In this document: piece after piece, positions 1 through 46,308 of the stretch
Numbering within the stretch: the first letter of the stretch is position 1
Layout of the letters: the number at the start of each line of letters is the position of its first letter
Source: Bacteroidales bacterium
GTDB taxonomy: Bacteria; Bacteroidota; Bacteroidia; Bacteroidales; UBA12077
NCBI GenBank assembly: GCA_034002805.1
Contig: JAVEZW010000003.1
Coordinates: 1 to 46,308 of the forward strand
Reading direction: 5' to 3'
Length of the DNA stretch: 46,308 bases
Position numbers and translations under genes: made by a program
Notes under the pieces: generated by a model
Told to the model about the DNA's origin: nothing
Database searches by the model: none
Seen by the model: the letters and a program-made list of their open reading frames with translations, nothing else

Positions 1-56
1 TATTTGTTATTTTTTCTATGTTTCATAATGATGACCCTTAAATAAAGATTTCGGCT

Positions 57-2351
57 ATGAAAATAAAGCTCAAAATCCAGCAAAAAATCCAGCTTTTTAT
101 TATTACTTCCTCCATTCTTATTTACATTATAGCTATTGGCTATATTAGTTTGAGTGCCAGAAAAATGGCCTACGAAAACGCTATTAACCTGACCGACAAC
201 ATCGTTCTTGAATCAGCCGGGAAAGTTAAGGTTGAGCTCGAAACGGATTTTAATATTGTTAACACCCTCTCCAAAGCATTTGTTATTTATAAAGAATTCC
301 CAATGGATAAATGGCAAAAGCTTGTTTCATCAATGTATGGCGAGATTTTCCGGACAACACCTTCGATGTATAGTATTTGGGATAGCTGGGAATTAAATGT
401 TGTTGATCCAACCTATAAAAAACCAACAGGACGATTTGTTGTAATTTACTGGAGAGATAAAGGTTCAATAAAAAGTAATATTGAGTACCGAAGCCTGGAT
501 GGAGATCCTGTACTTTACGCTGAAATTAAAAAACGTGTTCTGCCATCCATTTGGGAGCCTTACGAAGATGTTTTTGCAGATACCAAATCTGAAAAATTTT
601 TAATGACAACTATTAACTCTCCGATACTTGACGGAGGTAAATATGTTGGTATTGTTGCAATTGATATTACCCTCGACCGTTTTCAAAAAATGGTGGAAGA
701 AATAAAACCCTTCGAAGGAAGTTATGCTTTTATAGTTTCAAATAAAGGAGTTATTGCCGGACATCCTAATAAGGCATTTCTAAACATAACACTTGCCGAA
801 CTATTTCCTTCTGAGAAAAAAATTGAAGAGGTTAATAAAAAAATTGGTAAAGGCGAAAAAGTTAATTTTATAACTCAGGATTCAAACGGTAAAGATCACT
901 ATATAACCTTTGCTCCAATAACTATTGGAAACACAGGTACTCCGTGGTCTGTTGCTATTTCAGTTCCGATTAATGTAATTATGGCCAAAGCCAATAAAAA
1001 CTTCCTGATTTCAGCCATTGTTGGTGTTTTTGGCCTTATTTTATTAATTATAATAGTATTCATCATTAGTAAAAACATTACTAATCCGTTAGTTAAAATA
1101 ACACGCCTTCTTAATTTGTTATCAAAAGGACATATTGATAAAAAAATGGCTGTAAAATTAAACTCCGGTGATGAAATTGAAGAAATGGCAGAAGCTCTTA
1201 ATGATTCTATTATCGGATTAAACAAAAAAGTAGAATTTGCTAATCATATAGGAGCTGGTAACCTCAACGCCGATTTTACTCTCTTAAGCGATGATGATGT
1301 GCTTGGAAGATCGTTAATTGATATGCGAAATAGTCTTTTGAAGGCAGAGGAAGAAGATGAGAAGCGAAGACTGGAAGATGAAAAACGAAGGTGGTCAAAT
1401 GAAGGACTAGCTAAATTTGCCGAAATACTTCGTCAGAATAACAATAACCTGGACCTTTTAGCAAACGAAATTATAAGAAACCTTATTTATTATCTTCATG
1501 CAAATCAGGGTGGTATATTTATTATTAATGATCATGACAGAAGCAACATAGTACTTGAGCTTTTAGCATCATTTGCATATAACCGTAAAAAATATATTAA
1601 AAAACAAGTTCAACTCGGAGAAGGATTAGTTGGTGCATGTGCCGTTGAAAAAGAAACTATTCATCTTACTGAGATACCTCAGGATTATGTAAAAATTACG
1701 AGCGGACTTGGAGGTTCAAACCCTACGAGTTTGTTATTAGTGCCTATGCTTATTGAAAAAGATATGTTGGGTGTGATTGAAATTGCGTCTTTTAATGATT
1801 TTAAGAAACACGAAATCGAATTTGTTGAGAAAGTAGCAGAAAGTATTGCATCAACTCTTAAATCGGTAAGAATAAATATTCGAACATCACAGCTTTTAGA
1901 ACAATCGCAGCAGCAATCAGAAGAAATGGCTGCCCAAGAAGAAGAAATGAGACAAAATATGGAAGAACTCCAGGCTACTCAAGAAGAATCAGCCCGAAGA
2001 GAAGCTGAATTCAAGGGAACCCTGGATGCCATTGATCATTTTCTTTTGAAAGTAGAGTTTTCGTTTAATGGAGATATTTTGTTTGCTAATAATCAGTTTT
2101 TACAAAAATTTGAATATTCAATGAACGAAATTAAAGGATTAAAACACACAGCCTTTATTTCAGAGCAGGATACAACAAATTTCCATAAAATATGGACATC
2201 GGTAAATTCCGGATCAGGGCATCACGAAAAAATGAAACTAAAATTGAAATCAGGAAAATTAGTTGAATTTATAGTGGCAATCAGTCCGGTTTATGTAAGC
2301 GATGAGATTGAAAAAATTATTCTATTAGCCATCGATCCATCATTGTTTTAG
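57..2351 (+). CDS. Membrane sensor protein, paralog 1 of 3: TM - Cache-like extracytoplasmic domain - TM - HAMP - GAF - coiled coil - PAS-like tail; no recognisable output domain
   Basis: 764-aa ORF. N-terminal TM helix (LFIITSSILIYIIAIGYISL). About 280 aa of hydrophilic sequence with Cache-like blocks (WDSWELN, RSLDGDP, FEGSYAF..AGHP). Second TM (LISAIVGVFGLILLIIIVFII). HAMP-like NITNPL...SGDEIEEMAEALN. GAF-like ANQGG...GEGLVGACAVEKETI...SGLGGSNP...GVIEIASF. Then the QQQSEEMAAQEEEMRQNMEELQATQEE heptad segment and a ~110-aa PAS-like tail. No H-box, HATPase, GGDEF, EAL or MCP hairpin motif seen. Confidence 0.8.
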   Translation: MKIKLKIQQKIQLFIITSSILIYIIAIGYISLSARKMAYENAINLTDNIVLESAGKVKVELETDFNIVNTLSKAFVIYKEFPMDKWQKLVSSMYGEIFRTTPSMYSIWDSWELNVVDPTYKKPTGRFVVIYWRDKGSIKSNIEYRSLDGDPVLYAEIKKRVLPSIWEPYEDVFADTKSEKFLMTTINSPILDGGKYVGIVAIDITLDRFQKMVEEIKPFEGSYAFIVSNKGVIAGHPNKAFLNITLAELFPSEKKIEEVNKKIGKGEKVNFITQDSNGKDHYITFAPITIGNTGTPWSVAISVPINVIMAKANKNFLISAIVGVFGLILLIIIVFIISKNITNPLVKITRLLNLLSKGHIDKKMAVKLNSGDEIEEMAEALNDSIIGLNKKVEFANHIGAGNLNADFTLLSDDDVLGRSLIDMRNSLLKAEEEDEKRRLEDEKRRWSNEGLAKFAEILRQNNNNLDLLANEIIRNLIYYLHANQGGIFIINDHDRSNIVLELLASFAYNRKKYIKKQVQLGEGLVGACAVEKETIHLTEIPQDYVKITSGLGGSNPTSLLLVPMLIEKDMLGVIEIASFNDFKKHEIEFVEKVAESIASTLKSVRINIRTSQLLEQSQQQSEEMAAQEEEMRQNMEELQATQEESARREAEFKGTLDAIDHFLLKVEFSFNGDILFANNQFLQKFEYSMNEIKGLKHTAFISEQDTTNFHKIWTSVNSGSGHHEKMKLKLKSGKLVEFIVAISPVYVSDEIEKIILLAIDPSLF

Positions 2352-2425
2352 GAAGTAGAATTTTGGACAGGTTTGATTCATAATAAGATTGTTGAAGTAA
2401 TTAGAAAATGAAAAATTAAAAAGAT

Positions 2426-4732
2426 ATGAAGATTAAGCTCAATTTAAGAAACAAGATGCAATTATACCTGATAACCGCCTCGGTTGCTATTTATGTAATA
2501 GCAATTGGTTATATAAGTGTAAACGCAAAAAAAGCAGCTTATAATGATTCGGTAGAGATTGTAAATACTTACGTTGAGAAATATGCTTTTCAGATTCAAT
2601 CAGACATGAATGAGTATTTTGCAACAGTAAGAACCCTTGCAAAAGCATTTTCTATTTATAATACGATGCCAAGGCAAACCTGGGATCCTTTGTTCAACAA
2701 AATGTACGATAAGGTTTATCGTGATAACTCAGAGTTTTATAAACTTTGGGATAGCTGGGAGCTAAATAAATTTGACGAAAATTGGACAAAACCAACTGGT
2801 AGAATTGCAAATGTTTACTCCCGCGTAAATGGAGTAGTGCATTTTAAACAAGATATTAGGAGCCTTGATGGCGATCCTGCAGTGTATGCCTACATAAAAC
2901 AACATGCCAAAGAATTAGTATTACCCATTTATTTCGATGTTTACACTGATGAGCTCGAAGATACTAAATTAATGACAAGCCTTGTGTCACCGATTATCGT
3001 TGATAACCAATATCATGGAATGATTGGTGTAGATTTAATTCTTGAGAAGTTTCAGGATATGGTCGAAAAGATCAAACTTAAACAGTTTGAAGGATCATAC
3101 GCATTTTTACTAAGCCAGGAGGCTAAATATGCAGGACATCCCAAAACTGAATTATTAAACCAAACAGCCGAATTTACCTTAAAAACAGGTGAAAAATTTG
3201 ATCTGTTAAATGCTTTTAATAAAGGAGAACAGTTCTCTATTATTACAAAAGATGAGGCTAACTCAACCCATTTTGTTGCCTTTGCTCCCATAAAAATTGG
3301 AAGAACAAATACCCCCTGGTATATTGGTTTATCCGTTCCAACCAATTCCATTATGGCTATGGCCGATCGAAACTTTATGATTTCGATTCTGGTTGGTATC
3401 TGTGGAATAATTATCCTTGCTTTAATAATTTACTTTATTACAAAAAACATATCCGATCCGATTCAAAAGATAACTGAGTTCCTTAACCTGCTTGCCAAAG
3501 GGAAAACCAGCGTTAAAATGGCATTTATTATAAATACTGGTGATGAAATTGAAGAAATGTCGAAAGCATTAAATACATCGATAATAGAACTCAACAAAAA
3601 AACAGACTTTGCAAATCAGATTGGACTTGGAAACCTTGATCATGAATTTAAGCTTGTAAGTGACGAGGATGAATTAGGTATTGCCTTAATAAATATGCGT
3701 AATAGCTTGACCCAGGCACGTGCTGAAGAGGAAAAAAGAAAAACAGAAGATGAAAAACGCCGATGGACAAACGAAGGATTGGCAAAATTTGCGGATATTT
3801 TAAGGCAGAATAATAATGATCTGGAAAAACTGTCGAATGAAATTATTAAAAACCTGGTTTATTATCTTAATGCTAATCAGGGAGGACTGTTTTTACTCAA
3901 TGATGACGATAAAAACCACCAGTTTCTTCAGTTAATTTCGGCTTTTGCATACGATTCTAAGAAATTTGTTGAGCGTACTATAGAGCTTGGAGATGGAATA
4001 GTGGGAACCTGTGCAATTGAAAGAGAAACAATTTACATGACGGATATTCCACAGGATTATATTTCAATAACCTCTGGGCTGGGAGGTGCAAATCCCGATT
4101 CATTGCTTATTGTACCATTGAATATGGAAGACAAAATTTATGGAGTAATTGAATTAGCATCTTTTAAAAAATTTGAAGATTACCAGATTGATTTTGTCGA
4201 AAAAGTGGGACAAAATATCGCGTCGACATTGTCATCAGTTCAAATAAATATTAAAACCAATGAACTTCTGGAAAAATTCCAGCAGCAATCAGAAGAAATG
4301 GCCGCCCAGGAAGAGGAGATGCGTCAAAATATGGAAGAGCTGCAAGCAACACAAGAAGAAGCAGCCCGAAAAGGAGCCGAAATGGAGAGTTTAATTCATG
4401 CACTCGACCAATCGAGCTATGTTATTGAATATGATCTCGATGGATATATTACCAAAGCCAATGATAATTATCTGAATCTCTTAAATATGAAAAGGTCAGA
4501 TATTATTGGTGTTCATCATGCTGATAAAATGGAGTTTGATGATCAGCAAAAAACTGAGTACAATAAATTCTGGACAGATTTAAGACTCGGAAAAACACGG
4601 AAAGAGAGAACAAGGGCTACAGTAAATGGAAAAACATATCACTTCTTTGAAATCTATTCGCCTCTGTTCGACGAAAACGGAACTGTTTCAAAAATCTTAA
4701 AGATTTCTCATGAGTTATCTGATTTTAAATAA
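2426..4732 (+). CDS. Membrane sensor protein, paralog 2 of 3 (Cache-HAMP-GAF-coiled coil-PAS), no recognisable output domain
   Basis: 768-aa ORF starting 74 bp after paralog 1 and collinear with it: MKIKLNLRNKMQLYLITASVAIYVIAIGYIS, WDSWELN, RSLDGDP, FEGSYAF, TGDEIEEMSKALN, NEGLAKFADILRQNN, ANQGG, SGLGGANP, VIELASF, QQQSEEMAAQEEEMRQNMEELQATQEE. The C-terminal PAS-like module (SSYVIEYDLDGYITKANDNYLNLL...KFWTDLRLGKTRKE) is shared with paralog 3. Confidence 0.8.
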   Translation: MKIKLNLRNKMQLYLITASVAIYVIAIGYISVNAKKAAYNDSVEIVNTYVEKYAFQIQSDMNEYFATVRTLAKAFSIYNTMPRQTWDPLFNKMYDKVYRDNSEFYKLWDSWELNKFDENWTKPTGRIANVYSRVNGVVHFKQDIRSLDGDPAVYAYIKQHAKELVLPIYFDVYTDELEDTKLMTSLVSPIIVDNQYHGMIGVDLILEKFQDMVEKIKLKQFEGSYAFLLSQEAKYAGHPKTELLNQTAEFTLKTGEKFDLLNAFNKGEQFSIITKDEANSTHFVAFAPIKIGRTNTPWYIGLSVPTNSIMAMADRNFMISILVGICGIIILALIIYFITKNISDPIQKITEFLNLLAKGKTSVKMAFIINTGDEIEEMSKALNTSIIELNKKTDFANQIGLGNLDHEFKLVSDEDELGIALINMRNSLTQARAEEEKRKTEDEKRRWTNEGLAKFADILRQNNNDLEKLSNEIIKNLVYYLNANQGGLFLLNDDDKNHQFLQLISAFAYDSKKFVERTIELGDGIVGTCAIERETIYMTDIPQDYISITSGLGGANPDSLLIVPLNMEDKIYGVIELASFKKFEDYQIDFVEKVGQNIASTLSSVQINIKTNELLEKFQQQSEEMAAQEEEMRQNMEELQATQEEAARKGAEMESLIHALDQSSYVIEYDLDGYITKANDNYLNLLNMKRSDIIGVHHADKMEFDDQQKTEYNKFWTDLRLGKTRKERTRATVNGKTYHFFEIYSPLFDENGTVSKILKISHELSDFK

Positions 4733-4759
4733 GAATCGTAAAAGTAAATTATAAAAGCT

Positions 4760-7069
4760 ATGAAGCTCAGACTTAAAATACAACAAAAGATACAGCTGTT
4801 TATTATTTCATCAACTATCATTATTTACCTTATAGCTGTGGGTTATATTAGTTTAAATGCTCGTAAAATTGCATACAACGATGCAACAGAACTAACCAAC
4901 ACCCATGTTCAGGAAGCCGCTAAACAGATAAAAGCACAGCTCGATGCCGATATGATGGTTGTTAAAACGCTTACCGATGCATTTTATCTTTATAAAGAGT
5001 TTCCGAAAGATGAGTGGCAAGATTTGGTGCATAAAATCTATTTTAATGTTTTTAAAAACAATCCTCATATTTATGGCCTTTGGGATAGCTGGGAGCTCGG
5101 TTTTATTGATAAAAACTACGACAAGCCTTATGGACGAATCTGCCATACATATTGGAGAGAAAATGGTGCTATAAAGAACAGCATAGAATACAGAAGTATG
5201 ACCGGTGATCCTCCATTATATACCATAACCAAATCTTTATTGGTACCATCGGTTGCAGAACCTTATTTTGATATTGTTACAGCCGACAAAACAGCATCAT
5301 ATCTAATGTTTAGCTTAAGATCGCCAATGCTTGTAAACAATCAATTTGCTGGTGTTGTTGCAATTGATATCACTCTTGAAGAGTTTCAAAAAATAATTGA
5401 AAGTATCAAACCTTTTAATGGGAGTTATGCCTTTTTACTTTCTAATAAATCGGTAATTGCGGGACATTACCAAACTGATTTGCTCAACCAGAAATTTGAA
5501 GAAGTATTTCCACAAGACGAAAAACAGTTTAAAGTTTCTGAAAAGATTACAAAAGGTGAAAGTTTTAACTATATAAGTAACGATGCCAATGGAGTTCCAA
5601 CATATTACTCGTATGCTCCTATTCTGGTAAAACATACCGTAAATCCATGGTCGATTGCTATTGCTGTACCTGTGGCCGAAATTATGACAAAAGCCAACAG
5701 AAGCTTTAGGATATCAATTCTTGTTGGTATTGCAGGTATTCTAATAATGATAATTGTGATTTACTTTATAGGACGAAATATAACCAATCCTATAACCAAA
5801 ATTACTAAACTCTTAAACCTTGTTGCTAAAGGACATATTGATGAAAAAATGCGAATTGAAATCTCTTCTGGAGATGAAATTGAAGAAATGGCTCTAGCTC
5901 TAAATAAATCAATTGAAGGATTAAATAATAAAGTTGAATTTGCCAACAATATCGGACAAGGAAATTTAAATCACGAATTTGCATTATTAAGCGAAGACGA
6001 TGTACTCGGAAAATCGCTTATAGAGATGAGAAATAGTCTTGTAAAAGCCCGTGAAGAAGAAGAGAAGAGGAAAATGGAAGATAGTAATCGTCAGTGGGCA
6101 AACGAAGGACTTGCAAAATTTGCTGATATCCTAAGGCAAAACAACGATAACCTTGAAACCCTTGCTACCGAAATAATTATGAACTTAGTTAATTATCTCA
6201 ATGCAAATCAGGGTGGTGTATTTATTCTAAACGACGATGATAAGGAACATGTGTTTTTATCAATGCTTTCTGCATTTGCTTTTGACCGACGTAAGTTTTT
6301 GCAAAAAAATATCGATTTAGGCGAAGGACTTGTTGGTACATGTGCCGTTGAAAAAAGAACAATTTTTATGACCTCTTTGCCACAGGATTATATCGAAATC
6401 ACTTCTGGCCTCGGTGGAGCAAATCCAAACTGCTTATTAATAGTTCCTCTTAAGCTAGAAGAAACAGTGCTTGGGGTACTCGAAATAGCATCGTTCAATG
6501 TATTTAAAAAGCATGAGGTTGAGTTTGTAGAGAAATTGGCAGAAAGTATTGCATCTACATTATCGGCTGTAAGAATTAGTATCAGAACTACCGAACTTCT
6601 TGAAAGATCGCAACAGCAAGCAGAAGAAATGGCGGCACAAGAAGAAGAAGTACGTCAGAATATGGAAGAACTACAGGCCACACAAGAAGAATCAGCGCGT
6701 AAAAGTGCCGAAATGGAAGGATTAATTGAGGCTTTAAATACCTCAAGTTATGTAATTGAATATGATACCGAGGGATATATTCAGAATGTAAACGATAATT
6801 ACCTTTCGTTAATTGGAATGAGCAAACACGAAGTTTTGGGTACACATCACTCCGGAAATATTGAATTTACAGAACAGCAACAAGACGATTACGATAAATT
6901 CTGGAAAGATCTAAGAACAGGAAAGGTTCGCAAAGAAACAACCAAAATAAGTATTAAAGGAAAACAGTTTCTATTTGCCGAAACCTACACTCCAATAAGA
7001 AACTCTGATGGTGAAATATATAAGATCCTTAAGATTTCTAATAATATCACTGATTTTCAGAAAAAATAA
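4760..7069 (+). CDS. Membrane sensor protein, paralog 3 of 3 (Cache-HAMP-GAF-coiled coil-PAS), no recognisable output domain
   Basis: 769-aa ORF starting 27 bp after paralog 2, with the same block order: WDSWELG, RSMTGDP, FNGSYAF, SGDEIEEMALALN, NEGLAKFADILRQNN, ANQGG, SGLGGANP, VLEIASF, QQQAEEMAAQEEEVRQNMEELQATQEE. The PAS-like tail reads SSYVIEYDTEGYIQNVNDNYLSLI...KFWKDLRTGKVRKE. Confidence 0.8.
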   Translation: MKLRLKIQQKIQLFIISSTIIIYLIAVGYISLNARKIAYNDATELTNTHVQEAAKQIKAQLDADMMVVKTLTDAFYLYKEFPKDEWQDLVHKIYFNVFKNNPHIYGLWDSWELGFIDKNYDKPYGRICHTYWRENGAIKNSIEYRSMTGDPPLYTITKSLLVPSVAEPYFDIVTADKTASYLMFSLRSPMLVNNQFAGVVAIDITLEEFQKIIESIKPFNGSYAFLLSNKSVIAGHYQTDLLNQKFEEVFPQDEKQFKVSEKITKGESFNYISNDANGVPTYYSYAPILVKHTVNPWSIAIAVPVAEIMTKANRSFRISILVGIAGILIMIIVIYFIGRNITNPITKITKLLNLVAKGHIDEKMRIEISSGDEIEEMALALNKSIEGLNNKVEFANNIGQGNLNHEFALLSEDDVLGKSLIEMRNSLVKAREEEEKRKMEDSNRQWANEGLAKFADILRQNNDNLETLATEIIMNLVNYLNANQGGVFILNDDDKEHVFLSMLSAFAFDRRKFLQKNIDLGEGLVGTCAVEKRTIFMTSLPQDYIEITSGLGGANPNCLLIVPLKLEETVLGVLEIASFNVFKKHEVEFVEKLAESIASTLSAVRISIRTTELLERSQQQAEEMAAQEEEVRQNMEELQATQEESARKSAEMEGLIEALNTSSYVIEYDTEGYIQNVNDNYLSLIGMSKHEVLGTHHSGNIEFTEQQQDDYDKFWKDLRTGKVRKETTKISIKGKQFLFAETYTPIRNSDGEIYKILKISNNITDFQKK

Positions 7070-7086
7070 TTCTCCACCTTCACATA

Positions 7087-7120
7087 AAAAAAGATCCTGC
7101 AAATTTGCAGGATCTTTTTT
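7087..7120. terminator. Bidirectional rho-independent terminator between convergent genes
   Basis: Perfect 34-nt palindrome aaaaaagatcctgcaaa/tttgcaggatctttttt. It has a GC-containing stem, an A-tract on one side and a T-tract on the other. It sits between the stop of the third sensor (7069, +) and the stop of the TPR gene (7142, -). Confidence 0.6.
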
Positions 7121-7141
7121 ATTTTCTATTCACCTATTTAT

Positions 7142-8122
7142 TTACTGGCATTTTAAAACTGTTTCAATTTGATATTTAGCCTGAGCTGCATAATCTCCTT
7201 TATTTGCTTTTTTGTAAGCATCGCAGGCAGCCGCGTTATCCGTTTTACCTACATAAGAATTACCTAACTCAAAATAAATTCGTGCATTTTTATTGGCATC
7301 CTGATCTGCAAATAATTCAAGTGATTTATTTGCGGCAACAATAGCTTCATCCCATTTAGATACTTTATTATAAGCTGATGCCAATTGATAATAAATCTCT
7401 GAATCGCCTTCTTTATAATTTAATAATGCATTAAAATGACTTATTGCATTATCATATTTCTTTGCTTTTACAGCTTCAGCCCCATTTCTTAGAAAGAAAT
7501 TGCTTGCTAACTGCTTGGCTATATCTTCTGATTTAGCATCATTAGTTTGAATTGTAACTTCCAGCGCCTTGTCAATGGTTTCTTTAAATTCAGTTGCTTT
7601 ATTAGTCTCATCATAAACCTGGGCTTTACGAATATAAGCAGTAGCATAGGTTGGATCAAGTTCAATTGATTTATTTAAAAGCACTAACGCCTCATCGTAT
7701 TTCTTTAAGTCAAATTGCTCTTTCCCTTTAGCATAATATACTTTAGGAATAGCACTGTTTGCTCTCTTAAGATATTTCTCGTTATTATAGGTTGTAGAAT
7801 ATTCAACCAACGATTGGAAAGATGTAAGGCAATCATCATATTTTTTTTCTTTGAGTTGTGTGCTTGCTTTCTTGTACAATACAACCAATACCTGTTCTTC
7901 GGCTTTTGGTTTGTTTTCGTTTGCTGGTTCAACCTGATTAAATATTTCGATTGCACTTTTAAACGATGCTATTGCTTCATCATAGTTATCAAGCTGAGAT
8001 AATTCGATTCCTTTGTTAAAAGCTGTTAACGCATCATTAACCGTTTGGGCTTTTATAAATTGTGCGCTTCCAGTGATAAATACTAAGACAATAAGCGTTT
8101 TAAAAAATAATTTCAATTTCAT
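7142..8122 (-). CDS. Secreted/periplasmic tetratricopeptide (TPR) repeat protein
   Basis: 326-aa ORF. Signal-peptide-like N-terminus MKLKLFFKTLIVLVFITGSAQFIKAQ. Repeated ~34-aa units with the TPR signature (..YDEAI..F..AIE.., YDEALVLLNKSIELDP.YA.AY..KA, WDEAIVAANKSLEL). Confidence 0.8.
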   Translation of the reverse strand: MKLKLFFKTLIVLVFITGSAQFIKAQTVNDALTAFNKGIELSQLDNYDEAIASFKSAIEIFNQVEPANENKPKAEEQVLVVLYKKASTQLKEKKYDDCLTSFQSLVEYSTTYNNEKYLKRANSAIPKVYYAKGKEQFDLKKYDEALVLLNKSIELDPTYATAYIRKAQVYDETNKATEFKETIDKALEVTIQTNDAKSEDIAKQLASNFFLRNGAEAVKAKKYDNAISHFNALLNYKEGDSEIYYQLASAYNKVSKWDEAIVAANKSLELFADQDANKNARIYFELGNSYVGKTDNAAACDAYKKANKGDYAAQAKYQIETVLKCQ

Positions 8123-8226
8123 AATTGTGAGTTTTTATTAGTTACTTTTTAATAGTGGGTTTAAAAATATAAAAATGATTAGTAATACAAAACATTTACA
8201 AATTAATTTTAAAATCATTACAAAAA

Positions 8227-8871
8227 CTAAACCAACTTATCCGAAGGAGATAACTTATAGTATATCTGGTTTTCAGTAAATTTGATTTCGAGTAAATTAA
8301 GAACAATTAAATTAACCAAAATCTTTTCGGCTTTATATTTTGAGATATTCGCAAGCTTTTTAAATTTCGAAAACGTGATCATTTCATTTTCTAAAAGATA
8401 GTTAAAGAGAAGCTTCTCTATATCAGTATATCGTACCAAAACCCCTTTTGATGCTTTTCTTTTTTGCCATACCTTAAGAAGAACACTGTTCGCAATAAAA
8501 TTCTGATCATTCACACGCACATATACCATCCATTTTCCGTCTTTATTGGGTGCTGAATAAACAATATCGTTACTTTTAGGGACAGTAATCTCAAGAACTG
8601 TTTTGTCATTGATCTCCCAGATCTTGGATTCGAAAGGCATTTGTGGTTTACAATACAACTGAGCTGCAGCCTGAACCATATAAAACTCTTCATCGTCGTG
8701 AACACCTGCTATTGCTCCATTGTCTTTCACCCCTACCAATAACTTACCACCATCGGTATTAGCAAAAGCAACCAGAGATCGGGCAATTTTTTTTGAATCG
8801 CTTATAGAATGTTTAAAGTCAAGCTGTTGATTTTCACCAAGTCTTATCAAATTTTGAATATGATGACTCAT
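8227..8871 (-). CDS. Small AlbA_2 (Schlafen-like / divergent-AAA type) putative nucleic-acid-binding protein with a helix-turn-helix-like C-terminus
   Basis: 214-aa ORF. The N-terminal block GENQQLDFKHSISDSKKIARSLVAFANTDGGKLLVGVKDNGAIAGV matches the E..LEFK ... AFAN..GG.L.iGV.D.G...G signature of the AlbA_2 domain as I recall it. The C-terminal ~70 aa (ITFSKFKKLANISKYKAEKILVNLIVLNLLE) looks like a winged helix. Family assignment comes from motif memory only. Confidence 0.6.
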   Translation of the reverse strand: MSHHIQNLIRLGENQQLDFKHSISDSKKIARSLVAFANTDGGKLLVGVKDNGAIAGVHDDEEFYMVQAAAQLYCKPQMPFESKIWEINDKTVLEITVPKSNDIVYSAPNKDGKWMVYVRVNDQNFIANSVLLKVWQKRKASKGVLVRYTDIEKLLFNYLLENEMITFSKFKKLANISKYKAEKILVNLIVLNLLEIKFTENQIYYKLSPSDKLV

Positions 8872-8930
8872 AAAATGATTGTATTATTTGTGAAAATAAT
8901 ACTTTTAAAGACAACAATGATTATGGATTT

Positions 8931-9809
8931 TTATTTTTTTAATGCTTCTGCACCACCAACAATCTCGAGTATTTCGCCTGTAATTGAAGCCTGTCGGGCC
9001 TTATTATAGTTTAGCTGAAGATCTTTAATCATTTCAGAAGCATTGTCGGTAGCTTTATGCATAGCAGTCATCCTTGCGCCGTGCTCAGCAGCAAGCGATT
9101 CGAGCATGGCCTCATACAGTCTTAACTTTAACGATTTGGGTATAAGCTCCTGTACTATATATTCTTTGGTTGGCTCAAAAATATAATCGAAATGGCTTTC
9201 CGAAAACTCGTCTTCCTTAATCTCAATTGGCAAAAAAGTACTTGTTGTTAAGATTTGTACTCCTGCATTTTTAAACCGATTATAAACTAAAATTATCTTG
9301 TCTGCTTTTTTCGTTAAATAGAGGTTTAAAATTTGCTCGATGAGCGAAAGTGCACTTCCGTAGCTTAACTGATCTAATAGTTGATTATTTGTTTGCAAAA
9401 CGGGGTATTTTTTCGATTGAAAATACTCTGATCCCTTTTTGCCCAGCGAGATAATTTTCACGTTACCCTGAGCATATTCACCAGCATAATCATTATTGAT
9501 TAGCTGGTTAACCTGTTTAATTACATTTGCATTAAACGCTCCGCACAAACCTTTGTTTGAGGTTATAGCTACAATTACTATTTTTTCGGGTATTTCGTCT
9601 CTCGTATAAACATTCTCAAGAGAACCTTCAATCGATTGAGAGATATCTTTAAGAATAAAATGAAGTTTTTCGGAATACGGACGAAGATTAATCACAGCAT
9701 CCTGCGCCTTCTTTAATTTTGCAGCAGAAACCATTTTCATGGCACTGGTAATTTGCCGGGTAGATTTTACCGATACAATGCGTGATCGTATTTCCTTTAA
9801 ATTCCCCAT
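8931..9809 (-). CDS. atpG: F-type ATP synthase F1 subunit gamma
   Basis: 292-aa ORF. Canonical N-terminus MGNLKEIRSRIVSVKSTRQITSAMKMVSAAKLKKAQ and C-terminus EHGARMTAMHKATDNASEMIKDLQLNYNKARQASITGEILEIVGGAEAL. Last gene of the atpBEFHAG order. Confidence 0.95.
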   Translation of the reverse strand: MGNLKEIRSRIVSVKSTRQITSAMKMVSAAKLKKAQDAVINLRPYSEKLHFILKDISQSIEGSLENVYTRDEIPEKIVIVAITSNKGLCGAFNANVIKQVNQLINNDYAGEYAQGNVKIISLGKKGSEYFQSKKYPVLQTNNQLLDQLSYGSALSLIEQILNLYLTKKADKIILVYNRFKNAGVQILTTSTFLPIEIKEDEFSESHFDYIFEPTKEYIVQELIPKSLKLRLYEAMLESLAAEHGARMTAMHKATDNASEMIKDLQLNYNKARQASITGEILEIVGGAEALKK

Positions 9810-9820
9810 CCTGATATCAA

Positions 9821-11401
9821 TTAGATCTTATATCTGGTAACTAACATGCCGGCAACACTTTCTAGTGTAGCAGTTATGCTTTCGTTGATAATTCCTTCTT
9901 TTAACTGATTTAATACGCTTTGATGTTCAAGTTCGAGAAGCTCTAAAAACTCCGATTCGAAAGCTTTAATTTTTGCTAAAGGAACTTCTTTTAATAACCC
10001 TTTTGTTCCACAGTAAATTATAGCTATCTGCTTTTCTACTGACATAGGCGAATATTGTCCTTGCTTTAAGATTTCAACATTCTTTGATCCTTTATCGAGA
10101 ATAGCCATTGTGGCATCATCCAAATCAGAACCGAATTTTGAAAAAGCTTCAAGTTCTCGATACTGCGCCTGATCAAGCTTTAATGTTCCTGCAACCTTTT
10201 TCATCGATTTAATTTGAGCATTACCACCTACACGCGATACCGAAATACCAACGTTTATGGCAGGTCTGATACCCGAATTAAACAAATCAGATTCAAGAAA
10301 TATCTGTCCATCGGTAATTGAGATAACGTTTGTTGGAATATATGCAGAAACATCTCCTGCCTGGGTTTCAATAATCGGTAATGCCGTTAATGATCCGCCA
10401 CCCTTAACTCTTTTTATAAGCGACTCGGGTAAATCGTTCATTTTGGCAGCAATTTCATCAGACTGAATAATACGGGCCGCTCTTTCCAGCAATCTGGAGT
10501 GCAAATAAAAAATATCTCCCGGATATGCTTCTCTGCCAGGAGGTCTTCTGAGCAATAATGACACCTCACGATAAGCCACAGCCTGTTTAGAAAGATCATC
10601 AAAAATAATGAGGGCATCGCGACCGGTATCTCTAAAATATTCACCAATACATGTTCCTGCAAATGGAGCATAAAACTGTAATGCCGCTGATTCAGATGCG
10701 GTAGCACAAACAATTACAGTATAATCCATTGCTCCATGTTTCTCGAGTATTTGAGCAATGTTGGCAACAGTAGATCCCTTCTGTCCAATTGCTACATAGA
10801 TGCAATAAACGGGCTCTCCTTTATCATAAAATTCGCGTTGATTTATTATTGTATCAATTGCAATAGCTGTTTTCCCTGTCTGACGATCGCCAATAATAAG
10901 TTCTCGCTGGCCTCTGCCAATAGGAATCATTGCATCAATTGGCTTAATGCCAGTTTGAATTGGCCTGTTTACGGGTTGTCTGAATATAACACCAGGTGCC
11001 TTTCTCTCAAGCGGCATTTCATATAGGTCTCCATTTATGGTCCCCTTGCCATCAATTGGTTCGCCAAGAGTATTAATTACTCTTCCCAACAAACTTTCAC
11101 CAACTTTAATTGAAGCTATTCTTCGAGTTCTTCTTACTTTATCACCTTCCTTAATTTGTTGCGATGACCCTAAAATTACGGCTCCAACATTATCTTCTTC
11201 GAGGTTAAGTACTATTCCTCTAACTCCATTCTGAAATTCAATTAATTCATTTGACTGAACAGAGGATAATCCATAAATACGGGCAATACCATCGCCCACT
11301 TGCAACACGCTTCCTACCTCTTCAAGTTCTGCATTCGAAGTAAATCCTTCGAGTTGAAGTTTTAGTATTTTTGAAACTTCACCTGGCTTAATTCCTGCCA
11401 T
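9821..11401 (-). CDS. atpA: F-type ATP synthase F1 subunit alpha
   Basis: 526-aa ORF. Walker [19 protein letters not shown]. Also [47 protein letters not shown] and [32 protein letters not shown]. Confidence 0.97.
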
Positions 11402-11403
11402 AA

Positions 11404-11976
11404 TTAACTAATTTTAGTTTTTTTCTTTGTGCTTAAATCGTACTCTAACAAGTTGGTCTTAAACCTGCTTAATTGCCTTGAAACACTCATGTCAAGTTCC
11501 TTGTCGTTTATCTGCAATATAATTCCACCTATAATTGACTGATCAACTTTTATATTTAGCTCTATTTTTGATTTCAATTTATCTTCAATTGCTTCAGTTA
11601 ATCTTTCTGTTTCCCCTTTATCCAGATCATATGCCGTTGTTAACAAAACAGATTGTATATGCTGATTTTTCTTATATAAATCAATAAAATTTCTTACAAT
11701 TCTCTGAAGATATATTTCTCTTTTATGCTGAATAATTAACTGTAAAAAAGAAAGTGTAATTGAATCAACCTCATCTTTAAACAAGCTAACTAAGACCTGT
11801 GTTTTTTGAGAAGGCTTAATCACAGGATGCTCCAAAAGCTTTATAAGATCTGATGAGTTAACTAAAATATCATTTAACAGTAAAATATCCTTAATAAGGA
11901 TTTCAACCTTATTCTTCTCCTGAGCTAGAAAAAATAACGCTTTGGCATATCGTATGGCTATCTGGCTTTGATTCAT
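11404..11976 (-). CDS. atpH: F-type ATP synthase F1 subunit delta (OSCP)
   Basis: 190-aa ORF between atpF and atpA, with its stop 2 nt before the atpA start. N-terminus [18 protein letters not shown] is typical of delta/OSCP. C-terminal [22 protein letters not shown] matches the delta signature. Confidence 0.85.
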
Positions 11977-11991
11977 ACCCTACTTTTCAGA

Positions 11992-12486
11992 TCAATTTAG
12001 GTCTATATCGTCTATCAGCTTATTAATAAGCTGCTTTTGTTTTTCTTTATTCTCCAGCTCGCTTTTAAGAATTTTTTGGGCTATGATTACAGAAAGCTCT
12101 GTTATTTGATTTTTTATTTCATTAATAGCATCAACCTTTTCTTTTTCAATACTTTTTCGAGCTTCCTCCATAATTTTTCTTGCTTCAACTTTGGCTTCGT
12201 TTTTGGCTTCTTCAATAATATTATTCTTAATTTCTTTAGCCTCTTTTAGAATGTTCTCTCGTTCTATTTTTGCAAGAGCCGAAATTTTTTCGTTACCAAA
12301 TTCAATTTTTGCAAGCTCTTCCTTTGCTTTTTTAGCAGCTAACAATCTTTTCTCGATAGTACTTTCACGGTCCTTAAGGGCTTTAAGTATTGGTTTCCAA
12401 GCATATTTTATTAAAATAAAGGTAACAATACCAAAAGATACTATCATCCAAATTAATAACCCAATGTCTGGTTTTATAAGTTCCAT
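11992..12486 (-). CDS. atpF: F-type ATP synthase F0 subunit b
   Basis: 164-aa ORF. One N-terminal TM helix (GLLIWMIVSFGIVTFILIKYAWKPI) followed by a long K/E/A-rich helix. Located between atpE and atpH. Confidence 0.85.
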   Translation of the reverse strand: MELIKPDIGLLIWMIVSFGIVTFILIKYAWKPILKALKDRESTIEKRLLAAKKAKEELAKIEFGNEKISALAKIERENILKEAKEIKNNIIEEAKNEAKVEARKIMEEARKSIEKEKVDAINEIKNQITELSVIIAQKILKSELENKEKQKQLINKLIDDIDLN

Positions 12487-12549
12487 AGTATTGAATTTAA
12501 ATTTAAAAAACTTTACAGCTCGCCAACCGCAAAGCTGTAAAGTAAATCC

Positions 12550-12807
12550 TTAAACAAAAAGAATAAGGAAACAAACTACAATTGCAAAAAACGCAACTCC
12601 TTCGATAAGAGCAGCAGCAACAATCATATTAGAACGAATATCGCCGGCAGCTTCGGGTTGTCTGGCAATTGATTCCATTGCAGAACTACCTATCTTGCCA
12701 ATACCCATTCCAGCAGCAATAGCTGCTATTGCAGCTCCAAATCCAGCACCAAGCTTTGCTATTGCAGCTCCTTCGATGGCTAGTAAAATAAAACCTAATG
12801 TACTCAT
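12550..12807 (-). CDS. atpE: F-type ATP synthase F0 subunit c (proteolipid)
   Basis: 85-aa hairpin protein with the ARQPE loop (ESIARQPEAAGD) and the carboxylate in helix 2 (AALIEGVAFFAIV, E69). Confidence 0.9.
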   Translation of the reverse strand: MSTLGFILLAIEGAAIAKLGAGFGAAIAAIAAGMGIGKIGSSAMESIARQPEAAGDIRSNMIVAAALIEGVAFFAIVVCFLILFV

Positions 12808-12834
12808 AATGTTTGTATTAAGTGAATATATCTA

Positions 12835-13929
12835 TTAATGATGTTCTTCTACCGCCATACCAAAATACAGCGCTGATAAAAATGTAAATACGTATGCCTG
12901 AATAAATGCTACTAAAAGCTCCAAAACAGACATGAAAATAGCAAATAAAACAGATATGGGTGATGCAGCAAGTCCCAAATAATCATTGATGTTTCCAAAA
13001 ATAAAAATCAGACTAAAAAAACCCAGCACAATGATATGCCCCGCCGAAATATTTGCAAAAAGACGAACCATTAATACAAATGGCTTTATAAATATTCCTA
13101 CAAGCTCAATAACCGGAATTATTGGAACAGGAACTTTTAACCACCAAGGAATTGATGGTGCATTAAATATATGTTTCCAATATCCTTTATTCCCGCTAAT
13201 GGTTGTTATTATAAATGTAAATAACGCAAGCACAAGTGTAACTGTGATATTTCCTGTGATATTTGCTCCTCCTGGGAAAATAGGTATTAATCCCAGTAAA
13301 TTATTCAACAGAATAAAAAAGAAAATAGTAAGTAAAAATGGGGTAAACTTCTCGTATTTTTTTTCATTAATTGAGGATTTTGCGATATCATCACGAACAA
13401 ATAAAATAACCGGTTCAATCAACGATTGCAATCCAATAGGAGGCATATCAATTCGTCGCTGATATGTTTTTGCAACAGATAAAAAAACAATTATTAAAAT
13501 TATAGAACTTACAATTAATGCCAGAACATTTTTAGTTATTGATAGATCCAGCGGCTTTTCAACAAACATATTCGATGAATCGACTTCAATGATTTTGCCT
13601 TTGTATTTTCCATTATGATCAATAATAAATCCTTTATATGCATGTCCGTGCTCCAATTTTGATGAAAGAAAAACCTCCCAGCCCTGGTTACTGCTATATA
13701 ATATTACCGGTAAGGGAATAGAGACATGTTTGTGTTTATAAGTAAATAAATGCCACCCATATTGGTCGAGAATATGATCGAAAATAAATGCACCAACATC
13801 TAGTTTTTTGGATTCGTTTGTGGCGTTTGTAGAATCTAAAGGGGCGTGTTTATCCTCAGCAAAAGTACTAATGCATAAAATCATTAGCAGAAGCAATACA
13901 GATAATATTTTCAGACAGCTTCTATTCAT
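12835..13929 (-). CDS. atpB: F-type ATP synthase F0 subunit a (with N-terminal extension)
   Basis: 364-aa polytopic membrane ORF carrying the essential-Arg motif in LMVRLFANISAGHII. Has an N-terminal signal-like segment plus the FIFDHILDQYGWHLF block. First gene of the F-type operon. Confidence 0.9.
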   Translation of the reverse strand: MNRSCLKILSVLLLLMILCISTFAEDKHAPLDSTNATNESKKLDVGAFIFDHILDQYGWHLFTYKHKHVSIPLPVILYSSNQGWEVFLSSKLEHGHAYKGFIIDHNGKYKGKIIEVDSSNMFVEKPLDLSITKNVLALIVSSIILIIVFLSVAKTYQRRIDMPPIGLQSLIEPVILFVRDDIAKSSINEKKYEKFTPFLLTIFFFILLNNLLGLIPIFPGGANITGNITVTLVLALFTFIITTISGNKGYWKHIFNAPSIPWWLKVPVPIIPVIELVGIFIKPFVLMVRLFANISAGHIIVLGFFSLIFIFGNINDYLGLAASPISVLFAIFMSVLELLVAFIQAYVFTFLSALYFGMAVEEHH

Positions 13930-13949
13930 AATATCGCTTTTGGGATATA

Positions 13950-13957
13950 CAAATTTA
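13950..13957 (-). promoter_or_regulatory. Candidate Bacteroidota -7 promoter box (TAaaTTTG on minus strand) for atpB operon
   Basis: Plus strand reads caaattta, which is TAAATTTG on the minus strand and matches the TAnnTTTG consensus. It lies 21-28 nt upstream of the atpB ATG and downstream of the V-operon terminator. No properly spaced -33 TTTG was found. The motif is common by chance in AT-rich DNA. Confidence 0.3.
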
Positions 13958-13996
13958 ACTATTAATAAGAAAAAATGATATTTAAAACAAATAAAA

Positions 13997-14032
13997 ATAT
14001 GGCAATGCTTTTAATTAAAAGCATTGCCATAT
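13997..14032 (-). terminator. Rho-independent terminator of the V-type ATPase operon
   Basis: Perfect 36-nt palindrome atatggcaatgcttttaattaaaagcattgccatat, giving a 16-bp stem and 4-nt loop. It starts 31 nt after the K-subunit stop. On the minus strand it is followed by TTTTATTTGTTTT. Confidence 0.65.
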
Positions 14033-14062
14033 CATACGTAAAAATTTATTTGTTGTTTCTTT

Positions 14063-14536
<474 letters not shown>

Positions 14537-14557
14537 TTATTCTCCTTTAAATTATTT

Positions 14558-16342
14558 TTATTTTGAAAATGGTTTATATTCTTTTCCTCCGCCATTGAAT
14601 CCGGCGTTTTTATAAAACTCAACAAATGTTAAACGCATTGGATGAACGATTCCGCTCAAGCATGAAAGGAAAATATTCAATCCGTGTCCTATTAAAAGCA
14701 ATAAGATAAATGGTATCCAACCCCAATAATCTATTGATAAAAATGGAATTGAAATCTGATTAAATACAAGCCCAAGTATAGAGCTTGATATTCCTAAAGC
14801 AAATAAACGAATATATGAAAGCATGTCTCCAAATATTCCTGTAACCATATTGTATGATTCGTATATACCAAGCCCCAGATTTGCAAAGATATTTTTATCA
14901 GGATTGTTAAATAAAAATATTAATCCAAAGCTTATTGCAAAAAGTACAATTTTAACAATTGATAATGACTCTAAATTAAGTCCAGCCTTTTCTCCTCCAA
15001 CAAAAAGTCCTAAGGTTAAAATAAGCAATATCCATCCAATGGTTGATAATCCGTATTTATAACCCCTCTGTTTTATTTGGTTAGCTGCTTTTAGGCCCAT
15101 ACCAAAAATAATCTGAACCATTCCAACAGCAATGGCCAGATAAAACATCACAATGGGTTGAAGAAAGTATTTTTTATAAGAACTAAACAAATTTAATTCG
15201 CCAAGACTAAATCCAAAAACAGTACCAGTTAACATACCCAATATAACAGTCGCGCCTCCCAACCATGCTGCCAATGTGAGTATTGGTTTTAAGTCTGGCT
15301 TTGCTTTTCTTCTATATAATAATGTTCCCAAAAGCAAAACTAAACCATAACCTGAATCGCCAACACATAATCCAAAAAACAACATAAAAAAGGGAGCAAA
15401 AAAAACAGTTAAATCCAGTTCTACATAGTTAGGCAGCGAGAACAACTTACCTATTGGTTCAAAAAGCTTGGCAAACTTCCCATTTTTTAATAAAATTGGA
15501 ACTTTATCATCGCTTGCTGGTTTGGTTGAAACATAAACAACTGTCTGATTCTGAAGAAACAATTCAAGCTCTTCCTTTTTCTCTTCAGGAATCCATCCTT
15601 CGATCAATAATACTTTTTCTTCTGCTTGTTTTTCGGTTTGATTAATCGCTAAATTATAATCAGTTTTTACCTGAATTTCTTTTCTGGTGCTTAGTAAAAC
15701 TTGTTTATAATTAATTGATATTTCGTCTAATGCTTTGTTTATCTCTTCTATCCGCTGACTGTTTGCTGCATATTTATTTTTAAGTATCGATAATGTTTCT
15801 TTGGGTAATTTTATTTCTTCAGCATCAATATTTATCTGTTCGTTATCTTGTTGAAGGACAACAAAATATAAAGATCCTTTAATTTGATTTATTATTTCAA
15901 GATAATAGTTGGTTTTCCATTCTTCTTTGAATTTCTTTTCACTGCATGAATAAAACTTAAACTGAATATTTACCTTTTCAAATTTTTCTTTTATATCATT
16001 AGAAAAATCGCCAAATGGAGTTGCTTTTTGAATATCTCTTCCTAACTCTTCTTGTTCCAGGTCAATAAGAGCAATTTCTTCGAGGTGTCTTTTAATCTTT
16101 TCTAAAATAGCAAAGCCATCAACGCTATAATCGACTGGTTTTTCTATTACATTTCTTTTTTCAAGAAGTTTGATGGTTTTATTCAATTCTCCTATTTCGT
16201 TCAGAGACTCTTTTATCTGTTCGTTAACTTCCTTTGTTTTTTGAATAATATGGAGCATTCCCAACTTCTGAAGTTCTTCAAGAAATTGAAGATATTCTTT
16301 ATGATAAATCAGGAACGAATACTTAATCATTGGAGAAATCAT
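14558..16342 (-). CDS. ntpI: V/A-type ATPase subunit I (a-subunit, stator/ion channel)
   Basis: 594-aa ORF. Soluble coiled N-terminal half and polytopic C-terminal half with the conserved Arg in MLSYIRLFALGISS. Its start overlaps the subunit D stop by 1 nt. Confidence 0.85.
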   Translation of the reverse strand: MISPMIKYSFLIYHKEYLQFLEELQKLGMLHIIQKTKEVNEQIKESLNEIGELNKTIKLLEKRNVIEKPVDYSVDGFAILEKIKRHLEEIALIDLEQEELGRDIQKATPFGDFSNDIKEKFEKVNIQFKFYSCSEKKFKEEWKTNYYLEIINQIKGSLYFVVLQQDNEQINIDAEEIKLPKETLSILKNKYAANSQRIEEINKALDEISINYKQVLLSTRKEIQVKTDYNLAINQTEKQAEEKVLLIEGWIPEEKKEELELFLQNQTVVYVSTKPASDDKVPILLKNGKFAKLFEPIGKLFSLPNYVELDLTVFFAPFFMLFFGLCVGDSGYGLVLLLGTLLYRRKAKPDLKPILTLAAWLGGATVILGMLTGTVFGFSLGELNLFSSYKKYFLQPIVMFYLAIAVGMVQIIFGMGLKAANQIKQRGYKYGLSTIGWILLILTLGLFVGGEKAGLNLESLSIVKIVLFAISFGLIFLFNNPDKNIFANLGLGIYESYNMVTGIFGDMLSYIRLFALGISSSILGLVFNQISIPFLSIDYWGWIPFILLLLIGHGLNIFLSCLSGIVHPMRLTFVEFYKNAGFNGGGKEYKPFSK

Positions 16343-16941
16343 TATGCTACCTCCCTCTGTTGTTGTCTTGTTTTTACAATTTTTTGAGATGATTTCGAAA
16401 GATTTTCTTCGTCTTCGAGGAAACGCTTAATCTTCGATATTGCCTCTTCATATCCAGGTATTTGAACCTTTTCGTACAAGTTTACTTTTTGAGTTGTTTT
16501 TCTTCGGGCATAATCGAGCAATTGCATTTTCTGTAAAAAAAACTCACTTTCTAAAGAAATTTTAACGAGTGACTCGATTATTTGAATTCCATTAAGAAAC
16601 CAACTCGGTTTATTAAAAAGACTAAATTCTTTTATTTCAAATAAAACATTATCAAATATCGGAATTTTAACACCTGCAATTTTTTTAGATGACATCTGAA
16701 CATCTTTTACTGCAATCAGGCTCGTGTCAAACTCTCCCCATAGCTGAACCATAGCCTCATACTCATTCATTTTGGCACTCAATCGGCGAAGTAATTCTTC
16801 CGACTGGTCTTTTGCTCTTTTAACTTCCATACGCAACGCAGCTTCTTTACTTTGTAATGTTGGTAAAGCTCGTAACCTTATTTTTAGTTGCTTATTGAGC
16901 TGTTGTAATGCTGTTTTATTATATTGAAATTTTATTGCCAT
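16342..16941 (-). CDS. ntpD: V/A-type ATPase subunit D (central stalk)
   Basis: 199-aa highly helical K/E/L-rich ORF (NKTALQQLNKQLKIRLRALPTLQSKEAALRMEV ... ARRKTTQKVNLYEKVQIPGYEEAI). Positioned between B and I, as in bacterial V-type operons. Confidence 0.85.
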   Translation of the reverse strand: MAIKFQYNKTALQQLNKQLKIRLRALPTLQSKEAALRMEVKRAKDQSEELLRRLSAKMNEYEAMVQLWGEFDTSLIAVKDVQMSSKKIAGVKIPIFDNVLFEIKEFSLFNKPSWFLNGIQIIESLVKISLESEFFLQKMQLLDYARRKTTQKVNLYEKVQIPGYEEAISKIKRFLEDEENLSKSSQKIVKTRQQQREVA

Positions 16942-17034
16942 AATCTTTAGTTACAGGTTAAAAGTTGCAAGTCTCAGGTAAAGTTCAAGTCAGGCGTTCG
17001 AAATATTAATTTGCCTTTATATTTAAAACTCGCT

Positions 17035-18357
17035 CTAATTCTTCGGCCAATATTTATCTACAAACTCTTGCTTAATACCTACTTCAGCTGGCTGAAAATG
17101 CTTATTAAACAGATTCCAGCTTGTTGAAAGCATCGCATCAACTTCAATATTAACATCAATAGCTAATAATTTTTCAGAATAATCTTTTGCAAAACGTAAT
17201 GTACGTTCATCATAATCAGTAAGATCAAACCCATTTTCCAATTTGGTTTTTGCATTAGCAGCATCAGCATATAAACGAATAGCTGCATTCATAACCTGAG
17301 GATGATCTGCTCTGGTTTTCTTACCAATAACCAATTGTTTTAATCGAGATAAACTTCGGAATGGGTCAACAATAACTTTACCTATATCGGTATCTTTTCG
17401 TAAGAAAAGCTGACCTTCGGTAATATAACCTGTATTATCAGGAATAGCATGAGTAATATCGCCTCCAGATAGTGATGTAACTGCGATAATAGTTATTGAA
17501 CCTCCATCAGGAAACTGAACTGCTTTTTCGTAAATTTTTGCCAAATCGCTGTATAAAGAACCAGGCATACTGTCTTTAGACGGAATCTGATCCATACGAT
17601 TCGAAACGATACTTAGCGCATCTGCATAAAGCGTCATATCGGTTAATAACACCAACACTTTTTGATTTTTATCTACTGCAAAATATTCAGCAGCTGTAAG
17701 AGCCATATCTGGAACAAGAAGACGCTCAACGGGTGGATTTTCGGTTGTATTTACAAAACTGATAATACGATCTAAAGCTCCTGCATTTTCAAATACATTT
17801 TTATAGTACAGGTAATCATCATTTGTTAATCCCATTCCACCAAGAATAATTTTATCAGCATCGGCACGAAGAGCAACCATCGCCATTACCTGGTTGTATG
17901 GTTGGTCGGGATCGGCAAAAAATGGGATTTTTTGCCCTGTTACAAGCGCATTGTTTAAGTCGATACCCGCAATACCTGTAGGAATAAATTCTGAAGGTTG
18001 TTTTCTTCTTACAGGATTTACTGATGGGCCACCGATCTGACGTTCTTCACCATCGATTTCTGGACCACCATCAATTGGTTCGCCATACGCATTAAAAAAC
18101 CTTCCGGATAATTCGTCGCTAACCTTCAATACCGGAGGACGTCCTAAAAATATTACTTCAGCATTTGTAGGAATACCTTCTGTTCCAGAAAAGATCTGAA
18201 GTGTAACATTATCTCCGATAATTTTCACCACCTGAGCTAAACGGCCATGAACAAATGCCATTTCTTCATAACCTATGTTTGAAGCCTTTAATGAACATGT
18301 TGCTTTTGTTATCTGGCTTAGTTTTGTATAAATTTTTTGAAATGCTTTTGTTTCCAT
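17035..18357 (-). CDS. ntpB: V/A-type ATPase subunit B (non-catalytic)
   Basis: 440-aa ORF of the alpha/beta ATPase fold without a canonical P-loop. Motifs: GQKIPFFADPDQPYNQ, LLTDMTLYADALSIVSNRMDQIPSKDSMPGSLYSDLAKIYEKA, ITEGQLFL. The start shares 1 nt with the subunit A stop (TAATG). Confidence 0.95.
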   Translation of the reverse strand: METKAFQKIYTKLSQITKATCSLKASNIGYEEMAFVHGRLAQVVKIIGDNVTLQIFSGTEGIPTNAEVIFLGRPPVLKVSDELSGRFFNAYGEPIDGGPEIDGEERQIGGPSVNPVRRKQPSEFIPTGIAGIDLNNALVTGQKIPFFADPDQPYNQVMAMVALRADADKIILGGMGLTNDDYLYYKNVFENAGALDRIISFVNTTENPPVERLLVPDMALTAAEYFAVDKNQKVLVLLTDMTLYADALSIVSNRMDQIPSKDSMPGSLYSDLAKIYEKAVQFPDGGSITIIAVTSLSGGDITHAIPDNTGYITEGQLFLRKDTDIGKVIVDPFRSLSRLKQLVIGKKTRADHPQVMNAAIRLYADAANAKTKLENGFDLTDYDERTLRFAKDYSEKLLAIDVNIEVDAMLSTSWNLFNKHFQPAEVGIKQEFVDKYWPKN

Positions 18358-20129
18358 TATGCAATTTTTCTTTCGTCAATAATTGTAAACAGTTCTTTCT
18401 CGTTCTGAATGTATTTTTCAGATTTAAATTCTGAATAATTCATTTGTCTCATTTGATTTATGATTCGTTTAAAGAAAGTAGCAACTTCTTCAAATGATTC
18501 GAAAGAGAATTTTGTATTATAGATATTTAAAACACTTGTTAGCATATATCTCTGACGTTCGAGAGAGCTTGAACAGTCAATTTTATCGAAAGCATCTTGT
18601 TGAAGAATAATAAAGTCGATAACTTCAGCTTTCCAGAATTTTTCGTGATAATCGATTGGAACACCATCATCACCTAAAATATTAATTTGTTCGGCCACTT
18701 CTCGTCCGCGAATTAGTATGTCGCGAGCTATCCTGATCTTTTCTGGCCATTCAGGCTCGATGTTTTTAATAAAATATTCTTCAACTTCAGGATATTCAGC
18801 ATATTTTGAATAACTATCAAGAGGATCAATTGCGGGATAACGTTTGCTATCGGCGCGTTGCTGAGAAAGGGCGTAGAAACAACGTGCTGCTTTCTTGGTT
18901 GATTCTGTTACTGGTTCTTTTAAGTTACCTCCAGCAGGTGATACAGTTCCTATAAAGGTAATTGATCCGGATGCACCATTGTTTAAGTAAACAAATCCTG
19001 CACGTGAATAGAAGTTTGAAATAATTGCAGGTAAGTCCATTGGGAAAGCATCTTGTCCTGGTAATTCCTCCATTCTGTTTGACATTTCGCGCAGAGCCTG
19101 TGCCCAACGTGAAGTGGAATCGGCAAGCATTAATACTTTTAATCCCATTGCACGATAGTATTCAGCAAGAGTCATTGCAGTATAAACAGAAGCTTCACGA
19201 GCTGCAACAGGCATGTTTGATGTGTTTGCGATAATAGTTGTTCTTTCCATCAATTTTCTGCCAGTACGAGGATCATCGAGCTCCGGAAATTCGCTAAAAA
19301 TCTCAACAACTTCATTTGCACGTTCACCGCAAGCTGCAACAATTATCATATCGGCATCTGCTTGTTTTGATAATGAATGCTGAAGAACGGTTTTTCCTGT
19401 TCCAAATGGACCCGGGATAAATCCTGTTCCTCCTTCTGCAATTGGATTAAGTGTATCAATTACCCGAACGCCTGTTTCGAGTAATTTAAATGGACGTGGC
19501 TTTTCTTTATAGGCTTTGATAGGAATTTTTACTGGCCATTTCTGAACCATTGTAACATTTATATCAATTCCTTTCGAATCGGTAATTACTGCAATAGTAT
19601 CATTAATTTTGTATTCACCTTCTTTAACAATACTCTTAACGGTATATTTTCCTTCTAACTTAAAAGGAACCATAATTTTATGAGGCATCCAGTTTTCCTT
19701 AACTTCGCCAAGCCAACCACCAGCTATAACTGAATCTCCAGGTTTAGCAATTGGTTTAAAAGCCCAAAGTTTATCATCCTCGAGAGGATTTGTATGCTCG
19801 CCGCGTTTAAGAAATACTCCTTCCATTTTATCAAGATCGTTTTGCAGTCCATCAAAGTTCTTTGAAAGGATTCCGGGACCTAATGTTACTTCAAGCATAT
19901 GACCAGTAAACTCAACGGTATCGTTTACTTTAAGTCCTCGAGTACTTTCAAATACCTGAACATAAGCCTGCGTACCCATAACTTTAATAACTTCCGCCAT
20001 CAACATCGTTCCCGACAAATTGATATAGCATATTTCGTTTTGATGAACAGGACCATCAACCTCTACAAAAACTAGGTTGGCAATGATACCTGCTACTTTT
20101 CCTGTTGTCATATTATTTTTTTTGTCCAT
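18357..20129 (-). CDS. ntpA: V/A-type ATPase catalytic subunit A
   Basis: 590-aa ORF. Walker A GPFGTGKTVLQHSLSK. Also MLADSTSRWAQALREMSNRMEELPGQDAFPMDL and the V-type-specific non-homologous insert. A more likely start is the 7th codon (ATG at 20111, MTTGKVAGI..), which sits 1 nt after the upstream gene's stop instead of overlapping it by 17 nt. Confidence 0.95.
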   Translation of the reverse strand: MDKKNNMTTGKVAGIIANLVFVEVDGPVHQNEICYINLSGTMLMAEVIKVMGTQAYVQVFESTRGLKVNDTVEFTGHMLEVTLGPGILSKNFDGLQNDLDKMEGVFLKRGEHTNPLEDDKLWAFKPIAKPGDSVIAGGWLGEVKENWMPHKIMVPFKLEGKYTVKSIVKEGEYKINDTIAVITDSKGIDINVTMVQKWPVKIPIKAYKEKPRPFKLLETGVRVIDTLNPIAEGGTGFIPGPFGTGKTVLQHSLSKQADADMIIVAACGERANEVVEIFSEFPELDDPRTGRKLMERTTIIANTSNMPVAAREASVYTAMTLAEYYRAMGLKVLMLADSTSRWAQALREMSNRMEELPGQDAFPMDLPAIISNFYSRAGFVYLNNGASGSITFIGTVSPAGGNLKEPVTESTKKAARCFYALSQQRADSKRYPAIDPLDSYSKYAEYPEVEEYFIKNIEPEWPEKIRIARDILIRGREVAEQINILGDDGVPIDYHEKFWKAEVIDFIILQQDAFDKIDCSSSLERQRYMLTSVLNIYNTKFSFESFEEVATFFKRIINQMRQMNYSEFKSEKYIQNEKELFTIIDERKIA

Positions 20130-20964
20130 TTAATGCAAATTCTTTGGTAAATTCAAATCCTGATTTTATATCCTTAATAATTTGTTTAAATATAGTTTGT
20201 CCCTTTTCTGGGTCAAGAGCTAACCATCGATAAGCGATATCAAGTTTTATTGTATATGCTAAAACTTTATCAATTGTAAAATACTCAAACAAAGTAAGAT
20301 CATCTATTTTATTCCATCGGAGCATATCAATTTCTCTCTCACTTGCCATGTAGTTTTCCTTATCATAAATACTTAATAATAAGGCAACAAGAGGAAATTC
20401 TGATTCTAAGCCGAAATCTTTTGATTTGTTGGTTATTATAGCTTCTGTTATTATATTTTTTCCAATAAGATGCTTTTCCGGATTAAAACCAAACTTTCGG
20501 CAATTAATTCCGGTTAAAATATTTTTAATGTTTCTATTGAACTCAAACCATTGCTTTAAGAATTTGTTTTTTGTTGTTAAAACATACTCATAATACATTT
20601 CGGTTAGAATATTCTCCCAGCTTTTATCAACTTTTTGAGTTTCGTCTTCGTTTTTATACAAATCGTAAAATTTGTACATGTATGAAGGAAGGGTGTTTTT
20701 TCTTTCTTTAGAAAACTCTAGTTCAAAATCTGATTTTAAATAGTTTCCAAGTGAATTAAATTTATTGAAATCTTCATTTAAAAAATGAAGTAAATTTTCA
20801 TTGTCATAAGGTAGAAAAAGGAGTTTAACCAATTTGTAATCATCTGGTTTTATCTGCTCTTCCAGCAGCTTTTTAAATTGAGGCATGCCAAAATTAATTC
20901 CGGAATTATTGAAAAAAATTTCAGTAAGTCCTGCAATAAAATAATGGTAATAATTTTGAGGCAT
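20113..20964 (-). CDS. DUF2764-like protein occupying the subunit C position of the V-type ATPase operon
   Basis: 283-aa soluble helical ORF between subunits E and A, tightly coupled to both (2-nt gap upstream). Bacteroidota V-type operons carry a DUF2764 gene at this position as I recall. No diagnostic motif could be verified by eye. Confidence 0.6.
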   Translation of the reverse strand: MPQNYYHYFIAGLTEIFFNNSGINFGMPQFKKLLEEQIKPDDYKLVKLLFLPYDNENLLHFLNEDFNKFNSLGNYLKSDFELEFSKERKNTLPSYMYKFYDLYKNEDETQKVDKSWENILTEMYYEYVLTTKNKFLKQWFEFNRNIKNILTGINCRKFGFNPEKHLIGKNIITEAIITNKSKDFGLESEFPLVALLLSIYDKENYMASEREIDMLRWNKIDDLTLFEYFTIDKVLAYTIKLDIAYRWLALDPEKGQTIFKQIIKDIKSGFEFTKEFALNGQKK

Positions 20965-20966
20965 AG

Positions 20967-21584
20967 TTATTCTCCCTGATATAACAGTTCAATTGTTTTG
21001 GCGCGTAAAAAACTTTTAAAGAAACTCTCAAAATCTTCTTCGGTAAAACTAATTTTATACGAACCATCAGCAGGGCCTATTTTAAATCCGCCTTTAATTG
21101 ATTCGCTGAAAGATAATTGTAAGTTGGTATTTAATTCTTTTGCTGATTTTTCTTTAAAATACTCTGTGAACTCTTTTTCAAGTTTAGCTGGTAATAAAAC
21201 CGAAAGGTCAATAGATTCATTTTTGTGCGGATTCCAGTTTTTTACAGCTGTTTCGATTATCTCTTTTACTAACTTGGTATCGTCAAATGATTTTTTAACA
21301 GGCTCCTCAATTACTTTACCAACTATTAAACCTGTAACTTGCTGTTTTACAGTACGCAATGTTTGCTTGGCTGCTAGTTGGATTTCTGAAGTGGTAATTT
21401 TTTGGATTTCTGAAGCTCTTTGCTCTGCTTTAGTAACAATTGCTTTTGCTTCTTTTTCTGCATTTTGCATTATTTTTAATGCCTCTGCTTTTGCATCAGT
21501 CAATATTTTATCTGCTTCCTGATTTGCTTTTTCAACTCCTTCGTTATAAAGCTTTTGGGTTAATTCCTGTAATTTATTTTCCAT
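20967..21584 (-). CDS. ntpE: V/A-type ATPase subunit E (peripheral stalk)
   Basis: 205-aa ORF. Long N-terminal A/K/E helix (EADKILTDAKAEALKIMQNAEKEAKAIVTKAEQRASEI) and a globular C-terminus (IKGGFKIGPADGSYKISFTEEDF), typical of subunit E. First gene of the operon. Confidence 0.75.
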   Translation of the reverse strand: MENKLQELTQKLYNEGVEKANQEADKILTDAKAEALKIMQNAEKEAKAIVTKAEQRASEIQKITTSEIQLAAKQTLRTVKQQVTGLIVGKVIEEPVKKSFDDTKLVKEIIETAVKNWNPHKNESIDLSVLLPAKLEKEFTEYFKEKSAKELNTNLQLSFSESIKGGFKIGPADGSYKISFTEEDFESFFKSFLRAKTIELLYQGE

Positions 21585-21623
21585 ATGAAGTTCCTTTTTA
21601 TATGCTTTTATAAAACCGAACTA

Positions 21624-21631
21624 CAAAGCTA
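21624..21631 (-). promoter_or_regulatory. Candidate -7 promoter box (TAgcTTTG on minus strand) for V-type ATPase operon
   Basis: Plus strand reads caaagcta, which is TAGCTTTG on the minus strand, about 40 nt upstream of the subunit E ATG. No well-spaced -33 element seen. Confidence 0.3.
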
Positions 21632-21722
21632 TGAAATTAATAATTAAAAATAAATGATGAATAAGGCTTATTTCAAATTAAAAATAAGTTATTAAACACA
21701 TTCCTTATAGACAACAAAAAGC

Positions 21723-22115
21723 TTATTGTTGCCTGTTGTGATGTTTAAAAAATGGAAGGATTATTATTACCTCAAAAACTGTGTATGCAATATACAAAAC
21801 TATAAAAGAAATCAAAAATGAAACTGCTTGTTTAGGATTTAAGAATGAGTAACTTATGATAAAAAAAAGATAGAAAATCATTTTTAAACCAGTGATGAGG
21901 ATAAATCTACTCGAGAATTTTGAATGGCTTTGGGTGGAAAGTTTTATTAATAAAAAATGTATTAGGGCCGTTAAAACTGACATTCCAATTAAAATTAACC
22001 AATATACTGGAAGATAATTCGCCGAAAAAACAGTTTTAAACAATACAAACGAAACAACAGCTATAATAAGGGTGAAAATAATGTTCTTTATAAGTATTTT
22101 TGTTATTGGCTGCAT
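21723..22115 (-). CDS. Small 4-TM membrane protein (possible F-ATPase-associated AtpI/DUF6168-like protein)
   Basis: 130-aa ORF with four hydrophobic helices and a basic C-terminus (KHHNRQQ). The tentative family suggestion rests only on size, topology and its position next to a bactofilin gene upstream of ATPase genes. Confidence 0.55.
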   Translation of the reverse strand: MQPITKILIKNIIFTLIIAVVSFVLFKTVFSANYLPVYWLILIGMSVLTALIHFLLIKLSTQSHSKFSSRFILITGLKMIFYLFFIISYSFLNPKQAVSFLISFIVLYIAYTVFEVIIILPFFKHHNRQQ

Positions 22116-22225
22116 TAAAACTTTTAATTTATTATATTACAAATGGTTAAATTGCTTTTTACCTGAAGGTACTGCTAAATTACAGTTGCTGAAAAATAGC
22201 AGCTCCCCAAATCTAAAATGAAAAG

Positions 22226-22624
22226 TTATTTTACGCCGGTTGTGTTATCTGTTTTTACAAATGGGGTTGTTTCTTCGCCCATATTACAATTTCCGGTGAA
22301 TTTTGAACCAGGTTCAATAGCTAATTTTTTGGTAGTAATGTCACCGAAGATTTTTGATGTAGCTTTAAGAGAAAGTAATTCGCTAACTTTTATTTTGCCT
22401 TTTATTTCGCCAAGTACTTCGGAGTTTTTACAAACAATTTCGCCATGAATTTTACCTGTTTCTCCAATAACAAGTTTCCCTGTAGTACTTAAGTTTCCTG
22501 TTAATGATCCATCAATTCTAATATCTCCGTTTGAGGTTATATCTCCTTTTATTTCAGTACCAACTCCAATAAGGTTTATTGCGGCGGTTACTTCTGTCTC
22601 ATTATTTTTTGCCATATCTTGCAA
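22226..22624 (-). CDS. Bactofilin (polymer-forming cytoskeletal protein, DUF583)
   Basis: 132-aa ORF made of beta-helix repeats: IGVGTEIKGDITSNGDIRIDGSLTGNLSTTGKLVIGETGKIHGEIVCKNSEVLGEIKGKIKVSELLSLKATSKIFGDITTKKLAIEPGSKFTGNCNM. An alternative start is M4 (MAKNNE, ATG at 22615). Confidence 0.85.
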   Translation of the reverse strand: MQDMAKNNETEVTAAINLIGVGTEIKGDITSNGDIRIDGSLTGNLSTTGKLVIGETGKIHGEIVCKNSEVLGEIKGKIKVSELLSLKATSKIFGDITTKKLAIEPGSKFTGNCNMGEETTPFVKTDNTTGVK

Positions 22625-22753
22625 ATTTATGGTTTTACTTAATCAAGTTTGTTGGAAAACGACAAATATAAATAAATTATTTTTTAACCTGTGATTAAAA
22701 GTTATCTCAAATGTACTTATAAAATAATTAATTGTATCTAAACTGCTTATTAA

Positions 22754-25660
22754 TTAAAGCTGAGAGATATTTATTCCGAAGATCAACTCGGAAAAAATAC
22801 TGTTTGAATAATTTGTATAACCAACTCGAACACCCGTATTTAATGGAAAAATCATACGCAACAAATGGTAATCAACAGATATTTCGAATCCATAACTCAT
22901 CAAATTATAGTTTGCCCAAAATATTGTATTTGTATTATTATCGAGTGCTCTGAATTTATTATTTGCATAATTAAAGAAAAGATCTCCTTTTATTCGTTTT
23001 ATGTAAGCCACGGGTCCAATGCTCCAATCGGGATAAGCAACTGGAAAAACATAATCAATATTAAATTTTGATAACTTTTCTGTTCTAAATTCTTTTATAC
23101 CATGCGGAAAACTAAAATTAGTTGCTAAAAGATACATCTCCGGTTCCTGAAACTGGTAGCCAGCATTAAGTTTTATTCCATGGTTCTTAAAAAACCCTGG
23201 TAAATAAACTGATCCATCAAAATTAGCCATAAATCCGAATAACTCATTCTCGAGTGGAGTATTAAATAATTTTATATCAACCAATAGTCCTGCCCGGGGC
23301 TGAATGTCTCTTGTTGAAGTTCGTTTTAACCAATAAAATAATATCTGTTCATTAAAAAAAGCATTACCAGAAATGTAATAATCATCAACATAATTATAGT
23401 AATATGAATTCTGAAAATCAATATTAAGTCGCGGTATAAAACCTCCAACCATATTTCCGGAGGAAATATTTACCGGAATGTAAATATCAAGATTATAAGA
23501 GAAGTCGTTATAGCTTAGCTCTGGAAACCAAGTGGTGTTTTCGGGCGCAAAATATTGATGCAAATTGCCATAATTAGCCGAGAATTTAAGGACAGGCAAA
23601 AGTCCTTTATAAATTATAGATGTTTCAAAATAATGATGTCCGTTTTTATAAGCATAACCAACCACTGTTTCTGTTGTACTAAGTTTATTTTGAGATAAAA
23701 GCATTATCCCAGGATGAATAATGGTGGTTAATTTTTCTGGTTCTGTTAAAAACCCATTAAGTGTTTCGTTTGAATAATCAAAATAAAAAGGAGTCCAGCT
23801 ATGAAAACTAAATGTGCTCAACAGTTTATAATACCTTCGTACAGGATATTTTACCGATGATAATTCTTTACCCCTGTCATTTTCTGACTCCTGATTGGTT
23901 AATGCTTCAGAAAATACCATCTCGTTCTTTTTTGTGTCTAAAATCTTCCATAATCCTCTTTCTATGGGAATCACCCCTAACCTATTTCCCTGCGAAGAAT
24001 ATTCTGCAACAATAATATCTTTGTTATTCTTATCAATACAAAAATTGGTAATCCCCGATGCAGAGAGTGATATCTGATATTCTTCCTTTGTTACTGGATC
24101 AAACACACAAACCTCATCGTTGCCATTTTTTGTTGAGTGGAAAAAGAGATAGTTATTCGATGGTATAATTCTCTGTATATCTGCGCTTTCAGATTGCAAA
24201 ACCATTTCCCTCAACCTATTTTCGAAACTATACTTTGAAACCTGCTTACCATTATTATCTGTAAGCTCAATCAGATAAATGCTTTTTGAATCGGCTGTCC
24301 ATTTGGGCCTCATTATAAAATTAGAGCAAGGAATCCGATAGTGAACTTCACCGTTGAACGAACTTATAACAGTCAAAAAATACTGATTATCAGGAGTAAC
24401 CTCAACTACGGCAATTTTGTTTGCATCGGGCGAAATATCTGGACTAAAATAACGACTTTTTAAAACTACCGTCCGTACTTTTTTTGTTTCGATATTCATC
24501 ATTTTTATGGAGGAATACTCTTTGTTTTGCCATCGAAAATGAGGTTTATATTCAGCCCATACTAAAAACTTTTTTGCCACAGAAAAATCTTCGGAAACCA
24601 ATACACCTGGTTCAATAATTATTGATTCGCTTTCGGGACTAATAATTACAAACTGAGGAATGTGGTTTAATCCTTTTTTTAAGGCAATTACCTGGTTTGT
24701 ATCGAATGAACCCGGGTTGATATAATCTTCGTACTGTTTAATTTTGTATTGCTGAAAAGGAATTGGTCGGATTGGTGGATTTCTTTCTTCTTTTTTAATA
24801 TAAACACTATCAAGGTAATTAAGCGTTTCATTATATAACTGCTTTTGATTTAACCCGGTCTGCTTTTTTAATCCTAATGAAAAAGCCAATGGTGTTGGAA
24901 AAAGAGAATAGGAATTTCGTGCAACAAAGTTATGAGTTGAACTCACTGCTTTATTTCCATATTTTGTTCTGAGATAAGCAGTTAACTGATATCCAAATTC
25001 ATAATGGTTAGGTACATATTGATTATACGAACCGAAGAGCATTTGATCTAAACTAAACCATTTTTCGTCGCTCAATAAATGCGTTTTTATGTTTTTTTCG
25101 AATGCGGGAGATCGCCCGCGACCAAATTTTCCAAAAGCTGTTTCAGTACATACAGCATCACCTTCGTAATACCACATGGGCAATTGGCCTGCAGTCATTC
25201 CTACAGCCATCTGACCAAATAGAATACCCAGAATTTTTGTTATTCCCTGATCTAACTTATCAATTTGAACCACATGGCGCAACTCATGAACGCACAAATG
25301 TTCTAGCCATGGATCGGGCAATAGATCCTGCGATGGTGTTGCATATAATTCCATTCTTTTCGGAGCCCAGCTTACATAACCATTCGACCGAATGGTTTGA
25401 TTATGCACAACAACCGATATTTTTTTGGGTTGATGGTCTAATGATTGACTTGCGGAGAGATAATAACTCTCAAGGATATTAGCTATCTTTTGAGCTTCTG
25501 CTTCGTATTTACGATCAAAAAGTACCTGAAAGTGGTTGGTATTAATTTGACTCCATTTAATATTTGCAGGCTCTTGCCCTGTTGAATAAAACTGAGCAAA
25601 AATCTTATTACATAAAAAAATAACTACAATAAGCAATATGAACCGAAGTTGTTTGCCCAT
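22754..25660 (-). CDS. Large secreted/outer-membrane protein: N-terminal HExxH zinc-peptidase-like domain, central TolB-like beta-propeller, C-terminal beta-barrel-like region
   Basis: 968-aa ORF. Signal peptide MGKQLRFILLIVVIFLCNKIFAQ. HELRH at aa 125-129 (nt 25274-25288) followed by WYYEGDA, a possible third ligand Glu. The middle has repeated strand-rich units (SPDISPDANKIAVVEV, KWTADSKSIYLIEL). The last ~350 aa are rich in alternating aromatic/polar residues (Y/F/N), as in OM barrels. Confidence 0.75.
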   Translation of the reverse strand: MGKQLRFILLIVVIFLCNKIFAQFYSTGQEPANIKWSQINTNHFQVLFDRKYEAEAQKIANILESYYLSASQSLDHQPKKISVVVHNQTIRSNGYVSWAPKRMELYATPSQDLLPDPWLEHLCVHELRHVVQIDKLDQGITKILGILFGQMAVGMTAGQLPMWYYEGDAVCTETAFGKFGRGRSPAFEKNIKTHLLSDEKWFSLDQMLFGSYNQYVPNHYEFGYQLTAYLRTKYGNKAVSSTHNFVARNSYSLFPTPLAFSLGLKKQTGLNQKQLYNETLNYLDSVYIKKEERNPPIRPIPFQQYKIKQYEDYINPGSFDTNQVIALKKGLNHIPQFVIISPESESIIIEPGVLVSEDFSVAKKFLVWAEYKPHFRWQNKEYSSIKMMNIETKKVRTVVLKSRYFSPDISPDANKIAVVEVTPDNQYFLTVISSFNGEVHYRIPCSNFIMRPKWTADSKSIYLIELTDNNGKQVSKYSFENRLREMVLQSESADIQRIIPSNNYLFFHSTKNGNDEVCVFDPVTKEEYQISLSASGITNFCIDKNNKDIIVAEYSSQGNRLGVIPIERGLWKILDTKKNEMVFSEALTNQESENDRGKELSSVKYPVRRYYKLLSTFSFHSWTPFYFDYSNETLNGFLTEPEKLTTIIHPGIMLLSQNKLSTTETVVGYAYKNGHHYFETSIIYKGLLPVLKFSANYGNLHQYFAPENTTWFPELSYNDFSYNLDIYIPVNISSGNMVGGFIPRLNIDFQNSYYYNYVDDYYISGNAFFNEQILFYWLKRTSTRDIQPRAGLLVDIKLFNTPLENELFGFMANFDGSVYLPGFFKNHGIKLNAGYQFQEPEMYLLATNFSFPHGIKEFRTEKLSKFNIDYVFPVAYPDWSIGPVAYIKRIKGDLFFNYANNKFRALDNNTNTIFWANYNLMSYGFEISVDYHLLRMIFPLNTGVRVGYTNYSNSIFSELIFGINISQL

Positions 25661-25666
25661 TTATAT

Positions 25667-27268
25667 TTATTGGATAATTATCTTTTGGCTATAATAACCC
25701 ATGTCTGTTGATAAACGAATTACATAAAAACCGCTTGCAATATGTTGAACAGAAATCTGATCCATAAACCCTCCTTGCTGCTTATAATCTGCCTGCTCCA
25801 AAACAATCTCTCCTTGCAGGTTAATTAATTCAATCTTTATATTTGTTGATTTTAACAATTTGCCAGATATTGAAATATTATCTTGCACAAGATTAGTGAT
25901 TGCAATATTTTCAAATCCATTGTAAGCAAACTCGGTACTCATTGGATCGGCAATAGTAAAATGATATTCGTCACTTAATAAAATGATATTATCAGAAATA
26001 TCGTATCCGGCAATTTTAAAATAGATTTCAGTTCCGATTGGAAACTGGCTAATTATACCACTGTATGTATTTCCGGCCGCTGACATAACTATTCTGTTCG
26101 AATAATTGCCCGAAGTATTGCCCCAAATAATTCTTACCTGATTAACTTTGTTTTGAGAATCAGTAATCGTAGCAAAAACCGTTGTTGTACTTAATGAGTT
26201 TGGTGTAATAGGATTTGTATTGATGTTACTCACATTAAGCTCAGAAACCGAAGTCTGATCAACTTTTAGTTCCAGGTAAACAGGCAAATGATCAGACATA
26301 TTATACAATGCCTGAGCTACAGATGAAGGAACTGAGGTATTTGTTGAAATATTAATTGAGCTGTTAAATGCATTTCCATCCTGACCGATTGCTTTATAAG
26401 ATCCGGAAACAAATGCAACTTTCTGTGTGCCATTCATGATATAATCTGAGGCAAGAATAAAATCAAACCGATCATCCATTCCGCCTCCTGCATGGCAATC
26501 GCCACTCACATGTGTTGATTGGGTATGAACAAACCGGTAATTGTAATTATTATTCCAATCGCCAATCTGATTTGCCGGATCGTAAAATTTATAAAGAGAA
26601 TTTGATGGATTAATTAGTTTCTGAAATGCTCCTTCGGATGAAGTATATAAATTTAAATCACCCATAAAAAGATAATTTCCCGGTATTCCTAAATCAGTAA
26701 GGTAATCCATAACGATTCCTGCTTCCACAACACGCTCCTGAACATCTTCGGAATAACTGCCTGCTTTAAAATGAGCAACAATGCAAGTTACAAAGGCTGT
26801 GTCATTCGTAGTTGCCAGGTCGGGGGCATTGTAATAAAAGGTATAAACGTTATAAACCTTATCGGTGGAAATATTAAAACTTATAGGGGTATGCTTTTTA
26901 AGTTTTAATTTTTGTGAATTATAAAAAATTGTGTTTGCCAGATAAGTCTGCGGAAAAGGAGTACGACTATAATAATCCACTCCATCAACATTCAATGCAT
27001 TGTTCAATAAATAAGTCGCATCATCAGTCATTGGATACGAATTATTTCCATCGAGTTCATTAACACTAAAAATATCGGGTTTAACATACTTTATTATAGT
27101 TTTTAGATACCCGTTTTTTGCATCAACTGCATTATTTACGCTTGTACAATACGATGTGTTTTTGCCATAATACAATAAGTTATAATGCATTACTTTTAAT
27201 GTGTCCTGGGCCTTAGCATAAATGCTTATCAATACTATAGAAACTAAAAAAAATCGTTTTACATTCAT
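25667..27268 (-). CDS. Endonuclease/exonuclease/phosphatase (EEP) family protein with T9SS C-terminal sorting domain
   Basis: 533-aa ORF. Signal peptide MNVKRFFLVSIVLISIYAKAQ. EEP blocks LKVMHYNLLYYG, IFSVNELDG, FMGDLNLY, GGMDDRFDFILAS, SDHLPVYLEL. The C-terminal ~80 aa (IKIELINLQGEIVLEQ...SGFYVIRLSTDMGYYSQKIIIQ) look like the Por/T9SS CTD. The stop is 6 nt before the next gene's start. Confidence 0.85.
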   Translation of the reverse strand: MNVKRFFLVSIVLISIYAKAQDTLKVMHYNLLYYGKNTSYCTSVNNAVDAKNGYLKTIIKYVKPDIFSVNELDGNNSYPMTDDATYLLNNALNVDGVDYYSRTPFPQTYLANTIFYNSQKLKLKKHTPISFNISTDKVYNVYTFYYNAPDLATTNDTAFVTCIVAHFKAGSYSEDVQERVVEAGIVMDYLTDLGIPGNYLFMGDLNLYTSSEGAFQKLINPSNSLYKFYDPANQIGDWNNNYNYRFVHTQSTHVSGDCHAGGGMDDRFDFILASDYIMNGTQKVAFVSGSYKAIGQDGNAFNSSINISTNTSVPSSVAQALYNMSDHLPVYLELKVDQTSVSELNVSNINTNPITPNSLSTTTVFATITDSQNKVNQVRIIWGNTSGNYSNRIVMSAAGNTYSGIISQFPIGTEIYFKIAGYDISDNIILLSDEYHFTIADPMSTEFAYNGFENIAITNLVQDNISISGKLLKSTNIKIELINLQGEIVLEQADYKQQGGFMDQISVQHIASGFYVIRLSTDMGYYSQKIIIQ

Positions 27269-27287
27269 CTTTGCAATATTCCTTTTA

Positions 27288-27635
27288 TTAGATTTTTGTA
27301 GCCTTGTATCCCTTTGCTGAAAGGATTTGAATCAATTTATCTCTGAAATCACCCTGAATAATAATTTCTCCATCCTTAATTGTTCCTCCAACGGCACATT
27401 TTGATTTAAGAAATTTTGCCAGATCTTTTAAATCTTCCTCTGTTCCAATAAATCCGTTAACAACCGTTGCCTGTTTCCCTTTTGATCGGGCTTTTGAATC
27501 CATATAAATTTTTAAACGTTGTTTTTCCGGATTAAGAGTTACCTGCTCTTGTTGTACAGATTCTGTTTCATAGTTAAAATCTGGATTTGTACTATAAACA
27601 ATATCTTTTCTATCTTTCCATTTATTCGTTTTCAT
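27288..27635 (-). CDS. yciH: Translation initiation factor SUI1/YciH family protein
   Basis: 115-aa ORF. Contains VYSTNPDF... and RSKGKQATVVNGFIGTEEDLKDLAKFLKSKCAVGGTIKDGEIIIQGDFRDKLIQILSAKGY, which is the typical bacterial YciH layout. Confidence 0.9.
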   Translation of the reverse strand: MKTNKWKDRKDIVYSTNPDFNYETESVQQEQVTLNPEKQRLKIYMDSKARSKGKQATVVNGFIGTEEDLKDLAKFLKSKCAVGGTIKDGEIIIQGDFRDKLIQILSAKGYKATKI

Positions 27636-27793
27636 AACGACATTTTATAATAATTTGAAAACCAACAATAACTACCACGTTTCAGAATTGGCTAAATTAA
27701 AGATTTTCGAACCAAAATGCTGCTTTTACAATAAATTTTTTATAATTGAGGCAATATTTTAAATGAATAATCATTAATAAAAATAAATTAAAT

Positions 27794-27801
27794 TAGTTTT
27801 G
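27794..27801 (+). promoter_or_regulatory. Candidate -7 promoter box TAgtTTTG for the DUF2723 gene
   Basis: tagttttg matches TAnnTTTG and ends 25 nt upstream of the ATG at 27827. It lies in the 191-bp divergent intergenic region. Confidence 0.3.
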
Positions 27802-27826
27802 AGATCTAAATTTTAAATTACAACCC

Positions 27827-30800
27827 ATGAACAGATACAAAATTATTAATCTGGTAACCGGCTGGATCGTTTTCTTAATAGCATCAATAGTTTATTTGTT
27901 AACTATTGAACCCACCACAAGTTTTTGGGATTGCGGAGAATTTATTGCCACCGCTTTCAAGCTTGAAGTAGGCCATCCTCCTGGTGCTCCGGTTTTTATG
28001 ATTCTTGCCCGATTCTTTTCATTGTTTGCCAGCGATGTTACTCATGTTGCGCAGATGGTAAACGCCATGTCGGCATTAGCCAGTTCGTTTACAATACTGT
28101 TTTTGTTCTGGACAATTACACATCTTGCTAAAAGATTTATAGTAAACTCTGATCAGCCAACAACTGGACAACTTGTTGCCGTTATAGGCAGCGGAGTAGT
28201 TGGTGCTTTGGCTTATACTTTCTCAGATACATTCTGGTTTTCGGCAGTTGAAGGAGAGGTTTATGCTTTGTCATCATTATTTACCGCGTTCGTATTTTGG
28301 GCTATTCTTAAGTGGGAAAACGAAGCTGACGAAAAACATGCCAACCGATGGATAATTCTTATTGCCTACATGATGGGCTTATCAATTGGGGTTCACTTGC
28401 TTAATCTTTTAGCTATACCAGCCATTGTATTTGTTTATTATTTTAAAAAATACGAAGTAACCCGAAAAGGAGTTATTGCTGCGTTTCTTATATCATTGTT
28501 AATTCTTGGATCTGTAATGTATATTATTATACCAGGTGTAATAACAGTTGCTACCTGGTTTGAGTTACTTTTTGTTAACGGTTTTGGCCTACCATTTAAA
28601 TCAGGTGTAATTTTTTACTTTGCTTTAATAATCGGCTTGGTTGTTTGGGGGATTTATTATACCGTTAAAAAGCAGAGAGTAGTTCTTAATACTATACTTG
28701 TAGCTTTCACGGTAATCATGATTGGATATTCAAGTTTTACAATGATTGTAATCAGATCATTGGCTGATCCTCCTATGGATGAAAACAATCCGGAAACTGT
28801 TTTTAACCTGCTTCATTATCTTAACCGCGAACAATATGGCGACAGACCACTGGTAAAAGGTCAATATTATAGCGCGCCAATAATCGATAGCGAAGAACCT
28901 TATACTTATCGTCAGAAAGATGGAAAATATATAAAGTCCTACTCGCTGAACTCAAAATATATTTATGACGATCGGTTTACTACTGTTTTCCCACGAATGT
29001 ATAGCCCCAAAGAAGAACATGTGAACGAATATGTTAAATGGGGAAATATAAAGGGTAAAAAAATGTCAATTACAGGATATAATGGAGAGCCAGAAACAGT
29101 TACCCTGCCCAGTTTTGGTGAAAACCTGCGGTTCTTCTTTACCTATCAAATCGGTCATATGTATATCCGCTATTTTATGTGGAATTTTTCGGGTCGACAA
29201 AATGATACTCAGAGCCATGGTGAATTACTCAACGGAAACTGGATTACAGGTATTAATGCAATTGATAATAAGTTGATCGGTCCACAAGAAAATCTGCCTG
29301 AATCGATGAAAAACAATAAATCGAGAAACGTTTATTTTATGCTTCCTTTTTTGTTGGGTATTGTTGGATTTTATTACCAGCTTCGTAAGCATTTTAATGA
29401 TTTTATCGTAGTTTTTCTATTGTTCATTTTAACCGGACTTGCTATTGTTGTTTACCTTAATCAGTACCCGATACAACCACGTGAACGCGATTATGCCTAT
29501 GCAGGATCGTTCTATGCTTACGCTATCTGGATTGGATTAGGAGTTTACGCATTATTTGATTTATTGAGCAAAAAAGTAAATCAATTACTAAGCGCATCCT
29601 TGGTAACATTATTAACATTGGTTTTTGTTCCGGGTATTATGGCTCGCGAAAACTGGGATGACCATGATCGCTCAAACCGCTATGTGGCAAGAGATTTTGC
29701 TTACAACTATTTAAATTCGTGTGCTCCAAATGCAATTTTATTTACAAATGGAGATAACGATACTTTCCCTCTTTGGTATGCGCAAGAAGTAGAAGGAATT
29801 AGAACCGATGTACGTGTAGTTAACTTATCGCTTTTAAACACCGACTGGTATATTGATCAGATGAAACGTAAAGCATACGATTCAGAGCCCGTGCCTTTCG
29901 GATTAGAAAGAGAACAATATATTAACGGTGTTCGCGATATCGTATATATTAACGAACGTATTCCAGATTATGTAGATCTTAAAAAAGCCATCGAATTTGT
30001 GGCTGATGACGATAAACGCACCAAATTACAGGTGGGACAAAATGATTGGATCGATTATCTACCTGCAAACAAATTTATTATCCCTGTTGATAAAGAAAAA
30101 GTGTTGGCCAATGGAACGGTAAAACAGGCAGATGCGGATAAAATTCTTCCTGAGATTAAAATCACCCTGAACAAAAAACGCATTATGAAAAGCGAATTGA
30201 TGATTTTAGATCTTCTGGCAACCAATAATTGGGAACGACCAGTTTATTTTGTATCAACTGGAGGTGATGCAGATGTTGGACTCGAAGAATATTTACAGCT
30301 CGAAGGATTTGCTTATCGCTTTGTACCTATTAAAACAACAGCCAAAGGATACCTTGATATTGGGCGAATCGATTCAGATAATATGTACAATAAACTAATG
30401 AACGAATTTAAATGGGGCAACATAAATGATTCAACGGTTTGGCTCGATCATACCATTACCAGAACGGTTTCGGTAATGAAAGTACGTAATAACTTTACTC
30501 GGTTGGCACAACAACTTATGATCGAAGGCAAGAAAGATTCGGCAATTACCGTTTTGGATCGTTGCTGCGAAATAACACCTCATAATTGTATTCCTTACGA
30601 TTTGTTTTTCCTAGATATTATTGAAACCTATTATCGTCTGGGTGCCAAAGAAAAAGGAGATAGATATGCAGCTGAATTTGCTGATATAACTGAGAAAGAA
30701 TTAAATTACTATTTTTCTTTGCCACAGAAGTTTTTAGTTACTCTCGATTACGAGCAACGATTATCATTGCATATTTTGCAGCGCTTAAAAGACTATACCA

Positions 30801-30880
30801 AGTATTTTGGAAATCCGGAGTTAAGTACAAAAATAGAAACCTCCCTGAATAATGCATTTATGATGTATCAGGGAAATTAA
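27827..30880 (+). CDS. DUF2723-family polytopic membrane protein (TMEM260/GT-C-like putative glycosyltransferase) with large soluble helical C-terminal region
   Basis: 1017-aa ORF. The N-terminal block TTSFWDCGEFIATAFKLEVGHPPGAPVFMILARFF is characteristic of DUF2723 as I recall it. About 10+ TM helices, followed by a soluble C-terminal ~400 aa. Confidence 0.8.
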   Translation: MNRYKIINLVTGWIVFLIASIVYLLTIEPTTSFWDCGEFIATAFKLEVGHPPGAPVFMILARFFSLFASDVTHVAQMVNAMSALASSFTILFLFWTITHLAKRFIVNSDQPTTGQLVAVIGSGVVGALAYTFSDTFWFSAVEGEVYALSSLFTAFVFWAILKWENEADEKHANRWIILIAYMMGLSIGVHLLNLLAIPAIVFVYYFKKYEVTRKGVIAAFLISLLILGSVMYIIIPGVITVATWFELLFVNGFGLPFKSGVIFYFALIIGLVVWGIYYTVKKQRVVLNTILVAFTVIMIGYSSFTMIVIRSLADPPMDENNPETVFNLLHYLNREQYGDRPLVKGQYYSAPIIDSEEPYTYRQKDGKYIKSYSLNSKYIYDDRFTTVFPRMYSPKEEHVNEYVKWGNIKGKKMSITGYNGEPETVTLPSFGENLRFFFTYQIGHMYIRYFMWNFSGRQNDTQSHGELLNGNWITGINAIDNKLIGPQENLPESMKNNKSRNVYFMLPFLLGIVGFYYQLRKHFNDFIVVFLLFILTGLAIVVYLNQYPIQPRERDYAYAGSFYAYAIWIGLGVYALFDLLSKKVNQLLSASLVTLLTLVFVPGIMARENWDDHDRSNRYVARDFAYNYLNSCAPNAILFTNGDNDTFPLWYAQEVEGIRTDVRVVNLSLLNTDWYIDQMKRKAYDSEPVPFGLEREQYINGVRDIVYINERIPDYVDLKKAIEFVADDDKRTKLQVGQNDWIDYLPANKFIIPVDKEKVLANGTVKQADADKILPEIKITLNKKRIMKSELMILDLLATNNWERPVYFVSTGGDADVGLEEYLQLEGFAYRFVPIKTTAKGYLDIGRIDSDNMYNKLMNEFKWGNINDSTVWLDHTITRTVSVMKVRNNFTRLAQQLMIEGKKDSAITVLDRCCEITPHNCIPYDLFFLDIIETYYRLGAKEKGDRYAAEFADITEKELNYYFSLPQKFLVTLDYEQRLSLHILQRLKDYTKYFGNPELSTKIETSLNNAFMMYQGN

Positions 30881-30903
30881 AAATATTCTTTCTAAATTTA
30901 AAG

Positions 30904-30932
30904 AAGGTGAAGCGTTTGCTTCGCCTTTTTTT
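30904..30932 (+). terminator. Rho-independent terminator after the DUF2723 gene
   Basis: aaggtgaagc-gttt-gcttcgcctt hairpin (one G-U pair) followed by a T7 run, 24 nt after the stop. Confidence 0.6.
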
Positions 30933-31009
30933 GTTATTTAAACCATATCAATATAACTTTGTTTTACTAAAATTAATTGTGATTAGTAATTAATTTCCTA
31001 AAAATCAAC

Positions 31010-31017
31010 TACCTTTG
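31010..31017 (+). promoter_or_regulatory. Candidate -7 promoter box TAccTTTG for typA
   Basis: tacctttg matches TAnnTTTG and ends 20 nt upstream of the typA ATG (31038). Confidence 0.35.
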
Positions 31018-31037
31018 CACGCTCAAATTTAGGTATC

Positions 31038-32834
31038 ATGCAAAAAATCAGAAATATAGCTATTATCGCACATGTCGATCATGGCAAAACAACTCTCGTT
31101 GATAAAATGTTGGTGTTGGGTAAACTTTTTCGCGAAAACGAAAACCCAGGTGATTTAATTCTAGACAGCAACGATCTTGAACGCGAACGAGGTATAACTA
31201 TTTTATCGAAGAACGTTTCTGTTATTTACAAAGACTACAAAATAAACATTATTGATACTCCTGGACACGCTGATTTTGGAGGCGAAGTAGAACGTGTGTT
31301 GAATATGGCCGATGGAATTTTATTGTTAGTTGATGCTTTTGAAGGCACCATGCCTCAAACCCGTTTTGTACTGCAAAAAGCTCTTTCGCTAGGATTAAAA
31401 CCCATTGTGGTTATTAATAAAGTTGATAAACCCAACTGCCGGCCCGAAGAAGTTCAGGAACAGGTTTTCGAGCTGATGTTCAATCTCGATGCAAACGAGG
31501 AACAGCTTAACTTTCCAACAATCTATGGTTCTGCAAAACACAACTGGATGTCGGCTGACTGGAAAAACCCATCAACCGATATTACTCCCTTAATGGATCG
31601 TATTATTGAATATATTCCTGCTCCGCAATCATTAGAAGGAACTCCTCAGCTTTTAATTACATCGCTCGATTATTCGCCTTATGTTGGCCGTATTGCCATC
31701 GGTAAATTACTTCGCGGATCATTAAAACCCGGGTTGCAGGTTTCGTTAGTAAAACGCGATGGAACTATTCAGAGAACAAAAATTAAAGATTTACTAACTT
31801 ACGAAGGATTAAGCAAGAAGAAAACAGATCTTGTAAAATCAGGGGATATTTGCGCGTTGGTTGGAATCGAAGATTTTAGTATTGGCGATACCATTGCGGA
31901 TTATGAAAACCCAGAAGGACTTGATCCTATTGCTATTGATGAGCCTACCATGAGTATGCTTTTCACAATTAACAATTCTCCGTTTTTTGGCCGTGATGGT
32001 AAATTCGTTACCTCGCGCCATTTAAAAGAACGTCTTGACCGGGAACTGGAAAAAAACCTTGCCTTACGTGTCGAAAAAACAGATTCGGCTGATTCCTTTA
32101 CTGTCTTTGGACGTGGTGTTCTTCACTTATCAGTATTAATAGAAACCATGCGTCGCGAAGGTTATGAATTGCAGGTTGGACAGCCGAAAGTAATTATCAA
32201 AACCATTGATGGTGAAAAGTGCGAGCCTATTGAATATTTAACTGTTGATTTACCCGAAGAATACTCTGGAAAAGCCATCGAGATTATTCAGCAGCGAAGA
32301 GGTGAGATGGTAAATCTCGAAAGAAAAAACGATCGTATTTTACTTGAATTTTACATGCCCTCGCGTGGTATCATTGGTTTAAAAAACATTATGATGACAG
32401 CCACTGCCGGTGAAGCAGTAATAGCTCATCGTTTTAAGGCATTCGAGCCATATAAAGGTGACTTTGATAAAAGAAATGTGGGTGCACTTATTGCCATGGA
32501 AACCGGTCAGGCAATTGCTTATGCACTAGATAAGTTGCAAGACAGAGGTAGGTTCTTTGTATCGCCTATGGAAGAAATCTATGAAGGACAAGTCGTTGGT
32601 GAAAATAACAAATCAGGTGATTTGGTTTTAAATATTACCAAAACCAAAAAACTTACGAATATAAGAGCTTCAGGTACTGATGATAAAGTAAGACTTGCTC
32701 CTCCAACAAAATTTTCACTCGAAGAGGCACTTGAATATATCCAGGAAGATGAATATGTTGAGGTTACGCCTAAATTTATCCGATTGCGAAAAATCTATTT
32801 GAAAGAACACGAACGCAAAAGACAACCTAAATAA
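31038..32834 (+). CDS. typA: Translational GTPase TypA/BipA
   Basis: 598-aa ORF. Motifs: [52 protein letters not shown]-terminal TypA-specific region ...[25 protein letters not shown]. Confidence 0.97.
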
Positions 32835-32858
32835 TCATAAACTAACATTATTTGGCTG

Positions 32859-33890
32859 TTAAAGGTTGTACTTTCTTGCAAAATCGATAAGTATTTCCGC
32901 ATTTTTTTCAGGATTATCTTGTTCTAAGTAAATTGGGAGAACTGTTCCTTTTGCTCTGCTATCAACTCCAAAACTATAACTTTTGTCATAGTAGGTTAGT
33001 GTAATATCAGCAACAACATCTAATTGGTCATTTTTAAGACATTCCAACGCGTGTTTTACATGTTGGCCCCCCAATCGTTTACCAATTTTTAAAATGCAAT
33101 TTTCGAGGTGAATCTTGTCAAATCCGGCATATTCGTTTACCAATCTTTTTATTCGTTCGCTTTTATCTAGTTCCATCTTTAAAACTGGTGCTTCCCTCAT
33201 TTTTTGAAAAAGCTCATTAGGAATCCAGTTTGAACCGATTGAATGACTCTCGTCTTCAATCCAAATTGGTTTTTCGGGATCCAATTTTAAATAATCAAAA
33301 ATGAGGTTGTTTTCAAATTGCTCATTAGGCAACTGATTGTTTTGTCCCAATGCACCAAATGCCGATCCTTTGTGATTTGCAATCAGTTCAAGATCAAGAA
33401 TCTGTTCTCCTCTTTCTTGGATTTTCTTCAGAGTTTCTGTTTTACCGCTTCCGGTTAATCCGCCAAGTATAATTAATCTTTGAGCCTCCGAAAGCTTAAG
33501 TTTTCCAAATCGCCTATATGATTTATATCCACCGACCAGCGTATAAGACTTAATTCCAAGCATATCAAATAACCAAGCCATACTTGCGCTTCGCATTCCA
33601 CCTCTCCAGCAATAAACCAATAATTGGTTATTTGTGGAAAGTTCCATTGCTTTTTGGGCAAAGTTCTTCATTTTGGGGCCAACAATTTCGAGACCTTTTA
33701 TAATGGATGTATTTCTGTCAATTTGCTTGTATGCTGTACCAACAATTGCGCGCTCATCATTATCAAACAAAGGAATATTAAGCGCTCCAGGAATATGACC
33801 AAAATCGAACTCCTTAGGTGATCGAACATCAATTATCTGAATTGTTTTGGATAATTCTAGAAACGTTTTTATATCTACTTTTTGGACCAT
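32859..33890 (-). CDS. selU: tRNA 2-selenouridine / geranyl-2-thiouridine synthase
   Basis: 343-aa ORF. N-terminal rhodanese domain with active-site loop VYCWRGGMRSAS. Then P-loop GGLTGSGKTE and the IWIEDESHSIG block, matching the SelU (MnmH/YbbB) layout. Confidence 0.9.
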   Translation of the reverse strand: MVQKVDIKTFLELSKTIQIIDVRSPKEFDFGHIPGALNIPLFDNDERAIVGTAYKQIDRNTSIIKGLEIVGPKMKNFAQKAMELSTNNQLLVYCWRGGMRSASMAWLFDMLGIKSYTLVGGYKSYRRFGKLKLSEAQRLIILGGLTGSGKTETLKKIQERGEQILDLELIANHKGSAFGALGQNNQLPNEQFENNLIFDYLKLDPEKPIWIEDESHSIGSNWIPNELFQKMREAPVLKMELDKSERIKRLVNEYAGFDKIHLENCILKIGKRLGGQHVKHALECLKNDQLDVVADITLTYYDKSYSFGVDSRAKGTVLPIYLEQDNPEKNAEILIDFARKYNL

Positions 33891-33962
33891 TTACAAAAAA
33901 ATAAAAGAGAAATTCTTTACAAAGTAAATAGAATTCCTCTTAACTAACGCTTTATTATAAGA

Positions 33963-34730
33963 TTAATCTTCCAAAAAACTACCTAATATTGATCTGCCCT
34001 CTTTACGCGATGCGGGACCGAACGTTGATAAGCGTTGTATTAATTTACGAATGGGCATCGATTGTAGCCAAACTCTTCCGGTTCCTTTAAGTGTGGCAAC
34101 GAACAATCCTTCGCCACCAAAAACCATTGATTTTAAGCTTCCTGTAGTTTCTATATCAAAGTCAATTTGTGGTTCATAGGCAACTATGCATCCGGTATCA
34201 ATTCTCAATATTTCGTTGTTTAACATTTTTTCGACAATTGTTCCACCAGAATGGATAAAAGCCATTCCATCACCTTCTATTTTTTGTAAAATAAATCCTT
34301 CGCCTCCAACCAATCCGGCACCTAATTTTCTGTTTAGATGGATGGATATTTTTGTGCCATATGCTGCACATAAAAACCCATCTTTCTGCACAATTAGTTG
34401 TCCGCGAATAAGATTTAGATCAATTGGAATTATTTTACCCGGATATGGAGCTGCAAAAGCAACTTTGCGTTTACTAAAACCCTGATTTGTAAAATGAGTC
34501 ATAAAAATCGATTCTCCTGTTAATAATCGACTGCCTGCAGATAAAACCTTGTCCATAAGGCTCTGGTTGGGAGTCGATCCATCACCCAGTTTTGTTTCAA
34601 AAGTTATTCCTTCTTCCATAAACATCATTGATCCGGCTTCAGCTACAACTGTTTCTTTTGGATCTAGTTCGATTTCTACAAACTGAATATCATCACCAAC
34701 AATTTTATAATCTATTTCATGTGATCTCAT
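33963..34730 (-). CDS. TIGR00266/AIM24 (DUF124) family protein
   Basis: 255-aa [50 protein letters not shown]... and [49 protein letters not shown] are typical of this family. Confidence 0.8.
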
Positions 34731-34765
34731 CCCTTTTATTTCCTCCGTTAAATTTTATTGCCAAG

Positions 34766-37600
34766 TTATTCAGAAAACCATTTAATCAACACTTCTTTTA
34801 TTTCCTCTATTCTCACAGGTTTAGCAAGGTAATAATTCATACCGCTATCAATTGCTTTCATTTTATCCTCTTCGCGAGCATTTGCTGTCATAGCAACTAT
34901 TGGCGTTTTAAATCCAAGGCTGCGGATTTCGGCTGTAGCTTCTAGCCCATCTTGTTCAGGCATCATAATATCCATAAAAATGATATCATAACTTCCTTCC
35001 TTAACTTTTTTAACACAATCTTTTCCGTTTTGAGCTAATATAATTTCGTATCCAAGATTTTTAAAAATTGTTTGAGCTACTTTTTGGTTAATAATATTAT
35101 CCTCGGCTACAAGTATTTTGATGTTCTTTTTGAGTTTATTAAGATCAGGTAGTTCTTTATCTGTAACCTTTAGACTGGTAAAGTTTTCGATTAATACCTC
35201 ATAAACCTCAGAGGCTTCATATGGCTTAATAAGATAATAATCAACTCCATTCATTTTACATTTTACATAATTTCCGGGTTGATCGTTCGAACTAACAATC
35301 ATTATAAGCATCTTAGAGGAAAGACCTTTCTCGTAAATTTTTCGGGCAAGTCCTATTCCATCAAACTCGGCACTATCATTTATTACTAATAGATGCAGCT
35401 GTTTGTCACCAGGCTTCAAGCCTCTTTCTAAACGACCAATAACATCTACTTCGGGAGTAATTTCTGAATTATTTGTTTCGAAACTTTTAAATGTGTGTAA
35501 TAAAATTTTATCCTCATCCGGATTGTTATTTATTATTAAAACGTTTATTTCGTCATAATCGCTAATGTGAGAAAAATCCAGGTCTTTTTTGATTTTTTCA
35601 TTCGAATAAACTTCGATTGTAAACGAAAATTTAGAACCAGTATATTGAGGATTTGTTGATATACTCGATGGACTTTCGACCCAAATTTTCCCACCCATTA
35701 ACTCTACCAATTGTTTTGAAATGGTTGTTCCCAGACCTGTACCTCCAAATTTTCGCGTTGTAGAACCATCTGCTTGAGAAAAGGATGAAAATATTTCCTT
35801 AAGTTTTTCGTGAGGAATACCAATACCTGTGTCTTCAATATCAAATTGAATTATAACCCTACCTGATTGAGCTTTAACCATTTCAACATTAACCAAAATT
35901 TTTCCTTCTATGGTAAACTTTATCGAATTGCCAATTAAGTTTGAAATCACCTGCCTTAATCGAAACGGATCGCCAATAAGTTGGTCTGGCACATTGCTTT
36001 TAATGGTTTGAATTACCTCAATGCCTTTATCTTCGGCTCTTAACCTAAATAACGAAACTGTTGATTCAACCTCTTCGCGAAGATTAAAAGGTGTTTCTTC
36101 AATAACCATTTTGCCGGCTTCAATTTTCGAAAAATCAAGTATATCATTAATAATTGATAATAATAAATCAGCAGATTTCTTAATAATATGAACCGCTTCG
36201 GCTTGCTTATCTGTTAGGTTGGTTCCACCTAATGCATCGGCCATTCCAATTATTCCATTTAAAGGGGTGCGGATTTCATGACTCATTTTAGCCAAAAACT
36301 CAGACTTGGCTTTGTTTGCGGCGATCTCTCTTTTTCGTGCATTTTCAATTGGGGTAATATCAATAAAAGCTTCGAGCGAATATTCCTCGTTTGCAACATG
36401 ATATTTTACCTCTTTTTTATAAATAATTATTTCATTATCATTATCGTCGTAATAAATGTATTGGTTAAGATTATCTGTGTAACTAAAAGAATCCTTATCC
36501 TGAAAATTACGTGAGATTAAGAACTGATCTGATAACGATTTGCCAACAATATCGCTCTCTTTTTCGAGTGAAAAAGTTTTTATCGCTGTTTTATTTATAC
36601 TTCTAACGATTCTTTCTGTATCAAGCATCATTATACCTATAGGCAACGATTCCAATATTTCTTTGAATGCCGCTTCTGACTTTCGTATTTGACTTTCGGC
36701 AGTATTCTTTTTAAAAATTAAGTAGAGAAGAATACCTATTAGAATCAGAAAAATGAAAATAGTTAATACGCTTACAAGTATTATTTTTCGAATAATCGAC
36801 CCTATTACAATTCTCGTTTCAAGAGAAAATCCAACACCAAAATCTTTACTTAAGATCCGTACCGGATGATATACTGAAATTAAATTGCTTCTGGTTCCGT
36901 TATTAATTACTTCGTTTTTTACAGTCCCTTTAGTTTCGTTCTGAATATCATTAAAAATTTTATCTGTTTGAGTAATAAAAACTGAATCTCGAGAGAGGTT
37001 ATTATTTAATAATTTTCCCTCCGAATCAATCGTCCACTGCCAAACAGTATTTCCTAAATGGTAGTTCTCAAAAATCTGTTTTAAATAATCATTAATATCA
37101 ATCTTAATAATAATATTTGCCACTGTGCGGTTTTCGGAAAAAACAGGTAGTATATAATTGTACGATCCATCGGGATTAAGCGAAACCTCCTCGCGATCAT
37201 TTAGTTCCTTTTGCTTTTGCGCTAAATAATAATCGGTAATAAAATGATTTGTTTTATCCTTAAATAAGCTAAAAACATTTTTATTGTTATCAATTATTTT
37301 GATGTTTTTTATAAGTTTCTGATATTTAAAATAAAACAGCTCCAATTTTCTTATACGCAGTTCTTTCTTTTCTTCAGAATCAAAAAAATTGGCAATGTCG
37401 GTTGAAAAAACAATGTAATTTATTTCGTTTTCGAAATCATACCCTGATCGCTCTATTTCCCAGGTACAAATTTCAACTTGCTTTTCGAGAATATCTGTAT
37501 GAAATGCAACTTGTTGATTATAAAAATAATAGTAAAAATAGATATTAACTCCTACAATAACGAGGAGAACTGCTATTAAACTAACGTAGAATTTTTTCAT
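34766..37600 (-). CDS. Hybrid sensor histidine kinase/response regulator (periplasmic sensor - TM - PAS - HisKA - HATPase - degenerate receiver - receiver)
   Basis: 944-aa ORF. TM helices near aa 5-27 and ~270-295. H-box SEFLAKMSHEIRTPLNGIIG. N/G boxes LIGNSIKFT, DTGIGIP, GGTGLGTTISKQLVELMGGKIWVES. C-terminal receiver ILVAEDNIINQ...IIFMDIMMPEQDG...IVAMTA...LAKP. Confidence 0.9.
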   Translation of the reverse strand: MKKFYVSLIAVLLVIVGVNIYFYYYFYNQQVAFHTDILEKQVEICTWEIERSGYDFENEINYIVFSTDIANFFDSEEKKELRIRKLELFYFKYQKLIKNIKIIDNNKNVFSLFKDKTNHFITDYYLAQKQKELNDREEVSLNPDGSYNYILPVFSENRTVANIIIKIDINDYLKQIFENYHLGNTVWQWTIDSEGKLLNNNLSRDSVFITQTDKIFNDIQNETKGTVKNEVINNGTRSNLISVYHPVRILSKDFGVGFSLETRIVIGSIIRKIILVSVLTIFIFLILIGILLYLIFKKNTAESQIRKSEAAFKEILESLPIGIMMLDTERIVRSINKTAIKTFSLEKESDIVGKSLSDQFLISRNFQDKDSFSYTDNLNQYIYYDDNDNEIIIYKKEVKYHVANEEYSLEAFIDITPIENARKREIAANKAKSEFLAKMSHEIRTPLNGIIGMADALGGTNLTDKQAEAVHIIKKSADLLLSIINDILDFSKIEAGKMVIEETPFNLREEVESTVSLFRLRAEDKGIEVIQTIKSNVPDQLIGDPFRLRQVISNLIGNSIKFTIEGKILVNVEMVKAQSGRVIIQFDIEDTGIGIPHEKLKEIFSSFSQADGSTTRKFGGTGLGTTISKQLVELMGGKIWVESPSSISTNPQYTGSKFSFTIEVYSNEKIKKDLDFSHISDYDEINVLIINNNPDEDKILLHTFKSFETNNSEITPEVDVIGRLERGLKPGDKQLHLLVINDSAEFDGIGLARKIYEKGLSSKMLIMIVSSNDQPGNYVKCKMNGVDYYLIKPYEASEVYEVLIENFTSLKVTDKELPDLNKLKKNIKILVAEDNIINQKVAQTIFKNLGYEIILAQNGKDCVKKVKEGSYDIIFMDIMMPEQDGLEATAEIRSLGFKTPIVAMTANAREEDKMKAIDSGMNYYLAKPVRIEEIKEVLIKWFSE

Positions 37601-37736
37601 AGGATTTATTGCTTTTCAAATTATTATTATCGAAAAACCTCAAATTTTTCAACCATCCAATTTACTAAAAAATACTTTTCCCCTATAACAATTATGACCA
37701 ATGGTCGAGTTAGTATGTTGAACTAATAGTAACTAT

Positions 37737-38669
37737 TTACAAACGATGTTTTGTTTCTTTTTCAGTAAAAATACTGATATAATTCTGATACCTTAATTCA
37801 CTTATTTTTCCTGATTTCACTTCTTCAACAACCTCACATCCAGGCTCATGAACATGTGTGCAATTATAAAATCTGCAATTTTTAGATGCTTTAAATATTT
37901 CAGGAAAATAATGAAATAACTCATCCTTTTTAATATCAAACAAACCAAATCCTCTTAATCCTGGAGTATCAATAATATAACCCCCAAAAGATAGTTCAAA
38001 CATCTCGGCAAATGTTGTTGAGTGTTTGCCCGATTTATGATAATCCGAAATCTTTGATATTTTTAAATCGAGCGAAGGATCAATGCTGTTTATTAGCGAT
38101 GTTTTCCCAACTCCCGAAATTCCGGTAATAACACTTACTTTATCTTTAAGCAAGTGTTCAATCGTGTCAATATTTATTTTCTTTTCAACCGATATTTTAT
38201 AACAACCATATCCAATCTGTTGATAGATATCTACTAAGTAGTCCATATATGCTTTTTGGCCGGCATCATAAAGATCTGTTTTGTTGAATATCAATTTTGC
38301 TGGAATCTGGTAGGCTTCAGCAGTTATTAAAAAACGATCGATGAATAATGGATATGTTTCAGGAGAAGCAACTGTTACCATTAATACTGCTTGATCTAGA
38401 TTTGCTGCAATAATGTGTGTTTGCTTCGAAAGGTTTGTTGCCTTTCTGATTATATAATTATTTCGGGGTAATATACTACTTATCAGCCCCTTTTTATCAT
38501 TTTCATTCAACTCAAAATCAACATAATCGCCAACAGTAATTGGGTTTGTGTTTTTTATCCCATCAATACGCATTTTGCCTCTAAGATTACACAAATAAAC
38601 CTCGCTTGTTGCAATATCCTTCACCGAATACCAACTTCCTGTTGACTTTAAGACAAGACCTCTTTTCAA
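37737..38669 (-). CDS. rsgA: Ribosome small-subunit-dependent GTPase A
   Basis: 310-aa ORF. Circularly permuted GTPase motifs in the order NKTDL, GISGVGKTSLIN, DTPG. C-terminal zinc knuckle CRFYNCTHVHEPGCEV. Confidence 0.92.
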   Translation of the reverse strand: MKRGLVLKSTGSWYSVKDIATSEVYLCNLRGKMRIDGIKNTNPITVGDYVDFELNENDKKGLISSILPRNNYIIRKATNLSKQTHIIAANLDQAVLMVTVASPETYPLFIDRFLITAEAYQIPAKLIFNKTDLYDAGQKAYMDYLVDIYQQIGYGCYKISVEKKINIDTIEHLLKDKVSVITGISGVGKTSLINSIDPSLDLKISKISDYHKSGKHSTTFAEMFELSFGGYIIDTPGLRGFGLFDIKKDELFHYFPEIFKASKNCRFYNCTHVHEPGCEVVEEVKSGKISELRYQNYISIFTEKETKHRL

Positions 38670-38770
38670 TTTCCTGACATTAATTTGTAATCTACGAAAT
38701 TATTAAATATTAGCTATTATTCCCATATTTGTTATTCAATAAATATATAAATTATTAAAATTGATAACTG

Positions 38771-39541
38771 ATGTCAAAACAAATTCTTTCTTATAATGTT
38801 AATGGAATCAGATCAGCTATTACAAAAGGGTTTTTAAGCTGGTTAAAAGATTCTTCCCCAGATATAATCTGTTTGCAAGAAACAAAAGCTAGCCCAGATC
38901 AATTAGATACAGAAATTTTTAAGCAGTTAGGCTATTACAATTATTGGTTTTCTGCACAAAAAAAAGGATATAGCAGTGTTGCTGTTTTTACTAAAACAAA
39001 GCCAGATAACATTTTCTATGGTCTGGGAATCGATAAATATGATTTTGAAGGGCGCACGATAAGACTCGATTTTGGAGATATAACGCTTATAAACTCTTAC
39101 TTCCCATCAGGTACAACTGGAGATGTTCGTCAGGATTTTAAGATGGACTATCTCAGCGATTTTAAAAAATATGTCGACAAGATTAAAGTTGAAAGACCAA
39201 AAATAATAATTAGCGGTGATTTTAATATCTGCCACAAACCAATAGATATAAATCATCCCGAACGCCATAAGAATTCTTCTGGTTTTTTGCCAGAAGAAAG
39301 AGCATGGATGGATGATTTTATGGAAAGTGGGTTTGTTGATTCATTCAGAGAGTTCAATACTGACCCAAATCAATATAGCTGGTGGAGCTATCGGGCGGGA
39401 TCTCGTAATAAAAATCTTGGCTGGAGAATCGATTATCATTTGATTAGTCAATCGTTAAGGTCTCACCTAATTGGAGCAGAAATCCTGTCTAATGTAAAAC
39501 ATTCTGATCACTGCCCTGTAAAAATTGATTTGAAGTTTTAG
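38771..39541 (+). CDS. xth: Exodeoxyribonuclease III
   Basis: 256-aa ORF. Motifs: ILSYNVNGIRSA, DIICLQETKA, GDFNICH, GWRIDY, SDHCPV. Confidence 0.93.
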   Translation: MSKQILSYNVNGIRSAITKGFLSWLKDSSPDIICLQETKASPDQLDTEIFKQLGYYNYWFSAQKKGYSSVAVFTKTKPDNIFYGLGIDKYDFEGRTIRLDFGDITLINSYFPSGTTGDVRQDFKMDYLSDFKKYVDKIKVERPKIIISGDFNICHKPIDINHPERHKNSSGFLPEERAWMDDFMESGFVDSFREFNTDPNQYSWWSYRAGSRNKNLGWRIDYHLISQSLRSHLIGAEILSNVKHSDHCPVKIDLKF

Positions 39542-39760
39542 CTTTACTTCATGTTATTATTTAATTATATTTTATAAATATTTGTTTTTTTGGTTTTTAA
39601 AAATCAATTATAAATTGCTTAATTCTTAGATTCAAATTAAAACACAACATAAAAATTCTTAAATAAGTAACTTTGAATTTTTTAAATAGTAACTTTTTTG
39701 AAATTTATTTTTATCCAATAAAATAATTGTTTAATTTTCAATGTACTAATTCCTTTTATT

Positions 39761-42601
39761 GTGATAAGGATTATCGGTTTTATCAAATTAGTTTTTTTTG
39801 TTGTCTTAATTAGCTCTTCTATTCAAAGTAAGGCTCAAATAACCATTCCGAATACTGTTCCTATTGCTTCGCAGGATAGTGTAATTTATTATTTAATCGA
39901 GCAAGGAAAAAAATTAACAGATAAAGATTCAATTAATGCAGATCTTTACTATTTAGAAGCTTCACGATTATCTGACAGCCTTAATAAAACAGAAAAATTT
40001 ATTGAATCTCTTTATTTTTTAGGTATTCATTATTATACCTTTTTCAATTATGCTAAATCATTAGAGATCTTTTCAGTATTGCTTGAAAAACACAATCAGA
40101 ATCTTTCAGATAAAATGAGAGCCGATATTCAGCATTATTTAGGACTTTCTCACATTAAATTTGAAAACTACGATCGATCATTATACTATATTGAAAAAGC
40201 CCTTTACTATTACGAAACAAAGAACGAAAAAGCCGAAATAGCAAAGATTTATAAGAATCTGGGAAATATTTATCTGTTTTTAAATAATGAAAAACTCGCT
40301 CTTCCTGAATACCAAAAAGCTTTGTTGCTTTATCGGGAATTAAATGATGAAGAAGGGATAGCCATGTGTTACAATAACCTGGGAATGATTTTCACCAAAC
40401 TTGGGAATGTGTCAAAAGCACTTGAGTATTTTAATCAAGCTCTTGAGATTAAAAAAAGTCTTAAAAATTTATCTTCTTATGCAAATACCCTTGGTAATAT
40501 TGGAGATTCATATCTAAGCATTTCAAATTATGATAAGGCAATTAGTTTTTTCAATGAAGCCTTAAATATCATGATAGAAATTAATAATCCAAATGGGTTA
40601 AGCGAAATTTATAACTATCTAGGCAATGCTTATATAAAAAAGGGCGATTATAAAAAAGCTTTTGAATTTCTCTACCAGGGTAAACGAATTTCAGAAAAAT
40701 ATAATTATAAACAAAGACTAACCAATAATTACCGATTATTATCCGAAGCCTACTATGGAATGGGCGATTACAAAAATGCAATCGAAAACTATAAAACCTA
40801 TAGCCTTATTAAAGATTCGGTTTGGGAAGCTATGTCAAATCAGCGATTAGCAGATTATAAGATAATTTATAAAAATATTCAAGCCGAAAACGAAGTTATA
40901 GAAACAGAAAAGAAATTTCAAAGGCAACGTGATCAGTTTTTCCTTATTCTCGCCATACTATTTTTTACCCTTGTTTTTATAGCAATTTTGTTGTGGCAGA
41001 ACAGTGTGATAAAGAGGAAGAGTAATAAAATACAAAATATAAATAAAGAGCTTGATGAACGAGTACAGAAGAAAACTTCGGAATTACGAATTACACAATA
41101 CTCTGTTGATCTTGCAGCAGATGCAATAATCTGGATGAAAAATAATGGAAAATTCTTTTATGTAAACGATTCTGCCTGTGCTCTTTTGGATTACAAAAAA
41201 TCGGAGCTCGAGCAAATGTCTATTTTTGATATTGTACCAGAATTTACAGAAGATCTTTGGCATGAATACTGGAATCAATTAAAGAAAAACAGAACCTATA
41301 TCATTCAATTATATTACAGAACCAAACTGGGATCAGATATTCCTGTCGAGACCGCTTTTAATTTCAGAGATTTTGAGGGCGAAGAGTATAATTTTACTTT
41401 TAGCCGAAACATAACTGAAAGAAAGCTTGCAGAGGAAAAGCTTAAAAATGCCAAAGACAAAGCCGAAAGGTCTGACCAATTAAAGTCCGCCTTTCTTGCA
41501 AATATGTCGCATGAGATTCGAACACCAATGAATGCAATTACGGGTTTCACAAATTTATTGATCGACCCGACTATGTCACAGAAGGAAAAAGAAGAGATAG
41601 CAGAACTCATTCAGCTTAGTAGTAATGATTTACTGAACTTGATTAACGATATAATTGATATTTCCAAAATAGAAGCTGATGAATTGACTATTAACAAGTC
41701 AATATATAGTGTTAATGAAATTTTAAGCGATATTTACAGATTGTATTCTCAAGATATCAATATAAAACATAAAAACCTTCAGCTCACTCTCTGCATTCAG
41801 GCCGAAAACAATAATTTTGGTATTTATACCGATCACATTCGATTTAGGCAAATAATGAATAACTTGTTGAGTAATGCCATAAAATTTACAGATAATGGTG
41901 AAATATCCTTTGGTTATACAATGATTACTCATGGTAATCACAACCTGCTCAAATTCTTTGTTAAGGACACTGGCATAGGTATTTCTAAAGAAAACATTGA
42001 ATTGCTTTTTGAACGATACAAGACTTTTAATTCTGACAGGAAAAAAGTTTATAAAGGAACTGGTCTCGGCCTTTCAATCTCAAAAAAATTAGTAGAAATG
42101 CTGGGAGGTGAAATAAACGTAGAATCAATAGAAGGATCTGGTTCTACCTTTTATTTTACTCTACCTTACCAAGATTTAAAGATTAATAATTCGACAACAA
42201 ACGAAAAATTAGTTACTAATAAACAACCCAATTGGCAAAATAAATCTATATTAATCGTGGAAGACACTCCTTCAAACTACTATTTAATAGAAAGTTTCTT
42301 AAGACCAACCAAAGCGACTATTTATTGGGCCAAAACAGGTAAAGAAGCTCTTGAACAATTTAAGGAAAAACTATCGATTGATCTTGTCCTTATGGATATT
42401 CAACTACCAGGAATTAATGGATATGAAGCCGCTAAAATAATTAAAGCCATTAATGCAAGCACTCCAATTATTGCACAAACAGCTTATGCTCTTTCGGGTG
42501 AAAGAGAATTAAGCAAAAATGAAGGTTGTGATGATTATATTTCTAAACCTATTAATCAAGAAAAACTCATTAATTTACTCATCAGCTATTTAGGGGTTTA
42601 G
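39761..42601 (+). CDS. TPR-repeat sensor hybrid histidine kinase/response regulator
   Basis: 946-aa ORF with a GTG start. N-terminal signal/TM. About 8 TPR-like units (..YYETKNEKAEIAKIYKNLGNIY.., CYNNLGMIFTKLGNVSKALEYFNQALEI..). TM FFLILAILFFTLVFIAILLW. PAS region. H-box SAFLANMSHEIRTPMNAITG. HATPase LLSNAIKFT, DTGIGIS, GTGLGLSISKKLVEMLGGEINVES. Receiver ILIVEDTPSN...LVLMDIQLPGING...IIAQTA...ISKP. The start codon choice is uncertain. Confidence 0.85.
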   Translation: MIRIIGFIKLVFFVVLISSSIQSKAQITIPNTVPIASQDSVIYYLIEQGKKLTDKDSINADLYYLEASRLSDSLNKTEKFIESLYFLGIHYYTFFNYAKSLEIFSVLLEKHNQNLSDKMRADIQHYLGLSHIKFENYDRSLYYIEKALYYYETKNEKAEIAKIYKNLGNIYLFLNNEKLALPEYQKALLLYRELNDEEGIAMCYNNLGMIFTKLGNVSKALEYFNQALEIKKSLKNLSSYANTLGNIGDSYLSISNYDKAISFFNEALNIMIEINNPNGLSEIYNYLGNAYIKKGDYKKAFEFLYQGKRISEKYNYKQRLTNNYRLLSEAYYGMGDYKNAIENYKTYSLIKDSVWEAMSNQRLADYKIIYKNIQAENEVIETEKKFQRQRDQFFLILAILFFTLVFIAILLWQNSVIKRKSNKIQNINKELDERVQKKTSELRITQYSVDLAADAIIWMKNNGKFFYVNDSACALLDYKKSELEQMSIFDIVPEFTEDLWHEYWNQLKKNRTYIIQLYYRTKLGSDIPVETAFNFRDFEGEEYNFTFSRNITERKLAEEKLKNAKDKAERSDQLKSAFLANMSHEIRTPMNAITGFTNLLIDPTMSQKEKEEIAELIQLSSNDLLNLINDIIDISKIEADELTINKSIYSVNEILSDIYRLYSQDINIKHKNLQLTLCIQAENNNFGIYTDHIRFRQIMNNLLSNAIKFTDNGEISFGYTMITHGNHNLLKFFVKDTGIGISKENIELLFERYKTFNSDRKKVYKGTGLGLSISKKLVEMLGGEINVESIEGSGSTFYFTLPYQDLKINNSTTNEKLVTNKQPNWQNKSILIVEDTPSNYYLIESFLRPTKATIYWAKTGKEALEQFKEKLSIDLVLMDIQLPGINGYEAAKIIKAINASTPIIAQTAYALSGERELSKNEGCDDYISKPINQEKLINLLISYLGV

Positions 42602-42605
42602 AATT

Positions 42606-43400
42606 TTAATAGCTTATAATATTTGCTTTTCGAAGTTTATATTTTTCCTGCTCTGTTAAATTTCGGTTAAAATTATATAAAGGTTTTTCCCAGGCCCCAT
42701 ACATAGGATTTGGAAGAACAATAAACTTATCGCCAAATTCTTTTTCAAATTGATCAACCAAATCAAAACCATAGTTTTTTGTTCTGTCATCCAATATCTC
42801 CGTAAAATCGCCCAAATTATCTCCAATTAAAAGAATTATCTCATAGTTCTTTGCAACTTGTTCCCTTCTTCCTTTTTTGGAGCTATCATCTTCTTTTAAT
42901 AACAAATGACCGCTATCAGCAAAAGCAAATTTCTCTGATTGCAGGTTTTTTAAGGTTGATTCAAATTCTGAAACACCTCGGTTAGAAATATAAAAAACAT
43001 CAACACCCATAGATTCAGCATATTCTGTAAACTCAACAGCTCCAGGTAGCGCTTTAGCAATACTTTTTGCTGTCCATTTTGACCAGTTATCATTATTAAA
43101 ACTCTCACCTGTTTCAATGCATTTACCTTCTGAAGGACTATTGTCTAGCATTGTTTCATCAATGTCAACAATAACAGCTTTTTTTGCGTTAGGATCCATT
43201 TTTGAAACCTTTTCACTCAATCTAAATTTTGCCAAATTAAATCCCTGGTAATACAAAGCCCTCATTTCGGCAGATTTTTGATACCATAATACTGACATAA
43301 TCAAATGATCCTGCTCTGTAATTTCTTTTTTTGTCTCTTCTTTTTTACATGAAACAAAAAGAATAATACCTAGAATAATAACTGCGACTAGCTTTCTCAT
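42606..43400 (-). CDS. Lipoprotein e(P4)-family 5'-nucleotidase / class C acid phosphatase (HAD superfamily)
   Basis: 264-aa ORF. Lipobox LFVSCKK. DDDD-type motifs VIVDIDETMLDNSP and LLIGDNLGDF. Also YQKSAEMRALYYQGFNLAK. Confidence 0.85.
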   Translation of the reverse strand: MRKLVAVIILGIILFVSCKKEETKKEITEQDHLIMSVLWYQKSAEMRALYYQGFNLAKFRLSEKVSKMDPNAKKAVIVDIDETMLDNSPSEGKCIETGESFNNDNWSKWTAKSIAKALPGAVEFTEYAESMGVDVFYISNRGVSEFESTLKNLQSEKFAFADSGHLLLKEDDSSKKGRREQVAKNYEIILLIGDNLGDFTEILDDRTKNYGFDLVDQFEKEFGDKFIVLPNPMYGAWEKPLYNFNRNLTEQEKYKLRKANIISY

Positions 43401-43513
43401 TGTATTTTAATTTTATTAAGTTGATAAAAATAAGGTTTATTTTTTATTTATTCTTTTTACCTGTAACTTTTTATTCAAATGTTCGTCCTATTTTCGAGTA
43501 AGAAATTTTTACA

Positions 43514-43999
43514 ATGACTGTTGAGGAATACAACAAAAGTATTGACTTATATTCTGATAATATTTACCGATTCATTTTAAAGAACATAAAGAATGTTCAT
43601 GAATCTGAGGATATTGTGCAAGAAACGTATGAAAAGTTGTGGATAAAAACGAGTGATGTTTCGTTCGAAAAAGTAAAATCGTATTTATTCACCACTGCTT
43701 ATCATACAATGATCGATAAAATAAGAAAAAACAACAAGCTTACTCCTATTGATGATTTTGAAGCGTTTAACCTAACTACAGCAGAAAATTATACTGATTT
43801 AAATGAAATATTAACCGAAGCTCTTAATAAGCTTCCTGAAATACAGCGGTCAGTTATTCTTCTACGCGATTATGAGGGGTATTCATATAACGAAATTTCT
43901 GAAATTACAGGATTAAACGAATCTCAGGTTAAAGTATATATTTATCGCGGAAGAATAACTTTAAAAAATTTCATTGGTAAGTTAGAAGTTTTAATTTAA
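43514..43999 (+). CDS. ECF-type RNA polymerase sigma-70 family factor
   Basis: 161-aa ORF. Region 2 (SEDIVQETYEKLW, YLFTTAYHTMIDKIRK) and region 4 HTH (RSVILLRDYEGYSYNEISEITGLNESQVKVYIYRGRITLKN). Confidence 0.88.
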   Translation: MTVEEYNKSIDLYSDNIYRFILKNIKNVHESEDIVQETYEKLWIKTSDVSFEKVKSYLFTTAYHTMIDKIRKNNKLTPIDDFEAFNLTTAENYTDLNEILTEALNKLPEIQRSVILLRDYEGYSYNEISEITGLNESQVKVYIYRGRITLKNFIGKLEVLI

Positions 44000-44013
44000 T
44001 TTATTTAATATAA

Positions 44014-45084
44014 ATGATTGCTATTAAACGCAATAATTACGAACAATTCTTTCTTGATTACCTCGATGGTACTCTTTCAAAATCTGAGGTTAATCAGCTT
44101 ATGTCTTTTTTAAATAGCAATCCTGATTTAAAAAAAGAATTAGATGACCTTGATTTTAAAAAATTAATGCCTGATAATTCCAAATTCACTAAAAAATCTA
44201 CATTAAAAAAAGAATCAATCCTTGAAGAATCGAAAAACAATAACTTCAACGAGATTTGCATTGCAAGTATTGAGGGTGACTTAAATCAATTTCAGTCTAT
44301 TGAGTTTGATAACCTTATTCATGAAAACCCTCAACTTAAAAAACATTTGTTGCTGTTCGAAAAAACAAAATTAATTCCCGACATAGCTATTTCCTATAAC
44401 AAAAAATCATTACTAAGAAAATATCTTGTTGTTCCAAAACAAAAGTTTGGTTATCAATATTTTTCAATAGCTGCATCGGTGATTTTACTAATTGCTCTTT
44501 CCTTTTTTGTTCCAAAAAGCATTCATGAAAATCAAAACTTTAATATTGTAAAATCACCATTAAATAAAGGAAACGAAGTATTGGTTTCAAAGGGAAAAAA
44601 CTTTACATCAAGCACAAAAACTTTAAATATTCAAACCCCTTATACATATCCGGAAAAGTTTTTGTCAGAGAAAATGAATAATAATATAACCATAATAATA
44701 GATGATAAAGACCCTGAAAATAGAGAATCTGTTCAACCATTATTTATGCGACCAATTAATTTAGAAACTAAAAAATTTAATAATAATCTACTTGCAGTTT
44801 CTACAAATCAATTAAAACAACAACACTCCCAAATCAAAGATGCTCAAAATTATAAATCGATAAAGGATGTTTTGATCCATGCGATTAATAAAAATGTGTT
44901 TAAAAAAGATAATGAACTTTCAAAAATAAACACCTATGATTTTGCAAACATAGCCATTACAGGAATGAATAGACTCGCAGGAACAAAGATGAGTCTTAAT
45001 AAAAAGTATGATTCCAGTGGAAATTTGGCCGAACTTGAGTTTAATTCCAGATTAATTGCTTTTTCGACACCAGTAAAAAATTAA
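44014..45084 (+). CDS. Putative anti-sigma factor / single-pass membrane protein cognate to the ECF sigma
   Basis: 356-aa ORF starting 14 nt after the sigma gene. The N-terminal helix YEQFFLDYLDGTLSKSEVNQLMSFLNSNPDLKKELDDL resembles anti-sigma N-domains. One TM (YFSIAASVILLIALSFFVP) at about aa 150-168. The K/N-rich C-terminal part shows no recognisable domain. Confidence 0.5.
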   Translation: MIAIKRNNYEQFFLDYLDGTLSKSEVNQLMSFLNSNPDLKKELDDLDFKKLMPDNSKFTKKSTLKKESILEESKNNNFNEICIASIEGDLNQFQSIEFDNLIHENPQLKKHLLLFEKTKLIPDIAISYNKKSLLRKYLVVPKQKFGYQYFSIAASVILLIALSFFVPKSIHENQNFNIVKSPLNKGNEVLVSKGKNFTSSTKTLNIQTPYTYPEKFLSEKMNNNITIIIDDKDPENRESVQPLFMRPINLETKKFNNNLLAVSTNQLKQQHSQIKDAQNYKSIKDVLIHAINKNVFKKDNELSKINTYDFANIAITGMNRLAGTKMSLNKKYDSSGNLAELEFNSRLIAFSTPVKN

Positions 45085-45150
45085 TTTTCTATTGTAACAA
45101 AATCGAATGTTAAACGTCGTAGAAAAAACAATCATTAAAAACTTAATATT

Positions 45151-46023
45151 ATGAAAAAAATCACACTGCTCCTTTTTAGTTTAATTATTACTTTAGGTAT
45201 ATATGCACAAGAACCTGACTCAACATTAGTTGAAATGAAAGAAGAACTAAATAATAATACTGACACTACGAATATAAGGTTTAAAAGAAAAACCGTTAAA
45301 ATCATTGATGAAAATGATGAAACCAAGATTTTGGTTAAGAAAAACAAAGATTCGGATTGGGAGTTTTGGAACGAAGACGATGCTCGATTTCAAGGTTCAT
45401 GGTCAGGATTTTCTATGGGCTTAAGTAATTATATGAATAAAGATTTTTCATTAAGCAGAAACGCTACCGATGAATTTATGGATCTAAACACTGGGAAGTC
45501 TTGGAATATGAACTTAAACTTTGCTCAATACAGCATAAACTTAATTAACAATAAATTTGGGCTGGTAACTGGCTTAGGCCTCGAATGGAATTATTACAGA
45601 TTTGATAATAACAATACCATTCAAAAAGACGCAGATGGCGTAATTATTACAGATACAACCAGTTACTCTGGTTTTAGTGTTGACAAATCCAAGCTTTCGA
45701 CAACATATGCAACAGTTCCTTTATTACTTGAATGGCATTCTTCTTCAAATCAGGACAGAGGTGTTGTAATTGCTGCCGGTGTAATTGGTGGTGTTAAGCT
45801 TGGGTCAAATACAAAAATAGTTTACAAAGAGAATGGAGATACCAATAAGGATAAGAAAAGAGATGATTATAATCTTTCTCCTTTTAAATATGGTGTAACC
45901 GCAAGAATTGGTGTTGGAGACTGGCTTGTTTATGGAACTTATTACCTAACATCATTATTTGAAAAAGATAAAGGCCCTGAGCTATATCCTTTTTCTATAG
46001 GTATTGCATTATCTTTTGAATAG
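45151..46023 (+). CDS. Outer-membrane beta-barrel (porin-family/PorT-like) protein
   Basis: 290-aa ORF. Signal peptide MKKITLLLFSLIITLGIYAQ. The C-terminal two thirds have alternating hydrophobic strands (FGLVTGLGLEWNYYRF, GVVIAAGVIGGVKLG, YGVTARIGVGDWLVYGTYYL, FSIGIALSF). Confidence 0.65.
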   Translation: MKKITLLLFSLIITLGIYAQEPDSTLVEMKEELNNNTDTTNIRFKRKTVKIIDENDETKILVKKNKDSDWEFWNEDDARFQGSWSGFSMGLSNYMNKDFSLSRNATDEFMDLNTGKSWNMNLNFAQYSINLINNKFGLVTGLGLEWNYYRFDNNNTIQKDADGVIITDTTSYSGFSVDKSKLSTTYATVPLLLEWHSSSNQDRGVVIAAGVIGGVKLGSNTKIVYKENGDTNKDKKRDDYNLSPFKYGVTARIGVGDWLVYGTYYLTSLFEKDKGPELYPFSIGIALSFE

Positions 46024-46027
46024 TTTT

Positions 46028-46061
46028 AAAGAAAGGCTGAGTTTCAGCCTTTCTTTTTTTT
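46028..46061 (+). terminator. Rho-independent terminator after the OM barrel gene
   Basis: aaagaaaggctga-gtt-tcagcctttcttt hairpin followed by a T-run, 4 nt after the stop. Confidence 0.6.
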
Positions 46062-46166
46062 ATGATACTCCGAAAATCTTTTAAAATCATATTTTTCATA
46101 ATTATAATCATCATTCATTTCCTGTGTTAATATTTTTTCTATCTTTAGTTTGATATTTTCATAGGC

Positions 46167-46308
46167 ATGAAAAAAATCTCCCTAACAATCGTTTTTATTC
46201 TATTCATTTTGTTCTCATCATCTCAAAATTATGATCTTTATATTCTTTTAAAATCCGACAACAGACCAGATGATACATTAAAAATTAAATATCTTATAGA
46301 CATTTTTT
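46167..46308 (+). CDS. 5' fragment of a secreted/lipoprotein-like ORF running off the window
   Basis: ATG at 46167 opens MKKISLTIVFILFILFSSSQNYDLYILLKSDNRPDDTLKIKYLIDIF with no stop before the window end. The N-terminus is signal-peptide-like. Too short to assign. Confidence 0.35.
   Translation, partial: MKKISLTIVFILFILFSSSQNYDLYILLKSDNRPDDTLKIKYLIDIF

Follow-up and report, generated by a model that had tools for sequence, protein, structure and literature searches.

The MCPsignal domain of methyl-accepting chemotaxis proteins (MCPs) is an antiparallel four-helix-bundle hairpin whose conserved tip binds CheA and CheW. Other sensory proteins use S-helices, which are normally conserved at their core positions and link to an output domain. 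NifL and RetS, which act on NifA and GacS respectively, are kinase-like proteins. In Pseudomonas aeruginosa, SiaABCD comprises a PP2C phosphatase (SiaA), a kinase (SiaB), a phosphoprotein (SiaC) and a cyclase (SiaD), and SiaABC is an established partner switch (PMC7647112).

Three consecutive genes (A, B and C) at the start of a 46,308-nucleotide stretch of Bacteroidales DNA (contig JAVEZW010000003.1; the whole stretch is termed the window) encode membrane receptors that can be compared with each of these systems. Their N-terminal halves resemble those of MCPs that carry dCache_1, with the order TM-dCache_1-TM-HAMP and with chemoreceptor ligand-binding domains as the best structural and sequence matches. 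As with MCPs, there are several paralogues per genome that combine variable sensors with one invariant cytoplasmic segment. The likeness extends to the association of relatives with CheR and CheB, to Glu-Glu (EE) pairs at heptad spacing, and to one match to EExxA(S/T). In contrast, A, B and C lack the MCPsignal hairpin, GAF and PAS domains replace the four-helix bundle, a single predicted helix runs into the PAS domain, and the operon found with relatives holds no CheA or CheW.

That operon matches SiaABCD in its order of a membrane HAMP-PP2C protein, a SiaB-family kinase and a SiaC-family protein. It differs in adding two CheR proteins, a CheB without a REC domain and a membrane GAF protein, in having a TerB/ABC transporter in the place of siaD, and in encoding a phosphatase with a GAF-helix-PAS-PAS arrangement; a PP2C domain is absent from A, B and C. 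CheB/CheR-fusion PAS kinases (KEGG K13924 type) also carry CheR and CheB domains beside a heptad helix that is rich in Glu (NEELQST repeats) and is followed by PAS, and a homologue search with a peptide query confirmed CheB/CheR-fusion labels on the proteins that contain the NEELQS repeat. However, all of these parts are fused there in one soluble kinase, and the register is N-E-E-L-x-x-x as opposed to Q-x-E-E-M-x-x here. To our knowledge, the helix of the fusion kinases has no established function either.

S-helix linkers seem alike in having a long parallel helix that begins at the GAF exit with an 'RTxELLE'-like segment and continues into the next module. The present proteins differ in the invariance of four further heptads on every face and in the lack, in many members, of any module after them. 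The likeness to NifL and RetS would lie in a sensor that has no output of its own and acts through contact with a transmitter encoded by another gene; we know of no sequence relationship between these proteins and the receptors described here, and of no invariant acidic helix in them.

Three intact receptors that lack a transmitter

The three ORFs (764, 768 and 769 aa) are intact, lie on the + strand with gaps of 74 bp (A-B) and 27 bp (B-C), and are followed by a hairpin that sits between gene C and a convergent TPR gene at 7142-8122 (Table 1). A scan of the A-B and B-C gaps found no terminator-like site. This organization with a single terminator agrees with an earlier note made from the window sequence alone, as does the collinear architecture, which Pfam recovers in all three proteins. 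The shared sequence blocks quoted there (WDSWEL, RS(L/M)(D/T)GDP, F(E/N)GSYAF, GDEIEEM, NEGLAKFA(E/D)ILRQNN, ANQGG, SGLGG(S/A)NP and (I/L)E(I/L)ASF) are all present.

Pfam detects dCache_1, HAMP, GAF_2/GAF and PAS_9 in each protein. The E-values are 2.8e-18 (dCache_1), 5.8e-6 (HAMP), 5e-12 (GAF_2) and 5.3e-8 (PAS_9) for A; 1.1e-5, 1.3e-3, 6.6e-16 and 1.6e-6 for B, where dCache_1 and HAMP are under the curated cut-off; and 1.4e-6, 3.8e-8, 2.5e-15 and 1.1e-9 for C, where dCache_1 is. The nearest PDB sequences to the dCache_1 ectodomains are dCache ligand-binding domains of chemoreceptors and kinases, and the closest structures have amines and quaternary amines as ligands. In an AlphaFold2 model of C (mean pLDDT 82), the ectodomain (approximately residues 35-312) superposes on the dCache ligand-binding domains 9heh, 3lib and 7psg with TM-scores to the target of 0.76-0.80, and a continuous helix spans residues 584-662 and runs on into the PAS domain.

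Table 1. Positions in the window of the triplet genes, their encoded domains and the downstream hairpin.
Feature	Position	Strand	Basis
Gene A, 764 aa, TM-dCache_1-TM-HAMP-HAMP-like linker-GAF-helix-PAS receptor without transmitter	57..2351	+	ORF, Pfam
A periplasmic dCache_1 stretch, residues 125-302	429..962	+	Pfam
A HAMP	1065..1205	+	Pfam
A GAF	1455..1859	+	Pfam
A invariant acidic helix core SQQQSEEMAAQEEEMRQNMEELQATQEESA, candidate methyl-accepting and coupling segment	1905..1994	+	sequence conservation
A C-terminal PAS	2067..2324	+	Pfam; PDB profile search gives PAS only
Gene B, 768 aa, architecture as gene A	2426..4732	+	ORF, Pfam
B dCache_1 stretch, residues 172-301	2939..3328	+	Pfam
B HAMP, under Pfam cut-off	3434..3592	+	Pfam
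B GAF	3815..4231	+	Pfam
B invariant helix core FQQQSEEMAAQEEEMRQNMEELQATQEEAA	4277..4366	+	sequence conservation
B C-terminal PAS	4415..4720	+	Pfam; PDB profile search
Gene C, 769 aa, architecture as gene A; copy modelled with AlphaFold2	4760..7069	+	ORF, Pfam
C dCache_1 stretch, residues 174-288	5279..5623	+	Pfam
C HAMP	5765..5926	+	Pfam
C GAF	6149..6562	+	Pfam
C invariant helix core SQQQAEEMAAQEEEVRQNMEELQATQEESA	6608..6697	+	sequence conservation
C C-terminal PAS	6746..7054	+	Pfam; PDB profile search
Bidirectional intrinsic-terminator-like hairpin, 15-bp stem, A-run before and T-run after	7087..7120	.	shared with convergent TPR gene

The earlier note had also stated that the proteins end in no known transmitter, and this is upheld by sequence and profile searches of Pfam, NCBIfam and the PDB and by AlphaFold/Foldseek. 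Output domains were sought in A, B and C with Pfam and NCBIfam at E<=1, and none was found. Specifically, there was no match to MCPsignal (PF00015; Pfam, E<=1), to HisKA or HATPase_c (Pfam, NCBIfam), or, in Pfam, to GGDEF, EAL, HD-GYP, the SpoIIE/PP2C catalytic domain, CheB_methylest or CheR. A weak match to NF038263 (24 bits) is confined to the sensor/HAMP part of A. The final 174 aa were searched against the PDB with a 17-member profile, which matched only PAS chains and no MCPsignal. Together with AlphaFold2/Foldseek, this search returned PAS and dCache only, and an output domain hidden in the C-terminal ~170 aa was thereby ruled out. A DHp-like helix was likewise ruled out, since the helix has no conserved His; among 54 members, no conserved His, Asp or Cys occurs at residues 602-662. 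The best PDB matches of the C-terminal PAS domain are FAD/FMN PAS domains (MmoS, Aer, LOV and NifL), and by eye the Asn/Trp flavin-contact motifs are absent from the aligned region.

Proteins with no output domain might be decayed or non-signalling remnants such as truncated kinases, decoys or ligand sinks. We find this scarcely credible, because the selection data already contradict it. Values of dN/dS against orthologues are 0.04-0.11 for A, 0.02-0.04 for B and 0.02-0.03 for C, and the cytoplasmic helix (0.008-0.012) and PAS domain (0.02-0.04) are strongly constrained. Moreover, receptor length is uniform over hundreds of orthologues, and an A-B-C(-D) array is positionally conserved among related loci. 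The paralogues themselves are 49-55% identical in amino acid and 58-62% in nucleotide sequence, use the same codon at only about half of their identical residues, and are saturated at synonymous sites (pS 0.70-0.76). A, B and C are old paralogues under strong purifying selection, as had been proposed from their synonymous differences.

The window begins 56 nt 5' of gene A, so the upstream context was invisible to the author of the earlier note. In a near-identical contig (L001), a hybrid histidine kinase (dCache_2/sCache_2-PAS-HisKA-HATPase-REC) and then a YgjP-like gene precede A on the same strand. The kinase gene and the YgjP-like gene overlap by 4 bp, and the 166 nt between the latter and A contain nothing that resembles a terminator. 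The five genes on one strand could thus form a co-transcribed kinase-YgjP-A-B-C unit in which the triplet provides accessory sensors of the kinase through PAS-PAS or membrane contacts, and the order is kept in 10 loci with A orthologues of down to 46% identity. However, the whole region is syntenic in those 10 loci, even including unrelated downstream genes on the opposite strand, so kinase and triplet are kept together to no greater degree than the genes around them. More distant loci (L016, L020, L024 and L053) hold the receptor but not the kinase, the kinase carries no helix motif, and PAS is the most variable part of the receptors and is missing from many members. We therefore consider the accessory-sensor arrangement quite unlikely, although the kinase and the YgjP-like gene could be true partners in the clade of the window.

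A Bacteroidota receptor family with an invariant acidic helix

Far from standing alone, the triplet belongs to a Bacteroidota family with thousands of representatives. At E<=1e-30 there are 4,495 representative clusters, covering at least Bacteroidales and Cytophagales. We define this 'HAMP-GAF-RQN-helix' family by an N-terminal TM sensor, HAMP with a conserved linker, GAF and the core QEEEMRQNMEELQATQEE; A, B and C each hold every one of these elements. The HAMP-linker-GAF-helix order is common to 125 motif-bearing ORFs, and at least one TM segment precedes HAMP in 81 of 86 complete ones. Cultured hosts include Perlabentimonas gracilis, Marivirga (among them Marivirga lumbricoides), Fulvivirga, Pseudochryseolinea flava and Chryseolinea lacunae. 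Current annotations of family proteins read 'GAF domain-containing', 'cache domain-containing' or 'methyl-accepting chemotaxis protein'. A literature search that covered the family motif, HAMP/GAF sensors without an output, and CheR/CheB in combination with SiaABC, PP2C or Bacteroidota found no published description; a receptor system combining CheR/CheB with SiaABC is not covered in PMC9239204.

Conservation in the family is highest in an acidic helix of 28 residues, SQQQAEEMAAQEEEMRQNMEELQATQEE, which is almost invariant throughout Bacteroidales and Cytophagales and forms part of the ~80-residue helix between GAF and PAS. Mean column entropy is 0.19 bits for the helix compared with 0.95 for GAF, 1.24 for HAMP, 1.57 for dCache and 1.66 for PAS, and at least 119 stretches from the two orders share an exact 18-residue motif. 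Nearly all positions from 618 to 644 are invariant or almost so, including those expected on the solvent side of a coiled coil. Gene conversion as the source of this identity was ruled out by synonymous differences within the helix, where each pair of paralogues shares 26-28 residues and encodes 9-12 of these with different codons.

Four EE pairs lie at heptad spacing in the helix (622/623, 629/630, 636/637 and 643/644). One of them fits the full MCP methylation consensus EExxA(S/T), as an exact EELQAT, and the other three do not. Sites 297, 304 and 311 of Tsr are also seven residues apart (PMC1079850).

The PAS tail described in the earlier note is present in A, B and C, but the constant element of the family is the acidic helix and not PAS. 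Among the 86 complete motif-bearing ORFs, 11 stop less than 40 aa past the motif and 32 have no PAS by the family model, although some longer tails resemble diverged PAS. Since many members terminate just past the helix, PAS is optional. Other relatives contain up to 15 PAS units, each preceded by the helix, and rare ones are fused to differing outputs (SpoIIE, MCPsignal, HisKA/HATPase or GGDEF-EAL); a kinase core occurs in only 2 of 150 distant relatives, GGDEF-EAL in 1 of 150, and MCPsignal in relative P0134.

A CheR/CheB-SiaABC operon in relatives

The earlier note had suggested a survey of gene neighbourhoods for a recurring partner. Clustering of the neighbours of ~200 loci revealed no universal adjacent gene, and hybrid kinases, TPR-SpoIIE proteins, cNMP-binding kinases and adenylate cyclases occur there at about the frequency expected by chance in signalling-rich genomes. 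One system does recur with the family, in two orders. It was first seen in 8-9 loci, where a motif-bearing receptor is followed by CheR, CheB, a GAF protein, a HAMP-GAF-helix-PAS-SpoIIE protein, DUF6272 and SiaC. The conserved order is CheR1-[receptor]-CheR2-CheB (no REC)-membrane GAF protein-SiaA-like PP2C phosphatase-SiaB kinase-SiaC-TerB/ABC transporter, in which the membrane GAF protein has ~255 aa.

A reverse test was carried out from CheR. The locus listings comprise 80 of at least 435 and 80 of at least 589 loci with genes called by a simple ORF caller, and the frequencies are sample estimates. CheB directly follows CheR in 78 of the 80 CheR-centred loci listed, a helix-bearing protein is present in 72, and the full set occurs in 61. 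An output-less family receptor adjoins CheR in 42 of these 80, in many loci between two CheR genes. Component assignments are supported by scores of 178 bits for SiaB_fam_kinase (cut-off 85), 144 bits for Pfam SiaC and 174 bits for the SiaA C-terminal region, and the CheR and CheB_methylest matches are clear. No CheA, CheW or MCPsignal was found in the operon or its flanks.

Along its whole length, the stretch of C from residue 336 to residue 769 shares 40-52% identity with the operon-embedded receptors, which is the level seen among the paralogues of the window itself; the embedded receptors bear N-terminal sensors other than the dCache type of the window. The SiaA-like phosphatase also carries the HAMP-GAF-helix module (33-40% identical to the same part of C), with all four EE pairs aligned, and in Bacteroidales it has just two TM segments and no large ectodomain.

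No CheR, CheB or Sia genes were found in the 46-kb window. Versions of the operon that contain no embedded receptor are present in metagenome-assembled genomes (MAGs) with orthologous arrays, namely JBFXEQ01 (array 95-98% identical), JAIFLC01 (71-92%) and GWF2_33_16, and at least 22 assemblies are common to both locus listings. The link between triplet and operon, which draws on family membership and on these sister MAGs, may be affected by binning errors.

A separate partner, unrelated to CheR/CheB or SiaABC, might instead read the invariant helix, with operon-embedded receptors forming a specialized subfamily. Most family loci indeed have no signalling neighbour, those that do are varied (TPR-SpoIIE, adenylate cyclase-HD or cNMP-binding kinase), and the rare fusions likewise join the receptor to differing outputs. 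This proposal nevertheless appears improbable, as the ~200 loci yielded no recurrent candidate for such a partner and the CheR/CheB-SiaABC operon is the sole system that recurs with the family over two orders.

A proposed adapting pathway

We tentatively prefer, as the best explanation, that A, B and C are dispersed, ligand-specific receptors, probably methyl-accepting, that feed a SiaABC-type partner switch. Under this explanation, A, B and C lack a transmitter because it is encoded elsewhere, in the CheR/CheB-SiaABC operon, and the role of the triplet would approximate that of dispersed MCP genes for a che operon. The statement that these receptors are not explained by chemotaxis logic was therefore too strong given that close relatives adjoin CheR and CheB. 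The suggestion of partner switching had the right direction, but the route would pass through a phosphatase, kinase and phosphoprotein encoded by genes of their own.

The proposed receptors would be dimeric membrane proteins in which a variable periplasmic sensor (here dCache_1) is followed by HAMP, a HAMP-like linker, GAF, the invariant helix and an optional PAS domain. Ligand binding at the divergent dCache domains would be relayed through HAMP and GAF to the long helix. The helix with its four EE pairs is a candidate methyl-accepting site at which CheR and CheB would provide adaptation, with E623, E630, E637 and E644 as the residues that may be modified. We infer that it also serves as the surface that couples receptors to the SiaA-like phosphatase, most plausibly in mixed oligomers that assemble via their homologous HAMP-GAF-helix modules. 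The balance between phosphatase and SiaB kinase activity would then determine whether SiaC is phosphorylated, and SiaC would presumably switch a downstream target.

The same pathway could operate with an unmethylated helix that serves as a coupling or transmission surface, as an extended S-helix. CheR and CheB would then act on another substrate or on the phosphatase only, and A, B and C would couple through HAMP-GAF-helix heterodimers or arrays. Operon association and homology favour this version to the same degree as the best explanation. The S-helix-like 'RTxELLE' segment at the GAF exit, the recurrence of the helix ahead of each PAS unit in multi-PAS relatives, as expected of a transmission linker, and the three EE pairs that misfit the full MCP consensus are consistent with it, and CheR and CheB might act on other substrates in these genomes. 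However, a helix with a linking role alone would be conserved just at its core, whereas almost all positions are invariant here. The frequent placement of an output-less receptor beside CheR, often between two CheR genes, and the retention of four heptad-spaced EE pairs in receptor and phosphatase alike also argue against an unmethylated linker, which we judge unlikely.

If the preferred reading is extended to the whole system, it is quite possible, though short of probable, that it represents a new class of adapting pathway. In this class, non-MCP receptors with a Glu-rich methyl-accepting and coupling helix would be adapted by CheR and a REC-less CheB, SiaA, SiaB and SiaC would provide the output that controls a TerB-ABC transporter, and the triplet would represent dispersed receptor genes.

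Output-less sensors are common in genome censuses and usually go unexplained, and one very large family of them is now tied to a downstream module and to CheR/CheB. The receptor family and its operon association suggest an adapting signalling pathway of a new kind. Methylation of the helix, if it occurs, would mean that adaptation by methylation is not confined to MCP/CheA/CheW arrays, and would account for the retention of CheR and CheB in Bacteroidota operons that lack CheA, CheW or MCP genes.

Architecture and conservation of the receptor triplet

The three same-strand reading frames claimed by the earlier note are present exactly so, lengths included, and every shared sequence block quoted there was found in A, B and C. 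The genes are separated by 74 and 27 bp, with no terminator-like site seen in either gap, and the single terminator placed after them corresponds to a hairpin that separates C from a convergent TPR gene (see table). Pairwise amino-acid identity is 49–55%; where residues agree, their codons are the same in only around half of cases. All three proteins match dCache_1, HAMP, GAF_2/GAF and PAS_9 in Pfam. An AlphaFold2 model of protein C (input alignment of 54 sequences, mean pLDDT 82) places a Cache ectodomain between two TM helices, followed by HAMP, a second HAMP-like helical linker, GAF, one uninterrupted helix (residues 584–662) and the terminal PAS domain.

The claimed absence of a known transmitter was upheld by Pfam, NCBIfam, PDB profile and AlphaFold2/Foldseek analyses. 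At E≤1, A, B and C gave no HisKA, HATPase_c, GGDEF, EAL, HD-GYP, MCPsignal, SpoIIE, STAS, REC or HTH match, and no NCBIfam family-level match exceeded any cut-off. A profile search with the last 174 residues, in the C-terminal region where the same note had suggested looking for a cryptic output, returned only PAS domains from the PDB (MmoS, Aer, LOV, NifL) and no match for the helix. Foldseek and PDB sequence searches with the N-terminal half matched dCache ligand-binding domains of chemoreceptors and kinases. In the input half the proteins work as MCPs do, and they are inferred to do so in adaptation as well, but they cannot be classed as MCPs because they have no signalling hairpin. Nor do they belong among histidine kinases, cyclic-di-GMP enzymes or PP2C phosphatases.

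The view that the genes are old duplicates under selection is borne out by saturated synonymous sites between the paralogues (pS 0.70–0.76) and by dN/dS values of 0.02–0.11 when A, B and C are compared with their orthologues in the MAGs L003 and L004; the helix (0.008–0.012) and PAS (0.02–0.04) are constrained too. These selection data exclude decay of A, B and C as an explanation for the missing output. The A-B-C order is kept in about ten loci, with identity of A orthologues as low as 46%. In most of them C is followed by a fourth paralogue, usually of 676–679 aa (about 677) and without PAS; the window's lineage has lost this gene, and the terminator there lies directly 3′ of C. Fourth paralogues of 676–679 aa terminate in an extended coiled coil, and in L005 and L062 the fourth copy is 770 aa instead. 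Between the window and L004, gene A is 71% identical and B and C are 91–92% identical, so A has diverged much faster than the other two. Most of the change in A lies in the dCache domain, where dN/dS is 0.19, as if its ligand specificity may have shifted.

Coordinates of features in the window and in related loci (L numbers)
Feature	Location	Strand	Description
Gene A	57-2351	+	ORF, 764 aa
Gene B	2426-4732	+	ORF, 768 aa
Gene C	4760-7069	+	ORF, 769 aa
Hairpin	7087-7120		15-bp stem between A-run and T-run
F-type ATP synthase set	8931-13929		gamma, alpha, delta, b, c, a; no beta or epsilon
V-type ATPase operon	14063-~22000	-	c/K-like subunit, subunits I, D, B, A
ORF without Pfam match	22754-25660	-	968 aa; adjoins next entry
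T9SS protein	25667-27268	-	C-terminal sorting domain
TMEM260-like protein	27827-30880	+	1,017 aa; O-mannosyltransferase domain at N-terminus
Hybrid histidine kinase	34766-37600	-	PAS-HisKA-HATPase-REC
Hybrid histidine kinase	39761-42601	+	TPR-PAS-HisKA-HATPase-REC
Hybrid histidine kinase	L001:1560-5131	same as A	upstream of window position 1; 951 aa; dCache_2/sCache_2-PAS-HisKA-HATPase-REC; coordinates include the YgjP-like gene
Fourth paralogue	L002:12339-14369		equivalents in L005-L007, L011, L060, L062
DUF4154 genes	L059:7212-7736, L177:1077-1595		similar cases elsewhere
Operon continuation	L228:15831-20344		three genes; equivalents in about 60 loci, always present

The F-type set and the V-type operon stand back-to-back. 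The context upstream of A, outside the window, was read from L001, a near-identical contig from the same organism, where a gene for a YgjP-like protein (239 aa) on the same strand as A overlaps the end of a hybrid kinase gene by 4 bp, and a 166-nt gap without a terminator leads from it to A. This kinase may be the partner of the triplet in this clade. Signalling genes are dense in the window, so the proximity of a kinase carries no significance on its own.

An invariant acidic helix in a wider family

Column entropy across 54 family members, averaged per region, is 0.19 bits in the helix core (residues 617–644 of protein C), versus 0.95 in GAF, 1.24 in HAMP, 1.57 in dCache and 1.66 in PAS. Almost all positions from Q618 to E644 are invariant or nearly so, including those that would face solvent in a coiled coil. 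The core is a four-fold heptad, [Q/N/T]-x-E-E-[M/L]-x-x, with a net charge of -8. Gene conversion was ruled out as the source of helix identity between paralogues because the helix contains synonymous differences, and a DHp identity was rejected since no His, Asp or Cys is conserved in the 54 members.

The motif is present in 119 of 120 close homologues, PAS-less ones among them. An exact DNA-pattern scan of species-representative genomes for QEEEMRQNMEELQATQE(E/D) returned at least 119 stretches from Bacteroidales and Cytophagales, including Marivirga, Fulvivirga, Rapidithrix, Mangrovivirga, Pseudochryseolinea and Cyclobacteriaceae. The order HAMP-linker-GAF-helix occurs in all 125 motif-bearing ORFs listed. 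Among 86 complete ones, 81 carry one or more TM segments ahead of HAMP, 32 have no PAS by family model (some longer tails resemble diverged PAS) and 11 end less than 40 aa past the motif. Of these two C-terminal modules, the helix is therefore the constant one and PAS the optional one.

With GAF-helix-PAS as the query, exhaustive searching by HMMER brought up 4,495 representative clusters (E≤1e-30). Nearly all of the best 150 (293–2,581 aa) read [membrane sensor]-HAMP-linker-GAF-(helix-PAS)n, where n = 1–15 and sensors vary among dCache_1, Cache_3-Cache_2 and 4HB_MCP. In this set, 126 extend no more than 100 aa beyond the final recognised unit, and only five carry a classical output, of four kinds: SpoIIE, MCPsignal, HisKA/HATPase (two proteins) and GGDEF-EAL.

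A gene for DUF4154, a YfiR/HmsC-like periplasmic protein, lies directly 5′ of some members, in Bacteroidales as well as Cytophagales; by analogy with YfiR acting on YfiN, this suggests periplasmic regulation of these receptors. Members also occur on short contigs binned outside Bacteroidota (L010, L014 ['Thiohalospira sp.' MAG] and L095 [Chlorobiota MAG]), probably through mis-binning, with horizontal transfer less likely.

A CheR/CheB-SiaABC operon in relatives

The survey of neighbours that the earlier note had proposed yielded no universal adjacent partner gene in about 200 loci. Downstream of the receptor, 8–9 of the motif loci encode CheR (PF01739 + PF03705), a receiver-less CheB methylesterase of 185–197 aa, a ~255-aa GAF protein, a phosphatase of the form HAMP-GAF-helix-PAS-PAS-SpoIIE, DUF6272 and a SiaC-family protein. 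DUF6272 is a SiaB-family kinase by NCBIfam (178 bits, cut-off 85), the PP2C part of the phosphatase matches SiaA (NCBIfam, 174 bits) and SiaC was assigned by Pfam (144 bits).

In the reverse test, genomes were scanned with an alignment of the CheR proteins from these loci and the best 80 of at least 435 relatives were examined, with gene calls from a simple ORF caller. CheB directly follows CheR in 78 of these 80 loci, a helix-bearing protein is present in 72 and the gene set is complete in 61. An output-less receptor lies immediately beside CheR in 42; two CheR genes occur in 45, and in many loci the receptor sits between both. No CheA, CheW or MCPsignal is encoded in the operon or its immediate flanks. 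At the 3′ end, kept in both orders, are a TerB-ABC2-type transporter (~1,025 aa), a ~300-aa protein whose N-terminus bears a TM segment, and a ~146-aa secreted protein, the last two without Pfam or NCBIfam match. These genes are candidate SiaC targets in place of SiaD.

Both the RQNxEE[ML]xATQEE core and the four EE pairs of the receptor helices recur in the phosphatase helix, which reads ...QQMTEELKENEEELRQNAEEMRATQEEL. The Bacteroidales phosphatase has two TM segments and no large ectodomain.

No CheR, CheB or Sia gene was found within the window, which is tied to this pathway by three observations. The entire cytoplasmic part of C (residues 336–769) is 40–52% identical to operon-embedded receptors, as similar as the three window proteins are to one another, and this part is 33–40% identical to the HAMP-GAF-helix of the phosphatase. 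Sister MAGs, whose linkage is open to mis-binning, combine an orthologous array (95–98% identity in JBFXEQ01, 71–92% in JAIFLC01) with a ten-gene operon on another contig that lacks an embedded receptor; GWF2_33_16 likewise has the array and a receptor-less operon. Finally, at least 22 assemblies are common to the motif and CheR locus lists, including cultured Marivirga lumbricoides and Pseudochryseolinea flava.

Proposed adaptation and output through separately encoded proteins

In the best-supported reading, A, B and C would be ligand-specific receptors, their transmitter would be the separately encoded SiaA-like phosphatase, and the invariant helix would serve at once as CheR/CheB adaptation site and coupling surface. 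Support for the helix as a candidate methylation site is indirect. Methylation is proposed because CheR and CheB adjoin receptors in operons without a canonical substrate, and because the EE pairs lie seven residues apart, like Tsr methylation sites 297/304/311 (PMC1079850). Alternatively, the helix may be only a coupling or transmission element, or a protein with no relation to the operon may read it.

CheB/CheR-fusion kinases offer the nearest annotated parallel to a Glu-rich heptad helix beside CheR/CheB and PAS; their repeat is in a different register. Dozens of 44–88-aa ORFs labelled 'CheB/CheR fusion protein' (P0274–P0324) hold little beyond a heptad helix of the NEELQS type, and some also include the start of PAS_10. 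Such ORFs could be either fragments or small helix proteins in their own right.

Within the limited body of papers searched, neither the family nor its motif was described, nor any combination of CheR/CheB with SiaABC. In Pseudomonas aeruginosa, SiaA/SiaB/SiaC is well established as a partner switch (PMC7647112). The system proposed here would join a chemosensory-type adaptation module to a partner-switch output, both of known kinds.
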